A DNA stretch of 64,000 nucleotides from Kiritimatiellia bacterium. Lineage in GTDB: Bacteria > Verrucomicrobiota > Kiritimatiellia > JAAZAB01. The stretch's first letter is position 1. Every line of letters begins with the position of its first letter. A program made the translations under genes and the position numbers. Positions 1-64,000 of this stretch are shown one piece after another. The stretch is from contig JAXGPF010000014.1 in the NCBI GenBank assembly GCA_040767085.1, positions 1 to 64,000 of the forward strand, in the 5' to 3' direction. The notes below the pieces were generated by a model. It was not told where the DNA came from. It searched no databases and saw nothing but the letters and a program-made list of their open reading frames with translations.

Positions 1-50
1 TTATTTTGTTTCTTAAGCCTCTTGGGCGCAACCCGGCAGCGCTGCCGCAT

Positions 51-2942
51 TTATTGAATATGGATGATGGGCGTATCCAGCAATCCCATAGAAGGAATAT
101 CCTTTTCCCTGCTCATATAAAACCTTGTTGTCAAACCGGCGCGGGCGGTGAACAGCCGCAGCATTATCGTATTTTCACCGCGGCGCAACCGATGTCCGAT
201 ATTCAAACGATATGGCGGCCAGCATAATATCCCGGCGGGGGTTCCGTTGACCTCTACTTCAAACGTGTCGTTTTGACGCCTTAAATCCAGTATTGCGTCT
301 TGCACGCTTTCGTTCAAGCTGAATTTACGTTCAAACGCCAGTTCGCCGTAAAAATGCGGGAAGCCTTGGTCGGACAGACTTCCGGCATGTATCTCATCCG
401 GCGCACGATTTAATTCAGGAGTATCTCCGGCGGAACTCGCGGCAAAATCACCGGACAAAACGATCAGCGGCAAGTCATCCTTGGTTTTAGACCCCCAGGC
501 GGGGATTTGTTGAAAATATTGCCGGTCGCGCGCCGGAACATATTTAATCAATATTTCATTTTCGCCGGCCTTAACCATGTTTTTAAGATCATAACTGATA
601 TTATCATCATCCCAGACCAGCATGCCGGTTGGATGCCTGACCGGCAGACGGGCGGCATAAATTTCAATCGCATCAACGCCGTCGGCGGTTATGGTTAACA
701 GCTCCGGAATTACCGGCATGTTTATCACGCAACGCAACCAATAGGTCTTTCCCGGAATAAATTCCACCGGCGCAACCTCCAGACCTGCCGCATGCCATGC
801 CGCCGGGTTCATATTTAAAGATTCAATACATTGCACGCCGATTTGCCGGTACACACTTAAAGGCAAGGGCAATGTGTTTTTCACCGCAGGGCGTAATCGC
901 CAGGCTCCATCAAGTTCCACGATATTTTGCGATGTGTAAATTGATCCGGCATCACCGGCGCCGCCTGTTTTAATAAACAGGCGCGACTCATCCGGCTCCA
1001 TTTTACAGGGTTGTTCGATCATGCCCCCAACCGCGCGCCGGATAGTGTCAAGCTCCCGCCATTCCGCGCTGAAATTATGATTGAATACGGTCGTGGTATC
1101 GCCGAAATTGGTAACAAACGCCAACTCGCCCATCCGGGAGTGCCGGTGAGTGACCAGAATATCGTCAATATTATTCCCGGAAATCTCCAAATCGCGTTTT
1201 AAAATACCCGTCAGTATTTTCACGGTCGCATCGGTAGCCGCCGCGCCGCTTTCAGGCACAAGCAATGCATTCCCGCCGGTAAATTGCAGTTTTGTAATCT
1301 TGCCGTTATTATCAAGAACGCGGGGAATGCAACCGACACAAATAATCGCGCCGCCGGACGCCAGCAAACCGGATATTTTCCGTGCAACCTCCGTCGAAAT
1401 GAAATGAATTGCCGGAAAAACCAGGACTTTGCAGGTAAATCCCGCATGACATAGAGCGCCGTCCTGAAGTTCAGCCTGCTCAATGACCTGATCGAACATC
1501 AAATAATAATCCCATTGCCGCGTTATCAGCCCGTGGCACAGTTCATGGATGGTATTCTGTGTCCGGCGCCAATCCTCATTTGCCGGTGTTTTCAGGCCGG
1601 CAATGCCGAAGATAGTGTCCGGGGGGCCAAACCGTGCCTGGATATCCGTTCCGGGGTAATAAATCCCTAAGTTGGTAACCAGACGCGACTGCGCATTGAG
1701 AAAACTCATCGTGGCAATGTGTTGTGATAATGCGCCGTAATGCCTGACCCATGGCGTCCAGAATGTATGGCAAGCGGTGAGTTTACGGAAGCTGGCATTG
1801 GAATCGGTGAAAAGATTGTCATTGATCATATTCACGCCATGATGCAACAGAAAATCGGAGGCGCGTTTATAGAACCTGGCGGTACTGCTGGGCAAGGCGC
1901 AACCGAAAGCCTCGCAAAGATTACGTTCTTTCCCGGCAAAGAAAGTGACGCTTTCGAGAATTTTACCGCTGACATCCAGACATTTCGCATTGCCGAAAGC
2001 GCTTGCGTAACAGCCGGTGGGATTTTTGTTGAAACTGTCGTCGCCCATCAGAACATCAATCGCGGGCACCTGCATGGCGGCCAGCATATCATAGACATCG
2101 CCATTTTTACCGGTATTACCAGCCAGGATTTCCTCAAAGAGCAGATGCCCGGTTAATTTCAATTGATTGGCGGCGCACCAATCCGCGATCTGCCGGAAAT
2201 AATTATTTTTGAATAATTCGCTGATTAAAGACCAGTAATCGCGTCTGATCCGGTGAAACTCACCGATATCCTTGACCAGCGCAAGCAGATTCGATTCCAG
2301 TTCATATCCATATTTATCATGGAACAGCCTGAACAACGCGGCCGTATATGGGAAACTCATCCCCGCAGCCTTGTTGACGACCGGCTCATCCGTGAAAAAC
2401 CCGACGATAACATCGCCAAAATATTCTCCCAGCTCGCGCTTATAGGCTTCATGGGTTAAGTTAATAAAACTGCCAACGGCCTCGCGGTCAAGCACATCCA
2501 GGTACCCGGATGACCAGCGCGACCATTCCGAACCATAGGCCGCCAGATCGTGGCCGGCATATTCAGTTATTTCCCATGCCGGCAGGGCGGAATAATCGTC
2601 ATGCGGCCAGGAAAATTTAATCACGCGCTGTTTTGCCGACGGATATTTTTCCAGAACTTCACCCGCCGCGGTGCCGCTGGGCCAGTTGAACTCATCGTAA
2701 ATCCATAATTTCAGCCCCCACTCACGGCAGCGTTGACAGAGATGCCGGTAAAGCCGAAAATATTCCGGCCCCAGGTATTCCTGTTTCAGGCCGTAAAGCG
2801 GGATAACGATGATTTCATATATATTCATCCCAAGGAAACGGCCAAGGTCTTCATCTATCCCCTGCTCCGTGACATTCCCCATCCACCCCCACCACGGCGC
2901 CGGACCGAATTCCCGCTCCGGAACTTTGATTATATTATGCAT
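51..2942 (-). CDS. Glycoside hydrolase, GH106/alpha-L-rhamnosidase-like, with C-terminal sugar-binding beta-sandwich
   Basis: 963-aa ORF with N-terminal PWWGW, LWIYDEFNWPSG and GFFTDEP motifs typical of GH106-like TIM barrels; C-terminal 'FEVEVNG..AG...WPPY' domain. Visibly more AT-rich than neighbouring genes. Confidence 0.65.
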   Translation of the reverse strand: MHNIIKVPEREFGPAPWWGWMGNVTEQGIDEDLGRFLGMNIYEIIVIPLYGLKQEYLGPEYFRLYRHLCQRCREWGLKLWIYDEFNWPSGTAAGEVLEKYPSAKQRVIKFSWPHDDYSALPAWEITEYAGHDLAAYGSEWSRWSSGYLDVLDREAVGSFINLTHEAYKRELGEYFGDVIVGFFTDEPVVNKAAGMSFPYTAALFRLFHDKYGYELESNLLALVKDIGEFHRIRRDYWSLISELFKNNYFRQIADWCAANQLKLTGHLLFEEILAGNTGKNGDVYDMLAAMQVPAIDVLMGDDSFNKNPTGCYASAFGNAKCLDVSGKILESVTFFAGKERNLCEAFGCALPSSTARFYKRASDFLLHHGVNMINDNLFTDSNASFRKLTACHTFWTPWVRHYGALSQHIATMSFLNAQSRLVTNLGIYYPGTDIQARFGPPDTIFGIAGLKTPANEDWRRTQNTIHELCHGLITRQWDYYLMFDQVIEQAELQDGALCHAGFTCKVLVFPAIHFISTEVARKISGLLASGGAIICVGCIPRVLDNNGKITKLQFTGGNALLVPESGAAATDATVKILTGILKRDLEISGNNIDDILVTHRHSRMGELAFVTNFGDTTTVFNHNFSAEWRELDTIRRAVGGMIEQPCKMEPDESRLFIKTGGAGDAGSIYTSQNIVELDGAWRLRPAVKNTLPLPLSVYRQIGVQCIESLNMNPAAWHAAGLEVAPVEFIPGKTYWLRCVINMPVIPELLTITADGVDAIEIYAARLPVRHPTGMLVWDDDNISYDLKNMVKAGENEILIKYVPARDRQYFQQIPAWGSKTKDDLPLIVLSGDFAASSAGDTPELNRAPDEIHAGSLSDQGFPHFYGELAFERKFSLNESVQDAILDLRRQNDTFEVEVNGTPAGILCWPPYRLNIGHRLRRGENTIMLRLFTARAGLTTRFYMSREKDIPSMGLLDTPIIHIQ

Positions 2943-3022
2943 AGACCTGGTTGCTCCCGTGTCAATTCCGCGGCCGTATTGCCCTTTTCCATTTCTCTAC
3001 AGTTGAACGTTCTTTGTGAAGT

Positions 3023-4420
3023 CTAGGCCACCTCCCGTTGTTTGTCAACGGTTTTGGCACGGTTTTTTTGGTGTTGGTTTTGTTTGCGCCGAATTATTGC
3101 GATTACGGGGTTTTTCGCGACAGTGCGTAAATACTCATGGAGTAGATTGGCGAGCGCGGTACGGCTGATGAAGTCAGAAGGCATGGCGCCACTGGGCGTA
3201 CGCAGCCAGCATCGGGCATGCTCGCGCACGGCGGCACCGAAAGTGGCGGCCAAGAGTTGAAGCGAGCCGAGAACGATCAAGTGCAGCGCCATGAACTTCT
3301 GGATGGCGGCAAGTGTGTTGGCGGTGCGGTCGGGATGGGACGACACGGGGGCGGGATGCGATCCGCGGCGTGGGCGTCTGGAAACGGGAGTGAGATATTT
3401 TGACCAGAAGTGATATGCCAGGCCGCCAAGCAGATTTTTCAGTGAAGCAAAGAGCGATTCGATACGTACGCGGGCCGTGTAGAGATTCATGGCAATGAGC
3501 GGCTCGATCGTCAGGTCGGAACTCATCAGGATGATCCGGCCGCGTGAGGATTCGATCAAGATGAATCGGACCAGTCCCTTGACCGGCTTCCACACCAGAT
3601 CCAAGACGAGATAGCGGACGGTTTCTTGCTTGCTGTAGATGATCGTCTTTGCAGACAGAAAATCCTGCGGCCGTGTATCGAATAGCTTCATCAGCTTGAG
3701 CTTGCGCCCATACATCCGCCGTCGCCCCTTGCAGTGAGGGCGCGGCGGCGGCGGTTGCTGGAACGCGACGACATTTTTCTTGGCGCGTGTGAGGATATGC
3801 AAGGCGCCTTTTGAAGCGGCCGCCACAGCAAAGACCGGTCCAACGGCAAAGAAGGCGTCCAACACAAGAAAGATAGACATCCCCCATCGCAAACCGATCT
3901 CGGCGGCGATATTCACCAAGCGCGTGGCGCGCGAATCTTGGGAATCGTCGGGGTGGATTTCAGCCCATAATGGCAGGGCAAAACGTTTGCCGTGCGCTTT
4001 AGCGAGCAGGCTCAGGCAGCCCCAGTGATGACCCCGGAAGAATGACGGCTTGCTGGAGGTTTCGGAGTCTTGATGCAGCGTCGTTACGCCCGGCATGCGT
4101 CGCCCGTCCTTGGGTTGTTTGGTATGGTCGCCCAGCAACACGATGCGGCCGGCCACTTGCTCAACGGACGGTTGCCCGATCAGCCATGCTTCCCATTGGC
4201 GATAGAGGCTTTCGGCGGTCCATGCCGTGGAATGAAAAAAATGCAGCAATGCCGGATAATATACCGGCGCCAGGCTCAGCGCCCGGACGATGGAAGTGAC
4301 GCCGTAAACTTCCTGGCGCGTTACCACGCCGGCAAACGCCACCACGAACCAAGCGAAGGTCGCCTCCCGCGTGAACGCCGGACGAAGCGCCCGGAGCAAC
4401 CCTTCCAGATAACCCATCAT
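3023..4420 (-). CDS. DDE transposase, IS4 superfamily (IS701-like)
   Basis: GDHT, LDAFF and Y-TAR-VRIE-SLFASLK (YREK signature). ATG at 4420 has a GGAG RBS; the ORF track starts at TTG 4447. Confidence 0.85.
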   Translation of the reverse strand: MMGYLEGLLRALRPAFTREATFAWFVVAFAGVVTRQEVYGVTSIVRALSLAPVYYPALLHFFHSTAWTAESLYRQWEAWLIGQPSVEQVAGRIVLLGDHTKQPKDGRRMPGVTTLHQDSETSSKPSFFRGHHWGCLSLLAKAHGKRFALPLWAEIHPDDSQDSRATRLVNIAAEIGLRWGMSIFLVLDAFFAVGPVFAVAAASKGALHILTRAKKNVVAFQQPPPPRPHCKGRRRMYGRKLKLMKLFDTRPQDFLSAKTIIYSKQETVRYLVLDLVWKPVKGLVRFILIESSRGRIILMSSDLTIEPLIAMNLYTARVRIESLFASLKNLLGGLAYHFWSKYLTPVSRRPRRGSHPAPVSSHPDRTANTLAAIQKFMALHLIVLGSLQLLAATFGAAVREHARCWLRTPSGAMPSDFISRTALANLLHEYLRTVAKNPVIAIIRRKQNQHQKNRAKTVDKQREVA

Positions 4421-4440
4421 AAAAAAACTCCACTTTGTTG

Positions 4441-4469
4441 TTGACAATGTCCCTGGTGTAATCTATGCT
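4441..4469 (+). promoter_or_regulatory. Sigma70-type promoter for the IS small ORF, with an overlapping palindrome
   Basis: TTGACA (4441-4446), 17 bp spacer, TATGCT (4464-4469); palindrome CTATGC-N6-GCATAG (4463-4480) overlaps the -10; AAGGAGGT RBS at 4492-4499. Confidence 0.6.
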
Positions 4470-4502
4470 ACATGGCATAGTCTATTAATGCAAGGAGGTT
4501 TT

Positions 4503-4787
4503 ATGTCAAAATCAGTGGGTTCAATGCTGCGGACGGTACGAAAACTTCAAGAGGAATTAGGGCGACTGGGCCCCGTGATGCGTGGTTCGGTGGTGGTGAT
4601 CGGAACGCGCAATAAGCAACCCTACTTCTCGCTCAACAAGGACAAGCACACGCGCCTGATTTACCTCGGGCAAAAACGCGTGGACCTCGCTCGGGAATAT
4701 TCCAAGAACTACAAGAGATTACTTGCCATCGTTGAGGAAATGACTATCCTAAACATGGAATTGATCAAGCGTGATGCCGATCTCTGA
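4503..4787 (+). CDS. Small basic IS-associated protein, DUF6788-like
   Basis: 94 aa with strong RBS; 'LGPVMRGSV...PYFS..KDKHTRLIYL...A.EY..NY' resembles DUF6788 transposase-associated proteins; followed by 8-bp-stem hairpin TCTCTGAC/GTCAGAGA (4781-4800). Confidence 0.6.
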   Translation: MSKSVGSMLRTVRKLQEELGRLGPVMRGSVVVIGTRNKQPYFSLNKDKHTRLIYLGQKRVDLAREYSKNYKRLLAIVEEMTILNMELIKRDADL

Positions 4788-4919
4788 CTGCTGTCAGAGA
4801 GACGCGAGAACTTGTGACTGGCGAGTCCATTTGCAGTGCGTCAATATAAACCACGGCATCCCTGGACCACGTGTATAAATTCCTTTTTTTGGGGGGAGGG
4901 GGAATAATGTCCCCGGGGA

Positions 4920-7900
4920 TCAGGCCGGCGCGATCCGGATGCGCGCCGATGCGTAGGCGTCGAGCGCCAAACGCAGCAGCGCATATTGTTTGCGGATGCG
5001 GACAATTTCAAAATCCTTGTCCGCGGATATCCGCCGGGCCGTCAGCCCCGGCAAGTTGATCCTGACCAAGGGCCGGATCGGCTGCCCGGGCGACGGGCAC
5101 CGATCTTCGGCGACGATGATGTGGACGGCTTGCGCCTGATCCTGAAATGCAATCAGCGTGCCGGCCGAGGTTGCGACCGCCTTCTTCCCCAAAAGCTCCT
5201 GAATCCAGGCGGCCGAGCGGTTCAGCAGCGGACTGTTGCTCCGCTGCCCGTAAACCATGGCCGTCCGCGAACGCTGCACAAACATCGGCGGCAGCGTGAA
5301 AAAAGCCGTCCGCCCATGGGGCGTCGTGTTCATGACCAGCGCCGGCGCGCCGGAGGCGTCGGCCAGCAGCGCCGTAGCCGTCGTCGCCCGATGCCGGATG
5401 ACGCAAAGCTCATGGTTGGTCGGCTCGCTCAGGTCGCCCAACGCGGCGCGCGCCGGGCCGACCGGGGCGATCCGGGACGCCTGGACGGCGGGCGCAGCTT
5501 CAACGCCGAAAATGTCCTCCAGCCCGCCTGCATCCCAAAAACCCAAAATGGCGACACCCTGTTTGTGCAGATTCCGGATTTGCGTTTTTGTTTCTTCAGC
5601 CACACCGCCCAGCGGCGGAATCACCAGCAAATCCACGTCGGCCGGATTCAGGCCGGCGCAATCCTCCAGGCGCATCAGGAATCCGTTCTGCTGTCCCGCC
5701 GCCCGCGCCTGTTCGCAGGCATAGGCGGGGGCTTCCTCGGCCGGGTTGACCATGGTCACGCCGGGAAAGTGAAAATCGTCATCCGCCTCATGGTATTCGG
5801 GATGCGCCAGGCAGGCCGCCCGGCTGTAGCAGAAGGCCGTCGTCCGCAAAGGCTTGGCGGGCGCGACCCGGGAAATGAAAGCATACGCCTTCAGCATCTC
5901 TTCATAATTTTCGCGATCCCAGGTTTTCGGGTGATAGCCGTGGTCGTTCCAGAACCGGTAGTTTCGGGAATCGAACCAGACCGCGGCGAAACAGTATTCG
6001 TAAAACATCTTGGTGAAAAATCCGCGGGGCGGGTCGGAACGGCCATAAGGCGGATTGGCCAGCACCACCCGGCCGTCGCGCGTCTCGCCGTTGATGCCGA
6101 AAAATTCCGGCAACAGGCGCAGATGCGGCGCCTCCAGTTTGGAAGCGGCCAGATGGCAGATGCCCCGGGCAATCGGATAGCCGGACGACAGCGGATAATC
6201 CTCGAAGGAATTCGGGCCGGTGATGGTACGGGGAATATCGCCGCGCAGGTCATACCCGGAATTCAGGGGAAAATAGCCCAGCTTGTAACCGCAGGCATAG
6301 GCGGGGTATGTCCCGCCATGCACAAACGGTTCGCAGCGGGGATTGATGGCCTTGATTTGCGCATAGCGGCGGCGGTATTCCTCCGCGGCCTTTTCGCAGC
6401 AATAGAGCATCCAATCCTTCCAGTAGTGCCGGATCAGTTCGTCATATTCCGGCTCGGTCAGTCCGGCCGCCGGATCGCGGGATTGCAGGATATCGGCGTC
6501 CAGGACGCCGCCCGGCGCGCGGCGGCCATGGCCGCCGCGCAGGAACTCAATCAACATTGCCCGGCGGCGCGGGTCGCGGTATCGCTGGATGCCCCACAAA
6601 TCCCCATCCCGGAAGCGTGAAAGCGTGATATGCGCGCCATCGCTCTTCGCAATCAAGTCGCGGTTGGGTTCGATGCCTTTTTCCTCGAAAACATTGCACC
6701 AGGGTTTCAGCCAGCAGTTGAATTTCCGGCCGTAGGCATGCAGTAAATCCGGCGCATTCCAAAGCCGCGCGACTTTGAAATAATTGTTCCCGCCGCTGTT
6801 GTAATGCGCGGTATCCACGACCATCCCGCCCCAGGGATGAAAGTGTTCGTTCTTGATCCCGGAAAGGATGTTGGGGTACAGTTCCGGCAAACCGGAAACC
6901 AGCGGCGCCGGCTTGGCGGCAGGGTCCGCGGGCATGACCTCGAAAGCGCGGCGGACTTCCGGCCGGCCGCCCGCGCCGGCCATGCGCGCCCGGATGTGAT
7001 AAACCCCCACGCCCAGGCCGGGAAACTGCATCCCGTCCGTGGCATATTCCATGGCGCCGGGAAACCCGGGCAGCGGCTGCACCCGGCGGAACGCGGCCTT
7101 CACCGGCCGGCCCAGCGGTTCGCCAAAGACATTTTCCAGTTGGAACGACGCCCGGAGCATGGATGGTTCCAGCGTGGCATCCCGGCTGTAAACGCGCGCG
7201 TGGAACCGGACGGATTCGCCCTCGATGAAAAAATGGTTGCGGCGCGCAAATTCCAGCGCGCCTTCGTAGTCGTGAATATGCTTCGGAATGCGCCGGCAGA
7301 TGGCTTTCCCGGCCGGCGAAACGATTTCCGCCTGCACCGCGCCCGGCGGCAAGGCGCGCCCGCGCCACGTTACCTTGCCCGCGGCATCCAAACGCGCTTC
7401 CGCCGGCCCGCCCTGATTGCAGATGGAATCCTCGGCCATGTAATGCTCGTAGCCGATAAAAAACACCGCCTCGTCCGGCAGGTCTTCCAGGAAAACTTCC
7501 CGGGACAGCGGGCAGGCGGCATCCGCCGGTTCCCAGACCGAACAGGCGGTATTCCAATGAAAGGCGTCCAGACCAACCGCGCCGCGGAAGATCAGGTATT
7601 TGCCCAATTCCACCCCGGCGGCATCCTCGATGCGCACATAGGGGTTGATCATCTTCTCGTTGAACCGTTGCCGGTCAATGTCCGGATAAACCGGCGTCTT
7701 GGACGGGCCGCCCGTCAGTTGCAGGCGCAACGCCACCCGGCCCGATTCCCGGTCGGCCGCGACGTGGAAATAAAAGGGCGAGATGATTCCATGCAGGTCG
7801 GGCGGAAATTCCGTTCTGGTTTCCTGGCGGATTGCGGCGGTTTTCCCGGCGGCATCGCCGTAAATCCGGATTTTTTTTATCGCCATATCGCCGCCATTGT

Positions 7901-8480
7901 CGGAGCGGCCCAGCGCCGCCAGGCCCCGCCGCGGGAGGCCCGGATCATCGGGCAGCGCGCCGGCAAAGACCGTGACGCCGTCATGTTCCAACACCACCCG
8001 CTGATCACGGACGGACAAGGCCAGCGTCTGGGACCGGCTTAAATCCGGCAAAAAGCCGCCGGTCTTGCTTTCCGCCAGCAGGCGGTATTTCCCCGTGCGC
8101 CGGAGGCCGTCATAGGCCAGCAGCTTGCAAACATATTCCGGCGCCGGCTTTTGCGCATAATGCGTTTGGCCGCCGCAGATGCCCCAGGCATACCGCAGCA
8201 GCAATCCCCGGCGCGTTGCCCGGTCATACCGGAAATGCAAATCCAGGCCGGCGTTGGAGAAAAACTGGTTGCCGGCCATCTCCAATTCCAGCCGGCAATC
8301 CGCCAGGACCGGGATCAACGGCAGGTGCTTGTTGGTGTGGCTGACCGGGCAGATGTGGAACATCCCGCCCTGTACCAGGCCCTGCGAAAACGGCAGTTCA
8401 CAGCCTTGTTCGCAAATCCACCCGTCGGGATAGGCGCCATCCCGGCATTGGGCAAAATCATCCTGGAAAACAAGTCGCAT
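4920..8480 (-). CDS. Large hypothetical carbohydrate-active protein (probable lectin-like + TIM barrel + GATase-like trimerisation domain)
   Basis: 1186-aa ORF within a CAZyme cluster; C-terminal 'VDLLVIP...IRNLHKQGVAIL' resembles beta-galactosidase trimerisation domains; no recognisable family motif. Confidence 0.5.
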   Translation of the reverse strand: MRLVFQDDFAQCRDGAYPDGWICEQGCELPFSQGLVQGGMFHICPVSHTNKHLPLIPVLADCRLELEMAGNQFFSNAGLDLHFRYDRATRRGLLLRYAWGICGGQTHYAQKPAPEYVCKLLAYDGLRRTGKYRLLAESKTGGFLPDLSRSQTLALSVRDQRVVLEHDGVTVFAGALPDDPGLPRRGLAALGRSDNGGDMAIKKIRIYGDAAGKTAAIRQETRTEFPPDLHGIISPFYFHVAADRESGRVALRLQLTGGPSKTPVYPDIDRQRFNEKMINPYVRIEDAAGVELGKYLIFRGAVGLDAFHWNTACSVWEPADAACPLSREVFLEDLPDEAVFFIGYEHYMAEDSICNQGGPAEARLDAAGKVTWRGRALPPGAVQAEIVSPAGKAICRRIPKHIHDYEGALEFARRNHFFIEGESVRFHARVYSRDATLEPSMLRASFQLENVFGEPLGRPVKAAFRRVQPLPGFPGAMEYATDGMQFPGLGVGVYHIRARMAGAGGRPEVRRAFEVMPADPAAKPAPLVSGLPELYPNILSGIKNEHFHPWGGMVVDTAHYNSGGNNYFKVARLWNAPDLLHAYGRKFNCWLKPWCNVFEEKGIEPNRDLIAKSDGAHITLSRFRDGDLWGIQRYRDPRRRAMLIEFLRGGHGRRAPGGVLDADILQSRDPAAGLTEPEYDELIRHYWKDWMLYCCEKAAEEYRRRYAQIKAINPRCEPFVHGGTYPAYACGYKLGYFPLNSGYDLRGDIPRTITGPNSFEDYPLSSGYPIARGICHLAASKLEAPHLRLLPEFFGINGETRDGRVVLANPPYGRSDPPRGFFTKMFYEYCFAAVWFDSRNYRFWNDHGYHPKTWDRENYEEMLKAYAFISRVAPAKPLRTTAFCYSRAACLAHPEYHEADDDFHFPGVTMVNPAEEAPAYACEQARAAGQQNGFLMRLEDCAGLNPADVDLLVIPPLGGVAEETKTQIRNLHKQGVAILGFWDAGGLEDIFGVEAAPAVQASRIAPVGPARAALGDLSEPTNHELCVIRHRATTATALLADASGAPALVMNTTPHGRTAFFTLPPMFVQRSRTAMVYGQRSNSPLLNRSAAWIQELLGKKAVATSAGTLIAFQDQAQAVHIIVAEDRCPSPGQPIRPLVRINLPGLTARRISADKDFEIVRIRKQYALLRLALDAYASARIRIAPA

Positions 8481-8600
8481 TTTCTTTTCTTGGCGTCCTT
8501 GGCGGTTTATCCTCCGGATTCCATCCGGCCTTATCTTCCCGCTCTTGGCGTGCCTGGCGGTTTATAATCCGAATATCCCGGCAAAGTCAATCACGGATCG

Positions 8601-9830
8601 TCAATCCACCGCGATGCGATAGAGCAGAGCGTCGGCGGTCCAGCCCGGCGGCGCGTCCGGCAGACCTTCGCGGGCAAAGAGGCGGGTCAGGTGCAACAGC
8701 AGGTGGCCGGTTTCAGGGTCTTCGCGGACGAGGAAGTTCGACAGGGTCAGCCGTTCGCTCTCGCCGGGCTGGCGGTCATCAATCACCGCCAGCGTCTCGC
8801 GGACCAGCAACCCGGTCTGACGATCCACTTCCCCCAGGACCAGCGGGTAGCGCGGCCGGTTGCCCCGGGGATTGGCCGGGGTAACGTTACCCATCCAGAA
8901 CAGGCGCCCATCGGAATAGGGCACGAGCTGCGAACAGGAACTCGGGGAATAAAACGACGCGCCATCGGTGAACGTCCAGGGCGCCGGCTTGCTGAAAGTC
9001 CGGCCGCCATCCGCGGAAGTCGCGCACCAGCGCCACCCGGGCTGGTCGGGGCAGCGGTCGTTGCTCCCGCGCATGACTACCAGCAGCCGGCCATCCGCCA
9101 GTTCGGCGATGGTGGGCTCGATCAAGCCGCGCGAGGTCCGGCGGCAATCGCCGGCGATCCGGTCGGACACGGTCCACGCCAGCCGCCCGTCCGCCCGCCA
9201 CCGGCCCATCAACAACAGGCAATCGGTATAGGTCAAGCCGCCAGCGGGATTATGGTAGGCGCCATCCGGTCCGACCGGGCTGCTTTGCGCCGGCACCAGG
9301 ATGACCCCGTCGCGCCGCGCCAGGGGGCGGCAGGTAAAATCGCCGATCATCACGCAGTTCTTCCCCACCGTGACGCCGGGCAGGGGGTGGGTGGCGTCAA
9401 ATTCCGCGCCGGCGTGGATGATTTGCTCGTTCACCAGCTCGGCGCCCGTGTCGGGCGCGATCACGGCATAATGCAATTTAAATTGCCGCATCCCTTCCAG
9501 CGGGGTATCGGTCGGCAACACGCCTTCGGTCCAAAGCGTGATGAAGCGGCCGGTGGCGGGGTCCAGGTAACCGCCGCGCGGGTGCCGGCGGCCGGTGCCG
9601 GCCGGATCTGTAAACCTTGTCGGCCAGCTCCGCGGAGCGCTCCAGGTCCGGCCGTTGTCGCGGGAAAACCGGATGGACGCCGCATCGCAGGTGTCGCTGC
9701 GGCTGGTGCAGGTATGGATGCTCATCAAATGCGCGCCGGCGCGCGCGGCGCAGGCGGTCGCCGCATGCACGGCCACCCCCGGGGCGGGCGATTTGACGAA
9801 GATATCCCTGGCGATCACCCTGGCCTGCAT
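8601..9830 (-). CDS. Sialidase-family (BNR/Asp-box) beta-propeller glycosidase
   Basis: Asp-boxes SRDNGRTWS and SADGGRTFS; 'EPTIAELADGRLLVVMR'; 'PRYPL'. Confidence 0.8.
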   Translation of the reverse strand: MQARVIARDIFVKSPAPGVAVHAATACAARAGAHLMSIHTCTSRSDTCDAASIRFSRDNGRTWSAPRSWPTRFTDPAGTGRRHPRGGYLDPATGRFITLWTEGVLPTDTPLEGMRQFKLHYAVIAPDTGAELVNEQIIHAGAEFDATHPLPGVTVGKNCVMIGDFTCRPLARRDGVILVPAQSSPVGPDGAYHNPAGGLTYTDCLLLMGRWRADGRLAWTVSDRIAGDCRRTSRGLIEPTIAELADGRLLVVMRGSNDRCPDQPGWRWCATSADGGRTFSKPAPWTFTDGASFYSPSSCSQLVPYSDGRLFWMGNVTPANPRGNRPRYPLVLGEVDRQTGLLVRETLAVIDDRQPGESERLTLSNFLVREDPETGHLLLHLTRLFAREGLPDAPPGWTADALLYRIAVD

Positions 9831-9837
9831 GCCGGCG

Positions 9838-12800
9838 TCATTCCTCCGGGCTGGGCGCGAATAATTTTTCCTTCTGCACCGTGAAGTAAAAAGGGCGGTC
9901 CGGCATTGCCGGCACGGAGGTCACGCCCATCAGATGGCCTTTGCCGTAGAACTTGAACGACCACCCGGCCCTTTCCCGGATTTTGGCGATACCCAGGGAA
10001 TGCACCTCCAGGTTGTTGCCGCCGATCCAGGCATCCTCGCGGACCACCGCGCCGGCGGGATCGAATACCGCCGCTTTCTGGGGCAGGTTACGGGGCCGAT
10101 ACAGGATGGCAAACTGCTCCGCATCGGCCGGCACATTGAAATAAAAATACTGGCCATCGCCCACGGCCAGGCCTTCCGGCGCCAGGCGATACACCTCCCC
10201 CATGCCGTCCGCCGGGCCGGTGATGGGAATATTCATGAAGAAATCGTTGGTGCTGGCCACCGACAGATCGTATTCCACGGCGCCGTCGGCGGGCACGTTC
10301 AGTTTCAGTTCCGCCGCCCCGGCCAGCCGGTTCACCTGGAAGGATGGCGCCGTGACTTCAATGGGCCGCCCGCCCAGCGGCTTGATGGCGGCGGTATAGA
10401 CCGATTTCGTGCCGCCCCGGGTTTTCACCGTCAGCGTGAACGGCTGGTCCGCCGCCTGTTTCAAGCGGGCTCGCAGCACATAAAGATTGGTCCCGCCAAC
10501 CGCTTGGCGCATGGGACGGAGGGATGAATCGACCTCCTCGTCGGATACAGGCGCCGGTTCGCCGCCATGCCGGTTCGCCGCATACAGGTAATACGGCATC
10601 CATTGCATAAAATAACTCTGGTTCAAGTTGCTGTTGTAGGTATTCCGGATGAACATACCCTGATACCGGGGATCTTCGCCCAGGTATTGATTTTCGATAA
10701 ATTCGCGGACGCTGAAGGCCGCCTTGCCGAGATGCGACGCATCGCCGGTGTACAGATAGGCGAAGGCGCGGACATTGATTTCCTGGTGGTAGCCCCCGCT
10801 GTTGGGGTTGAGTTTGATGCCGGACCAACGGGCCATGGCCTGCATGGCGCGGCGGCTCCGGGTCAACCCGATATAGCGCTCCAGGAACGGCGCAAAATTC
10901 TCCCACTGCGGGAACCGGCCGTCCTCCGCCTGGGTGTTCAGCAGGCGCTCCACGGTGCGTTCGAGGAAATCCAGGTAATCGTTGTCCCAGGTATGAAAAT
11001 ACAATTCACAGGCGCTGGTGGCCCGGCCGCTGCCTTCGCGGTGCTGCTGGGCGCGGCCATCGGCCAGCAACGCGGCGCCATGCTCCATTGCCGTAGTCCG
11101 GCTGCGCTCGTCGCCGGTGAAGTAATAATGCCAGAGCAGGCTGTCGGCCACCGAATTGTAACACAGGCGGTTGCCGGAGGCCCAATGCACGAAACCCTTG
11201 TAATCGCAGATCCCGCCCTTGATCTTGCCGCGCGGCCAGGCCAGGGCGGTCAACTCCTTGGGCGCATAATGGCAGTGATCCGCATCCGCCACGTGCCGCG
11301 CGTTGCGGTCGGCATAGGCGAACACGGCCTGGTCGCCGCTCCGGGCGTACATCAGCCACGGCCAGCGCGTCCAGCCGTGATGCGTGTTGCGCCAGATGCG
11401 GTGCAAATCCCACCGGCGCTCCGCCCAATTCCAGTTATGGTGCGCATCGCCGAAGTTGAACATGCCGTAATCGCGGTCCTGTTCATGCTGGCGGAAGATG
11501 CCGGCGATGACCGCATCCAGCGCGCGTTCGATCCCGGGGTACCGAGCCGGATCGCGCGCGGCCATCGGCCCGAAAACGGAACTGGCGCAGACCCATTCCG
11601 GATCGCAGACGCCCGTCAGGTTGGCCTGAAACACGCGGTGCGTGGAACGGGCCCGCGCCTGTTCCCAGTCGGCTTCGTGGAAATGGAGCCATAATTCGTG
11701 CGTCTTGGCCAGGCCCACCGCATTCGCCACCGGCGCCCCCTGGCTTTCTTCGCTATCCTTGCCGGTATCTGCCAGTACGCAGGCCAGGACCTCGCCCGGA
11801 ATCTTGAAATCCAGCAGCTTGCCCTCATGCGCAAACCAGTTGCGGTAAACCGTGCGGACGGAGATGTTGCTCCCGCCATGGCCGCCATCTTCGCCGTGCG
11901 CCGGCCAGAAATGGATGACGGCTTTTTGCGGCGTCACTTCAAACTCCTTGGGGTAATTCTGCCAGAAATCCCGGACCGACATGGTCAGCATTTTGCCCGC
12001 CTGCCCGACGCTCATCCAGCCTTCCGCCCGGGCGCAATCATCCTGGCGGACGCCCTGGGAATAAATCCGGCACAGCCGGTCATCCTGCTGGAGCAGATAG
12101 GCGCCGGCATCTCCGGCGGCCAGCCGGCCGGCATTGACCTTCGGCGTGCCGAAGAAGTAAGCGGGGCCCGGGGCCGGCAGGCTGTAGGCGATGTCGCGGT
12201 AACGCACCTCCTCCGGCGAGCCGCCGGACTCGGCGTTGGAGCCGGCGGTGATGATGAACGTGTGGTAGACCCGCAGATACGGCAGCCCGGCATAGGCGTA
12301 ATAACGCATTTCATACTGCCCCTGCCGCGCGCCGGACTCCGCCACATGCCAGCCCGCGACCCGCACGCACGCCTTCACCGGCCCGGCCGATTCCAAGGCC
12401 ACCGCCACCGCCGCATCGTTGCCGCCCAGGAATTTTTGGCCCGCCTCGTCCACGAGGCAGGGGCCATCGGTCTGGTCCGCCCGCATCACCAATTCCGCCG
12501 GCTGATAAATGCCGTCATGATTCCGATCCAGGTACACTTCCCCCAAGCCCGGCGTGTTGCGTTTCGGGAAGACAAACCGGGCCGCCCCGGTATCCACCGT
12601 GATTTGGGCGGCATCCTCCGCGACCCGCAGCCCCGCGTCTGCCGCCGGCCGCCGCGCCGCCGGCCCGTACATCAGGGTCAGCTTGACCGGCGCCGGGCCG
12701 ACGGCGGCGAGCGTATCCAACAGCAGCCAGCGCACGCTGCCATTTTTCGACCAGCGCCCCGTCACCTGCGCCTGGACCGGCAATTCCCGGCCGGCGTCAT

Positions 12801-13995
12801 CCAGCAACCGGACGCGCTCGGGGTCATCCAGCGCCCCGGCCGGGAACGGCACGCCAAAGGTCACCGGCCAAGCCGGCATGGCTGCCGGCGCCGCGGGGAT
12901 GGTGATGCTGAGGCGGCCTTCCCGGACGGCCTGTTCTTCCACAATCCGCAACTCCCGCGCCTGGGTCTGCAGGACGTTTTCGCCGGACACCAGGCTGGCA
13001 TGCAACGTATAAGTTCCCGGCGCCAATGCGCCCAGCGGCAGGTCAAAATCCAGTTTCAATCCCGCCAACGGGGCAATGCGCTGGACGGCAATCTCGCGCC
13101 CGGATTGGCGCAGCGCCACCACCAACGCGGGTTCCGCCCCAAGCCGCTGGCCCGGCGCGCCGGGCAGTATCCGGATGCGGCCGGCGGCCGATGGCTGGAA
13201 TGACGGGTATTGTTCCCGGTCCAGGTAGATGGCAAGCTGCGCGCTGCTCAAGGTCGCCACCCCGGAAACCAGGGCCCGGTATTCGGCCTCCGACCCCAGC
13301 ACGATCACCGGCGCCCGGTCCAGGTTGATGTATGGCGCCGCCAGCGCCGCGCAGACGGCGGCCTTGCCCGCGCGGTCCACCCGGCCGGCATTGAACAGCA
13401 GCGGCGCGCCCAGGGGCGCGCCGGCCAGGCCCAGCGCCTGCAAAGGCAGGGCCATTTCCACCGCGTAGCCGGACGCCCCGATTTTGGCGGCGCAGCGCCA
13501 GGCCGGATCCCAGTCCGCGGCGCCGTTTTTGCGCTCGTCGAACGCGCCCCGGGGGGTGACAATGAACTGGTACTCCGTCCGGCCATTATCCGGGGAAAGC
13601 TTGATTTCCACGCAATCATCCCCCCAGGCCCCGGGATTGCGGGCGCCGGCGTTGAACACGGTTTTCAGCGCGGCCGGATCCGCCGCCGCGCATTGCATGG
13701 CAAGGTAAAGGTTGGTGGCATCGTAAGCGGCGCTGATCGCCGTCGCCTGGGGCGCATCCCGGCCGTCATCGGCAAGGAACCGCCCGGAGCGCCAGGATTG
13801 TTGCCAGGCCGCATCGTTGACGATGCCGTCAATCGCCGGCGGCGCCGCGGCCCGCGGCAGACAAACCAGGGGCCGGCCGTCATCCGGCTTGGCCGGCCGG
13901 AACTCCAGGTTATCCAGCAAGGCCGGCGCCGCCAGCGCTCCCGACCCCATTGCCAGCCACAACCAGCGCATTATCCCGCGAGCCATAATTTGCAT
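9838..13995 (-). CDS. Secreted protein with N-terminal CBM9-like domain and PcRGLX/YetA-like (exo-rhamnogalacturonan lyase-like) region
   Basis: Signal peptide; 'PPAIDG.VND.AW...AAYDATNLYLA...DDCVEI...VEMALP' (CBM9-like); 'PVTFGVPFPAGAL', 'RDFWQNYPK' and 'DYGMFNFGD' (PcRGLX/YetA-like). Confidence 0.7.
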   Translation of the reverse strand: MQIMARGIMRWLWLAMGSGALAAPALLDNLEFRPAKPDDGRPLVCLPRAAAPPAIDGIVNDAAWQQSWRSGRFLADDGRDAPQATAISAAYDATNLYLAMQCAAADPAALKTVFNAGARNPGAWGDDCVEIKLSPDNGRTEYQFIVTPRGAFDERKNGAADWDPAWRCAAKIGASGYAVEMALPLQALGLAGAPLGAPLLFNAGRVDRAGKAAVCAALAAPYINLDRAPVIVLGSEAEYRALVSGVATLSSAQLAIYLDREQYPSFQPSAAGRIRILPGAPGQRLGAEPALVVALRQSGREIAVQRIAPLAGLKLDFDLPLGALAPGTYTLHASLVSGENVLQTQARELRIVEEQAVREGRLSITIPAAPAAMPAWPVTFGVPFPAGALDDPERVRLLDDAGRELPVQAQVTGRWSKNGSVRWLLLDTLAAVGPAPVKLTLMYGPAARRPAADAGLRVAEDAAQITVDTGAARFVFPKRNTPGLGEVYLDRNHDGIYQPAELVMRADQTDGPCLVDEAGQKFLGGNDAAVAVALESAGPVKACVRVAGWHVAESGARQGQYEMRYYAYAGLPYLRVYHTFIITAGSNAESGGSPEEVRYRDIAYSLPAPGPAYFFGTPKVNAGRLAAGDAGAYLLQQDDRLCRIYSQGVRQDDCARAEGWMSVGQAGKMLTMSVRDFWQNYPKEFEVTPQKAVIHFWPAHGEDGGHGGSNISVRTVYRNWFAHEGKLLDFKIPGEVLACVLADTGKDSEESQGAPVANAVGLAKTHELWLHFHEADWEQARARSTHRVFQANLTGVCDPEWVCASSVFGPMAARDPARYPGIERALDAVIAGIFRQHEQDRDYGMFNFGDAHHNWNWAERRWDLHRIWRNTHHGWTRWPWLMYARSGDQAVFAYADRNARHVADADHCHYAPKELTALAWPRGKIKGGICDYKGFVHWASGNRLCYNSVADSLLWHYYFTGDERSRTTAMEHGAALLADGRAQQHREGSGRATSACELYFHTWDNDYLDFLERTVERLLNTQAEDGRFPQWENFAPFLERYIGLTRSRRAMQAMARWSGIKLNPNSGGYHQEINVRAFAYLYTGDASHLGKAAFSVREFIENQYLGEDPRYQGMFIRNTYNSNLNQSYFMQWMPYYLYAANRHGGEPAPVSDEEVDSSLRPMRQAVGGTNLYVLRARLKQAADQPFTLTVKTRGGTKSVYTAAIKPLGGRPIEVTAPSFQVNRLAGAAELKLNVPADGAVEYDLSVASTNDFFMNIPITGPADGMGEVYRLAPEGLAVGDGQYFYFNVPADAEQFAILYRPRNLPQKAAVFDPAGAVVREDAWIGGNNLEVHSLGIAKIRERAGWSFKFYGKGHLMGVTSVPAMPDRPFYFTVQKEKLFAPSPEE

Positions 13996-14004
13996 CTCCG
14001 GTTT

Positions 14005-15747
14005 TTAATGGATGGAATACATCGAGCCGATCGGCACGCTTTCGTAACAGCCCATGTCCGCCAGGCGGCTGAATTTATCCAGGCGCGGCCGCCCGTCCAG
14101 GTCCGCCGCGCCGGCCATCCAGTCCCGGTAAACGCCGGCATTGATGCAGGGGGAGCCGCTGCTTAAGCGATAATTGCCCGATTCCGGCGCCGCCATCCCC
14201 GGATCGACCGCCAGGTTGTTGGTGGAATTAGCCGCGGAAAAGCCGGTCAGTTCCGGCGCCAGGCAGCAGTTGGTGTAGGCGTTGGTATGCGCGATGGCTG
14301 TATAATAATTGCTGGAGCCGGCCAGCACGGCGGTGTTGAAATAGATGATGCTGTTTTCAACGCACAAGACGGTGCTGGCGCTGTTATCATTGATGCCGCC
14401 GCCGGCATTGCCGGTATCGTTGCTGACAATCGTACAGGAGCTGACCAGGCTGGTGCCGCTCGCGTTGCGGAAGTGGATGCCGCCGCCGCCGGTCACTGCG
14501 GTGTTGTTGGCAATCAGGCAGTTTTGAATGGTGCCGCCGGTTTCCAGGAAAATGCCGCCGCCGGACCGGGCGGAATAGTTGCTGGTGATCACGCTGTCCC
14601 ATATTTTGTGCTTGGCGTTGACGCGCATGGAAACGCCGGCCCCGCCGACATTGCCAATATTATGCACTGTCCGGTTGCCGGTGATCCGGGAATTCCGGAT
14701 CATCGCGCCGCCCGTCAGGTTAAAGCCGCCGCCATCCAAAAAGGCTTCATTATCGCTGGCGTAACAATTGCTGGCCAGGATATTGTTCGCCAGGTGCCCG
14801 CCGCCGCCCGCGCTGGTGGCATTGCTGTAAACCGTGTTGCCGATAAAGCTGCAATTCGCGACCAGTGTCGTCAGGGTCCCAAGGGTTGCTGTGGCATAGA
14901 TTCCACCGCCTTGCATCCGGGCGCTGTTGGCCAGGAAGTCGCAGCCGGTAACCGCGAGGGCATCGTAAACCGACAAGCCCCCGCCGGAACTCAGCGCGTT
15001 ATTCGTTTCAAACACGCAGTTTTCGAAGCGCGAGGAAACGGCCGTGGCATACGCCCCGGCGGCGCTCACGGCCGTATTGCCGTAAAATCGGCAGTCGCGC
15101 ACCGCCGGATATGCCCCGATCCGCCAGGCGCCGCCGCCGCCCATGGCGGACGAAACGTTATTTGAAAACACGCAATTTTCAACGATGGCGGAACCCGCGA
15201 TCGAATAAATGCCCCCGCCATCATCGCTGGAATTGTTGGCAATAAAAGCGCAATCCCGCACGATGGGCGCGGCCGCGTCGTTGTAAAAAAATATCCCGCC
15301 GCCCCGGTAGGCTTGGTTGCTCGTAAAGGTGCAGTTCGACAAAGTCACCCCGTATAATGACGCGCCGCCGCCGACGTTGACCCCGCCGGCCGCGCCCCGG
15401 GTGATCAAAAGATTGCGCATTTCGCCCATGTCGACGCTGGCATAAAAACACCGGAAGGTGTTGTTGCCATCCACCACCGCCACGCCGCCGGTCCCGATTA
15501 TATTGATATTCCGGTTAATCGTGATCTGGTTGGTCAGCACATAGGTGCCGTTGGACACCCAGACGGTCTCGCCGTTGGTGGCGACATTCACGGCCCATTG
15601 AATCTCCGTGGCCGCATCCGCCCAGTTGGTGTACGGGGAAACATTGCCGCCATCCGGGGAAACGTAAATCTCCCGGCCGCCGGCGGACAAGGCGGCGAAC
15701 AAAAGCATCCAAGCCCATCCCGCATTAGCTGCCAAACGCCATTGCAT
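14005..15747 (-). CDS. Secreted right-handed parallel beta-helix protein with choice-of-anchor-Q-like C-terminus
   Basis: GGAGGAGG RBS before ATG 15747; signal peptide; repeated 'NCxFxxNxAxxGGG'; ends 'YRL..GSPCINAG...DLDGRPR...DMGCYE'. Confidence 0.8.
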   Translation of the reverse strand: MQWRLAANAGWAWMLLFAALSAGGREIYVSPDGGNVSPYTNWADAATEIQWAVNVATNGETVWVSNGTYVLTNQITINRNINIIGTGGVAVVDGNNTFRCFYASVDMGEMRNLLITRGAAGGVNVGGGASLYGVTLSNCTFTSNQAYRGGGIFFYNDAAAPIVRDCAFIANNSSDDGGGIYSIAGSAIVENCVFSNNVSSAMGGGGAWRIGAYPAVRDCRFYGNTAVSAAGAYATAVSSRFENCVFETNNALSSGGGLSVYDALAVTGCDFLANSARMQGGGIYATATLGTLTTLVANCSFIGNTVYSNATSAGGGGHLANNILASNCYASDNEAFLDGGGFNLTGGAMIRNSRITGNRTVHNIGNVGGAGVSMRVNAKHKIWDSVITSNYSARSGGGIFLETGGTIQNCLIANNTAVTGGGGIHFRNASGTSLVSSCTIVSNDTGNAGGGINDNSASTVLCVENSIIYFNTAVLAGSSNYYTAIAHTNAYTNCCLAPELTGFSAANSTNNLAVDPGMAAPESGNYRLSSGSPCINAGVYRDWMAGAADLDGRPRLDKFSRLADMGCYESVPIGSMYSIH

Positions 15748-15813
15748 GATGCCTCCTCCTGTCATTTTTATTTTGACGCCCGGGATACTGTCCCGGGCTT
15801 TGACAAAAACCGG

Positions 15814-18057
15814 CTATTTTGCCGGCCGGCCGGCGAAATGACTTTGCAGCAAGGCGCGCAAATCCGGCTGCCGCATCACTACCCGGCCATCCGGCTGTCC
15901 CTGCACCACGGCCGCGCATTCGTAAAACTGGAAACCGTCATACCCGCGCTCGCGGGCCAGGCGGATGCGCCGGTCGCAAATTTCCACGCCGCCCGGCTGG
16001 TTCCAAAGCGTGTTGGCGTAAGGCGCAAAGATCACCGGGATCCGGCGGGGGCGGGCGACGGCCAGCACTTCTTCCGCGAACCGGCTGCCCGGCCAGACTT
16101 CCTTCATGGTGACGCTGTCGGCCAATCCTTCCGTCAGCCAGGTCCGCCAGTCCCATTGGATTTCCATGGCGGCGGCCACGTCGGGCTCCAGGCACATGGT
16201 CTGGCTGACGTGCAGCCCCAGTTTGCGGCCGTATTCCCGGACCAATTGCCGGGCGGCGCGGTAAAATTCGGTATAAGCCGCGCCGCGCAGGCGGCGCCAG
16301 GCGGCGCGGTCGAAATCGTCCGTGGCCCAGAGGTCCACGCCATGGCGCGCCAGGAAGGCATCCCGCACGGGCGGCTCGAAGCCGAATTCCGACCAGGCCA
16401 GCGGAGCATGGTGGTTGCGGACGCGTAATTCCACGCCATCGGCGCCGGCCGCCAGGCATTGCCGGACCAGCGCCAGCCACCAGTCGCGGGCGGCGGGATA
16501 ACTCGGGGAAAGCGCCGCCAGCACGTCGGGATTGCGGCCGCGGGCGATGGCCAGGAAGCCATGGCCGGCGTCCAGCGCATGCGGGAGTTGCCAATGGTTG
16601 TACCCCGGGAAAACCGCGGTTGGGGTTTTATCGGCCACGCAATCGAATTCCACGCCGACTTCGCAAAAGTCGCCGCGCCGGCGGATGGCGGCGGCGCCGT
16701 CCGGTTGGACATGCGCCAGGCGCGGCGCCAGGCCGATGGTCCAGGTCCGCACCGGCCCGGCCGGCCCCCAGACATGCACCAGGTTAAGCAGATCGTTGGC
16801 AAACGAAGCGGCCCGGCCGCGGACCCGCAAGGCGCAGTACGGGGAGTCCAGCCGCAGATCTTGCAGCCGGATCACCCGGACGCGCGCGGCGGCGCCGGCC
16901 GGGCGGCCGCCGGAAGGAGTATGCTCCCAGCGCGGGTAATCCATGACCGCCTCCTCGCGCTGGAGCGGACCGGCGTATGGCCGGTAATGCGCATTGTCGT
17001 CGCTCACCCACAGTTCGACATCCGCCGCGGTGAAGGCGGCGGGCGCGGCGTCATTTTTCACCAGGTCAATCCGGGTGAACACGGGCGGCGGCGCAGCCAG
17101 GGCGGATGGTTTGCGCGCCATGGTCAAATGCCGGTTTTCCGCCACAAAGTCCGCGATCCAATCCACCGGCCCGCCAATGCGCGCCAGCCGGCCGCGCGCG
17201 GCGGCCGCGGCAGTGTTTTCGCCGAGGCTGTATTGGAAACCCATGTCGAAGGGCTTGATCAAACCATAGAGTTCAATGCCGCGCGCATGCGCCGCCGTCA
17301 CCGCGGCGGCCAGGAAATCCCCAACGTTGGCGAAGGTTTTGGCGGCATGGTTGGCGGCCGCTTCGCCGCCGCAGTGGCAATGCCGCCACCAGCCGTCCGC
17401 CGGCCCGCCGTAATGAATCCAGTGGCACCGCCGCACGCCCCAGCCGGCGAATTCGTCGAAAAGCCGGGCAAACATCCCGCGGTCGTATGGCGCATGCATC
17501 AGGTCATCCGGAAAATCCACCGCCACTTCCAGGTGGAAACTGGACGCCGGCCGCGGCGGGCAGACCGGTTCCGGCGCGGCGCATCCCGACAGGCGGATGG
17601 CGCGCACCCGGCAATCATGGGTAAACCCCAGGTCCAGCAAAGCGGCGGGCGGGGCGGCGGGCGGGATGGCGGCGGCCAGCACGCTGGCGCCATTGACCAG
17701 GATTTCCCACGAATCCGCCCGCAGCAAAAATCCCACCCGGATGGGCTGCCCGGGGTCGGCCGCCGGGATGCGGACCTCGGCCAGCGGCATCTGGCCGGAA
17801 TGCTGCAACCGGTACCGGCCCAGGCCCGGTTCGGCGATGAGGGTGAAAGTCCGGTCGCCGCAAAGGATGTTGGAAGGCGCGGTAAAAGACAAGTCCGCCT
17901 CAACCGCCAGGGCCGCTCCGGGGCGGGCCGCCGCCGGAACGCGGAGCAGGGTATTGGCGCCGCCGCATAAACACCCATCGGCAAAAACATGCCCGATGGT
18001 TTCCGGCAAAATCTCCGCCGGCAGGCATCCGGCTTGAAAATCATAAACTTTATTCAT
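15814..18057 (-). CDS. Hypothetical glycoside hydrolase-like protein (GHL10-like TIM barrel with insertion)
   Basis: 'DFLAAAVTAAHARGIELYG', 'GADGVEL' and 'DWRTWLTEGLAD' resemble GHL10-type barrels; exact start uncertain (18057-18096). Confidence 0.5.
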   Translation of the reverse strand: MNKVYDFQAGCLPAEILPETIGHVFADGCLCGGANTLLRVPAAARPGAALAVEADLSFTAPSNILCGDRTFTLIAEPGLGRYRLQHSGQMPLAEVRIPAADPGQPIRVGFLLRADSWEILVNGASVLAAAIPPAAPPAALLDLGFTHDCRVRAIRLSGCAAPEPVCPPRPASSFHLEVAVDFPDDLMHAPYDRGMFARLFDEFAGWGVRRCHWIHYGGPADGWWRHCHCGGEAAANHAAKTFANVGDFLAAAVTAAHARGIELYGLIKPFDMGFQYSLGENTAAAAARGRLARIGGPVDWIADFVAENRHLTMARKPSALAAPPPVFTRIDLVKNDAAPAAFTAADVELWVSDDNAHYRPYAGPLQREEAVMDYPRWEHTPSGGRPAGAAARVRVIRLQDLRLDSPYCALRVRGRAASFANDLLNLVHVWGPAGPVRTWTIGLAPRLAHVQPDGAAAIRRRGDFCEVGVEFDCVADKTPTAVFPGYNHWQLPHALDAGHGFLAIARGRNPDVLAALSPSYPAARDWWLALVRQCLAAGADGVELRVRNHHAPLAWSEFGFEPPVRDAFLARHGVDLWATDDFDRAAWRRLRGAAYTEFYRAARQLVREYGRKLGLHVSQTMCLEPDVAAAMEIQWDWRTWLTEGLADSVTMKEVWPGSRFAEEVLAVARPRRIPVIFAPYANTLWNQPGGVEICDRRIRLARERGYDGFQFYECAAVVQGQPDGRVVMRQPDLRALLQSHFAGRPAK

Positions 18058-18182
18058 CGGCATCATCCGCCCAAGTGAGCCGCTTTCAAAAGTCAACCTT
18101 TGAAAGCAGTATTCCCTATCCAGCCGTCAGTTATTAAGGTTCTTAAAATAATATAGACATTCATTGAACGTAATCTTGCATC

Positions 18183-18256
18183 GGTAGGGCGCGCAGTGCC
18201 GCCAGCGCGGCCCGCGCCTTGCGCGCCGCGGCGGCCAAGGGACTGGCCGCCCTACC
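18183..18256. repeat. GTAG-type REP/REPIN-like palindromic element
   Basis: GGTAGGGCG...CGCCCTACC inverted ends with inner hairpin GGCGGCCA-AGGGAC-TGGCCGCC; related copy at 40504-40530. Confidence 0.65.
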
Positions 18257-18394
18257 TATCCATCAATCAACGTCCTGTCTATTATGCGAACATTAATATC
18301 AGTTATCAGTAACCAGTTATCAGCAGCCAGAATTGCATAATGTTGATCTTAAATCGTTTGCTTTTATTCTGAATTCTGGATCCTGGCTCCTGAA

Positions 18395-18620
18395 ACATCC
18401 TGTACATGTGTGCGTGCCCGCCGTAACTTGAGCGAAGGCGGGTGGCCAATCCCTCCATCCGCTCATCCGTCTCTGTGGTAAACAATTCCCATCTTCTTTG
18501 TGGCCGAAAATCTGCGTAATCTGTGGATAAAAAAGGTTCCGTGGTAAATTATCTGCATCTTCTTTGCGGCTTGGCGGCTTTGTGAGAGCATCAAGCGATT
18601 TACTGTGGGATGCTACTGAA
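18395..18620 (+). repeat. ~220-bp intergenic direct repeat, copy 1
   Basis: Near-identical to 22810-23025 over the first ~175 bp, more diverged at the 3' end; contains a CCCGCC/GGCGGG hairpin. Confidence 0.9.
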
Positions 18621-18632
18621 TTTGGATCAAGT

Positions 18633-19568
18633 TTAAATGATTTTTTCGTCCCGCATCCACGCGACAGTTTCGCGCAGCCCCTCTTCCAGGGCGATTGCCG
18701 GCCGCCAGCCCAGGTCGCGGCCGGCCTTGGCGCAGTCAGCGCACATGTGCTGGCAGGCGAACTGCATCCCGGCGGCGTCAATCAGCCCCGGGTACCGGGC
18801 GAGAATTTCATCCGGTGCGGCAAACTCCAGCCGCAGCGGCACGCCCATGGCATCGGCGACCAGGGAAATATAATCCCGCATCATCAGCGACTGCGCGCCG
18901 CCGATGTTATAAACCTGGCCGCAGGCGGCCGGACAGGCGGCTGCAAGCGGAAAGGCGCGGCCCAAGTCGCGCACATGGCCCGGCTGGAGCAGGGCCCGGC
19001 CGTCGTTGGGGAGCGCGATTGGCCGGCCGTCGCGCAGCAGGCGGAAAAATTCCGGCGCGCGCCCGCCCCAGCCGTCCAGCGGGACCTTGCCCGGCCCATA
19101 GATGTAGCTCAGGCGCAAAATCGTGCCCGGGAAGCCGCGTTCCTGGAAGGCCCGCAGGATGGCCTGATCCTGGCGAAGTTTGTGATTGAATACTACCACC
19201 GGCCCCCGGCCTTCCCGGAGCGGCAGCGCTTCCGACGCCGGCAGCCGGCGGGCGTCGCCGTAAACGCCGAACGAGCCGGCATGAATCAAGCGGCCGATAT
19301 GCGCCCCGGCGGTTTCCACGACAAATTCGATGTCTTGCTCGGTCAGAATCGTATCCACGACAATGTCCCAGGAGCGCTGGCGCAGCGCGGCGGCAAAAGC
19401 CTGGCGGTCGTTTTTATCGCAATTGATCTGTTCCGCCGCGCCGGCCGGGGGCGGGCGCGTCCCGCGGTTCAAGGTGTAGAGCGCAGCATGGCCCGCGCGC
19501 GCAAACGCCTCCAGGATCGCCGGGCCCAGGAATCCCGTTCCGCCGATCAACAATACATTTGCCGGCAC
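18633..19568 (-). CDS. NAD-dependent epimerase/dehydratase (extended SDR)
   Basis: 'VLLIGGTGFLG', 'GSFGVYG', 'LRLSYIYGPG', 'HVRDLG', 'LGWRP'. Confidence 0.9.
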   Translation of the reverse strand: MPANVLLIGGTGFLGPAILEAFARAGHAALYTLNRGTRPPPAGAAEQINCDKNDRQAFAAALRQRSWDIVVDTILTEQDIEFVVETAGAHIGRLIHAGSFGVYGDARRLPASEALPLREGRGPVVVFNHKLRQDQAILRAFQERGFPGTILRLSYIYGPGKVPLDGWGGRAPEFFRLLRDGRPIALPNDGRALLQPGHVRDLGRAFPLAAACPAACGQVYNIGGAQSLMMRDYISLVADAMGVPLRLEFAAPDEILARYPGLIDAAGMQFACQHMCADCAKAGRDLGWRPAIALEEGLRETVAWMRDEKII

Positions 19569-19592
19569 TTTTCCGCCCTCCGCCAGGTAGTT

Positions 19593-20936
19593 TTACAAAC
19601 CCAATTGCTGTTTGATCCAAGGCGTGGCCGCCGCCGTATATTCCGGCCCGGCGGCATGGCCGACGCCGGGGGCGTTATAAATGCGCTTCGGACCGCGGAT
19701 GACATTATACGCGGCATAGACGCTGCTGGGGCAGCAGGTGGTATCAATAAATCCCACCCCGACGATCACTGGAACCGACGCCGGGATGCGACGCGCAAAA
19801 TTCACCGCGTCGTAATACATGAACATCGCCAGCGCCTGCCGCCGGACCTCCGCATCCGTAACGTACGACAGGCCCGGCCAGCCGGGTTTGCGGCCGGCCT
19901 CCGCCCCGCGATGATCGCAGAGCGCCGGCACCGACGCGGCCACGGCCGTCACCCGGCGGTTCAGCCCGGCCATGATGATGGACAGCCCCCCGCCCTGGCT
20001 GGAGCCGGTCAGCACCAGGTGTTTTTGATCGAAATCCGGCCGCGCCGCCAGCCAGGCGATGGCGCGGTCCACCCCCAGGATGACGCGGTAATAATAATAT
20101 TTTTCCCGGTCGGGGATGCCATGGGCCGTGTATGACGGCGCGAATTGACGAGCATACTCGGCGTATTTTGCCCAGGGCTGCCCCAGCTCAACGGCATGCA
20201 CGCCGATATCCAGCGCCAAGGCCCCGCGCGCGGCCCAGGCAACATCCGGCTGGCGGGGCTTGCCGATGCCGGCGGAAGGCACGGTGACAATGGCCGGGTA
20301 GGGCGGCGTTTTACCCTTGGGAACACTGATATACCCGTACATGCGCGTGTGGCCGAGATGGGCGAAACTCAAGGCAAAGCAATCCGCCTGCGCGGATGAA
20401 AATTGCGGCAGCGGGGACAGTTGCAGGTCCAGCGGAAGCGCCGCGCATTCCCGGCGCCCTTGTTCCCAGAAAGCGTCGAAATCATCCGGCAGCTCCGCGG
20501 CCGGCGCGATCCGGTCGGGCGCAAACCCGGCCGCGCCCATGCCGGTGTAGGTCTGCCCATCCTGCGTATAGGCGGCCGTGCATCTTAAAAAACCCGGCTC
20601 AGCCAGTGTGCCGCTGATGGTTACGGGTTGTTGTTCCAGCGCCATGACTTGGCGCGCGATTTGCCGCCCGCCGTCCAAAGTCAACACCGCCTCGAGTTGC
20701 CCGAGGCGGATGGCCGCGCCGTCGGCCCGGCAAACGCTGATGGCAAAGACGGCCGGCTCATCCGGCTGATACAGCGCATCCCGGCGATCCGGGGTCACGC
20801 TGACCTGGATGTTGGTTTGCCCGGGCGCGGGCGCTCCGCCGGCGCTGGCGAGCAATCCGCCCGCCGCATAGATCGCCAGGGACCAGGCCGGAAGTTTTAA
20901 AACGGACCGGCAACGCGGATATCGGTTGAAAATCAT
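19593..20936 (-). CDS. Acetylxylan esterase / cephalosporin-C deacetylase (CE7), secreted
   Basis: 'PDDFDAFW', nucleophile motif GSSQGG, 'YYDAVNFA', 'DTTCCPSSVYAAYN', 'GH'; N-terminal signal-like segment. Confidence 0.9.
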   Translation of the reverse strand: MIFNRYPRCRSVLKLPAWSLAIYAAGGLLASAGGAPAPGQTNIQVSVTPDRRDALYQPDEPAVFAISVCRADGAAIRLGQLEAVLTLDGGRQIARQVMALEQQPVTISGTLAEPGFLRCTAAYTQDGQTYTGMGAAGFAPDRIAPAAELPDDFDAFWEQGRRECAALPLDLQLSPLPQFSSAQADCFALSFAHLGHTRMYGYISVPKGKTPPYPAIVTVPSAGIGKPRQPDVAWAARGALALDIGVHAVELGQPWAKYAEYARQFAPSYTAHGIPDREKYYYYRVILGVDRAIAWLAARPDFDQKHLVLTGSSQGGGLSIIMAGLNRRVTAVAASVPALCDHRGAEAGRKPGWPGLSYVTDAEVRRQALAMFMYYDAVNFARRIPASVPVIVGVGFIDTTCCPSSVYAAYNVIRGPKRIYNAPGVGHAAGPEYTAAATPWIKQQLGL

Positions 20937-22156
20937 ACACTGACCTCCGAGACACGCGGCGCGCCCGCCGCCGCGCAGGTTTCACGTTCAATCAGGCGCA
21001 GGGGAAACACCTGCAGCCGCCCGGCGCTCCCGGGGCGCCGGGCCAGCAAATCAACCAGCAGATGCGCCGCCGCCCGGGCCATGGCGTAGCGGGGCTTGTG
21101 CAGCGTGGTGAGCGCGGGATGAAAATTCTGCGCAACGGCGGCATCGTCTATCCCGATGACCGAAACCGCGCCGGGCACCTGGATGCCATGGCCGGTTAGG
21201 ACGCGGATCAAGCGCATGGCGATCATGTCGTTGTGCGTGAAGAAAAGGGTCGGCCAGTCGCCGCCCGCCTGGAAGGGGCCAAACCGCGCCTCGATCAGCG
21301 GCCAGATATCGTCGCCGTCATCCTCGATCGCGGCAACGATCGGCGGGGCCAACTCTTGCGGCAATCCCAGCAAATGCAGGGCGGCCGCGCACTCGCGGTA
21401 TCGCCGCGGCTGGGCATCACGCCCCGGGGTCGCCAGGAAAGCGGCGCGCCGATGTCCGCGAGCCGCCGCGAATTTCCACGCTTCGCTGTATCCATGCACT
21501 TCGTCCGCCACCACGCTGGCCACCCCGCGCTGCGACAAATCAACGCCCAGCGCGACCATTGGAAACTGCCGCGCGATCAGGTAATCGATCGTGGCGGCAT
21601 CCATATCCAAGCCGATGAATCCGCGGGTCTGGCCATTCTCGACCAAGGCCTGAACAAACTCCAGCAGGGTCTGCCCCTCCTCGAAAAAGGCGACTTCGAA
21701 GCGGCACTTCAACGCATTGAAGCCTTCCATCAGCCCATTGATATAATCCGGCAAAAGACTTTGGTTCAGGCCTTGGTCAGCCTGCCGGCGCATGGCCAGG
21801 CAAACCGGCTGGAGCAACGGCCGGCAGCGCTGAGAGGGGACGGCCGCGGACGACGTTGTTCCGCGCGCGCCGGCAGGGGCGTTCACGATTGTGCCCAGCG
21901 CGCGGCGGCGGCAAACCAGCCCTTCGCGCTCGAGCAGCTCGTAGGCGCGGTTCACGGTATAGCCGGTTACGCCCAATTGACGCCCGAGTTCCAGGCAGGT
22001 GGGCAAAAACGCGCCAGATCGTACAATCCCATCTTGAATCTGGCGGCGATAAAAATTAGCGATTTGTGACAGCAACGGCTCCTTGCTGTCAAATTGAAGA
22101 CTTGGCAGAATCGAGCCTGCCGCCACTGATGGTTTTTCAATCAATTTACCATTCAT
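20933..22156 (-). CDS. GntR-HTH + LacI-type sugar-binding domain transcriptional regulator
   Basis: 'LP...LGRQLGV...TVNRAYELLEREGLV.RRRALGT' (GntR) plus 'VPGAVSVIGIDD...PALTT...LIERET' (LacI C-terminus); ATG 22156. Confidence 0.88.
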   Translation of the reverse strand: MNGKLIEKPSVAAGSILPSLQFDSKEPLLSQIANFYRRQIQDGIVRSGAFLPTCLELGRQLGVTGYTVNRAYELLEREGLVCRRRALGTIVNAPAGARGTTSSAAVPSQRCRPLLQPVCLAMRRQADQGLNQSLLPDYINGLMEGFNALKCRFEVAFFEEGQTLLEFVQALVENGQTRGFIGLDMDAATIDYLIARQFPMVALGVDLSQRGVASVVADEVHGYSEAWKFAAARGHRRAAFLATPGRDAQPRRYRECAAALHLLGLPQELAPPIVAAIEDDGDDIWPLIEARFGPFQAGGDWPTLFFTHNDMIAMRLIRVLTGHGIQVPGAVSVIGIDDAAVAQNFHPALTTLHKPRYAMARAAAHLLVDLLARRPGSAGRLQVFPLRLIERETCAAAGAPRVSEVSV

Positions 22157-22164
22157 TGCTTGAT

Positions 22165-22192
22165 AGCTTAAATGGTATTTTGGCAAAGTCAA
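22165..22192 (-). promoter_or_regulatory. Putative sigma70 promoter giving a near-leaderless regulator mRNA
   Basis: TTGACT-N16-TAAGCT ending 8 nt before ATG 22156; no RBS seen. Confidence 0.35.
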
Positions 22193-22342
22193 GCTTGATT
22201 TACGCCATCAATAGGAAATGCGGAAATGGTGTGCTCCAGGCACCAGCCCATCAATGCGCCCGCGCATCGCTTTCTCAGGCGACCTTGACCGCGCCCCGGA
22301 TCGTGGGATACGGGGCTGACCCTATTCTGCTCCTCCTTGCGT

Positions 22343-22472
22343 TGAAACGCGCTGAAACGTAATGAAACGTATTTGAAACGCAATGAAACGCAATGAAACG
22401 CAATGAAACGCAATGAAACGCAATGAAACGCAATGAAACGCAAATGAAACGTATTGAAACGCAAATGAAACG
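22343..22472 (+). repeat. Tandem array of 13 TGAAACG units at 10-11 bp spacing
   Basis: TGAAACG at 22343, 22353, 22363, 22374, 22384, 22394, 22404, 22414, 22424, 22434, 22445, 22455 and 22466; three more at 23022, 23033 and 23044. Confidence 0.95.
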
Positions 22473-22809
22473 AAAACACTATCATCCCATAGATACGGTT
22501 TATCACCTGAAAACGGCAATATTCTTTAAGGAAATTGGAGTTTGGCGTAAATCATCAGTGCCGGTTTATTGGGTAATGGCATAGTCCTCGCTAGGGACAC
22601 AAAGCAGAATAAATTTAGCCACAAAATGCACAAAACACACCAAATTATGAGATCCATAGCCAATTGCCGCGTCGGACCGGCATCTGCCGGTCTGACGGAT
22701 CGGATGACATGCTGATACGCGAATCAATTCATGTATCAGAATATCAGCCGATCCATGTCCGCCTAGCGGACAGCGCGGCATCCCATTCAATTTGTCCCAT
22801 AATTCGATT

Positions 22810-23025
22810 ACATCCTGTACATGTACGTGCCCGCCGTAACTTGAGCGAAGGCGGGTGGCCAATCCCTCCATCCGCTCATCCGTCTCTGTGGTAAACAATT
22901 CCCATCTTCTTTGTGGCCGAAAATCTGCGTAATCTGTGGATAAAAAAGGTTCCGTGGTAAATTATCCGCATCTTCTTTGCGGCTTTGCGAGATAATCAAG
23001 CGGTTTTCTATGGGATGCTACTGAA
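22810..23025 (+). repeat. ~220-bp intergenic direct repeat, copy 2
   Basis: Matches 18395-18620. Confidence 0.9.
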
Positions 23026-23058
23026 ACGAAAATGAAACGTATTTGAAACGAATGGGGA

Positions 23059-23724
23059 TCAAGCGCCGGGCGTTGGTGCGCCCGGCCGGGCATAATATGT
23101 TCCCCTGCCGGTCCCTTGCTTGACCAGCAATCCGCTATTGACGAGGCCGTTTAAAATCCGCCAGGCGCTGACGGCTGAAATCCCCAGTTCGTCGGCCAAC
23201 ATCTTCCGGGTCAGCTTGCCCCTGGCGGCCAGCAACTCCAAAATCTGGCGTTCCTGTTCGGAATTCTTCGCGCCGCGGCTGGTCTGGCCGGCAAAGATAT
23301 GCTTGGAAGCCTTGCTGCCGAAGAAAATCCCCAATACCTGGAGGCAGACTGGCAGCAGGTGACCCGGCAGCCGTAAATCCGGCTGGAATACGTGGATCAT
23401 ATAAAAAGCCAGAAACAGCAACAGCCAGAGATAGACGAAAACCGTGCCCTTACGCGGGGGTTCCGGCGTGCCCAGCCAGCGCCGGACTTCCTTGTCCGCC
23501 GCATACGCGCCGAGCAAGGCGATATAGAGCGGCATCATGCCGTCCGGCAGTTCCAGCGTTTGCTGGAGCGCGAAATCCGCCACCGTCAGCCCCAGGTAGG
23601 CGACCGTATAAAACGCCAGCAAGGGGAACAGCACGGAGATTTCGTTAAACGGCCGCCGTGGAGGCGGCAATACCGGTTCCGGCGGATGGGGTGGGGGCGC
23701 AGGTTCCGGCGTATTCGCATTCAT
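23059..23724 (-). CDS. Membrane protein (about 4 TM) fused to a C-terminal winged-helix DNA-binding domain
   Basis: Four hydrophobic segments, then 'ERQILELLAARGKLTRKMLADELGIS..SAWRILNGLVNSGLLVKQGTGRGTYY' (wHTH). Confidence 0.75.
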   Translation of the reverse strand: MNANTPEPAPPPHPPEPVLPPPRRPFNEISVLFPLLAFYTVAYLGLTVADFALQQTLELPDGMMPLYIALLGAYAADKEVRRWLGTPEPPRKGTVFVYLWLLLFLAFYMIHVFQPDLRLPGHLLPVCLQVLGIFFGSKASKHIFAGQTSRGAKNSEQERQILELLAARGKLTRKMLADELGISAVSAWRILNGLVNSGLLVKQGTGRGTYYARPGAPTPGA

Positions 23725-24157
23725 GCCGGTTTTATATCATAAAAAATTCGGAGCGTCATCCCGGAATTGCAGATGCGCCCAGGGCGCCATCCACCTGCCT
23801 GTGCCGGGCATGAAGGAAAGGCTGGCAGACTGTATTGGAAATATTACAAATTTAGACATGCCTCTTATCTTCTCTTGTCTTCAGACGGCGAGGAGTGGGA
23901 CAAAAAATGTTTCCGCAAAACATAGTGGACATAAAGGGGATAACGTGATAATTAAATGATAGGAAATTCATTATACGTCATCCCGTTTTCACAATATCGT
24001 CCTGCTTGATGTGGATGGTGAGTTAATGATTAATTCAATTACTCTCTTGGCCCCGGGTGAAATGGCGTTATGGATGCCGGCCCAGATGATAATTATCAAT
24101 TTATAGGACTGACCCCATGCTCCCTGACCCCATGCTCCCAGACGAGAGAGGATTGGA

Positions 24158-26272
24158 ATGACGGCTGAAACGCATTCACAAATTGCGAACTTCATCTGGA
24201 GTATTTGTAATTTGCTCCGAGGTCCCTACAAACGGAATGAATATCGTAAGGTCATCCTCCCCCTGACGGTCCTTCGCCGTTTCGACTGCCTACTTGCTCC
24301 GACAAAGGATCAGGTCTTGGAGGAATTCAAAGCCATCAAGACCAAGCCCGAGACTGTACAGCGCAGCCTCCTTACCCGTATCACTGGCCGGCCGTTCTAC
24401 AATCTATCGAAGATGCAGTTCGACAAGGACGCCCAATATTCCCTGTTGAACGACCCGAACAACCTGGCACCGAATCTCAACAGTTACATCAACGGTTTCT
24501 CAAAGAACGTTCGCGACATCATGGAGCGCTTCGCGTTCGATCAGCAGATCACACGTATGGCCGAGAAGAACCTGCTTTATGAAGTCATCAAGGCATTCGC
24601 AAAGATAGACCTTGGTATAGAAAAGGTTGACAACGTCCAGATGGGCTACGTCTTCGAGGAACTGATTCGGATCGGCGCAGAGCAATCGAACGAGGAGGCC
24701 GGAGAGCATTTCACGCCTCGTGAAGTCATCAAGCTCATGGTGAACCTGTTACTCTCTCCCGAGAAGGATTTGGCCCGCAGCCATGTTGTGAAGACAATCT
24801 ACGACCCGGCTTGCGGTACTGGTGGGATGCTCTCAGTGGCCGAGCAATACATCCGTAAACTCAATACCGAAGCAAACCCAATGGTCTACGGCCAAGACTG
24901 GAATGATGAGGCATGGGCTGTCTGCAAGTCCGACATGCTGATCAAAGGTGAAGACGCCGACAACATTGCCCAAGGCGACACCTTCACCAAAGACGGATTT
25001 GCGCGGGATCGCGACGGGAAGAAATGGACCTTTGACTATATGCTGGCGAATCCGCCATTCGGGGTGGAGTGGAAACAACAGCAGAAGTACATCGAGCAAG
25101 AATGCGACACCCTCGGTTATGAAGGCCGTTTTGGGGCCGGACTGCCACGAATCAACGACGGGGCGCTGCTCTTCCTTCAGCATATGCTCGACAAACGCCG
25201 TGCGCCGAAGGACGGGGGGAGCCGCATCGGCATCGTGTTCAATGGCTCGCCCCTTTTCACCGGCGACGCTGGCCAGGGCGAATCGGAAATCCGCCGCTGG
25301 ATCATCGAAAACGACTGGCTTGAAGCGGTCGTCGCGTTGCCGGACCAACTCTTCTACAACACCGGCATTTCTACGTACATCTGGGTGCTCACGAACCGCA
25401 AGGAGCGAGAACGCAAGGGTAAGATTCAACTCATGGACGCCCGCAACTTCTGGGTGCAGATGAAGAAGAGTCTCGGTAATAAACGCCACCGTATCGGCGA
25501 CCCGGATGAGGGCGACGCCGACCATATCGCCGAGATCGCCCGGATTCACGGCGCGTTCAAGGACGGAGAGACGCGCCCCTTCAACATTGACGGTCAGGAA
25601 AAGACACTTGTGGTAAGCAAGGTTTTTGATAATGAGGATTTTGGATTCAACAAGATCACCATCGAGCGGCCACTCCGCTTGAACTTCCAGGCAACTGGCG
25701 AGCGTATCGCCCTGCTCGACGAGGAATCCGGCTTCAAGAACTTGGCCACCAGCGCCAAGAAGAACGAGGAACTCCGGCAGAAGGAAATCGAAGCCGGCCA
25801 GAAACGGCAAGAGACCATCCGTGAGCTGTTGAGAGTCTTTAGCGGGAAGAACGGACACAAACTCTACAAGGACCGCAAGGAATTCCTGATCGATCTAAAG
25901 GCTATTGACCTTGAGCGCGACGTTCATCTGAATGTGTCGGAAATCAAAGCTGTGCTGAACGCACTGGGCGAGCGCGACGAGACCGCCGAAATTTGCCGCG
26001 CCCGCTCCGGCGACCCCGAACCGGACGCGGAGTTGCGCGACACGGAGAATGTCCCGCTCAAAGAAAGCATCGAGGCATACTTTAAGCGCGAAGTCCTGCC
26101 GCATGTGCCCGACGCGTGGATTGACGAGAGCAAGACGAAGGTGGGCTATGAAATCCCGCTAAATCGTCACTTCTACCGCTACGAACCCCCGCGCCCGCTG
26201 GAAGCGATTCAGGCCGATATCCGGAAGCTGGAAGGCGAGATAATGGAAATGCTCGGGGAGGTGGCGAAATGA
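24158..26272 (+). CDS. hsdM: Type I restriction-modification system methyltransferase subunit
   Basis: 'FIWSICNLLRG', 'GEHFTPREV', motif I DPACGTGGML, motif IV NPPF. Confidence 0.97.
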   Translation: MTAETHSQIANFIWSICNLLRGPYKRNEYRKVILPLTVLRRFDCLLAPTKDQVLEEFKAIKTKPETVQRSLLTRITGRPFYNLSKMQFDKDAQYSLLNDPNNLAPNLNSYINGFSKNVRDIMERFAFDQQITRMAEKNLLYEVIKAFAKIDLGIEKVDNVQMGYVFEELIRIGAEQSNEEAGEHFTPREVIKLMVNLLLSPEKDLARSHVVKTIYDPACGTGGMLSVAEQYIRKLNTEANPMVYGQDWNDEAWAVCKSDMLIKGEDADNIAQGDTFTKDGFARDRDGKKWTFDYMLANPPFGVEWKQQQKYIEQECDTLGYEGRFGAGLPRINDGALLFLQHMLDKRRAPKDGGSRIGIVFNGSPLFTGDAGQGESEIRRWIIENDWLEAVVALPDQLFYNTGISTYIWVLTNRKERERKGKIQLMDARNFWVQMKKSLGNKRHRIGDPDEGDADHIAEIARIHGAFKDGETRPFNIDGQEKTLVVSKVFDNEDFGFNKITIERPLRLNFQATGERIALLDEESGFKNLATSAKKNEELRQKEIEAGQKRQETIRELLRVFSGKNGHKLYKDRKEFLIDLKAIDLERDVHLNVSEIKAVLNALGERDETAEICRARSGDPEPDAELRDTENVPLKESIEAYFKREVLPHVPDAWIDESKTKVGYEIPLNRHFYRYEPPRPLEAIQADIRKLEGEIMEMLGEVAK

Positions 26273-28107
26273 GAGAGATTCGCGGAGAAGCCAAGACGAT
26301 CCGCCAACTTCTCGGCGGCACCCGCTACGCCATTGACTACTATCAACGCGAGTACAAGTGGCAGACGAAACAGGTCCGTGAACTGCTTGAGGATCTGGGC
26401 GACCGTTTCCTTGAACACTTCAAAGCCACCGATGAACGTTCCGCCGTGGCCGGCTACGGGCACTATTTCCTCGGCTCCATCATTCTCAGCAAGAAGAACG
26501 GGCAGTCTTTCGTTGTGGACGGTCAGCAGCGTCTTACCACGCTGACGCTTCTGCTTATCCACCTACGAAACCATCTATCCAACACGGAAGACAAAGCAAC
26601 CCTGCAAGACCTTATCCTTTCGCGAGTACATGGCCGAAGCGCCTTCAATCTCTCCGTGGATGAACGGACGCCCTGCATGGAGGCCCTGTTCAAAGGCGAG
26701 GCGTTCGATTCGACCCGGCAACCCGAATCCATCCGCAACATTTGCGACCGTTACGCCGACATCCAGAACCTTTTCCCGGACGAGATCGGGGAAGAAGCCC
26801 TTCCGCTCTTTGCAGACTGGCTCATCGAGAATGTCCACCTTGTGGAAATTTCCGCCTATTCCGATGATGACGCCTACGTGATCTTTGAGACCATGAACGA
26901 CCGGGGCCTTTCCCTCTCGCCCCTCGACATGCTGAAAGGCTTCCTGCTTGCCAACATCACGGACGAAAAGGCCCGGCTCCACGCCGGCGCGACATGGAAG
27001 CAGCAAGTCGCCGCCCTGGCGGAATTGGGGAAAGACGAGGACGCAGACGCCTTCAAGTCATGGCTCCGCAGTCAGTACGCCGATTCCATCCGCGAACGGA
27101 AGAAAGGCGCGCAGCCGATGGACTTCGACCGCCTGGGGACCGAGTTTCATCGGTGGGTGCGCGACAACGAGAAGCGCATCGGGCTGAAGAAAGGCAGTGA
27201 CTTCGCCCGATTCATCGAAACCGACATGGCGTTCTACACCAACCAGTACTTACGACTCCGCAACGCCGCCGAACAATTCACCCCCGAACTACCGACCGTG
27301 TATTACATCGCTCGCTACGAGTTCACCCTTCAATATCCCGTTCTGCTGTCGCCCTTGGCCCCGGACGATAGCGAACAGACGATTCTACGGAAACTCCGGG
27401 TGACTTCGGCATTTCTCGACATCTGGCTCGCCCGCCGCCTCTGGAACTTCCGGTTGATCGCCTACAGCACCATGCAATATGCCATGTTCCTTGTCATCCG
27501 TGACATCCGCCGCTGCACCGTGGCCCAACTCGTGGACAAGCTCACGAAGCATCTTATCAACATCGAGGAGACTTTCGCCGGCAACGACCGTTTGCGGATG
27601 CACCAACAGAATCGGTACTTCATCCACCAATTGCTTGCCCGCATCACCGATTTCGTGGAGGTCGGGTCTGGCCAGCCTTCGCGCTTCGCCGAATTCGTTG
27701 CCGAGGGCAAGGACCGTTACGAAGTTGAACACATCTGGGCAAACCATCCCGAGCGGCATATAGACGAGTTCGGGCATCCTGCCGACTTCGACGAATACCG
27801 CAGCAGGATCGGCGGCCTACTCCTTCTGCCGAAGAAGTTCAACGCCAGTTACGGCGATTTGCCCTATGCGAAGAAACTGCCGCAATATCTCAAGCAGAAC
27901 GGCCCGAATATGCTCGCCCGCTCTCTACATCCGGATAGTTACACCCACAACCCCGGCTTTGTCCGGTTCGTTAGGCAAACCGGACTGAAGTTCAAGGCGC
28001 ACGAGGAGTTTAAGAAGAAGGACCTCGACGCCCGGCAGACCCTTTACCGCCGCATCGCCGAGACCGTATGGAGCCCCGACCGCCTGAAAAAGGAGGCCGC
28101 TTCATGA
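26269..28107 (+). CDS. GmrSD-like DUF262 + DUF1524(HNH) protein
   Basis: DUF262 motifs QREYKW, VDGQQRLTT and FETMNDRG; C-terminal 'EVEHIWA...IGGLLLLPKKFNAS'. Confidence 0.88.
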   Translation: MREIRGEAKTIRQLLGGTRYAIDYYQREYKWQTKQVRELLEDLGDRFLEHFKATDERSAVAGYGHYFLGSIILSKKNGQSFVVDGQQRLTTLTLLLIHLRNHLSNTEDKATLQDLILSRVHGRSAFNLSVDERTPCMEALFKGEAFDSTRQPESIRNICDRYADIQNLFPDEIGEEALPLFADWLIENVHLVEISAYSDDDAYVIFETMNDRGLSLSPLDMLKGFLLANITDEKARLHAGATWKQQVAALAELGKDEDADAFKSWLRSQYADSIRERKKGAQPMDFDRLGTEFHRWVRDNEKRIGLKKGSDFARFIETDMAFYTNQYLRLRNAAEQFTPELPTVYYIARYEFTLQYPVLLSPLAPDDSEQTILRKLRVTSAFLDIWLARRLWNFRLIAYSTMQYAMFLVIRDIRRCTVAQLVDKLTKHLINIEETFAGNDRLRMHQQNRYFIHQLLARITDFVEVGSGQPSRFAEFVAEGKDRYEVEHIWANHPERHIDEFGHPADFDEYRSRIGGLLLLPKKFNASYGDLPYAKKLPQYLKQNGPNMLARSLHPDSYTHNPGFVRFVRQTGLKFKAHEEFKKKDLDARQTLYRRIAETVWSPDRLKKEAAS

Positions 28108-29504
28108 CCGTTGTCCAATCTGCGGGAAAGGGCGGCAGCCAGACTCCCCACACCTTGCCCTCCGTAACTTCAGCAAAGGAGGGTTGGAAGCCATATCCTG
28201 CCTACAAACCCTCCAGCGTCGAATGGCTGGGCGACTTGCCGGAAGAATGGGTTGTGGCGGCGCTGAAGCATCGGTGTCGTCGGTACGCACTCTATGGCGC
28301 AAATATACCTTCAGACGATTATGCACGGGAAGGTGTGCGCCTTTTAAGAACAACCGACATTGATAACTACGGAGACCTCCAGACCGAAGGCGTCTTCATC
28401 TCTCGCGACCAAGCACAAGACTATATCCTTGCCGATGAAGACATCCTTCTCTCACGAAGCGGGACAATTGGCCGCTCTTTTGTGTATTCTTTGAAGCAAC
28501 ATCCGGAGTGCGCATACGCCGGCTATCTCGTTCGTTTTGTCCCATCTGGCCGTTTGAATGCGCGATATTTCTTCTACTTCACAAAGAGCATCTGCTTCTC
28601 GGATTGGTTGCAGACGCAGGTGATCGCCTCGACTATCGGCAATGTCAATGGACAGAAGTATGCGCAATGTCGATTGCCACTTCCAGAGCGTCCAGAACAA
28701 GATGCCATCGCGGCCTTCCTCGACCGGGAGACTGGGAAGATTGACCGGCTGGTGGCGAAGAAACGGGAGTTGATCGAGAAGTTGAAAGAGGAGCGCGCCG
28801 CCATCATTACCCGCACCGTCACCCGCGGCCTGAACCCGGACGCCAAACTCAAACCCAGCGGCGTCGAATGGCTAGGTAATCTGCCGGAAACGTGGGATGC
28901 GGTTCGCCTTCGCCGTCGCGCCCGGCGGATCCAAACCGGAGGGACGCCGCCAACAGTAGAAGAGCGGTATTACGAAGATGGCACAATCCCGTGGTTCGGA
29001 CCGGGTTCTTTCGACGACCAGATCGTCCTTACGCGTCCGGTGAAGTTACTCAACGCATGTGTTGTGACGGAAGGTGCGGCTCGCATATTCGGGCGCGGGG
29101 CAACAATGATTGTGACAATAGGGGCGACACTGGGTAAGGTAAGTTCCCTCGTGACACCGGCCTCCTGCAATCAGCAGATTACGGTTGTGGAGTATGATGA
29201 ACGACGGGTCTTTCCACGCTTTGCGACCTACCAAATCAAGCGGCTGGAATCCACGCTGCGCGCCATAGCCCCCAGCGCAACACTGCCAATCCTCGATCAA
29301 GGGGAGATTGCCGACATCCTCCTGGGTCTCCCAGCCCTCCCCGAGCAACGCGCCATTGCCGACTTTCTCGACCGGGAGACCGGCAAGATTGACCGGCTAG
29401 CGTCGAAGGTGGAGGATGCCATAGAGCGGCTGCAGGAATATCGCGCGGCATTGATCACGGCGGCGGTGATAGGGAAGATTGATGTGCGAGAGGCTGCCTC
29501 ATGA
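28104..29504 (+). CDS. hsdS: Type I R-M specificity subunit
   Basis: Two TRDs with repeated conserved blocks 'KPSxVEWLGxLPExW' and 'PEQxAIAxFLDRETGKIDRL'; ATG 28104 overlaps the upstream TGA. Confidence 0.95.
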   Translation: MTVVQSAGKGGSQTPHTLPSVTSAKEGWKPYPAYKPSSVEWLGDLPEEWVVAALKHRCRRYALYGANIPSDDYAREGVRLLRTTDIDNYGDLQTEGVFISRDQAQDYILADEDILLSRSGTIGRSFVYSLKQHPECAYAGYLVRFVPSGRLNARYFFYFTKSICFSDWLQTQVIASTIGNVNGQKYAQCRLPLPERPEQDAIAAFLDRETGKIDRLVAKKRELIEKLKEERAAIITRTVTRGLNPDAKLKPSGVEWLGNLPETWDAVRLRRRARRIQTGGTPPTVEERYYEDGTIPWFGPGSFDDQIVLTRPVKLLNACVVTEGAARIFGRGATMIVTIGATLGKVSSLVTPASCNQQITVVEYDERRVFPRFATYQIKRLESTLRAIAPSATLPILDQGEIADILLGLPALPEQRAIADFLDRETGKIDRLASKVEDAIERLQEYRAALITAAVIGKIDVREAAS

Positions 29505-30352
29505 ATCTATTCAAACACAAACCGGATCCCTTCTTTGATCTGGTTGTCCACGATATCCTTCGCGCTCCGGGCCTTACGGGGGCCTCTGCCGGTTATGAAG
29601 CAGGCGAGTGGCGATACGATGAGATGGCGAATTACCTTTTCGACTGGCTGCCCGAATTTGCACTCAAATACTCCGAACTTGAGGACTTGAACTCGGGCAC
29701 AGCGATGTACCTCATCAGGCGGGCGGCCAAGACGGTCTTCACGACGTCGAAATACCAGAAGAGAGGTGAGTTCGGGGAGCTCTTGCTGCACGCATTGATT
29801 AGGGACGTGTTTGCTTCGGAACCCGCTATCAGCAAGATTTACTACAAATCAGCAACCAATGACACAGTCAAAGGGTTTGACGCCGTTCATGTAGTCGACA
29901 ACGGTGGGAAATTAGAACTCTGGCTGGGGGAGGTGAAATTCTACAAGGACATTGACGCCGCTATCCGCGATGTGACTGCGGAAATCACGGCCCACATGAG
30001 CCAATATTATCTGCGTAACGAGTTCATCTTAATCACTTCGAAGCTAGACCCCCGGTGGCAGTATGCGGAAACGCTGAAGAGTCTGATCAGCAGCAGAACA
30101 TCCTTGGACAAGGTGTTTGCGAGAATATGTATCCCCATTCTGCTCACCTATGAGAGCACCTGCGTCGCCAGTTACACGGAAGCTAATGCGCAGTACACCG
30201 CTGCCTTGACCAAGGAACTCCAGGAGATATACGAGAAGTTCGCTGAATGCCAACTTCCGCCGGTGCGCGTCCACTTGTTCCTCATGCCGCTTAAGAGTAA
30301 GGACAATCTTGTTTCGATCCTTCAGTGCAAATTGGAGGGGTTGCAGCGATGA
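29501..30352 (+). CDS. hamA: Hachiman nuclease HamA (DUF1837)
   Basis: 'KRGEFGELLLH', 'KGFDAVH' and 'LWLGEVKFY' (PD-(D/E)XK-type) directly upstream of a Ski2-like helicase. Confidence 0.85.
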   Translation: MNLFKHKPDPFFDLVVHDILRAPGLTGASAGYEAGEWRYDEMANYLFDWLPEFALKYSELEDLNSGTAMYLIRRAAKTVFTTSKYQKRGEFGELLLHALIRDVFASEPAISKIYYKSATNDTVKGFDAVHVVDNGGKLELWLGEVKFYKDIDAAIRDVTAEITAHMSQYYLRNEFILITSKLDPRWQYAETLKSLISSRTSLDKVFARICIPILLTYESTCVASYTEANAQYTAALTKELQEIYEKFAECQLPPVRVHLFLMPLKSKDNLVSILQCKLEGLQR

Positions 30353-32445
30353 CCCCTCTCGATTTAAGACGGCTTGCAGATCCTGCCTTCATGCGCGACT
30401 ACCCGTTTGTCGTTCTATCCGAGATCGCCCGTCTTCTCAGTATTAACGAGAATGATGGCCGTGACCTCTTGATTCGCGCCCTTGAGTACAGCGGCAGTTT
30501 CTCAGCATTTCGCCCCGTCCTCACTAGTCTTGTGCAGAAGGCAGGCCTCTACCCGTATACCGGTGATTCTGACGCCCTATCTACCGATGAGATTCTCAAT
30601 TTGGAGTTCCACACAGCCGACGGGCTTGACGGGATCGTTCTCCACTCCATGCAAGGCCGCGTCTATCGAGCTCTGATGGATGGGGCCAACGTAATCTTGA
30701 GTGCTCCGACGAGTTTCGGGAAAAGTCTGTTAATTGATGCGATGATCGCATCGCGCCGGTTCGTTTGCATTGTGGTCATCGTGCCGACGATTTCGCTTAT
30801 TGATGAAACGCGGCGCCGGTTTGCCGCGCGTTTTGGGTCTGAGTTTAAGGTTATTACGCATCCTTCACAGAGGCCCGCAAAGAAATGCATCTACGTGCTG
30901 ACACAAGAGAGGTTTGTCGAGTTCGCAAACGCCCTTGAACCAGATTTCTTCGTGATCGACGAGTTCTACAAGTTGAGTCCCAATCGCGGCGACGACCGGA
31001 CGTTTGTACTGAATCACGCTTTCTATCGGCTCTTGAAGTCAGGCGCGCAGTTTTTTCTAATCGGTCCTAATATTCAGGCCATCACAATCGACCAGACCCA
31101 TCTTAACTTTCGCTTTTTCGGAACTAATTTCAGCACTGTCGCCGCGGAAGTCATCTTTATGGGGGATGGTGAACCTGAACAGAATGCCTTGAAGGTATGC
31201 CGTGGCCTGTCAGAACCGACACTAATCTTCTGCAAGTCTGCGGCAAGCGCCTACAAACTCGGGCAGTTCTTGAGAGGGGAAGGGGTCTCTGCACCCTCCG
31301 AAGCCCTGCACGATGCCGCCCAATGGTTGCGCGAGAACTACCACCCTGACTGGGTCCTTGCGGACTTGCTTAAAGATGGTCTTGCGGTGCACCATGGAGC
31401 ATTGCCAAGGTCCGTTGCATATCACTTTCTGCGCCTGTTCAACGAAGGCGCAATCCGATTTCTTCTCTGCACTTCGACAATCATCGAGGGTGTGAATACC
31501 ACAGCCAAGAGCATCATTATCTATGACAACAAGATTGCTACGAAAAAGTTTGATCAGTTCACATTCAACAACATAAAGGGTCGGGCGGGCCGCATGTTCA
31601 AGCATTTCGTCGGCCATGTGTACGTGCTGCACAATGAACCGCAGCCGGAACTGCCTTTGGTCGATGTGCCTTCAATTACTCAGCCGGATGACACTCCGGA
31701 GTCTCTCCTTGTTCAAATGGACGACAGCGATCTCTCTGAACACTCTCTTGAACGTTTGCGTTACCTTCATGCGCAGAAAGACCTGCCTATTGAAGTCATC
31801 CGAGAGAACGCTGGTATCGCGCCAGAGCAACAATTAGATGTCGCACGTGAAATCGACGCCAACATAGCGAAGTACCACCCACTTCTGTCCTGGAGAGGTT
31901 TCCCGCAGTCCGAACAACTGTTTACTGTGTGCGGGCTTATCTTCGACTACCTGATGGGCGGGACCGGCAAAGACGGTGTGTTCGGTGGGAAGCAGTTATG
32001 GTTCAAGATGTCACGGTTCGCGAAGATCAAGACCATAGATGGATTGATCCGGGCTGAGTTGCGCGAAAACAATCAGATTGCTGGACCTTCCGACGCTGTT
32101 GAAGAGGTCTTGATGTTCCTCCGGAGATGGGGGGAATTTCATTTTCCAAGATACCTTGGTGCATTGGACAAGATCCAACGAAGCGTGTTTGAGCGAGCCG
32201 GCCATCAAGGTGGAAACTACGAACCCTACTGTGCGGCAGTGAAGCAACTCTTCATGCCCTTGTCCGCAACGGTGTTGGAGGAGTATGGAATCCCATACCA
32301 ACTGTCCATGAAACTCGAAGAGCGTCTTCCGCTTGGAGATGACGTGGACACTATTCTGAGCAATTTGCCGAGAGTCGATGTTGCCAGCCTGAAGATGTCA
32401 GGATTTGAACGAGACATGCTCAATGATGCGCTGAACAATTTGTGA
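30349..32445 (+). CDS. hamB: Hachiman Ski2-like helicase HamB
   Basis: 'SAPTSFGKS', 'VIDEFYK', 'HHGALP', 'CTSTIIEGVN', 'NIKGRAGR'; ATGA overlap with hamA. Confidence 0.85.
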   Translation: MTPLDLRRLADPAFMRDYPFVVLSEIARLLSINENDGRDLLIRALEYSGSFSAFRPVLTSLVQKAGLYPYTGDSDALSTDEILNLEFHTADGLDGIVLHSMQGRVYRALMDGANVILSAPTSFGKSLLIDAMIASRRFVCIVVIVPTISLIDETRRRFAARFGSEFKVITHPSQRPAKKCIYVLTQERFVEFANALEPDFFVIDEFYKLSPNRGDDRTFVLNHAFYRLLKSGAQFFLIGPNIQAITIDQTHLNFRFFGTNFSTVAAEVIFMGDGEPEQNALKVCRGLSEPTLIFCKSAASAYKLGQFLRGEGVSAPSEALHDAAQWLRENYHPDWVLADLLKDGLAVHHGALPRSVAYHFLRLFNEGAIRFLLCTSTIIEGVNTTAKSIIIYDNKIATKKFDQFTFNNIKGRAGRMFKHFVGHVYVLHNEPQPELPLVDVPSITQPDDTPESLLVQMDDSDLSEHSLERLRYLHAQKDLPIEVIRENAGIAPEQQLDVAREIDANIAKYHPLLSWRGFPQSEQLFTVCGLIFDYLMGGTGKDGVFGGKQLWFKMSRFAKIKTIDGLIRAELRENNQIAGPSDAVEEVLMFLRRWGEFHFPRYLGALDKIQRSVFERAGHQGGNYEPYCAAVKQLFMPLSATVLEEYGIPYQLSMKLEERLPLGDDVDTILSNLPRVDVASLKMSGFERDMLNDALNNL

Positions 32446-32458
32446 GAAGTCGCTCAGA

Positions 32459-35400
32459 ATGAAGACAACAACAGAGCACGCGTTTGAAACCCACGTGGAG
32501 GAACTTCTCCTCGGACAGTCGGGCTGGAAATCCGGCACGAATGCCGAGTGGGATAAGGAGCGGGCGCTGTTCCCAGCGCGTATCTTCGCCTTTCTGCAAG
32601 ACACACAGGCGAAGTTGTGGGAGGAGATGCGTGGACTTCACGGCCCCGGTCTTGAGTCCATGCTCATCGCGGCGCTGGTTAAGGAACTCGACATTAAGGG
32701 CATGCTGCATGTGCTTCGGCACGGCTTCAAGTTCTACGGCAAGACGTTTCGGTCGGCATATTTCAAACCGGCGCACGGGCTGAATTACGAGATCATTGAC
32801 CTATTCAATAAGAATCAACTTACGATTACCCGCCAGACACCCTGCCATCCGGCCGACAATTCCACTGTGGACATGGTGTTTGCCGTCAACGGTATGCCGG
32901 TCGCCACATGTGAATTGAAGAATCCCGGAACTGGCCAGAGTTGGCGCAAGGCGGTCAATCAGTACCGCGAGGATCGCGATCCGCGCGCGCCGTTGTTCCA
33001 GTTCAAGAACAGGGCTTTAGTTCACTTCGCCGCCGACCCGGACGAAGTCCACATGACCACGCGACTGGCGAATGAGCGGTCGCACTTCCTACCCTTCAAC
33101 AGGGGGAGTCATCCGGGCGAAATCCAGTGTGGCGCGGGCAATCCGCTGCATCCATCCGGCTATCGGACGGGCTATTTCTGGGAGGATGTCCTTCAGCGTG
33201 ACAGTTTCTTGGACATTCTCGGTCACTTCATGTTCGTCGAGAAACGCGATCAGAAGAAAGATGATGGCAAGGGCGGAAAGATTCGGGTGACAACGGAGAC
33301 GGTCATCTTTCCGCGTTACCACCAACTCGACGCCGTGCGAAAACTCGTGGCAACCGCCCGCAGAGAAGGCGCTGGCCGCAACTATCTCATTCAACATTCG
33401 GCGGGAAGCGGGAAGACCAACAGTATTTCCTGGCTTTCACACCGATTGGCGAGTCTGCACAACGAAAAAGACGAGAAGACGTATGATTGCGTCGTCGTCA
33501 TTACGGACCGCCGCATCCTCGACCAGCAGTTGCAGGACGCCATCTATCAGATTGAGCACTCACAGGGCGTGGTAAAGGCGATTGATCAGGACGCCAAGCA
33601 ACTCGCGGCGGCGCTGATTGACGGCACGAAGATCGTCATTACCACCTTGCAGAAGTTCCCGTTCGTGTTGCGCGGTCTGTTGCACACCGCTGGTGCCGAG
33701 AACCAAGATCAGGCAACCGACGATGAGAAACGGCAGGCTAAGGAATGGGAAGCCGCCATCGCCGCCCGAAAGTACGCGGTGATCGTGGACGAGGCTCATT
33801 CCAGCCAGACCGGCGAGACAGCGCGGGAACTGAAAGCCATTCTCGGAGCGAACGCTGCGCCAGAACCGGAAGACGCCGAACCGGACTGGGAAGACCGCTT
33901 GAACCAGATCATGCAGTCGCGGGGGCGGCAACCCAATCTGAGCTTCTTCGCGTTCACCGCCACGCCCAAGGGGAAGACCCTTGAATTATTCGGCCGGCCC
34001 GGAGCCAATGGCACACCGGAGGCTTTTCACGCCTACAGTATGCGGCAGGCTATCGAGGAGGAGTTCATTCTGGACGTACTTCAGAACTACACCTCGTATG
34101 ACACGTATTTCCGGCTCGTCAAGGCGGTGGAGGAGGACCCGAATGTCCCGAAGCACAAGGCGGCGCGTGCACTGGCGAAGTTCATGAGTCTGCATCCGCA
34201 CAACATTGAGCAGAAGACCGAGGTTATGGTTGAACACTTCCGGCTACATGTGAAGAACCAGATTGGCGGGCGGGCCAAGGCCATGGTAGTGACTTCATCC
34301 CGCCTGCACGCAGTGCGCTACAAACTGGCGTTTGAGCGCTACATTGCCGCGAACGGCTATACCGACGTGAGGCCCCTGGTGGCGTTCAGCGGAACAGTCA
34401 AAGACCCGGAGACCGGCCTTGAGTACACAGAACCGAGCATGAATCCAGATGTTGTGACCGGCAAACCGATCAGCGAGTCGCAGTTGCCGGATCGCTTAGA
34501 CTCCCCCGACTACCAGGTCTTGCTGGTCGCCAACAAGTACCAGACCGGTTACGACCAACCTTTGCTTCACACCATGTACGTGGATAAACGATTGGACGGC
34601 GTCCAGGCCGTGCAGACTCTATCCCGTCTGAATCGGAAGATTCCCGGCAAAAGCGAACCGTTCATACTCGATTTTGTAAACTCACCCGAAGACATCTACC
34701 GCGCGTTCAAACCGTACTACGACGCCACGAGTCTTCAGGAGGCATCCGATCCTTCCAAGCTGGAGACATTGAAACACGAACTGGACCAAGCCCAAGTCTA
34801 CTTCTGGAGCGAGGTGGAGGCGTTCGCGCAAATCTTCTATCGCCCTTTGGAGAAACAGAATGCCGGCGACCATGCCCGCATGCAGCAACACCTGCAACCG
34901 GCAGTGGACCGTTTCAAGGCAATCCCGGAAGAGGAGACGCGGACAGCATTCAGGGAGAAGTTGAGCGGTTATGTTCAGATTTACGCATTCCTGAGCCAAG
35001 TTGTCCCCTATGTGGACTCTGAACAGGAAATGCTCTACAGTTACGGCCGCTTCCTGCTTCCGCACCTGCCGCTTGAGCGAGACACCACGGTCTTGAAACT
35101 CGGGGATGAAGTCGGCCTCCAATACTACCGGCTGGAACGCGTGTCATCCGGCGCAATTCAAGTCCGCGAGGGGCCGCCTGAAGGCGTAAAGAGCCCGACG
35201 GATGTCGGCACCGGCAAGGCAAAGGACGAGAAGGTCCCGTTATCCGAAATTATCCAGGTACTCAACGACCGTTTTGGAACCAACTTCACCGAAGAAGACC
35301 GGTTGTTCTTTGAGCAGATCAAAGAAAAGGCGATCAAGAACGAGAAGGTCATCCGGACGGCCCGTGCCAATCCGCTCGATAAGTTCCAACTTGGCATCCG

Positions 35401-35569
35401 CAAACTGATCGAAGACCTCATGATTCAACGCATGGCCGACAACGACAAGATCGTAACGCGATACATGGACGATCAGGAGTTCCAGAACTCTGCCTTCCCG
35501 ATTCTCGCGAAGGAGATATTCGAGTCTATCCATGCGGGAGACGAATCGGAAACGACTACGCCAGGCTAG
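32459..35569 (+). CDS. hsdR: Type I restriction endonuclease subunit R
   Basis: 'DMVFAVNGMPVATCELKN', 'HSAGSGKT', 'DEAH', 'FTATPK', 'QTLSRLNR'. Confidence 0.97.
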   Translation: MKTTTEHAFETHVEELLLGQSGWKSGTNAEWDKERALFPARIFAFLQDTQAKLWEEMRGLHGPGLESMLIAALVKELDIKGMLHVLRHGFKFYGKTFRSAYFKPAHGLNYEIIDLFNKNQLTITRQTPCHPADNSTVDMVFAVNGMPVATCELKNPGTGQSWRKAVNQYREDRDPRAPLFQFKNRALVHFAADPDEVHMTTRLANERSHFLPFNRGSHPGEIQCGAGNPLHPSGYRTGYFWEDVLQRDSFLDILGHFMFVEKRDQKKDDGKGGKIRVTTETVIFPRYHQLDAVRKLVATARREGAGRNYLIQHSAGSGKTNSISWLSHRLASLHNEKDEKTYDCVVVITDRRILDQQLQDAIYQIEHSQGVVKAIDQDAKQLAAALIDGTKIVITTLQKFPFVLRGLLHTAGAENQDQATDDEKRQAKEWEAAIAARKYAVIVDEAHSSQTGETARELKAILGANAAPEPEDAEPDWEDRLNQIMQSRGRQPNLSFFAFTATPKGKTLELFGRPGANGTPEAFHAYSMRQAIEEEFILDVLQNYTSYDTYFRLVKAVEEDPNVPKHKAARALAKFMSLHPHNIEQKTEVMVEHFRLHVKNQIGGRAKAMVVTSSRLHAVRYKLAFERYIAANGYTDVRPLVAFSGTVKDPETGLEYTEPSMNPDVVTGKPISESQLPDRLDSPDYQVLLVANKYQTGYDQPLLHTMYVDKRLDGVQAVQTLSRLNRKIPGKSEPFILDFVNSPEDIYRAFKPYYDATSLQEASDPSKLETLKHELDQAQVYFWSEVEAFAQIFYRPLEKQNAGDHARMQQHLQPAVDRFKAIPEEETRTAFREKLSGYVQIYAFLSQVVPYVDSEQEMLYSYGRFLLPHLPLERDTTVLKLGDEVGLQYYRLERVSSGAIQVREGPPEGVKSPTDVGTGKAKDEKVPLSEIIQVLNDRFGTNFTEEDRLFFEQIKEKAIKNEKVIRTARANPLDKFQLGIRKLIEDLMIQRMADNDKIVTRYMDDQEFQNSAFPILAKEIFESIHAGDESETTTPG

Positions 35570-35621
35570 ATAAGTAGATAATAATAGATAAGGGTCAAAA
35601 ACACCCAGGGTCAGACCTAAA

Positions 35622-35749
35622 GGGCGTGTTGCCCAAACCGGAGCCGCCCTCACCGCGGGCGGCTACAGTCGGAAAATTAGCGTTTCTTTACTATAAGCCG
35701 CGTTCGGTAACCGCGGATTCTTTATGTTGTGGATTTGGGCAACACGCCC
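35622..35749. mobile_element. 128-bp MITE (IS5-like ends)
   Basis: Perfect 16-bp TIR GGGCGTGTTGCCCAAA; TAAA on both flanks (35618-35621 and 35750-35753); no ORF; internal hairpin AGCCGCCC/GGGCGGCT. Confidence 0.8.
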
Positions 35750-35822
35750 TAAATAAGTAACAAATACTTGATAAGAATTACGGATTATCTTGGTATCCTG
35801 GCATGGTTAGGCACAAATCTGC

Positions 35823-36743
35823 TTAGATTGCCTTCTTGAAAAGTTCAAAACGTTCTTCCAGGGCCGCCTGATCTGGTTTTAACTGATCTGGTTTAGGAAC
35901 CATGATTGTTTGGCCGTGAAAGCCCTGCAGTCCATGCTTCAGCATCGGGCCGTCAGTTTCATTGAGAACGTCTTTTCGAACTTCGATGATGTAATCAGGG
36001 CGTATCCCTAAGATTTGCCGGTCAAAAGCTCCGTGGTGCAGGCTGCAAAGAGCCAAACCATTTGAAACCAAAGGTAATCCTTTCGGATGACTGTCCGGAA
36101 GAATATGGGCAGCTTCAAGTAGCTCCTGATGCTTTAAGCGGCATATAGCACAGCGTTCGTGGTAAGCCAGCAAAACACGTATCCGGAATGACTGCTGGTG
36201 CATTCGTTGCCTGGCCTCAATGGTCTTGTAAAGGCGGCGGCCGAAAATATCCTGCTCAGCTACACCGGCGGGAGTTATTCCAACCTTGGCTTCATCGACG
36301 GCCACGGAGAAACTTAATTTATCCGGTTCATCATTGACAATGAACACGGGCCAGAAAGGCTGATACAAACCTTTCACAACACCAAACAAATATATAAGCG
36401 GTATCTTATGCTGCATCGCCAGTCTGAGTCCTACGTTATCCCTATGGCTGGGATCGGTGCCACGGTATCGGTAGCACAACAGATCATTATAATCGAATCC
36501 ATCCTCATAAGGACGTGCCTTGCCTTCGACTTCAGGTGCTGTCGTGATGGATAGCGGTAATTCTAAGACGGCTGGTTTGAAAATGCCCTGGGGTCCAATC
36601 AACGGCACCCGCCGGCCTTGAAACTCGAAGCCTTTAGCAAGCAGCGCCCTGGGTAGGACATCCCCATGAAACTGGGTAGCATTACGCAGGAAATCGAAAG
36701 CTGCATTTCGCACCTGAATATCGATGGATGATGCGCTGTTCAT
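35823..36743 (-). CDS. HNH endonuclease, putative (modification-dependent) restriction enzyme
   Basis: C-terminal 'CAIC...LLEAAHI...NGLALCSLHHGAFD'; N-terminal 'YRYRG...DNVGLR.AM...IPLIY' region reminiscent of SRA/PUA folds (inference). Confidence 0.8.
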   Translation of the reverse strand: MNSASSIDIQVRNAAFDFLRNATQFHGDVLPRALLAKGFEFQGRRVPLIGPQGIFKPAVLELPLSITTAPEVEGKARPYEDGFDYNDLLCYRYRGTDPSHRDNVGLRLAMQHKIPLIYLFGVVKGLYQPFWPVFIVNDEPDKLSFSVAVDEAKVGITPAGVAEQDIFGRRLYKTIEARQRMHQQSFRIRVLLAYHERCAICRLKHQELLEAAHILPDSHPKGLPLVSNGLALCSLHHGAFDRQILGIRPDYIIEVRKDVLNETDGPMLKHGLQGFHGQTIMVPKPDQLKPDQAALEERFELFKKAI

Positions 36744-36816
36744 CGTTCATCTACAGCTAATATTATTGCCTATCTATAAGACATAGTAATGCATGCATTC
36801 TGGCACTGCTCGCCGC

Positions 36817-37617
36817 CTACCTGGCCGCCTTCGCTTGGTTTTCCATGGCTATCACATAGCGCTTGAGGTGATATGTTATCAGATGGACGTCCGCGTCGTC
36901 GATCTGGGCGTGCCGTTTAGCCATCGCCTTGGTGAAGGACAGATGGTTCATCAACCACACCTCGGGCCAATCGACGGTTGCCTTTACGAACCAGCCAGGA
37001 TACAGCACCACGGGCTGGACTTTGAATTCCTTGCCGGTGCTGGACTCTATGAGGTCGCGCAGCCATCGGGCTTCTGACAGGGCTTGGATCACGGGGTCAC
37101 GGTCGGGCTGGAAGCCGTTAACCTTTACCTTTTCGCCATCGTACGTGACCATGCACGGCCCATTAACGGGCTTGCTGTGGGTCTTGGTCTCGATGGCATA
37201 GATCCCGCCAGGGCCGACCAGCACGTGGTCCACGTTGAAGCTGTCGGAATGGATGTCATGCAGCACCTGATACCCGGCCGGGCGCAGCTTTTCCTCCAGG
37301 TACTGACCAACAGCCTCTTCGCCGATTTGCCCCAGGTGGAGCGACTTTATTTTCTTTTTCGTCCGCCACAGCTTCACCCCGGCTAACGTGACGGTCAAGG
37401 CGGCCATTATGGTGTATAGCCAGGGTGATCTTTGGGGATGGAACAACACGGCGATCCACTCGAGAAAGGCGACCACGATCATGCAGAACGCGGCGAAAAT
37501 CCAAGGCACGGCCACTTCATCGAACAAGTATTCAATACGTTCCCTGATCGACTGTCCTGGCATTCGAACAGGCAGGTCTTTGATCGGGCTTTTCCTATGT
37601 CGCTTGTTTTCTGGCAT
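36817..37617 (-). CDS. NERD nuclease-related domain protein with two N-terminal TM helices
   Basis: 'GQIGEE.V', 'NVDHVLVGPGGIYAIETK', 'PVIQA'; two hydrophobic helices near the N-terminus. Confidence 0.85.
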   Translation of the reverse strand: MPENKRHRKSPIKDLPVRMPGQSIRERIEYLFDEVAVPWIFAAFCMIVVAFLEWIAVLFHPQRSPWLYTIMAALTVTLAGVKLWRTKKKIKSLHLGQIGEEAVGQYLEEKLRPAGYQVLHDIHSDSFNVDHVLVGPGGIYAIETKTHSKPVNGPCMVTYDGEKVKVNGFQPDRDPVIQALSEARWLRDLIESSTGKEFKVQPVVLYPGWFVKATVDWPEVWLMNHLSFTKAMAKRHAQIDDADVHLITYHLKRYVIAMENQAKAAR

Positions 37618-37907
37618 AATATCAACCGTCAACTTTCAATTTAATTTAGAGCACTTTTATCAGATTGGCACGGAAAGAGAAAGACAAATCAGACAGAAAT
37701 ATTGGAACGAAACAGGACTGGAAACGGGCGGCATTCAACGCCGCCGCCGACAACTTCATTTCTCCGCCTTCCATGAAAAGACGCGTCGGAGTGCGCAAAG
37801 CACATCCGCTTCAAACACCGAGGATCAGATAGCATTCAAGGCAGGTGGAGATCCGTGCGGGCGAGGTATTTTCCGGATAAACAAGGGTGATATTTGGAAA
37901 TAGGGCG

Positions 37908-40250
37908 TCATTCAAGTTGTTTTGTGATTTTAAGGGAATTAGAGGTCGGCGGGTTTAATTTTCCAACCATAATGCCGAGTATGGGGTAGGCGCAGTCAGC
38001 CTTGGGAACGCATATGTCTTTATAAGCGGGATTGGTTGAACGGAAAATCCAATAGTCGGGAGACTGGATCAGGCGTTTGACGGCATGTTCAGTGGTTAAA
38101 TCGCTCGTAATCCCCAATTCAGTAAGATTTGCGATAACGATTTGATTCGGCTTGCGCGGCGCCCGGTGATATTCAAATATTATTCTATCGCCGATATTCA
38201 GTTCCGGTTCCATCGAATTTCCGGCAATTCGCACTACAAACCGATTCCGGCCGGCCAGGCGGTCAGGCACTATGATCCATGGACATTCCGTGGCATATTT
38301 CAGGTCGGAAATATCGAAGCCGGTGTATGCCGCCCCGGCTGCCAGCGTCCCAATAACTGGTAAATATCTTACAAAAGCCTCTCCGCGTATGTCGGCGTAG
38401 TTGCGGATTTCAAATGCGCTTTCTTGCTCAACCAGCCTGGCGCCCGGCCCTGCAGCAGGCTGATTCATGTGAGATTGTGCCGGAAAGGCGTTTGAATTGG
38501 CGCGCTTGCCCCTGGCCGATGACGGCATACGGACAGCGGCGGATTGTGCCGGCGGTTCCCATCGCGGCACGCAGCGCCGGAAGGCGGTGAGTTCCACGGC
38601 TTCCACCAGGCGCGAGAAGAGCTGTATTTGCCATTTATTACGTTGCAGTGGTAAATTCCCGCAAAATCCCGTTGCTTCCCGTTCAAATCTTTCAGAAAGG
38701 GACTCCCGCAAAACTTCCCAGCATCCAATTATCTCATCCCGGCGGCGATGCAGCAGCCCATTGGACGGTAAAGCGTCGCGTTTATTGTTGTTAATTTCCG
38801 GATGGCACGGCAAAAGGTTCCAGAGGTCGTTGTTGTGCCAGAGCGCAAATGGAATGACATGGTCCATGTCAAAGCGGGACGCCCGGATAGGCCTGCCTGA
38901 CCAGACACACTCGGAAACGCCCGTTTGTTCGAACAGCAGCCGCGCATCGCGAGTTTCACGTTCAGGGTCGGATATCGAAAGCAGTTTCTCCACGATGGCG
39001 CTTAAACTTGTCGCGCCCCTGGACAGGCGTTCCGTCAATTCCGCCCAGCGCAATATTGTTGCGTCCTGAATCCAGTTGCCGGTCATTGTCAGTTCGCGCC
39101 AGAGTTCAAGGGGCATGGTGACTTGCCGGGTTGTTTTATCAAAGCCGAAAACCGAGAAATCCGCACCGCCGCCCGCATAACGCACCGGCATATTCCAGAT
39201 CGTGCTTTCAATTTTCCGTATCGCCATGCGATAATATTCTTGCACATCAGCCGGCAAACCGTTGTTCTTGAGCGCGACCAGGAAGGCCGGCAATCCGCCG
39301 CCCTCACTGAAGGAATTGATCACTTTGCCTATCGGGGCGCGAATGGCAATTGGTTTTGAGCCATCCTGTGTTTCCCCGTATTTCTGGGCGATGAATTTTT
39401 CCGAAGCAATCAGCGGCCAGTAATAGACCAGCCACCGTTCGGCCAGCGTCCGTATGGGGATCCCGACCTGGCCGGGCAGGTCGTAAGTGGCGAGGTTATA
39501 CTGCGTCTGGGCAATCTCCGACAATGCGCGAAACAAGGCGAGTTTATATGTGGCGTCTTTCTTGTCGCGATTCAAGATGCTCTCAACCAAATCCAGCGGC
39601 CGGCCGGCATCATCGCCAAACCTCTGGAAAAGAAACGTGGCCCAAAATGTTCCCGGCCGGTCTTGGGCGTCGGCGGTTTCTTTTTCCCATAACAAGCGAA
39701 ACCCAACCCGTTCCAGGAGGAGCTTCAATTTTGCCGGCGGCAGATCGGCAAAGTAGCGATCATGCGGATCCCGCCGGGTTTTGGGGTCAATGTCAGGTCG
39801 GCGGGCGGGAATTGAAAGCAATAGGCGTCCGCCTGGCCGCAAGACGCGGCGCATGCCGTAGATTGCATCGAACAGATATTCTTCCGGCAGGTGCATCAAA
39901 ACCGCCGAACACAACAAACCATCAAACGAGGAATCGCTGCATGATTTCAATTCCGGCAAGCAGTCCAGCGCGAGGGATCCTTCGGCAGCGAACCCCGCCG
40001 TTCGGCAAGTCTGCGCTGCGATATCAAGCATTGCCTGGCAGGCATCGATCCCGGCAACGTCATGGCCAAGCTGCCGCAACCGCGCGAGGTCCCGGCCTGA
40101 TCCACAGCCGATGTCCAGAATCTTCCCAAACCCATTGAACGCATCTGCAAAATAATCAGAAACACCACCATTTACCGACAGATAGCGGCCGGCCAGCTGC
40201 TGGCTATGGGTGGAGTAATAGTTAAGGGTCTGGGCGTCCAGGTGATCCAT
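37908..40250 (-). CDS. Class I SAM methyltransferase - HNH endonuclease - LexA/S24 peptidase fusion
   Basis: 'ILDIGCGSGRD' and 'CSAVLMH'; 'ATYKLALFRAL'; 'CVWSG...MDHVIPF...NDLWNLLPC...NNNKRD'; 'LPVIGTLAAG', 'IAGNSMEP', 'AVKRL'. Confidence 0.85.
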   Translation of the reverse strand: MDHLDAQTLNYYSTHSQQLAGRYLSVNGGVSDYFADAFNGFGKILDIGCGSGRDLARLRQLGHDVAGIDACQAMLDIAAQTCRTAGFAAEGSLALDCLPELKSCSDSSFDGLLCSAVLMHLPEEYLFDAIYGMRRVLRPGGRLLLSIPARRPDIDPKTRRDPHDRYFADLPPAKLKLLLERVGFRLLWEKETADAQDRPGTFWATFLFQRFGDDAGRPLDLVESILNRDKKDATYKLALFRALSEIAQTQYNLATYDLPGQVGIPIRTLAERWLVYYWPLIASEKFIAQKYGETQDGSKPIAIRAPIGKVINSFSEGGGLPAFLVALKNNGLPADVQEYYRMAIRKIESTIWNMPVRYAGGGADFSVFGFDKTTRQVTMPLELWRELTMTGNWIQDATILRWAELTERLSRGATSLSAIVEKLLSISDPERETRDARLLFEQTGVSECVWSGRPIRASRFDMDHVIPFALWHNNDLWNLLPCHPEINNNKRDALPSNGLLHRRRDEIIGCWEVLRESLSERFEREATGFCGNLPLQRNKWQIQLFSRLVEAVELTAFRRCVPRWEPPAQSAAVRMPSSARGKRANSNAFPAQSHMNQPAAGPGARLVEQESAFEIRNYADIRGEAFVRYLPVIGTLAAGAAYTGFDISDLKYATECPWIIVPDRLAGRNRFVVRIAGNSMEPELNIGDRIIFEYHRAPRKPNQIVIANLTELGITSDLTTEHAVKRLIQSPDYWIFRSTNPAYKDICVPKADCAYPILGIMVGKLNPPTSNSLKITKQLE

Positions 40251-40503
40251 GGTTCAGTATCGCACTTTAGAGCAAAATGCTTGTGCTGATTTTCAGGATA
40301 AGTCAATCCAGAGCAAACGGCAATAAAATTAATTCCAAACGCCGTAACTCTTTAAAAATGTCCCCCTGACCGAGGGTCTGGCCGAGGGGAGGGGCCACAA
40401 CACCCAGGGTCGGCCCTGAAATTAAAAGTTAATTGTTTTGCTATCCGGACCATGCTCCAGGGAATGGCGGCCAAGGCGCTGGCCGCGCTGGCGGTGCGGG
40501 CCA

Positions 40504-40530
40504 GGCGGTCAAGGGACTGACCGCCCTACC
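40504..40530. repeat. GTAG-type REP-like hairpin
   Basis: GGCGGTCA-AGGGAC-TGACCGCC-CTACC; differs from 18230-18256 by one compensatory base pair. Confidence 0.6.
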
Positions 40531-40572
40531 AAAATTCTCAATTGCCGAGACAATTGAGAAGAAAAAGCGCAG

Positions 40573-41478
40573 TCAAGCCTGCGCACTCCAAAGCCGTTGC
40601 GCGGGCCCCATGGACTGGTCGCGATAATGCGATGGGGCGCAATGAAAATGGTGGCTGAAAACGTGGTAGAAATGCTGCAAATTGGCGAAGCCGCAATCCA
40701 TCCCGATGCGCTTGATCGGCTCGCCGGTCGACCGCAGCAGCCAGGCGGCGCGCGAAATCCTGGCCTGGAGCGTGAATTGCCGGAAATTAAGGCCCATGGT
40801 CCGGGAAAAAACATAGCGGAACCGGCTGGGGCTCAGCCCGCAATCCCGGGCCGCCTCGTTCAGGAGATAGCGCGCCGCGGGCTGGCATTTCAGGCGCTTG
40901 AGCGCGGGAACAATGCGCTGCAGGTTTTGCAACCGCGGCGCCGTTTCCGGCCGGCCGGCCGGGCTCTGCCAGTTGGCGATCATTAGCAGCAGCAACTCGT
41001 GGATCTTCAGCCAGAGGAGCGATTGTTGGCCACGCGCCGGCGGGTGCGTTCTTGCGGTTTGAAAAATCATTTCTCCGATCCGGACAACCTGCTGGCGGAG
41101 AGCGGGCGAGCTGGCGCGCGGCCGTTCGGCGGGAGACGCGAAAAACGGCGCCAGCCAGTCCACTTCCCCGAAGGGCGCGGCATGGCCGATGAATTCCGGC
41201 GAAATGGTGATGACAATGCGTTTGGCCGGCTTGGTCAGCCGGGTGGCGTGCGGCTCCCAGCAGGAGGTCAGCCAGAATTGCCCCGGTCCCGCGCTCAGGC
41301 GGTGGTTCGGGTAAGCAATTTCCTCGCACCCGCGCAAGACAACGCCGATTTGCAGATCATAATGGCTGTCCGCGGAAAATGCGGGGGTTGGCTGCCGGTA
41401 TTTTACGCAGCGGACATTGAACGGATTGGCGGCGTCCAGGTGATGATCAAATCGGACGGCATGCGTCAAGGTATCCAT
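40573..41478 (-). CDS. AraC-family transcriptional regulator
   Basis: Cupin-like N-terminus; 'AARDCGLSPSRF..VF...MG..F', 'IKRIGMDCGF.NLQHFYHVF...F.CAPSHYR'. Confidence 0.92.
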   Translation of the reverse strand: MDTLTHAVRFDHHLDAANPFNVRCVKYRQPTPAFSADSHYDLQIGVVLRGCEEIAYPNHRLSAGPGQFWLTSCWEPHATRLTKPAKRIVITISPEFIGHAAPFGEVDWLAPFFASPAERPRASSPALRQQVVRIGEMIFQTARTHPPARGQQSLLWLKIHELLLLMIANWQSPAGRPETAPRLQNLQRIVPALKRLKCQPAARYLLNEAARDCGLSPSRFRYVFSRTMGLNFRQFTLQARISRAAWLLRSTGEPIKRIGMDCGFANLQHFYHVFSHHFHCAPSHYRDQSMGPAQRLWSAQA

Positions 41479-41542
41479 CGGCGGAGCCTCGCAAAAAGCC
41501 CGGCGTTAGAGTTGTTTCCAAAAGTCAGGTGTCGCAAGCAGG

Positions 41543-41797
41543 GTTCAGCAGGTAGTGTTCAGCAGATAGTGTTCAGCAGGTAGTGTTCAGTGTTCGGTGT
41601 TCAGTGTTCGGGATTGAGTGTTCAGTGTTCGGTGTGGGAGGGTCAGCGTTCGGTGTTCAGGGGTCGGAGTTCGGTGTTCAGTGATCGGAGTTCGGGGGTG
41701 GGGGTTGGGTGTTCGGTGTTCGGGGGTCAGGAGTCGGAGTTGGGTGTTCAGTGTTCGGCATTCGGTGTTCAGCGTTCGGTGTTCGGAGTTCGGAGTT
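41543..41797 (+). repeat. Degenerate heptamer tandem array (TGTTCAG/TGTTCGG/AGTTCGG), starting with three 14-bp units GTTCAGCAG[G/A]TAGT
   Basis: Directly visible 7-bp periodicity over ~250 bp between divergent genes. Confidence 0.9.
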
Positions 41798-41836
41798 AAA
41801 GACAATCTTTCAGACGGAACAGACAATACCCGGGGA

Positions 41837-41864
41837 TTGCATTTAGCGATAAAAGCGGCATAAT
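41837..41864 (+). promoter_or_regulatory. Putative sigma70 promoter
   Basis: TTGCAT-N16-CATAAT about 50 bp upstream of ATG 41916. Confidence 0.3.
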
Positions 41865-41915
41865 GAACAAGGATTGCATTTGGAAAGTAGCACCCATCGG
41901 GAAAATAATCAAGTT

Positions 41916-44900
41916 ATGAAAAAAAGCCCTGGTTTCATCAGGATAATCGCCAGCGTCTGCGCGGCGGCCGCCATTTCAGCCCGGGCGCAAAACATCCAGG
42001 ACGATCCGCCGCTCAACGAAACATTTATCGGCCAATCCCTGCTCCTGAATGCCGCGGCCGCCTTCCCGGTCACGGCCTTTAAAGCCGGGGAAAACATGGC
42101 GGAATTTTCCGGGTTTACCGGGGTAACCAATCTCGCCGTCCGGGAGGGGACGCTGACTTTTACGCTGGTGGCGGACCAGGCCGTCCTGGCGTGGGGGAAA
42201 CACGATCAATCCCGGCCGGATTTCAAAATCCAGACCTATCCCGGGTATTTCACGGTCAACCTGGCGGCGCGCCAGTCGGCGGCCTGCGCCTGGACTTGCG
42301 TTTACCGCGATCCGACGCTGGCCAGCGTCAATGGCGCGCCCATCGCGGGCAAGCCGTTCAAGGACGGGCAGGGGCTGGTGTTTGAAAATGTGACTTCCAC
42401 CGGGAAGCGGCGTTATGACAGCAAGAAAAACGCGCTGGCCGCCGCGGTGGCGGGCACCGGCAGCCTGGAATTCACCATCCGGGGTCCGGCGGGGACCCGG
42501 ATAGAAATTACATCCGCCGAAATTGTGGAGCCGCTGCACAAGGTTTTCGCGCGGCATGAATTTGTCGTGCCCCCGGGGAAAATCTGGCGCGCGATCGCGG
42601 ATGTGGCCGGCGCGGCATTTTACGGCCATACCAGGAACCAGGCCAGTTTTTACGTGAATGGCCACGAGGTCAGGTTGCCCGTGCCGGCCATCCACCGGAT
42701 GAACGGGCATACGCTGGACATAACGCCGTGGCTGGTTCCCGGAACCAATGTGGTAGGCGGGTATGTGGAACAACATGTCTTGCAGCCGTCTTTCCACTTT
42801 CAAACCAGAATCGTGATGGACTCCGGCGAACTGGTGGAGGTGACCACCGGGCCGGGGTGGCAATACAGCTTTACGGCGCCGGAGGGCTGGAGCCGGCCGG
42901 GATTCGACGCGGCGGGCTGGCTGGCGGCCACGCAGACGACGGCGCTGACCCGCGCGCAAATGAAGCAGGGATTGAAGGGGGGGCGGACGGATTTCTGGAT
43001 GCCGGAATACCAGGGCCGCCTGGTGCTGGCCAATCCCGCCGGCCGCGAATTGGCCTTTGCCGAAACCAGCAATGTCGTCATGGAAGTCTGCATTCCCATT
43101 GGCCTGCGGGAAACGCACCCGGCGGTTGGCTATCGCGCGGGGCTTTGCCGGGGCGGCCGGGTTACCCTGCTGAAGGAAGGCCGGGTGTCCGAGTGCGCGG
43201 CGGATGGCCTCGACGCCGTTTTCCGGATTGACCTCGGCCGGCTGGCCGGCGGCGTTCATGTCATCGCCCTGGCGCTCCTGGATCGAGCCGGGAATGCGGT
43301 GGAGACGCGCGCGCGCGAACCGTTCCTCGTTATTCCCAACGCCCGGGGCAAAATCATAACCGGCCGAGACTACACCGAGGGCCTGGATTTGGAACTGGAG
43401 GACACGATTGATTTTACGGACGCCAAAGATCCGCATCCCAACTTTGAATCCTGCCCGGCGGAGGGCGAGATTAAAACCCCGGTGATTGTCAGCAAGCCGG
43501 GGTTGCGTTACCGGGAAGTGTCAAGCTGGCGGCGCGAAGCGGGCTTTTCGTACCGCATCGAGTTCAAGCATCCGGGTGATTTTTACCTGATGGAGGTGGA
43601 ATATCCGAATGACGCCAAGCGGCTGATCGAGGTGATGATCAACGGCAAGCAAACCGGGGTGTGGAACAATTGCCAGTCCGCCAGCGGCGCGGAGACGGGG
43701 GGGCGTTCCCTGCCAACCGGCAAAATGGAAAAGCTCCAGTGGCTGCACGTGGCCGATCCGGGCGTCCATTCGGTGGATATTGTCAATCACCGCAATCATG
43801 AAAAGTGCGCGGCCAGCCGCCTGAACATCTACCGGGTCAAGGGGCGTCTGCCGGAGCTGGCCGCCGGGCGCAGCCGCGCGTTCGGTCAATACACGGAGAA
43901 TGTCAAGTCGTATGGCGGCGTGGGGAATGTATTCGGAGTGGGCCGGATCGGTTCCGCGGATAATCCCGATTTCCCGGCCGAAATGACCCTGCCGCTGACG
44001 GCCTGGCACATCAAGTACCTGGAATGGTTTTACGATGTGTTTGACCGGTACATGCAATACAACAAGTTCTGCGGCCGCAACCTGCTGCTGATGGGGTGCT
44101 ATCAATACAGCGCTAAGACCGCCATGTATTTGCCGGCGCCGGAATACCAGACCGCGCGCATCAGCCAGTGCTGGCGCCGGATGCTGGCGCAGTTCATGGA
44201 CAAGAACGGCATGGAATTTTTCACCGAGGTGGACTGGGTCGAGCCGCCGGCGATTGACCATCCCGATGCGACCAACCCGGAAATCGCCGCGGGCGCCGAC
44301 ACGCTGCACATGGTTAACCGGGAGGGCGACCAGGTGGCCACGTATAACTGGCTGCACCCGCTGGTCAAAGAAAAATACATGGAATTGATGAGCGACCTGA
44401 TGCGGTCATTTGGCGATTTAAAAGCCTGCCGGGGCGTGCACACGGGGCTGGGGCCGCGCGCCGTGATCTGGAATATTCCGGGTTTTGCCCCGCATGACGG
44501 GCAGATGGACGCCCTCTATTCCAGCTATGACGATGTCACCTTCGGGCTCTTTGAGCGGGAAACCGGGGCCCGGACCGGCGCGGCTCCGCAGGACCCGGAC
44601 CGCTTCCGCAAACGCGCGGGCCGGCTGGAGCGAGATGCCGCGCTGCGGGCGGAGTTCCTGGCCTGGCGCGGCGCCAAACTGACCGGATTTTTCACCGAAG
44701 CCGCCGCCGCCATCCGGCGGCAGCGCGCGGATTTGTCCCTGGCCATGGTGCCGGCGCTGACGCTCTTCATGCGCAGCAACCGCGTGCCGGTATTGTTTGA
44801 GGAGTTGGAGTTAAAGCAAATCGGGCTGGACGAGTACCTGAAAAGTTTCGGCATCAGCCTGCCGGACTTGAACGCCATCCCGGGTGTCTTCGTCGGGCGC

Positions 44901-46518
44901 TGGGCCATCGGCTGGCTGCGCAGCAAGACCAATCCTTACAATTCCACCCAGGATGCATACACCTGGCTGGGGCAGACGGCCGGCAAATATACCGACCTGT
45001 TCAACCGCGGCGCGCCGGCGCACCGGTATGTCATGCTCTTTGCTGATTGGAATGAGAGCTGGTTCAACGGGCCCGGCGGCAAAAAGCGGGATGCCTCCAA
45101 AATTCCCGGCTTGGAAGACGGCTCGGACTGGATCATGTCCCGCCAACTTGTCCGCTGCCATAGTCAATTTGGCGGACTGAACGCGCGGGAGCCGGTCACG
45201 CACGCGCTGATTACCGGCGATCCGGATATCATGGCGCACGGCTTCTCCGACCTGGCGCTGCCGATCGGGCATGAGCAGGCGCTGCGCAGCATCGCGCGCG
45301 TCATTACCGCCCTGCCCGCGGAATTGTTCAGCCCCGTCCTGAAGACGCGGCTGGACACCAACCTGGCGATCCGCCGGCTCCAGCGCGCCGATGCCACCTG
45401 GTTTTACGTGGCCAATCCCTGCCAGTGGCCGGTCCAAGGCGTCCTTGCGCTCGAGCATGGCGGGAACATCCGGACCGTGCCGGACGGGGAAAACGCCGGG
45501 CAAAATCCGGCGACGCTGCCAATAAACCTCGAGCCGTTTGGCGTCCTGGCTTTCAAGTCCGATTCGGTGGCCTGTCAGATCACCGGGTATCGGACCGAAC
45601 CGCTCGCTCCGGAATGGCTGGAGCGGCTGGCGGGGGTGATGCACGCCATACGGACTTTTATCAAAGACAATGCCGCGCAGTTTTCGGACGCCAAAACAGC
45701 CGCCTTGGAAGCGGAAATCCAGGCGATTGAAGCAACCATTGCCAGGGGCGAATACGCCCTGGCTTGGGTCCGGTTGACCGATCCGGAAATGTGGCAGTAT
45801 TACATCTATGAACCATCCTGCGAAGCCAGGATCAGGAAAGCGCTGCTGCGGAATTACCTGACGGACAAGCCGGCGGCCTTACCCCCGGATTTCAAGCGGG
45901 CAGAGCCGCCGGATGGCCAGCCGCGGGTGCTGACCGTCAAGCGCGCTGCCGGCCCGATCAAGGCCGATGGCGTCCTGGCTGAAGCCGATTGGCAGGACGC
46001 CGTTTTCAACTCCGCTTTTTGGGATTGGGAGCGGCAAACCAACGCGCTGGTCGAAACTGGCGTAACCGCGCAGTTCGACGATCAGGCGCTTTACCTGGCG
46101 CTGGTCTGCGCCGATCCGGATACGGCCCGGCTTGAGGCGTCCGCCAGCGGGGAGCGGAATTTATGGGCGGGCGACGATGCCCTGGGAATTCTGCTGTATC
46201 CGCGGGAGCAGGGGTGTTACTATCAGTTCGGGTTTAATTCGAAGCGGGCCCGCTTTGACCAGAAGGTAATCATCGGCGGCAAGGCGCTATATGACGACTA
46301 CCGCCCGGAATGGCAATTCGCCTCGACCGTCCATCCGCAATACTGGCTGGCCGAGGTGAGGATTCCATGGAAAGCCATGGGCCTGGAATCGGCCGCCGGA
46401 AAAGATGAGCGTTAATTTTTTCCGTGCGTTCCGCTATAATGCCGTGGAAGGCGGATTCTGGAGCCCCGCTTCCGGGGTTCATAGCTACGAATATTTCGGC
46501 GGGGTGAATTTCGAATAA
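41916..46518 (+). CDS. Very large secreted glycoside-hydrolase-like protein with C-terminal CBM9-like domain; frameshifted near 46400 (ORF as sequenced stops at 46415)
   Basis: Signal peptide MKKSPGFIRIIASVCAAAAISARA; CBM9-like 'IKADGVLAEADW...FDDQALYLA...AEVRIPW'; the domain's end (MSVNFFR...WSP...H...FG..NFE*) is encoded in the +1 frame at 46405-46518. Confidence 0.7.
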
Positions 46519-46610
46519 ACTTGCGCGGCGCAAATTTAAATCGGGTGAACTGCGATATTCGCGCATAATTCAGGCGGAAAGAAAGGATATGTCTGACGAG
46601 GAGGTATCGC

Positions 46611-47705
46611 ATGCATGCTAAAATCATGGGGTGTATCATGCTGCTGGCGCTGGCCGGCGGCGCGGCGTGCGCCACGAACCGCTACGTGGCGACCAATAGC
46701 CCGGACCCCGTTTCGCCCTTCACCAACTGGGCGAACGCGGCCACGAATATCCAGAATGCCATTGATATATCATCGGTGGGCGATACGGTCTGGGTATCCA
46801 ACGGCGTTTATGATACCGGGACAAAAACGGCGACGATCAGGGCATCGCCGGAAACTTTCCGGATTGTGCTGGACAAGGCCATTACGGTCAGAAGCGCCGA
46901 CAACGACCCGGCGAACACGATTATCGCCGGCCAAACCGCCCCGGATGTCAAATGCGTCGGCATGGTTTCGAGTTCCACCCTGGTCGGCTTCACGATTTAT
47001 AATGGCCGGGCCAGCACGAATGGCTGGTATGGCGCGGGGATCCTGGGGAATGCGGATAAAACCGCGGTGGTGTCCAACTGCATTATCAGCGCTTGCTCGA
47101 ATGTGACTTATGGCGGCGGGGCGCAAAGCGTGACGCTGTATAATTGCCTGGTCGCCGGCAATAGGGCGCCGAACGGCGGCGGCGGCTTGCGGTACGGGGT
47201 GGCGTACAACTCCATCTTTACGGGCAATTCCAACCAGGCGATGGAGGAGTGCACCGCGTATAACTGCCTGGTGTCCGGCAATTTCGGCAACGGCGGTGTC
47301 GGCGCGCGCTATAGTCTCCTGTATAATTGCACGGTTGTCTCCAATACGGCGCTAACTTCCGGCGGGGGAACATTTCGCGGCACCAATTACAACTGCATTT
47401 CATGGGATAACAACATGGTTGATTATCAACCTCTGGCTTTCCATAGCTGCGGGGTGGGGTATACCAACGGGGGTTCGGTTTACGGCAATATCACCAACAA
47501 CCCGCTCTTTAAAAATCCCGGCGCCCAGGATTACCGCCTCGGCCGCGGATCGTCCTGCGTCAACGCCGGATCCAACCAGGAATGGATGGCCGCCGCCGTG
47601 GACCTGGATGGCAACCCGCGGATTATCGCCATTTTCGGCACCAATGTTGACATGGGCGCCTTTGAATACTTTGTCGGGCCGGGCACTTTGTTTTATGTCC
47701 ATTAA
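46611..47705 (+). CDS. Secreted parallel beta-helix protein with choice-of-anchor-Q-like C-terminus (paralogue of 14005-15747)
   Basis: GGAGG RBS; signal peptide; 'SPFTNWANAATNIQNAID...GDTVWVSNGVY'; 'YRL..GSSCVNAG...DLDGNPR...DMGAFE'. Confidence 0.85.
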   Translation: MHAKIMGCIMLLALAGGAACATNRYVATNSPDPVSPFTNWANAATNIQNAIDISSVGDTVWVSNGVYDTGTKTATIRASPETFRIVLDKAITVRSADNDPANTIIAGQTAPDVKCVGMVSSSTLVGFTIYNGRASTNGWYGAGILGNADKTAVVSNCIISACSNVTYGGGAQSVTLYNCLVAGNRAPNGGGGLRYGVAYNSIFTGNSNQAMEECTAYNCLVSGNFGNGGVGARYSLLYNCTVVSNTALTSGGGTFRGTNYNCISWDNNMVDYQPLAFHSCGVGYTNGGSVYGNITNNPLFKNPGAQDYRLGRGSSCVNAGSNQEWMAAAVDLDGNPRIIAIFGTNVDMGAFEYFVGPGTLFYVH

Positions 47706-47947
47706 ACTGGAGCCGGGCGCCGCCGAGCAAGGCGCTTTGATCCGCCGGCTGGGATTCCGGCGCCGCGGCTGGCAATCCCCGGGCGGGCCGCGCTGGCGGC
47801 ACTGGCCGCCCTCCCGGGAATTGCGATCGGAAATGATGCCTCCGCGGCGGTCCAGGCGGTAATTTTGGATTGCCGGGCTAATCCTCGCAGCGTAAATCCC
47901 GCACACTTCCGGATTGCATATCACGCGGATTTGCGTTAAAAAAATGC

Positions 47948-49481
47948 GGCTCCTAACCAGAATTTGTGGGTAAAAAACAGGTTTTAAAGTTTAAGAAGTT
48001 CTCCAAGCAATGGCGCCAAAAGATGGTGGAGTTATTAACAGCCTGCCGCTTTGGGCGTTTGGCGGCCCCGCAGCAGCCTGATTAATAACTCCTGATTGGC
48101 GCGATGGCGGAACGGAGATAAAGCGGCGGCAAAAAAATAGGCTGGCCTTTCCGTAATCCATTGCGTATGCAATGGGTGAACACAAAAAAAGGAGGACCAG
48201 CCCAAGGTGAAACTTAAAACAATTTTGAATCGTTTGCAACCTTTGAAACGTTTTATTTATCAGGAAACTTGTATGGTTTTGGATCGTCGCGGCCAATGGA
48301 AAGTGGATATAAGCATTCGTCCGCATCGCCAACGCGCGGCATGCTGCTCGCGTTGCGGGCGACCGCTGGCGACATACGACACTCTGCCTGAACGGATATG
48401 GGCGTTTGTGCCCATTTTGAATGTGCCGGCTTTTTTGCATTATAGTCCGCGCCGGGTAAATTGCCCCGAACATGGCGTGGTGGTGGAAGCGCTGCCTTGG
48501 AGCGATGGCAAACGACCCTACAGCAAGGCGCTGATGCTTTTTTTGGGGAACTGGGCGCGGAGGTTGTCCTGGAAAGAGACGGCGCTGATTTTCAAAGTCA
48601 GTTGGCAGGCGGTTTATCGGTCGGTCGAGTGGATGGTGGAATGGGGCTTGGCGCACCGGGAATTGGCCAATATAACGGCGATTGGTGTTGATGAACTCCA
48701 CGTAGGCAACGGTAAAAAGAGCAAGAACTATCTGACCTTGATCTATCAGATTGATGCGCAATGCCGCCGATTGCTCTGGGTCGGCCAAACCCGCCGGGCG
48801 GCCGCGCTGCGTAAAGGGTTGCAATCTTTGGGAAAACCCGTGCTGGCCGGCATTCGACATATATGTAGCGATATGTGGCGACCTTATCTGAAAGTCATTG
48901 CTGCGAGCCTCAGCCACGGTTGCCACATGATTGACCGCTTCCATGTCGTGCAAACCTTGAATGCCGCCGTGGACGAGGTCCGGCGCCGGGATATGGCGGC
49001 GATGACAGCGCGTCCGGCGGCCAAGCAAAAACTCAAGAAAATGCGCTGGACCTTGCTGCGCCGCAAAACCCGCGTGCGCGGCAAAGCTCGCGAAATGCTT
49101 GATCGGATATTGGGCACAAGACTGCAAACCGGCCGCGCCTATTTGTTCAAGGAAAGCTTTCAGCATTTTTGGAGCTATCACAGCCCAACCTGGGCGCGTA
49201 ATTATCTCCAGGCATGGGTCAAGCGCGCCTGTCGTAGCCGCATTGCGCCAATCATTAAGGCGGCTAAAACCATTGCTAAACACGAGGAGCTGCTTTTGAA
49301 CTGGATCAGAGCCAGAAACGAGGTTTTTACTGGCGCAACCGAGGGCTTGAACAATAAAGCTCGAGTGGTTACCAAACGATCTTATGGCTTCAGAACTTTT
49401 CATGGCGCGGAAATGGCGCTATATCATACCCTTGGGCAATTGCCCGAACCGGTAATCACCCACAAATTCTGGTGAGGAAAC
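47948..49481. mobile_element. ISL3-family insertion sequence
   Basis: 24-bp IRs GGCTCCTAACCAGAATTTGTGGGT and GTTTCCTCACCAGAATTTGTGGGT (revcomp 49458-49481), 21/24 identical; 8-bp TSD AAAAATGC at 47940-47947 and 49482-49489. Confidence 0.95.
48207..49475 (+). CDS. ISL3-family transposase
   Basis: CSRCG and CPEHG zinc finger; 'IGVDE', 'CSDMWRPY', 'DRFHVV', 'EGLNNKAR..KRSYGFR'. Confidence 0.95.
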   Translation: MKLKTILNRLQPLKRFIYQETCMVLDRRGQWKVDISIRPHRQRAACCSRCGRPLATYDTLPERIWAFVPILNVPAFLHYSPRRVNCPEHGVVVEALPWSDGKRPYSKALMLFLGNWARRLSWKETALIFKVSWQAVYRSVEWMVEWGLAHRELANITAIGVDELHVGNGKKSKNYLTLIYQIDAQCRRLLWVGQTRRAAALRKGLQSLGKPVLAGIRHICSDMWRPYLKVIAASLSHGCHMIDRFHVVQTLNAAVDEVRRRDMAAMTARPAAKQKLKKMRWTLLRRKTRVRGKAREMLDRILGTRLQTGRAYLFKESFQHFWSYHSPTWARNYLQAWVKRACRSRIAPIIKAAKTIAKHEELLLNWIRARNEVFTGATEGLNNKARVVTKRSYGFRTFHGAEMALYHTLGQLPEPVITHKFW

Positions 49482-49557
49482 AAAAATGCAAATCGGGGTG
49501 ACGGACGGCGGGATTCAAACCAGCGGCCGCGGCGAACCGCCCCGCGGGGAGGAGCAC

Positions 49558-50412
49558 ATGCAGCTTTGCGTATTAGCCAGCGGCAGCTCGGGCAATTGCA
49601 TCTATGTCCGGGCTGGCGCCACGCAGATATTGATTGATGCGGGATTGAGCGGACGGGAGACGGAACGGCGGCTGGAGCAGATCGGCGTGCAGCCCGATGC
49701 AATCCAGGCCATCTGCCTGACGCACGAACACAGCGACCATGTCGCCGGCCTGCCGGTGTTGTATTCGCGGCATCACATGGCGTTGTATGCCAACCGCGGC
49801 ACGGTGGATGCCCTGCGGCGCGATGAACGCCGCGGCGACCTGGCCTGGAATGTCTTCACCACCGGCGCGCCATTTCAGATCGGCGAACTGGCGATCGAGC
49901 CGTTTTCCGTTTCCCACGACGCCTACGAGCCGGTGGGATTTATCCTGACCGGCGCCGGCACGCGCGCGGGCGTGGTGACGGATATCGGGGTCGGCACGCA
50001 CCTGGTGCGGGAACGCCTGCGCGGCTGCCGGGTGGTGGTGCTGGAGTCGAACCACGACGAGGAAATGCTGTCCGATGCCCGGCGCCCGGAGTACCTGAAG
50101 CAGCGCATCCGGGGCCGGCAGGGCCATCTTTCCAACCGGCATGCCGCCGAAATGCTGGCGGAAATCGCCGGGGCCGAACTGGAACAGGTGTTCCTGGCGC
50201 ATATCAGCGCCGATTGCAACCTGCCGGAATTGGCCGCCCACACGGTCGGGAACATTCTGGCGGAGCATGGCTTGGGGCAAGTGCGCATCAACATGACTTT
50301 CGCCGACCGGATCAGCGAAGTATGGCGCGCCGGTGCTCCCGCCGGATCAGCGCCAGCAGCCCCAGCCATAACCCCAGCCATAGCAGTTGCCCCGGCCAGC
50401 GGTGCAATGTAA
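49558..50412 (+). CDS. MBL-fold metallo-hydrolase, YycJ/WalJ-like
   Basis: GGAGGAG RBS; 'LASGSSGNC', 'THEHSDH', 'SHDA', 'LESNHD', 'GHLSN'. Confidence 0.9.
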   Translation: MQLCVLASGSSGNCIYVRAGATQILIDAGLSGRETERRLEQIGVQPDAIQAICLTHEHSDHVAGLPVLYSRHHMALYANRGTVDALRRDERRGDLAWNVFTTGAPFQIGELAIEPFSVSHDAYEPVGFILTGAGTRAGVVTDIGVGTHLVRERLRGCRVVVLESNHDEEMLSDARRPEYLKQRIRGRQGHLSNRHAAEMLAEIAGAELEQVFLAHISADCNLPELAAHTVGNILAEHGLGQVRINMTFADRISEVWRAGAPAGSAPAAPAITPAIAVAPASGAM

Positions 50413-50737
50413 GGCCGACGGGAATGAACACGCTGGCGAACGGGTAAAGCAGCCAGCGGGTGGCATATCCGTGGGTGAAGACGTCCACGCCGATGTGCAG
50501 CAGCGCGCCCCAGGCGATCCGCGGCCGGCGCCACAGGAGGAGCAGCAGCAGGGGCAGGTTAAAGGCCAGGGAATGCGACCAGCGGTAGGCGTAGGTCCAG
50601 CCGCTCAGCCGTCCGGCCAGCGCCAGGATATCCGGCAGGATGCCGATCAACGCCGCCAGCAGGAGTTGCGCGCGGCGGCGTTCGCCGAGCCGGTGGGCCA
50701 GCCAGGCGGCTGAGATGGTGTGGAATGCCAGGTCCAT
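50312..50737 (-). CDS. Membrane-bound metal-dependent hydrolase (YdjM-like)
   Basis: 'FHT...ILPD...RWSHSL...LLHIGVDVFTH..LLYPF'; hydrophobic; ATG 50737. Confidence 0.7.
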   Translation of the reverse strand: MDLAFHTISAAWLAHRLGERRRAQLLLAALIGILPDILALAGRLSGWTYAYRWSHSLAFNLPLLLLLLWRRPRIAWGALLHIGVDVFTHGYATRWLLYPFASVFIPVGLTLHRWPGQLLWLGLWLGLLALIRREHRRAILR

Positions 50738-50771
50738 GGGTTGTAAGGCAAATGTTTTGACATGATTATGC

Positions 50772-50972
50772 TTGTTGACGTGCGTGGTGAATTCCGTTTG
50801 AAAAAGGCAGTGGCGATTTCGGGGCGTCTGTCCGCTGCGCGGACCCTGCGGGCGTGGTTGCAGACGATGGCGCAATCGAGAGATTAGCGCCATCACCTGC
50901 GCCCACGCATCCACCCCAAACTTGCCTTGCTTTTTCAAATGCAGCAGCGGAATTCACCACGCGGTGCACCAA
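50772..50972 (+). ncRNA. Candidate structured RNA or long palindromic element (rod-like, ~190 nt)
   Basis: 15-bp perfect outer stem 50782-50796/50948-50962; near-continuous pairing to an apical GAGA tetraloop; G-U pairs on the + strand. Confidence 0.45.
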
Positions 50973-51165
50973 TTTCGACGGGGACGCTGGCAGAGTCATC
51001 GTCGAAATTACCGGAAATAGAGCCAAGGGATTTAATACCGATACATTTAGCAAAATAATCTTCCTGTAACCATGTCCATAGTGATTGACGGAATGAATAC
51101 GAGGGGTTATTCTAACCGGCGGCAGTGGCCCCGGCAATGATTAATCAGCGGAAAGGAGCGGCGCC

Positions 51166-51858
51166 ATGCCTAAACTGTCGGCCAAGCAATGGATGCTGAT
51201 TCTGGCGATCAGCGTGGTTGTATTCGCGCCGCCTATGGTATGGAAGCGCTACCGCGGCAGCGCCCGCATGATCCGTGCAGTGCGCGCTGGAAACGTCACG
51301 CGGGTGGAAAAAATGCTGTCCGCGCACCCGGAATTGCTGAACGCCCGCGACGACCACCATCGCGCCGGCGCCGTGCAATGGGCGGTGGTGGCCAATCAGC
51401 CGGCAATCCTGGAATTGCTCATCGAGCGCGGCGCGGATTTGGATGCCGGCGACCGGCATGGGATGACGGCCCTGCATTCGGCCGCGATTTTCAACCGGGC
51501 CGACATGGTCCAGCGGCTGCTCGCGCGAGGCGCCGATCCCTACGCCATGGGCCTGGGTTATGGAGCCATCCGGCTGACGCCGCTGCACAAGGCGGCGGAA
51601 GCCGGCTCGCTGGAGGCGGTGGAGGCCTTGCTGGATGACGGCGTGAATGTGAATGTCCTGACGGAAGGCGCCAACCGGGTGTCGCCATTGCATATTGCCG
51701 CGGCCCGCGGCCATCAGGGCGTCATCCGGCTGCTGGCTGACCGCGGCGCGCAGATGAATCTCCGCGATGTCACCGGCGCCACGCCTTTGCGCTGGGCCAT
51801 GCGCATGGAGAAAGACGATACCATCACACTCCTGCGCCTGCTGGGCGGGCGGGAGTGA
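51166..51858 (+). CDS. Ankyrin repeat protein with N-terminal membrane anchor
   Basis: 'GMTALHSAA', 'LTPLHKAA', 'SPLHIAA', 'GATPLRWA'; AAGGAG RBS. Confidence 0.92.
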   Translation: MPKLSAKQWMLILAISVVVFAPPMVWKRYRGSARMIRAVRAGNVTRVEKMLSAHPELLNARDDHHRAGAVQWAVVANQPAILELLIERGADLDAGDRHGMTALHSAAIFNRADMVQRLLARGADPYAMGLGYGAIRLTPLHKAAEAGSLEAVEALLDDGVNVNVLTEGANRVSPLHIAAARGHQGVIRLLADRGAQMNLRDVTGATPLRWAMRMEKDDTITLLRLLGGRE

Positions 51859-51918
51859 TGCTGGCGGAAGGGGCGCGGAAAGGGGCAAAGGATCAAAGGG
51901 GCAAAGGAGCAAAGGGGA

Positions 51919-52298
51919 AGAGTGTTACTTTTTCAGGCATAAAACTATAAAACGGTAAACCTTAAAACTTACACCGCCCAGGTTCGACCTCCAGGGGATC
52001 AGGTCCGTGCCTACCCACACATATAATTTCCGCTCCCCCTTCGTGTCCTTCGTGAGCTTCGTGGTTAAATCAGAAAAGGCACAGAGGGGCAGGCGGAGAG
52101 GGGCAGAGGATCAAAGGGGCAAAGGCACAAAGGGGCAGAGTGTTACTTTTTCAGGCATAAAACTATAAAACGGTAAACCTTAAAACTTACACCGCCCAGG
52201 TTCGACCTCCAGGGGATCAGGTCCGTGCCTACCCACACACATAATTTCCGCTCCCCCTTCGTGTCCTTCGTGAGCTTCGTGGTTAAATCAGAAAAGGC
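51919..52298 (+). repeat. Tandem duplication (218-bp period, 162-bp core with one mismatch) embedded in AAAGGGGC-like octamer repeats
   Basis: 51919-52080 vs 52137-52298. Confidence 0.92.
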
Positions 52299-52384
52299 GG
52301 AGAGGGGCAGAGTGAAGAGGTGAAACAATCTGTCTATGATCCTTTGATCCTCTGTGCCTATGCCACTGCTGAGGGAGGCAAACG

Positions 52385-55012
52385 TTGACTGTGCCTGCCA
52401 GCCTTCCCATTAACGATATCCGCGCGGAATTGGTGCAAGCCTGCGCCGGACATAACCGGATCATCGTAACCGCGCCCACCGGGTCGGGCAAATCCACCCG
52501 GGTTCCCGGGTTCCTGGCCGATGAGGTCTTGCCCGGCGGCGGGCAGGTGGTCTGTCTGCAGCCCCGCCGCCTGGCGGCGCGGATGCTGGCGCGGCGCGTG
52601 GCGGGGGAACGCGGCGCGGCGCTGGGCGGCGAGGTCGGGTATCGCGTGCGGTTCGACTGGCGCATGGGGCCGGCCACCCGGATTGTTTACGAGACCGACG
52701 GCATCCTGCTTCAGGAACTGCGGCGCGATCCCGACTTGCGCCGGGTCGGTGCGATTGTCTTTGACGAATTCCACGAGCGGCACCTGTATGGCGATATCCT
52801 GCTGGGCCTGGCCTTGACGCTGCAGGCGGCGCGCCGGCCGGATTTGAAAATCGTGGTCATGTCCGCCACCCTGGAAGCCGCGCCGCTGGAACAATTCCTC
52901 GCGCCTTGCGCCCGGGTGCAGGCTGGCGGCCGGTGTTACCCGGTGGATATCCGGTATCATGGAGAACGGTCGGCGCGGCCGCCGCCGGTCTGGGAGCAGG
53001 CAGCGCAGGTTTGGGCGCAGTCGCGCGCGGCGGCCGGCGGCGGGCATACCTTGATTTTCATGCCCGGCGCCCATGAAATCCGGCGCACAGTGTCGGCCTT
53101 GCAACTGGCCGGCGCGTCCGCGCAGCGGATTTTCCCGCTTTACGGCGAACTCACGCCGGCGGCGCAGGATGCGGCGGTGGCGCCGGACCGCGTCCCGAAA
53201 ATTATCGTGGCCACCAACATTGCCGAAACTTCCGTGACTATTGACGGCGTGACGCTGGTGATTGACAGCGGGCTGGCGCGGCGGGCGGGCTACGATCCCG
53301 AGCATGGGATTAACACTTTGCTGGTGGAGAAGATCAGCCGCGCGGCGGCCGAGCAGCGCGCCGGCCGCGCCGGCCGGACCGCGCCCGGGGTTTGCCTGCG
53401 GCTCTGGTCGGCGGAGGAACATGAACGCCGGTCGGCGTCGGAAATTCCGGAAGTGGCGCGCCTGGATTTAAGCGAAGTGGTACTGAGTTTGCGGGCGCTG
53501 GGCGTGGCGGACCTGACGGCGTTCCGCTGGGTGGAACCCCCGGCGGCGGAACGGCTGCGCTACACGGAAGAATTTTTAAAGGAGATCGGCGCGCTGCGTC
53601 CGGCGGATGGCGCCGTCACGGCGCTGGGCCGGCGTCTGCTGGATTTTCCCGTGCATCCGCGCTGGGGCAGGCTGCTGCTCACGGCCGCGGAATACGGCTG
53701 CGTGGCGGAAGCGGCGCTGCTGGCCGCGCTGGCCCAGGAGCGCGGCATGCTGGCGCAGGCGGGAGCGCCGGGGCGCCCGGCTGCCCCCGCCGCCGCCGCG
53801 CGCCGGTCCAGCCGCCAGGGCAGCCTGCGCCAGTCGGACCTGGACCGGGAAATCCGGGCCCGGCGGGAGGAATTGGCCGATCCGGAATGGGAATCGGATT
53901 TACTGCTGCGCCTGCATTTGTGGCAGGCGGCCGCCGCGGAAAATTTCTCATCCGCGGCATGCGGCGAGCTGGGATTGCATGCCGGCGCCTGCCGCCGCGT
54001 GGAGGAAATGCGCGGCCAGTTCCTGCGCATCGCCGAGCGGATGGAATTGACGGGCGCCGCCGCGGCCGGCGGCGGCGCGCCGGCGATCAGCATCTTAAAA
54101 TGCCTGCTGGCCGCGTTCCCCGACCAGGTCGCCCGGCGCGTCAGCGCCGGGAGCGCCCGGGTGGAACTGGTGCACGGGCGGCGCGGCAGCCTGGCGCCGG
54201 AGAGCGCGGTGCGGCATGCCGCGTTGCTGGTCGCCCCTGAAATCCGGCGTCTGGAAGCACGCCGCGGTGAAATTGAAACCCGGATCACCCTGGCCTCGGC
54301 CATTGCGCCGGAATGGCTGGAGGAATTGTTTCCGGAATCCATCGCGCGCCGCCGCCGGGTGGAATTTGACCCGGTGCAGCGCCGGGTGATTGCGCGCAAC
54401 GACCTGTTTTACCACGATTTGGTCATGGCCGCCGGCCGCGCGGAGAAGCCGTCGGCAGACGAAGCCGCCGGCAGCCTGGCGGCGGAAGTTCTGGCCGGCC
54501 GGCTGGTTTTGAAACAATGGACGGCGGCGGCGGAGCAATGGGTGTTGCGGTTGAACAGCCTGGCCGGCTGGAGCCCGGAGCTGGGGTTGCCGGCGATCGG
54601 CCCGGATGAACGCCGGCATCTGATCGAGCAAATCTGCCATGGCGCCTTCAGCGCGAGCGAGATCAAAGAGCGCCCGGTCATGCCGACCCTGCGGGCCTGG
54701 CTGAGCGCCGCCCAGCAGGCCTTGCTCGAAAAATACGCTCCGGAGCGGATCAAGCTGGCCAATGGCCGCGCGTTCAAACTGACGTATGAGGCCGGCCAGG
54801 CGCCGGTATTTTCCGCGCGGATTCAGGAATTGTACGACGCGCCGGAATGCCCGGCGATCGCCCTGGGAAAAGCGCGGCCCCGGGTAATGATCCTGGCGCC
54901 CAATCACCGCCCGGTCCAGATCACCGACGACCTAGCGTCCTTCTGGGCCCATGGATACCAGCAGGCCAAAAAGGATTTGCGCGGCCGCTACCCCAAACAC
55001 GAGTGGCGGTAA
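52385..55012 (+). CDS. hrpB: ATP-dependent RNA helicase HrpB
   Basis: 'APTGSGKST', 'QPRRLAAR', 'DEFHER', 'MSAT', 'QRAGRAGR'; C-terminal 'FW..GY...KKDLRGRYPKHEW'. Confidence 0.93.
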   Translation: MTVPASLPINDIRAELVQACAGHNRIIVTAPTGSGKSTRVPGFLADEVLPGGGQVVCLQPRRLAARMLARRVAGERGAALGGEVGYRVRFDWRMGPATRIVYETDGILLQELRRDPDLRRVGAIVFDEFHERHLYGDILLGLALTLQAARRPDLKIVVMSATLEAAPLEQFLAPCARVQAGGRCYPVDIRYHGERSARPPPVWEQAAQVWAQSRAAAGGGHTLIFMPGAHEIRRTVSALQLAGASAQRIFPLYGELTPAAQDAAVAPDRVPKIIVATNIAETSVTIDGVTLVIDSGLARRAGYDPEHGINTLLVEKISRAAAEQRAGRAGRTAPGVCLRLWSAEEHERRSASEIPEVARLDLSEVVLSLRALGVADLTAFRWVEPPAAERLRYTEEFLKEIGALRPADGAVTALGRRLLDFPVHPRWGRLLLTAAEYGCVAEAALLAALAQERGMLAQAGAPGRPAAPAAAARRSSRQGSLRQSDLDREIRARREELADPEWESDLLLRLHLWQAAAAENFSSAACGELGLHAGACRRVEEMRGQFLRIAERMELTGAAAAGGGAPAISILKCLLAAFPDQVARRVSAGSARVELVHGRRGSLAPESAVRHAALLVAPEIRRLEARRGEIETRITLASAIAPEWLEELFPESIARRRRVEFDPVQRRVIARNDLFYHDLVMAAGRAEKPSADEAAGSLAAEVLAGRLVLKQWTAAAEQWVLRLNSLAGWSPELGLPAIGPDERRHLIEQICHGAFSASEIKERPVMPTLRAWLSAAQQALLEKYAPERIKLANGRAFKLTYEAGQAPVFSARIQELYDAPECPAIALGKARPRVMILAPNHRPVQITDDLASFWAHGYQQAKKDLRGRYPKHEWR

Positions 55013-55033
55013 CATTGGCCAGCCGCGGCGGGA

Positions 55034-56620
55034 TTAATAATCGGCGCTGACGATGCGGGCGCAGAAATCGTAAAGATCGAGTTGCTCCTGCTGCAGGTCG
55101 AAGTAAGCGGTGATCTCCCGGTGGATATCAATTACTTCATAGCGGATTATGTGCCCGGACATATCTTCCATGCCGGTGAAATACAAACCGAGCAAATCGT
55201 GCCAGGCTGTGCCGGCCCAGGAGCAAATCGCCGGGGTATAGAAATCAAAGGCATCCGGAGCATGCCAGACCAGATCAAATTCCCGTTCGGGGAAATATAT
55301 GGAAACACCATGCACCTTGCCGGTCCAGTTTGCGCCGTGATATTCCGCGATGACCGTCCGGTCAATCGCTTCCATGACTGATTGCGCGCGCGCCTGCAGG
55401 GCGGCGAAAGGCAGCGCCGGTTGCAGCATGGCGTCCGACAATGCCAGCAGGTTCGACGCCAGGACCGGCATGTGTGCCAGGTCCGAAAGAGCGAGGGTGA
55501 TGCCGGGGACGGCGGCATAGTGTGCAGCCAGCCGGCTATGAATGTCCCGGGCGGCCACGCCGGCCGGCCAGTCCGGATTGGCAAAGAGCCCGGACAACAT
55601 GGTCCGGTAAGGCCAGTCCGACTCGCTGTAATTCTGCGAGCCAAGCGCGTAGGCGGCGCCGCCCTGCGCCAGGTCATACAGGGTCTCCACGGTCTGCATC
55701 AGGCAGTTGTCCAGCAGGACAATATCCACCTGGGCGGGGGCTGCGGCCAGCACCGCGCCCAGGTCGGCCAGGAACAAGGTCTGCGAACCATGCGAATCGT
55801 CAACACATAGTCCGCGCCAGCCGAAACCATGATCGCCCGTGATCAGGATGTAATGCCGGCTTGGATACCGTTCCATGCCCCATTTTATAAAGGATTGCAG
55901 CGTGGCCGGATCGGCCATGTTGACTTCCCGGCCGCCGCGGCCATCGCCCCAGTCCGCTATGGCGGAGGCTTGCACGGGCTGGATGCCGTTGGTGATGACG
56001 AACCGCTCGCATCCGGTCCAGGCGTTGAAATTGGTGGAGTATCCGCCGCGGTCGAGTTGGGCCAGCAAAGCGACATTGCTGCCGCTTTCGCCCTGGGCGA
56101 GCTCAACGAATTTGGCCAGGAAATCCGGTTCGAGATTATTGTCGGCATCCATGTAACACAACACCGTCCAGGATGATACCGGCACTATTTCAAACTCCAG
56201 GCTGACAACCTGGGCCGGCCAGGCGCCCGGCTCGCCCAGGCCGAAGTAAAACACATAGCGGCCGGCCGGCAGATCGGCCCCGGCAAAAATCAACGCATCC
56301 TGAAGATAGCTTAAAGGCATCCGGACGGCCGGCTGCAAGGCGGCAATGTCAAATACCTGGAGCCAGCCGTCCGGCGTCAGGCAATACCATCCCTGGGGGC
56401 CATGCGCCGCAACCCACCAATCAGCCATGACGCCGTAATACGGGCCCGGGGTGACGCTGACCGCCACGGCTACGCTGGAAGTTGCCGGCAGCGGCGGCGA
56501 GTTGGCGCAGCCATTCACGCTCAGCGCCATGGAAAAGCCGCCGGGCGCCGTTGTCGCGGCCGCAGTCTCTGCGAGCGGACATAAACATCCGACCATCATC
56601 AAGGCGATGAATCTGCTCAT
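55034..56620 (-). CDS. Clostripain-related cysteine peptidase (C11), secreted
   Basis: 'WTVLCYMDADNNLE', 'NMADPATL..FI.W....YP', 'DHGFGW', 'DNCLM'; signal peptide. Confidence 0.88.
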   Translation of the reverse strand: MSRFIALMMVGCLCPLAETAAATTAPGGFSMALSVNGCANSPPLPATSSVAVAVSVTPGPYYGVMADWWVAAHGPQGWYCLTPDGWLQVFDIAALQPAVRMPLSYLQDALIFAGADLPAGRYVFYFGLGEPGAWPAQVVSLEFEIVPVSSWTVLCYMDADNNLEPDFLAKFVELAQGESGSNVALLAQLDRGGYSTNFNAWTGCERFVITNGIQPVQASAIADWGDGRGGREVNMADPATLQSFIKWGMERYPSRHYILITGDHGFGWRGLCVDDSHGSQTLFLADLGAVLAAAPAQVDIVLLDNCLMQTVETLYDLAQGGAAYALGSQNYSESDWPYRTMLSGLFANPDWPAGVAARDIHSRLAAHYAAVPGITLALSDLAHMPVLASNLLALSDAMLQPALPFAALQARAQSVMEAIDRTVIAEYHGANWTGKVHGVSIYFPEREFDLVWHAPDAFDFYTPAICSWAGTAWHDLLGLYFTGMEDMSGHIIRYEVIDIHREITAYFDLQQEQLDLYDFCARIVSADY

Positions 56621-56649
56621 TATATTTTCTCCTGAATTTTACGCGGCAC

Positions 56650-57735
56650 TCATCCCGGCGGGATCAGTTCCGCGACGTGCGCCGCGACGGCGGCGCCCAA
56701 ACCGTCCAGCCGGTAGCCGCCTTCCAGGAGCGACACCAGCCGGCCCCCGCAGGTCTGCGCGGCGATTTGCCGGACAATCCGGGTCATCTGGGCGAAGCCG
56801 GCCACGGTGACGTTCATGCCGCCCAGGGGATCGTGCGCCAGGGCGTCAAACCCGGCGGATACCAGGATCATGTCCGGCGCAAAGTCCAGGGCGCGCGGGC
56901 GGAGCAGGGTTTCGAACACCTGGAGGTATTCCGCGTCGCCGCTGGCGGCGGGCAAGGGGGCGTTGATGGTGTAACCGCGGCCGGGGCCGGCGCCGGTTTC
57001 CGAAGCCGCGCCGGTGCCGGGGTAAAACGGATATTGATGCACGGAGAAGCACAAGACCGTCGGATCGTTCAGAAAGATCGCCTGGGTGCCATTGCCATGA
57101 TGCACATCCCAATCCACGATCAAGATGCGTTGCAGGCCATAACGCTGCTGCGCGTACCGGGCGCCGACAGCGGCGTTGTTGAAAAGGCAAAATCCCATGG
57201 CCCGGCTGCGGGAGGCGTGGTGGCCCGGCGGCCGCGCGGCGCAGAAGGCATTGGCTGCCCGGCCGACCATGATGGCATCAATTGCCGCGATCACGCCGCC
57301 GGCGGCCAGGCGCGCCGCGTCATATGACCGCGGCGAGACGGGAGTATCCGGGGCATGCAGGTAGCTGGCGCCGGAGCGGCAGGCCTGTTGGACTTCGGCG
57401 ATGTATTCGGGGCTATGCACGTCAGCCAGGGCCTCGAAGGGAGCGGGCGCGACCGGCAGCGGCAGCAGGCGCTCCATGAGCCCCGCCATTTCCAATCCGC
57501 CGATGACCGCCCGCAGTCGGCCGGGTTGTTCGGGATGGTCCGGTCCGGTCTCGTGTTCCAGGCAGGCCGGGACATATGCCAGGCCGGTAGGCGGCGGTGC
57601 AGGCGCGGGCGGCGGCGGCGCGGGATTCGCGGGCGGGCCCGGCACGGGCGGAGCCGGGTCGCCCTCGAGGCTGATGATTGCCAGCATGGCAACCCAGATC
57701 GGCCAGGTTTCGGGATTTAGTAAAAATGTCAGCAT
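56650..57735 (-). CDS. Histone deacetylase-family (Zn-dependent) amidohydrolase with hydrophobic/Pro-rich N-terminal extension
   Basis: 'HPEQPGRL', 'RPPGHHA', 'GFCLFNN', 'DWDVHHGNGTQ', 'SAGFDA', 'LEGGY'. Confidence 0.92.
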   Translation of the reverse strand: MLTFLLNPETWPIWVAMLAIISLEGDPAPPVPGPPANPAPPPPAPAPPPTGLAYVPACLEHETGPDHPEQPGRLRAVIGGLEMAGLMERLLPLPVAPAPFEALADVHSPEYIAEVQQACRSGASYLHAPDTPVSPRSYDAARLAAGGVIAAIDAIMVGRAANAFCAARPPGHHASRSRAMGFCLFNNAAVGARYAQQRYGLQRILIVDWDVHHGNGTQAIFLNDPTVLCFSVHQYPFYPGTGAASETGAGPGRGYTINAPLPAASGDAEYLQVFETLLRPRALDFAPDMILVSAGFDALAHDPLGGMNVTVAGFAQMTRIVRQIAAQTCGGRLVSLLEGGYRLDGLGAAVAAHVAELIPPG

Positions 57736-57748
57736 AGGCAGGCCTGGT

Positions 57749-58546
57749 TCAAGCCCGGATTTTCCGGAAAGCCGCGGGCCCCAGCCCGCGCAGCCGGTGA
57801 AAGACGCGGGTCAGGTGGTAGCGGTCGCAGAACCCGGTTTCGGCGGCAATGCCTTCGATTGTCTTATCGGTATAACGCAGGAGCAGGCAGGCTTGTTCAA
57901 TGCGTTTGTGCCGGAGATGTTCCTGCGGGGTCATGCCCATGGCCTGTTTGAAGAGCCGGATAAAGGCGTTGGTATTCATGCCGACCAGCGCTGCCAACTG
58001 GTCATTGCGCATTTCCCGGTCCAGGCGCGCTTCCATTTCCGCCAGGATGCGGCCGATGCGCGGGTGGGAGCGCGGGGATCGGAATTTATCCGCCGGCACG
58101 GCCTGCAGCGCCAGGTAGGCCAGCAGGTGGGCCGGGACGGCCATGGCCTCGCGCGCGGCCGCCGGGTCGTGGCGCAGGCGCCGCAGCGCCTCGGAAATGG
58201 CGGCGATGGCGGCGACGGCCGACCGGCCCGCATGGAAGGCATAGATGCCCGGCGCCACCGCCGTATAAGGCGCGCTGGCGAGGAAGTGCAGGTAAAAATG
58301 GTCCACCGGCCGCGGATTGCGCGCGGCAAACGGCGTATTGGGCGGCAGGGCGTAGGCCTTGGCCGGCGTCATGCGGGTTTCGGAGCGGCCGACCCGGATG
58401 AAGGCACCCGGCCCGGCATTCCAATACAAGCGCCAGAACGGCGCGCTGAGATTGGCGTAATTCCAGGCGCCGGGGCGTAGCGTCTGCCGGGCGCAGACCA
58501 GGATGCGCGCGCATGGTTCGGGAATTTGCTGTTCCAGGATGGGCAT
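57749..58546 (-). CDS. AraC-family transcriptional regulator
   Basis: 'LAALVGMN..AFIRLFKQ.MG.TP', 'IEGIAAETGFCDRYHLTRVF..L.G..P..FR'; divergent from the fucosidase; start may extend to 58579. Confidence 0.9.
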   Translation of the reverse strand: MPILEQQIPEPCARILVCARQTLRPGAWNYANLSAPFWRLYWNAGPGAFIRVGRSETRMTPAKAYALPPNTPFAARNPRPVDHFYLHFLASAPYTAVAPGIYAFHAGRSAVAAIAAISEALRRLRHDPAAAREAMAVPAHLLAYLALQAVPADKFRSPRSHPRIGRILAEMEARLDREMRNDQLAALVGMNTNAFIRLFKQAMGMTPQEHLRHKRIEQACLLLRYTDKTIEGIAAETGFCDRYHLTRVFHRLRGLGPAAFRKIRA

Positions 58547-58974
58547 GTCGGGGCAATCACAATCAATCTTGATTTGCAATCATCTCAATCCGGCGGCGTT
58601 GCCGTCCCATGCGAGAAAAATACACAAAATAAATGCGCGCGTCCATTGTTTTTAAAGGGACGAGTGATACCATGCCCGCTTATATACATTTGAGCCTAAA
58701 TCCGGCATTTGAAATTCAAAAATTGTCATATGCAATTTAAAATACGGAATGTAGGATTTCTGTCGCAAACATCTTTTAGGTGTGGGAAATTTTTGAATTT
58801 CAAACCGGAAATTGGTTGGCGATTTTACCGCATCTGCTTTGTTGGCAAGGGTTCGGAGTATACTAATACACCGTCACCCTTGCCGCCGCGCATCCGCGGC
58901 AAACTTGCCAACTGCCGGATTTAGGTTAAAGGCCGGGGGATCGCATTAAAGCGGCAGGATTTAAGGTGAAAAAT

Positions 58975-60270
58975 ATGAGCAAGCAACGTCCGTATGGCGC
59001 GGGGAATTCGAAGTGGTTCGTGCATGATCGGTTCGGTATGTTCATTCACTGGGGCACGTACGCGGCCGCCGCCCGGCATGAATGGGTGAAGTGCCGGGAG
59101 AAAATCGGCGAGGCTGCCTACCAGCGTTATTTCGACCATTTCAATCCGGACATGTACAATCCGGCGGAGTGGGCGCGCGCCGCCAAGCAGGCCGGGATGA
59201 AGTATTTTGTCATCACCACCAAGCACCACGAAGGATTCTGCCTCTGGGACACCAAGTACACCGATTACAAGGCCACCAACACGCCTTACGGCAAGGATTT
59301 GCTCAAGCCCATGGTCAAGGCGTTCCGCGAGGCCGGCATCCGGGTCGGATTTTACTACTCCCTGATCGACTGGCATCACCCGGAATTTACCGTGGACTGC
59401 CTCCATCCCCGGCGCGATGAGCCCGAGGCGCGGGCCAGGAACCAGCAGCGCGACATCAAGAAATACGCCGCTTACATGCGCCACCAGGTCACCGAATTGC
59501 TCACCAAGTTCGGCGATGTGGATGTGCTCTGGTTCGATTATTCCTATCCCGTCAAAGACGGCAAGGGCCGCGACGATTGGGAATCGGAAAAGCTGATCCG
59601 GCTGGTGCGCAAGCTGCGCCCGGATATCCTGGTGGACGACCGCCTGGACCTGCCGGGCTCCGGCGACATCATCACCCCCGAGCAATACCAGCCGCTCGGG
59701 TGGGTGGTGGATGCCGAGGGCAAGCCCACGCTGTGGGAAGCCTGCCAGACCTTTTCGGGCGCCTGGGGGTATCACCGGGACGAGCAGACCTGGAAGAGCG
59801 TCAAACTGCTGTTGACGATGCTGGTGGATTCCGTGAGCAAGAGCGGCAACCTGCTGTTGAACGTCGGGCCGACGGCGCGCGGCTACATTGACCAGCGGGC
59901 AATGGACCGGCTGGAGAGCATCGGCCAGTGGATGAAATACCACAACCGGGCGATTTACGGCTGTACGGCCGCGCCCTTCACGCCGCCGCCGGATTGCCGT
60001 TACACCTGGAACGGCAAGCGGCTGTATCTGCACATCCTGAACTGGCCGTTAAAAAACCTGTTCCTGGAAGGGCTGGCGGATAAAGTCGAATACGCGCAGT
60101 TCCTGCACGATGCCAGCGAGGTCAAGCTGACAACTGAACGGCCGCCGAAACCGACCCGGATGAGCGACAAGCAGTTTGACCAGCACTGGCCCAAGGGCTA
60201 TGCCGTTCTGGATATTCCGCCGGTGCAGCCATCCGTGGAAATCCCGGTGGTGGAACTGTTCCTGAAATAG
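58975..60270 (+). CDS. Alpha-L-fucosidase (GH29)
   Basis: 'RFGMFIHWG', 'TTKHHEGFCLWD', 'YYSLIDWHHP', 'LWFD', 'GNLLLNVGP'. Confidence 0.95.
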   Translation: MSKQRPYGAGNSKWFVHDRFGMFIHWGTYAAAARHEWVKCREKIGEAAYQRYFDHFNPDMYNPAEWARAAKQAGMKYFVITTKHHEGFCLWDTKYTDYKATNTPYGKDLLKPMVKAFREAGIRVGFYYSLIDWHHPEFTVDCLHPRRDEPEARARNQQRDIKKYAAYMRHQVTELLTKFGDVDVLWFDYSYPVKDGKGRDDWESEKLIRLVRKLRPDILVDDRLDLPGSGDIITPEQYQPLGWVVDAEGKPTLWEACQTFSGAWGYHRDEQTWKSVKLLLTMLVDSVSKSGNLLLNVGPTARGYIDQRAMDRLESIGQWMKYHNRAIYGCTAAPFTPPPDCRYTWNGKRLYLHILNWPLKNLFLEGLADKVEYAQFLHDASEVKLTTERPPKPTRMSDKQFDQHWPKGYAVLDIPPVQPSVEIPVVELFLK

Positions 60271-60326
60271 CCTGGTCGGCATCGGCGCGGAACCGCGCAT
60301 AAGCGGCGGCCGGCGGGCGGCAGGAG

Positions 60327-61352
60327 TCAATCCCAGTTCAGAATCACCTTGCCGGAATTGCCCGAGCGCATGATTTCGAAGGCCTGGGCGAATTCGGTGT
60401 AGTGGAACCGGTGGGTGATAATCCGGGAAATATCCAGCCCGCTTTGCAGCATGGCGGTCATCTTGTACCAGGTTTCATACATTTCGCGGCCGTATATCCC
60501 CTTGATCATCAAGCCGTTGAAAATCACCGTGTTCCAGTCGATTTTCGTTTCCGGCCCCAGGATGCCCAGCAGGGCAATCTTGCCGCCATGGCACATGCTG
60601 GCGAGCATGTTCTGAAAAGCGGAGGCATTACCGGACATTTCCAGGCCGACGTCAAATCCTTCCTTCATCCCGAGTTTTTTCTGGGCGTCCGCCAGTTTTT
60701 CCGTGCGCACGTCCAGCGCCAGTGTTGCGCCCATTTTGCGCGCCAGCTCCAGGCGGTAGGGGTTGACGTCCGTAATCACCACGTAGCGCGCGCCGGCATG
60801 CCTGGCGATGGCGACCGACATGATGCCGATCGGGCCGGCGCCCGTGATCAGGACATCTTCGCCCAGCACGCTGAAGGACAGGGAGGAATGCACGGCATTG
60901 CCCAGCGGATCGAAAATGGCCAGGGTATCAAGCGGAAGTTTCGGATCGGCATACCAGACGTTGGTGACGGGAATGCTGATGTACTCGGCAAACGCGCCCG
61001 GCCGGTTGACGCCCACGCCGCTGGTCTTCATGCACAAATGCCGCCGGCCGGCCAGGCAGTTACGGCAGCGGCCGCAGACAATATGGCCTTCGCCGCTGAC
61101 GATATCGCCGGGATGGAAATCCACGACGTTAGTGCCGACTTTTTCCACCACGCCCGCGAATTCATGCCCGATCACCATGGGCGCCGGGATGGTTTTCTGC
61201 GCCCAATCGTCCCAGTTGAAGATATGCACATCGGTGCCGCAGATGGCCGTACGCTTGACCTTGACCAGGACATCGTTGATGCCGACCGACGGCATGGGGA
61301 CGTCTTCCAGGTGCAACCCCGGCGCCCGTTCTTTTTTCAGAATGGCTTTCAT
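60327..61352 (-). CDS. tdh: L-threonine 3-dehydrogenase
   Basis: '[27 protein letters not shown]', '[23 protein letters not shown]', '[15 protein letters not shown]'. Confidence 0.95.
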
Positions 61353-61493
61353 CGAAAAATACTCCCAAGGCAGGCGCAAACCCGCACCCCAATTTAATTC
61401 TTCCCTCTCATCTGAGTCATCCGCGGATTATTTTTATCCACAGATTACGCAGATTTGCGCAGGTTATTTTACCGGAATACAGGACATCGCCTG

Positions 61494-62300
61494 TCACAGG
61501 CGGGACAATTCCATGGCGCGTCCTTCACGTGCATTGGCCACCGCGCAAACCCGGGGCACGTACGAGCGGGTTTCCTCGGGCAGGTAAGGGGCCAATTCGG
61601 CAAAAGTCGTCAAATTGTAATCCTGCATGGCGCGATCCACGAGGCCTTCGCCGGCATTGTAGGCTGCCAGCGCCAATTCCCAGCATTGAAATTGCCGGTA
61701 TAGTTGCTTCAAATATTGCGCGGCGGCGCGTGCGCTTTTTTCAGGCAACTTGCGTTCGTCCAACGGTTTAAGTTGCAGGCCGAACCGCAGCGCGGTTTCC
61801 GGCATCAACTGGAATAATCCGACCGCGCCGGAGCGGCTTTCAGCGTTATGATCGAAGGCGGATTCCACTTCCGCCAGCCAGACCAGGTGTTCCGGCACGC
61901 CTTCATCGGAAAAAATCTGCTTCAACCGGGGCACCGCCCGCAGGAACAGGCCTACGCGCTTCTGGACGGGAGTCATGGTCCAGAATCGGGCTGAATCAGG
62001 GGGTGTGTTCTCGCGATCGGGACGGCTCGTCCGGCGTGCCTCGCCGAAGCCTGGCGCAGACGGGCGGCCGCGCCCTGCTGGTGAACGATTTAACAGCATG
62101 GCGGCGGCGAAGTCGTTATACTTGGCCGCCGTGTATGTTAAGTTGTTGCCTGGTAATATGATATACGGCGGGAACTCGGCCAGCGGCATGCTGTCCCGGT
62201 TCTTAGGCAGGGGGCAGGCATTGATAGGCAACTGGGCGGAAGCCGAGACGGCCAGCAGAGCTGCGGCCAAGAAGCCGGCGGGACCGATTAATTTTTGCAT
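61494..62300 (-). CDS. Lytic transglycosylase (SLT domain, MltD-like)
   Basis: 'LAEVESAF', 'GAVGLFQLMPETA', 'ALAAYNAGEG', 'ETRSYVP'; signal peptide. Confidence 0.9.
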   Translation of the reverse strand: MQKLIGPAGFLAAALLAVSASAQLPINACPLPKNRDSMPLAEFPPYIILPGNNLTYTAAKYNDFAAAMLLNRSPAGRGRPSAPGFGEARRTSRPDRENTPPDSARFWTMTPVQKRVGLFLRAVPRLKQIFSDEGVPEHLVWLAEVESAFDHNAESRSGAVGLFQLMPETALRFGLQLKPLDERKLPEKSARAAAQYLKQLYRQFQCWELALAAYNAGEGLVDRAMQDYNLTTFAELAPYLPEETRSYVPRVCAVANAREGRAMELSRL

Positions 62301-62398
62301 GTAAATCTCCCGAGAACACATGCAAACCAAATTACAATCAAGGATGGTTTGGCGTTAATCCGGGAAGTTTTGCCGTCCGGCCTGCTTTTGTCAAGCCG

Positions 62399-63406
62399 TT
62401 AATCAGAAATTTTCACGCCGGGGATGCCGAGTCCAACCTGGCGGGCCTGGCGGTAAACCGTCTTGCCGCCGGCGCCCCCGCAAACCCGCCATTCGCGGGC
62501 GCGCTCCTGGCCGTCGCCGAATCCGCAGACTTCGGTAGTGGCGCGGATTGCGTCCAAAACCCGCTGGAAAAGTTCCCGGGCAGGCCGGACATCGCCGTAT
62601 TTCAGCCCGATGCGGCGCAGGGTATCGAGGTCTTTTTTTTCATCCCGCAGGCTCATGCTTTTATTGCCGAGGCACAGGTTGGATGGCGCATCATACGCCG
62701 AGCAGGGCGGGCAGATCATGCAGGGGCCCTGGATCAATTCGACGGGAAGCTCCGGGTTGCGCTGTATGGCGGCGATGGCTTCCGCCAGGTTGTCGGCGGG
62801 GATGGGGTCAATTTCCGCGGCCGGTCGGCCGGCATGGAAGCAGACCATGCAGAGCAGATGGTGGGGGCGGATGCGCAGGCGGGCGGCGGCGGCGACAACC
62901 TGGGCGGATTCGCGCTTCACGGCCTGCTTTTCCGATTCGGTGCGCTGCGGCACAATCCGATCCAGACCGGCCGCCAGGCCGCGCTCGTAATTGCCGCTGG
63001 CAGCATACCGGCAGGCCGGCCAGCCGGGCGCTTCCTGGGCGGGGTAAGCGCAGACGCCCAGGCAGGCGGGGATGGCGTCAGGAATGCCGCTGAAGCAGTC
63101 AATCGCCGGCCGGTTGGCGCCGGGGGTCAGGCCCAGCCGCTGCAGGATGGTCAAGTCGCGCAAGTCATTGTAAAGCGGACCTTCGGGAGTGTCGTCCGCG
63201 CGGCCCGGGTTCTGGTAGCGAAATACGGAAGCTGTATTGCACCGCAGGGTCAACGGCAGGGTCGGGTCGGCGCGGACGGCCGCCTGAATCCGGTCCAACT
63301 GCGCTTCCATGAAATACGGTTCAGCCGCCGGATTCTTGCGTCCTTGCCGGCACACCAGGCAAAGCAATTGATATGGGCGGATTTCAAGAGTATTGATTGT
63401 TTGCAT
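62399..63406 (-). CDS. Cys/His-rich protein with two DUF1284-like repeats
   Basis: 'IRPYQLLCLVC' and 'IRPHHLLCMVC...CMICPPC'; both halves contain 'D(L)xxL.R.GL'. Confidence 0.6.
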   Translation of the reverse strand: MQTINTLEIRPYQLLCLVCRQGRKNPAAEPYFMEAQLDRIQAAVRADPTLPLTLRCNTASVFRYQNPGRADDTPEGPLYNDLRDLTILQRLGLTPGANRPAIDCFSGIPDAIPACLGVCAYPAQEAPGWPACRYAASGNYERGLAAGLDRIVPQRTESEKQAVKRESAQVVAAAARLRIRPHHLLCMVCFHAGRPAAEIDPIPADNLAEAIAAIQRNPELPVELIQGPCMICPPCSAYDAPSNLCLGNKSMSLRDEKKDLDTLRRIGLKYGDVRPARELFQRVLDAIRATTEVCGFGDGQERAREWRVCGGAGGKTVYRQARQVGLGIPGVKISD

Positions 63407-63426
63407 GGTGTTTGGTGTAGCCTCTG

Positions 63427-64000
63427 TCAGCCGCGATCCCGGTAAATCTTGTCGTAATATTCACGATAAGCGCCGCTGCGGATGCGTTCCCACCAGTCGC
63501 GGTTGGCGAGGTACCATTCCACCGTGCGTTTCAGTCCGCCGCGGAAGTCATATTGCGGTTCCCAACCCAGTTCCGCCCGGATTTTGGCGGTGTCCATGGC
63601 ATACCGCCGGTCGTGTCCGGGGCGGTCGGGCACGTGTTTGATCAAGCTGGCGGGTTTGCCGAGCAGGGCCAGGATTTGCTGCACCACTTCCAGGTTGGGC
63701 ACATCGTGCAAACCGCCAAGATTATACACGGCGCCGGTCTGGCCGCGGCGCATGACCAGGTCGACGCCGCGACAATGGTCGGCCACGTAAATCCAGTCCC
63801 GCACTTGCAGGCCGTCACCGTACACCGGCAAAGGCTTGTCTTCCAAGGCGTTAGCGATCATCAGGGGGATGAGTTTCTCCGGGAATTGATACGGCCCGTA
63901 ATTGTTGGAACAGCGGGTGGTGACGGCGTTGAGTTTATGCGAATTAACGGCCGCGCGCACCAGGAAATCGGCGGCAGCCTTGGTGGCGGCGTAAGGATTA
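63427..64000 (-). CDS. rfbB: dTDP-glucose 4,6-dehydratase (5' part outside the window)
   Basis: 'PYAATKAAAD', 'RCSNNYGPYQFPEKLIP', 'GDGLQVRDWIYV.DH', 'DRPGHDRRYA'; frame open to the window end. Confidence 0.92.
   Translation of the reverse strand, partial: NPYAATKAAADFLVRAAVNSHKLNAVTTRCSNNYGPYQFPEKLIPLMIANALEDKPLPVYGDGLQVRDWIYVADHCRGVDLVMRRGQTGAVYNLGGLHDVPNLEVVQQILALLGKPASLIKHVPDRPGHDRRYAMDTAKIRAELGWEPQYDFRGGLKRTVEWYLANRDWWERIRSGAYREYYDKIYRDRG

What the first reader, a model, noticed from the sequence alone, without database searches (positions are those of the whole stretch)
37908..40250. Methyltransferase-HNH nuclease carrying a complete LexA-type self-cleavage module: candidate SOS/RecA-gated defence effector
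Seen: one 780-aa ORF with a class I SAM-MTase (aa ~1-210, no DPPY/NPPF motif, so not a canonical amino-DNA MTase), a 'TYKLAL' helical domain, an HNH (His464), a low-complexity linker, then LPVIGTLA-A638-G639, GNS679M and VK725RL. Established: LexA and phage CI repressors autocleave at an Ala-Gly bond using a Ser/Lys dyad when bound to RecA-ssDNA (E. coli LexA LPLVGRVAAG, Ser119, Lys156). Here the repressor HTH is replaced by enzymes. Inference: RecA*-triggered cleavage or loss of S24-mediated dimerisation switches the nuclease on or off during infection or DNA damage. This matches the genome-integrity theme of the adjacent Hachiman. I know of no characterised system with this architecture.
Basis: partly seen in the sequence, partly recalled or inferred. 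Interest (0 to 1): 0.85.

Follow-up and report, generated by a model that had tools for sequence, protein, structure and literature searches.

The report
Self-cleaving switch on a defence nuclease
A bacterial DNA-cutting enzyme from a large unstudied family ends in the same self-cleaving module that lets LexA respond to DNA damage, so the enzyme may be wired directly to the cell's damage alarm.

Summary
A 780-aa ORF on the minus strand (37908-40250) encodes five parts:
- a class I SAM methyltransferase;
- a conserved winged-helix-type domain;
- a Cas9-type HNH nuclease;
- a disordered linker;
- a complete S24 (LexA/UmuD-type) module with Ala638-Gly639, Ser679 and Lys725.

It is not an assembly artefact. 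Of 117 full-length relatives, all keep Ala638 and Ser679, and 116 keep Gly639 and Lys725.

New here:
- The S24 module is an add-on. Forms of about 560 aa, spread over many phyla, end exactly where the linker starts.
- S24 forms sit almost only in Verrucomicrobiota, Lentisphaerota and Kiritimatiellota.
- S24 comes in three types that are as far from each other as from the genome's own UmuD.
- S24 forms are not one clade on the core tree (AU p 6e-6). The same core captured S24 more than once.

The gene is patchy among relatives, decays to remnants, and lies among defence genes. An HNH_2 nuclease gene recurs beside it across phyla.

Most likely this is a restriction-like nuclease controlled after translation by self-cleavage, probably stimulated by RecA*. 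The direction is open. I lean to an off-switch, because the cleaved nuclease fragment would end in LAA (105 of 117), a ClpX-type degron. Cleavage, RecA dependence and defence are all untested. I found no description in print.

The parts
37908..40250 (-). Whole ORF, 780 aa plus stop (stop codon 37908-37910)
   Evidence: 1176 relatives at E<=1e-3.
39615..40250 (-). Residues 1-212: class I SAM-dependent methyltransferase of the small-molecule-like (Methyltransf_11/25) kind
   Evidence: Pfam. Motif I D46/G48/G50/G52 is 117/117. Fold Z 24.4 to 3e23, 195 aligned, rmsd 2.4, followed by other small-molecule methyltransferases. No DNA amino- or C5-methyltransferase motif.
38916..39614 (-). Residues 213-445: conserved middle domain (K231, T234-Y235-K236, R241, W273, Y276, W278, P279), probably a winged-helix-type DNA-binding or 'reader' domain
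   Evidence: The listed residues are 117/117 in A2 and at least 71/74 in the wider set. Model pLDDT 89.3. Best folds: sulfur-binding domains 7ccd Z 6.5 (127 aligned of 169), 8h0l Z 6.1, 5zmo Z 6.0. These are tied with the Cdc6/ORC winged helices 1fnn Z 6.1 and 1w5s Z 6.0. No Pfam or PDB sequence match.
38541..38915 (-). Residues 446-570: Cas9-type HNH (HNH_4) nuclease with its closing helices. Catalytic D463-H464 at 38859-38864.
   Evidence: Pfam HNH_4. The family profile hits Cas9 HNH at 6e-7, with the D-H, N and N-x-x-K-x-D positions aligned. Fold 8d2k Z 7.5, 108 aligned. D463, H464, N478, N487, K490 and D492 are 117/117.
38433..38540 (-). Residues 571-606: disordered, variable linker. Short natural forms of the family end just before it.
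   Evidence: pLDDT below 50. Between the end of the core and the S24 module there are 33-70 residues, median 50, in 117 relatives. 34 of 38 S24-less forms end at reference residue 565-573.
37911..38432 (-). Residues 607-780: S24 LexA/UmuD-type autoproteolytic module. Scissile A638-G639 at 38334-38339, Ser679 at 38214-38216, Lys725 at 38076-38078.
   Evidence: Pfam PF00717. NCBIfam UmuD model 3.4e-4, below its cut-off. BLASTP against the genome's own UmuD-like protein gives E 0.004 over the GxSM-to-VKR stretch. Conservation. pLDDT is low at 640-645, just after the scissile bond.
35823..36743 (-). 306-aa HNH_2 (PF13391) nuclease gene: a recurrent neighbour of the family and a possible partner. 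This is not established.
   Evidence: Pfam 3.5e-10. An HNH_2 gene lies within two ORFs of the family gene in 8 of 35 long-form loci scanned and in 1 of 36 short-form loci. It also lies next to distant relatives in 4 of 6 plasmid contexts viewed: Tolypothrix, Nostoc, Deinococcus, Azospirillum.
36817..37632 (-). 271-aa NERD-domain protein between the two genes, on the same strand. Membership in the unit is uncertain.
   Evidence: Pfam NERD 6.9e-17. NERD proteins also lie next to the family gene in L004, L007, L017, L020 and L046.

Best explanation
The gene encodes a restriction-like nuclease of a large uncharacterised family. It is usually a stand-alone gene.

The core, found in many phyla, is a winged-helix-type DNA-reading domain followed by a Cas9-type HNH nuclease. 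An N-terminal SAM methyltransferase of non-DNA-MTase type usually precedes it.

In Verrucomicrobiota, Lentisphaerota and Kiritimatiellota the core has acquired, more than once, a flexible linker and a complete S24 autoprotease that carries its own Ala-Gly site.

Proposed mechanism:
1. In undamaged cells the full-length enzyme is intact and acts on its DNA target. The target is unknown. It may be foreign DNA marked or unmarked by a modification that the middle domain reads.
2. RecA-ssDNA filaments form during DNA damage. That includes damage the nuclease itself causes, or damage from phage replication.
3. The filaments stimulate the Ser679/Lys725 dyad to cut Ala638-Gly639. This severs the enzymatic part (1-638) from the S24 core (639-780).
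4. I lean to cleavage switching the nuclease OFF. The new C-terminus is ...LAA, which would make the enzymatic fragment a ClpXP substrate, as happens to cleaved LexA. That would give a built-in restriction alleviation or autoimmunity brake.

Shown: the architecture, the conservation, repeated capture of S24, the accessory and defence-type genomic behaviour, and the presence of RecA, UmuD-like and ClpX genes.

Inferred: self-cleavage, the RecA* trigger, the direction of the switch, the degron, the DNA target, and the role of the methyltransferase.
For: Architecture and catalytic sets.

S24 site and dyad:
- A638 117/117, G639 116/117, S679 117/117, K725 116/117.
- S679 and K725 36/36, and Ala/Cys-Gly 35/36, in genome loci.

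S24 is an add-on:
- 34 of 38 short forms end at reference residue 565-573.
- A profile of the core finds 3162 representative proteins at E<=1e-3. Most of the top 150 are 550-590 aa.

Repeated capture of S24:
- Type B and C modules are 22-27% identical to the window's S24, while their cores are 43-47% identical.
- Cross-type BLAST scores are 20-45 bits, the same range as against the genome's own UmuD (18-37). Within a type they are 98-256 bits.
- S24 presence needs 4 changes on the core tree, and a single clade is rejected (dlnL 243, p-AU 5.9e-6).

Accessory, defence-like behaviour:
- The full-length gene is in 2 of 61 related genomes. Remnants lie in at least two more, G014 and G020.
- Neighbours are type I RM, GmrSD, Hachiman, NERD and HNH_2 in the window, and many defence genes elsewhere.

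Host machinery:
- RecA, a UmuD-like/UmuC-like pair and ClpX are present.
- LexA is present in 4 of 5 other host genomes checked.

Off-switch lean:
- LAA precedes the scissile bond in 105 of 117 relatives.
- Passages of PMC5742171 say LexA-like proteins carry ClpXP-dependent C-degrons next to the autocleavage site.
- Passages of PMC12707154 describe ClpXP-mediated proteolytic restriction alleviation after DNA damage.
- Short forms exist without S24, so the core does not need S24 to be tolerated.
Against: - No experiment of any kind exists for this family. Cleavage, RecA dependence, nuclease activity, methylation and defence are all inferred.
- The motif xAA|G is also what the S24 active site itself prefers, so LAA may be conserved for catalysis rather than as a degron. 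Types B and C would end in AAA, ATA, VAC or IAC.
- That ssrA ends in LAA and that the LexA fragment ends in VAA is recalled. The source paper was not held.
- A sensor-type SLOG (cpYpsA) domain sits between HNH and S24 in L018 and P0210. The cleaved product also resembles the natural short form. Both fit an ON-switch as well.
- The own genome shows no LexA (95% complete).
- PADLOC has no model for the whole protein.
- About three quarters of long-form loci have no HNH_2 neighbour, and some loci are flanked by housekeeping genes.
- The middle domain's fold matches are weak (Z <= 6.5) and tied.
Confidence: 0.4

Rival explanations
1. ON-switch, abortive-infection type. The tethered S24 module holds the nuclease inactive. 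RecA* formed on phage replication intermediates or on damaged DNA triggers cleavage. That releases an enzyme equivalent to the natural short form, which then degrades DNA. The precedent is UmuD to UmuD', not LexA.
For: - Cleavage would leave a product that is the natural short form plus the linker.
- A ligand-sensor-type cpYpsA SLOG domain is inserted before S24 in L018 and P0210. This suggests the C-terminal region is a sensory input.
- The genome's only other S24 protein is UmuD-like.
- The best NCBIfam S24 hit is the UmuD model, 3.4e-4 and below its cut-off.
- Many defence systems are triggered by DNA damage. That statement is recalled and comes from no call.
Against: - Short forms lacking S24 are widespread as stand-alone genes, so the core is evidently tolerated without an inhibitor.
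- The linker is 33-70 residues and disordered, which is a poor basis for steric inhibition.
- The exposed LAA end points to degradation of the enzymatic fragment.
- Docking of S24 on the core could not be tested.
Confidence: 0.25
2. S24 self-cleavage occurs but RecA* does not gate it. Either it is a one-off maturation step, or it is triggered by another signal. Candidates are a nucleotide-type ligand, a phage protein, or DNA binding by the enzyme itself. Alternatively the S24 domain serves mainly as a dimerisation module.
For: - The own genome shows no LexA.
- There are three divergent S24 types.
- Some members have a cpYpsA SLOG domain.
- S24 domains of LexA, UmuD and CI dimerise, and reader-HNH enzymes such as TagI act as dimers (abstract of PMC6212794, seen in the listing).
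Against: - The characterised S24 autoproteases I recall that have an internal Ala/Cys-Gly site are stimulated by RecA*. This is recalled, not from a call.
- RecA and a UmuD-like protein are present.
- Near-invariance of both the site and the dyad argues against a purely structural role.
Confidence: 0.17
3. It is not an immune gene. It would be a selfish or housekeeping nucleic-acid enzyme, for example a mobile nuclease-methyltransferase cassette or a repair or RNA-modifying enzyme. The defence-island setting would then be incidental.
For: - The methyltransferase resembles small-molecule and RNA methyltransferases rather than DNA methyltransferases.
- Some loci are flanked by housekeeping genes.
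- No PADLOC model covers it.
- Transposases or integrases lie beside several short forms.
Against: - Patchy distribution and decay to remnants.
- Repeated co-location with RM, GmrSD, NERD, HNH_2, Schlafen, AbiE, Z1 and zeta-toxin genes in many phyla.
- No match in 50,697 phage records.
Confidence: 0.1
4. The S24 module is a catalytically dead relic.
For: No direct evidence of activity. Earlier notes from this scan describe S24-nuclease fusions in Pseudoalteromonas with Arg in place of the catalytic Lys (unchecked AI notes).
Against: - Ser, Lys and the scissile dipeptide are kept in nearly all of 117 plus 36 sequences, at 35-66% identity.
- They are kept in three independently derived module types.
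Confidence: 0.05

Closest known systems
LexA, UmuD and lambda CI (MEROPS S24 autoproteolytic proteins)
   Same: An S24 fold family domain over Pfam's cut-off, with the GxSM serine, the lysine about 46 residues later, and an Ala-Gly (Cys-Gly in type C) scissile bond upstream in the same chain. The likely trigger and chemistry are the same. The fragment N-terminal of the cut would end in xAA, as in LexA-like proteins with C-degrons.
   Different: The cargo is not an HTH repressor domain or a short peptide on a polymerase subunit. It is a 638-aa three-domain enzyme. No LexA_DNA_bind or other HTH family was found in it. It lies in a defence island rather than in a regulon. Three divergent S24 types are attached to the same core.
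Reader-HNH type IV (modification-dependent) restriction enzymes: ScoMcrA and SprMcrA (SBD-[SRA]-HNH), and winged-helix-HNH fusions
   Same: A DNA-reading domain sits N-terminal of an HNH nuclease in one chain, in a defence context. The middle domain's best fold matches include the sulfur-binding domains 7ccd, 8h0l and 5zmo (Z 6.0-6.5, covering most of each chain). Sources: passages of PMC6224610; abstracts of PMC7461809 and PMC11037411 from the listing.
   Different: - The HNH is Cas9-type HNH_4 with a single conserved Cys (C448), not four. ScoMcrA has a four-Cys zinc finger according to PMC6224610.
- There is no sequence-level match to SBD. The SBD signature residues (His116, Arg/Lys117, Pro165) were not identified.
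- The fold match is tied with generic winged helices.
- This family adds a SAM methyltransferase and an S24 module, which those enzymes lack.
Proteolytic restriction alleviation of type I restriction enzymes (ClpXP degrades HsdR after DNA damage)
   Same: As a working analogy only: a restriction nuclease removed by proteolysis when the chromosome is damaged or unprotected (passages of PMC12707154).
   Different: There the protease acts in trans on a translocating complex. Here the first cut would be made in cis by the enzyme's own S24 module. Nothing has been tested.
MADS mad2 (PADLOC PDLC04134)
   Same: The methyltransferase domain matches mad2 positions 280-416 at 2.8e-13.
   Different: The match covers only residues 31-182. 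The rest of the protein has no counterpart in the model, and no other MADS gene was looked for or seen among the neighbours.

Membership tests
MEROPS S24 / Pfam PF00717 autoproteolytic domain | Domain model matched over the curated threshold | tested here: met
   43.5 bits against a cut-off of 23.3, residues 631-760. Types B and C also match.
MEROPS S24 / Pfam PF00717 autoproteolytic domain | Ser nucleophile and Lys general base | tested here: met
   S679 117/117 and K725 116/117. Both 36/36 in genome loci.
MEROPS S24 / Pfam PF00717 autoproteolytic domain | Scissile Ala-Gly or Cys-Gly bond upstream in the same chain | tested here: met
   A638-G639. 116/117. 35/36 read by eye, with L045 having Ala-Ser.
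MEROPS S24 / Pfam PF00717 autoproteolytic domain | Self-cleavage, stimulated by RecA-ssDNA-ATP | not testable with these tools
   Only the prerequisites could be seen: RecA and a UmuD-like protein in the genome.
LexA / CI repressors proper | N-terminal HTH DNA-binding domain that represses transcription | tested here: not met
   No HTH or LexA_DNA_bind family in the protein at E<=1. The N-terminal 570 residues are a methyltransferase, a middle domain and an HNH.
HNH / His-Me finger nucleases (HNH_4, Cas9 type) | Domain model over threshold, with catalytic D-H, the Asn of the beta-beta-alpha-metal site and the metal-binding Asn | tested here: met
   32.6 bits against 22. D463, H464, N478 and N487 are 117/117. 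They align to the Cas9 HNH motif at 6e-7. Fold Z 7.5 to 8d2k.
Class I SAM-dependent methyltransferases | Rossmann-like fold with motif I (GxGxG) and an acidic residue that binds the ribose | tested here: met
   Pfam 3.9e-16. G48, G50 and G52 are 117/117; D69 is D in 109 and E in 8. Fold Z 24.4 to 3e23.
DNA amino- (N6A/N4C) or C5-methyltransferases | Motif IV (D/N/S)PP(Y/F/W/H), or PCQ together with ENV | tested here: not met
   None of these patterns occurs in the 780 residues. The nearest families and folds are small-molecule or RNA methyltransferases.
Sulfur-binding domain (SBD) of phosphorothioate-dependent type IV enzymes | SBD fold with the sulfur cavity residues (His116, Arg/Lys117, Tyr164, Pro165 of ScoMcrA; PMC6224610 passages) | tested here: inconclusive
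   Fold Z 6.0-6.5 over 117-127 residues, tied with Cdc6/ORC winged helices at Z 6.0-6.1, and none at Z>=8. No sequence match at E<=10 in PDB or E<=1 in Pfam. Residue equivalence could not be read, because no residue-level structural alignment was available.
Known anti-phage systems in PADLOC-DB 2.0 | A model that covers the protein | tested here: inconclusive
   Only partial hits: mad2 on the methyltransferase, and weak Cas9 models on the HNH. The library dates from 2023.

The most novel reading that the evidence does not exclude
This would be the first family of enzymes, as opposed to repressors or a polymerase subunit, whose activity is set directly at protein level by S24 autoproteolysis. 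In effect it is a restriction-like nuclease with its own RecA* sensor. The arrangement was useful enough for the same nuclease core to capture an S24 module at least two or three separate times. Together with the unchecked earlier notes of S24 on other restriction-like enzymes, this would point to a general, undescribed way of coupling DNA-cutting immunity to the SOS signal.
Probability: 0.4. Interest if true: 0.8.

Novelty: new variant of a known kind. Interest (0 to 1): 0.68.

Why it matters
S24 self-cleavage is the textbook switch of the SOS response and of prophage induction. So far it is known to control only DNA-binding repressors and UmuD.

A nuclease that carries the switch itself would show that bacteria also wire effector enzymes to the RecA* signal after translation. 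It bears on an old problem: how cells keep restriction-type nucleases from killing them when the chromosome is damaged or unprotected.

The question is directly testable with a single protein and four point mutants. The family is large: 1243 representative proteins at E<=1e-10 for the core. None of it carries a functional annotation in the records seen.

Tried and rejected
It never ran, so it says nothing.
- phmmer of residues 600-780 against PDB sequences: no match at E<=1.
- Foldseek of the middle+HNH model against PDB: nothing at E<=1e-3.
- Foldseek and VIA searches with the whole model returned only methyltransferases.
- Protein Atlas gave only unnamed clusters, both for the middle domain and for the N-terminal part of the HNH_2 neighbour.
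- A conserved obligatory partner gene: all-against-all clustering of ORFs within 6 kb in 80 loci found no cluster present in more than 10 loci.
- A specific link to Hachiman: no HamA or HamB homologue among those neighbours.
- The idea that S24 fusions compensate for a missing LexA in these phyla: rejected. LexA_DNA_bind is over its cut-off in 4 of 5 other host genomes.
- Phage origin: no tblastn match in the phage collection. Plasmids hold only distant relatives without S24 (22 records, all below 60% identity).
- Expression: one 217-base contig from a metatranscriptome library lies on 38006-38222. This does not show transcription.
- Promoter scan: nothing above the shuffled expectation.
- Earlier notes of this scan near the site or by sequence: none.
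- Literature: five full-text searches found no paper on a methyltransferase-HNH-S24 protein or an S24-gated nuclease. Only listings and the passages cited were read. bioRxiv supplements are closed, and no supplement was opened.
- The first tree run gave no answer and was redone.
Full report
**1. What is there**

The 780-codon ORF at 37908-40250 is on the minus strand.

Pfam finds three domains over their curated cut-offs:
- Methyltransf_25 and related families, residues 44-141, 3.9e-16.
- HNH_4, residues 448-495, 7.9e-8.
- Peptidase_S24, residues 631-760, 2.9e-11.

No DNA-methyltransferase motif IV, PCQ or ENV occurs (codons checked).

An AlphaFold2 model built on 117 relatives has mean pLDDT 87.5 and pTM 0.71. 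Residues 571-606 are below pLDDT 50, which is the linker. There is also a dip at 640-645, just after the scissile bond.

**2. The domains one by one**

*Methyltransferase.* Its nearest solved folds are small-molecule or unassigned class I methyltransferases. The best is 3e23 at Z 24.4, rmsd 2.4, 195 aligned. UbiG, ChlM, glycine-sarcosine and toxoflavin methyltransferases follow at Z 20-22. NCBIfam hits are all far below their cut-offs. It is therefore a bona fide SAM-binding fold with an unknown substrate. It is not a canonical DNA methyltransferase.

*HNH.* It is of the Cas9 type. A profile of the family's middle+HNH part hits Cas9 HNH domains at 6e-7, with the D-H, Asn and N-x-x-K-x-D positions aligned. 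The fold gives Z 7.5 to 8d2k.

*Middle domain (213-445).* It matches no Pfam or PDB sequence.
- Its best fold matches are the sulfur-binding domains of phosphorothioate-dependent type IV enzymes: 7ccd at Z 6.5 with 127 of 169 residues aligned, 8h0l at Z 6.1, and 5zmo at Z 6.0.
- These are tied with the winged-helix domains of Cdc6/ORC at Z 6.0-6.1, and nothing reaches Z 8.
- I read it as a winged-helix-type DNA-binding domain.
- The SBD likeness is a lead only. The cavity residues named in PMC6224610 (passages) were not identified here.

*S24 module.* It aligns with the genome's own UmuD-like protein across the GxSM and VKR blocks (E 0.004).

**3. Not an artefact, and under selection**

The search for homologous proteins returned 1176 proteins at E<=1e-3. 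Of the 120 listed, 119 carry PF00717, and most cover 98% of the query at 45-66% identity.

In an alignment of 117 of them:
- A638 117/117, G639 116/117 (one Ser), S679 117/117, K725 116/117 (one gap).
- All HNH and SAM-motif residues tested are 117/117.

In 36 S24-bearing forms taken from genomes, down to 36% core identity, Ser and Lys are 36/36. Read by eye, 35/36 have Ala-Gly or Cys-Gly at the site; L045 has Ala-Ser.

**4. The S24 module is an accretion, captured more than once**

A scan of one genome per species found 297 related stretches, of which 80 were kept. Among the window plus the 73 loci with an ORF of at least 540 aa, 36 rows have S24 and 38 do not.
- 34 of the 38 short forms end at reference residue 565-573. 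That is at the conserved RWEP motif, just before the window's linker.
- Short forms occur in Pseudomonadota, Acidobacteriota, Planctomycetota, Myxococcota, Bacillota, Bacteroidota, Synergistota, Spirochaetota, a CPR bacterium and a methanogen.
- S24 forms are in Verrucomicrobiota, Lentisphaerota and Kiritimatiellota, plus one Desulfobacter and one unlabelled chromosome.

A profile of the core alone finds 3162 representative proteins at E<=1e-3 and 1243 at E<=1e-10. I picked 30 of them for their unusual length and scanned them with Pfam:
- 17 have a C-terminal S24 (one of them below Pfam's cut-off).
- 9 are core-only proteins of 357-388 aa.
- 4 have C-terminal tails without any Pfam hit.

The S24 modules fall into three types.
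- Type B (L020, L044, L050) and type C (L041, L043, L054, with a Cys-Gly site as in UmuD) are only 22-27% identical to the window's module. Their cores are 43-47% identical to the window's core.
- Conversely, L028, L039, L045 and L067 have cores at 36-39% identity but S24 modules at 42-48%.
- Cross-type BLAST scores are 20-45 bits, no better than against the genome's UmuD (18-37 bits). Within a type they are 98-256 bits.

On a maximum-likelihood tree of the core, S24 presence needs 4 changes. Holding all 36 S24 rows together costs 243 log-likelihood units (p-AU 5.9e-6). The group was named after I had seen the FastTree tree, which weakens the test somewhat.

Repeated capture, or exchange, of a self-cleaving module by the same nuclease core is the strongest computational argument that the coupling is functional.

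One further variant, L018 (and the fragment P0210), carries a cpYpsA SLOG domain at 3.3e-50 between the HNH and S24.

**5. Genomic behaviour**

In the window the gene sits behind an AraC-type regulator with terminator-like hairpins. A NERD gene and an HNH_2 nuclease gene follow it on the same strand. Beyond them lies a type I RM operon that also holds a GmrSD-like gene and a HamA/HamB Hachiman pair.

Among 61 related genomes, counting the window's own, the full-length gene is found in only two, the window's genome and one congener at 89% identity.
- G014 holds a 222-aa in-frame deletion remnant, with methyltransferase residues 1-78 joined to the S24 part.
- G020 holds an S24-only fragment.

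Neighbours in other loci are a changing mix:
- Defence and mobile genes: RM, Z1/HATPase/Dcm, GmrSD, Schlafen, NERD-UvrD, zeta toxin, AbiE, HipA, DUF4143, integrases.
- Some housekeeping genes.

No partner is obligatory. One neighbour does stand out, a 250-320-aa HNH_2 (PF13391) protein.
- It lies within two ORFs in 8 of 35 long-form loci scanned, plus the window, and in 1 of 36 short-form loci.
- It lies next to distant relatives in 4 of 6 plasmid contexts viewed: Tolypothrix, Nostoc, Deinococcus and Azospirillum.
- Several of the Verrucomicrobiota loci are close kin, so these counts overstate independence.

The Hachiman neighbour is not shared by any related locus.

**6. Host machinery**

The genome (4.08 Mb, 95% complete) has RecA and ClpX. 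It has only one other S24 protein, a 149-aa UmuD-like protein directly upstream of a UmuC-like gene. No LexA DNA-binding domain was found. LexA is over its cut-off in 4 of 5 other genomes that carry long forms. The family therefore does not replace a missing LexA.

**7. Mechanism**

What the sequence supports is a nuclease whose C-terminal S24 module can cut the chain at Ala638-Gly639. By analogy with the characterised S24 autoproteases I recall (recalled knowledge, not from a call), RecA-ssDNA filaments are the most likely trigger. The direction of the switch is open.

For an off-switch:
- Short forms show that the core is tolerated without S24.
- The cut would leave the enzymatic fragment ending in LAA in 105 of 117 relatives (FAA 6, IAA 5, VAA 1).
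- LexA-like proteins carry ClpXP-dependent C-degrons right at the autocleavage site (passages of PMC5742171).
- That ssrA ends in LAA and the LexA fragment in VAA is recalled. The source paper was not held.
- This would be a cis-acting version of the proteolytic restriction alleviation known for type I enzymes (passages of PMC12707154).

For an on-switch:
- The product resembles the natural short form.
- UmuD is activated by its own cleavage.
- Some members carry a sensor-type SLOG domain in the same region.

My layered odds:
- Architecture as described: 0.95.
- S24 is an active autoprotease: about 0.75.
- RecA* is the trigger: about 0.55.
- Off rather than on, given cleavage: about 0.55.
- Defence or restriction role: about 0.7.

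**8. Comparison and novelty**

The protein works like LexA or UmuD at its tail, and looks like a reader-HNH type IV enzyme in its core. It is a member of neither. It has no HTH, so it is not a LexA/CI repressor. SBD membership is unproven.

Five full-text searches found no description of this architecture or of an S24-gated nuclease. The database names seen are only 'methyltransferase domain-containing protein', 'class I SAM-dependent methyltransferase', or JGI's composite 'SAM-dependent methyltransferase/SOS-response transcriptional repressor LexA'.

Earlier notes of this scan report S24 modules on other restriction-like enzymes. In Pseudoalteromonas the catalytic Lys is replaced by Arg. In Patescibacteria a LexA is fused to an RM methyltransferase. 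These notes are unchecked and count only as leads. They suggest the theme is wider than this family. Here, unlike the Pseudoalteromonas fusions, the dyad is intact.

I rate the finding a new variant of a known kind: a known switch on a new class of cargo.

**9. Limits**

- Everything beyond architecture and comparative genomics is inference.
- The complex prediction that might have shown whether S24 docks on the core never ran.
- A single 217-base contig from a metatranscriptome library lies on the gene. It does not show expression.

Noticed in passing
window 35823-36743 (-); also L001, L007, L010, L012, L013, L019, L040, L051, L059, L087-L089, L091: An HNH_2 (PF13391) nuclease of 250-320 aa recurs beside the family gene from Verrucomicrobiota to cyanobacterial, Deinococcus and Azospirillum plasmids. 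It may be a partner. Its N-terminal ~190 residues match nothing named.
   Followed up: partly
L018:8001-10721 (+), residues 597-742; also protein P0210: A Lentisphaeria member of the family has a circularly permuted YpsA SLOG domain (PF12694, 3.3e-50) inserted between the HNH and the S24 module.
   Followed up: partly
own genome: L081 1477-1926 (-) and 190-1458 (-): The genome's only other S24 protein is a UmuD-like 149-aa protein directly upstream of a UmuC-like polymerase gene. No LexA DNA-binding domain was found in the 95%-complete assembly.
   Followed up: partly
L086 1901-2569 (-) (genome G014); L084 1131-1730 (+) (genome G020): Decayed copies in related genomes. One is a 222-aa in-frame internal deletion that joins methyltransferase residues 1-78 to the S24 part, next to a UvrD-like helicase gene. 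The other is a 199-aa fragment holding only the S24 part.
   Followed up: partly
window 24158-35569 (+): A type I RM operon (hsdM, hsdS ... hsdR) is interrupted by a GmrSD-like gene (26269-28107) and a HamA/HamB Hachiman pair (29501-32445) between the specificity and restriction subunits.
   Followed up: no
L041 692-1507, L043 849-1664, L054 634-1449 (+): In the three type C (Cys-Gly) loci a 271-aa protein with a partial PAPS-reductase domain lies immediately upstream of the family gene. L004 has a full PAPS reductase there.
   Followed up: no
L008 1285-2355 (+): In one Terrimicrobiaceae locus recA lies two ORFs upstream of the family gene. It is a single case and may be chance.
   Followed up: no
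window 38006-38222: One 217-base contig with no differences from a metatranscriptome library lies on the S24-coding part. The DNA itself is held by anaerobic-digester, bioreactor and sludge metagenome runs.
   Followed up: partly
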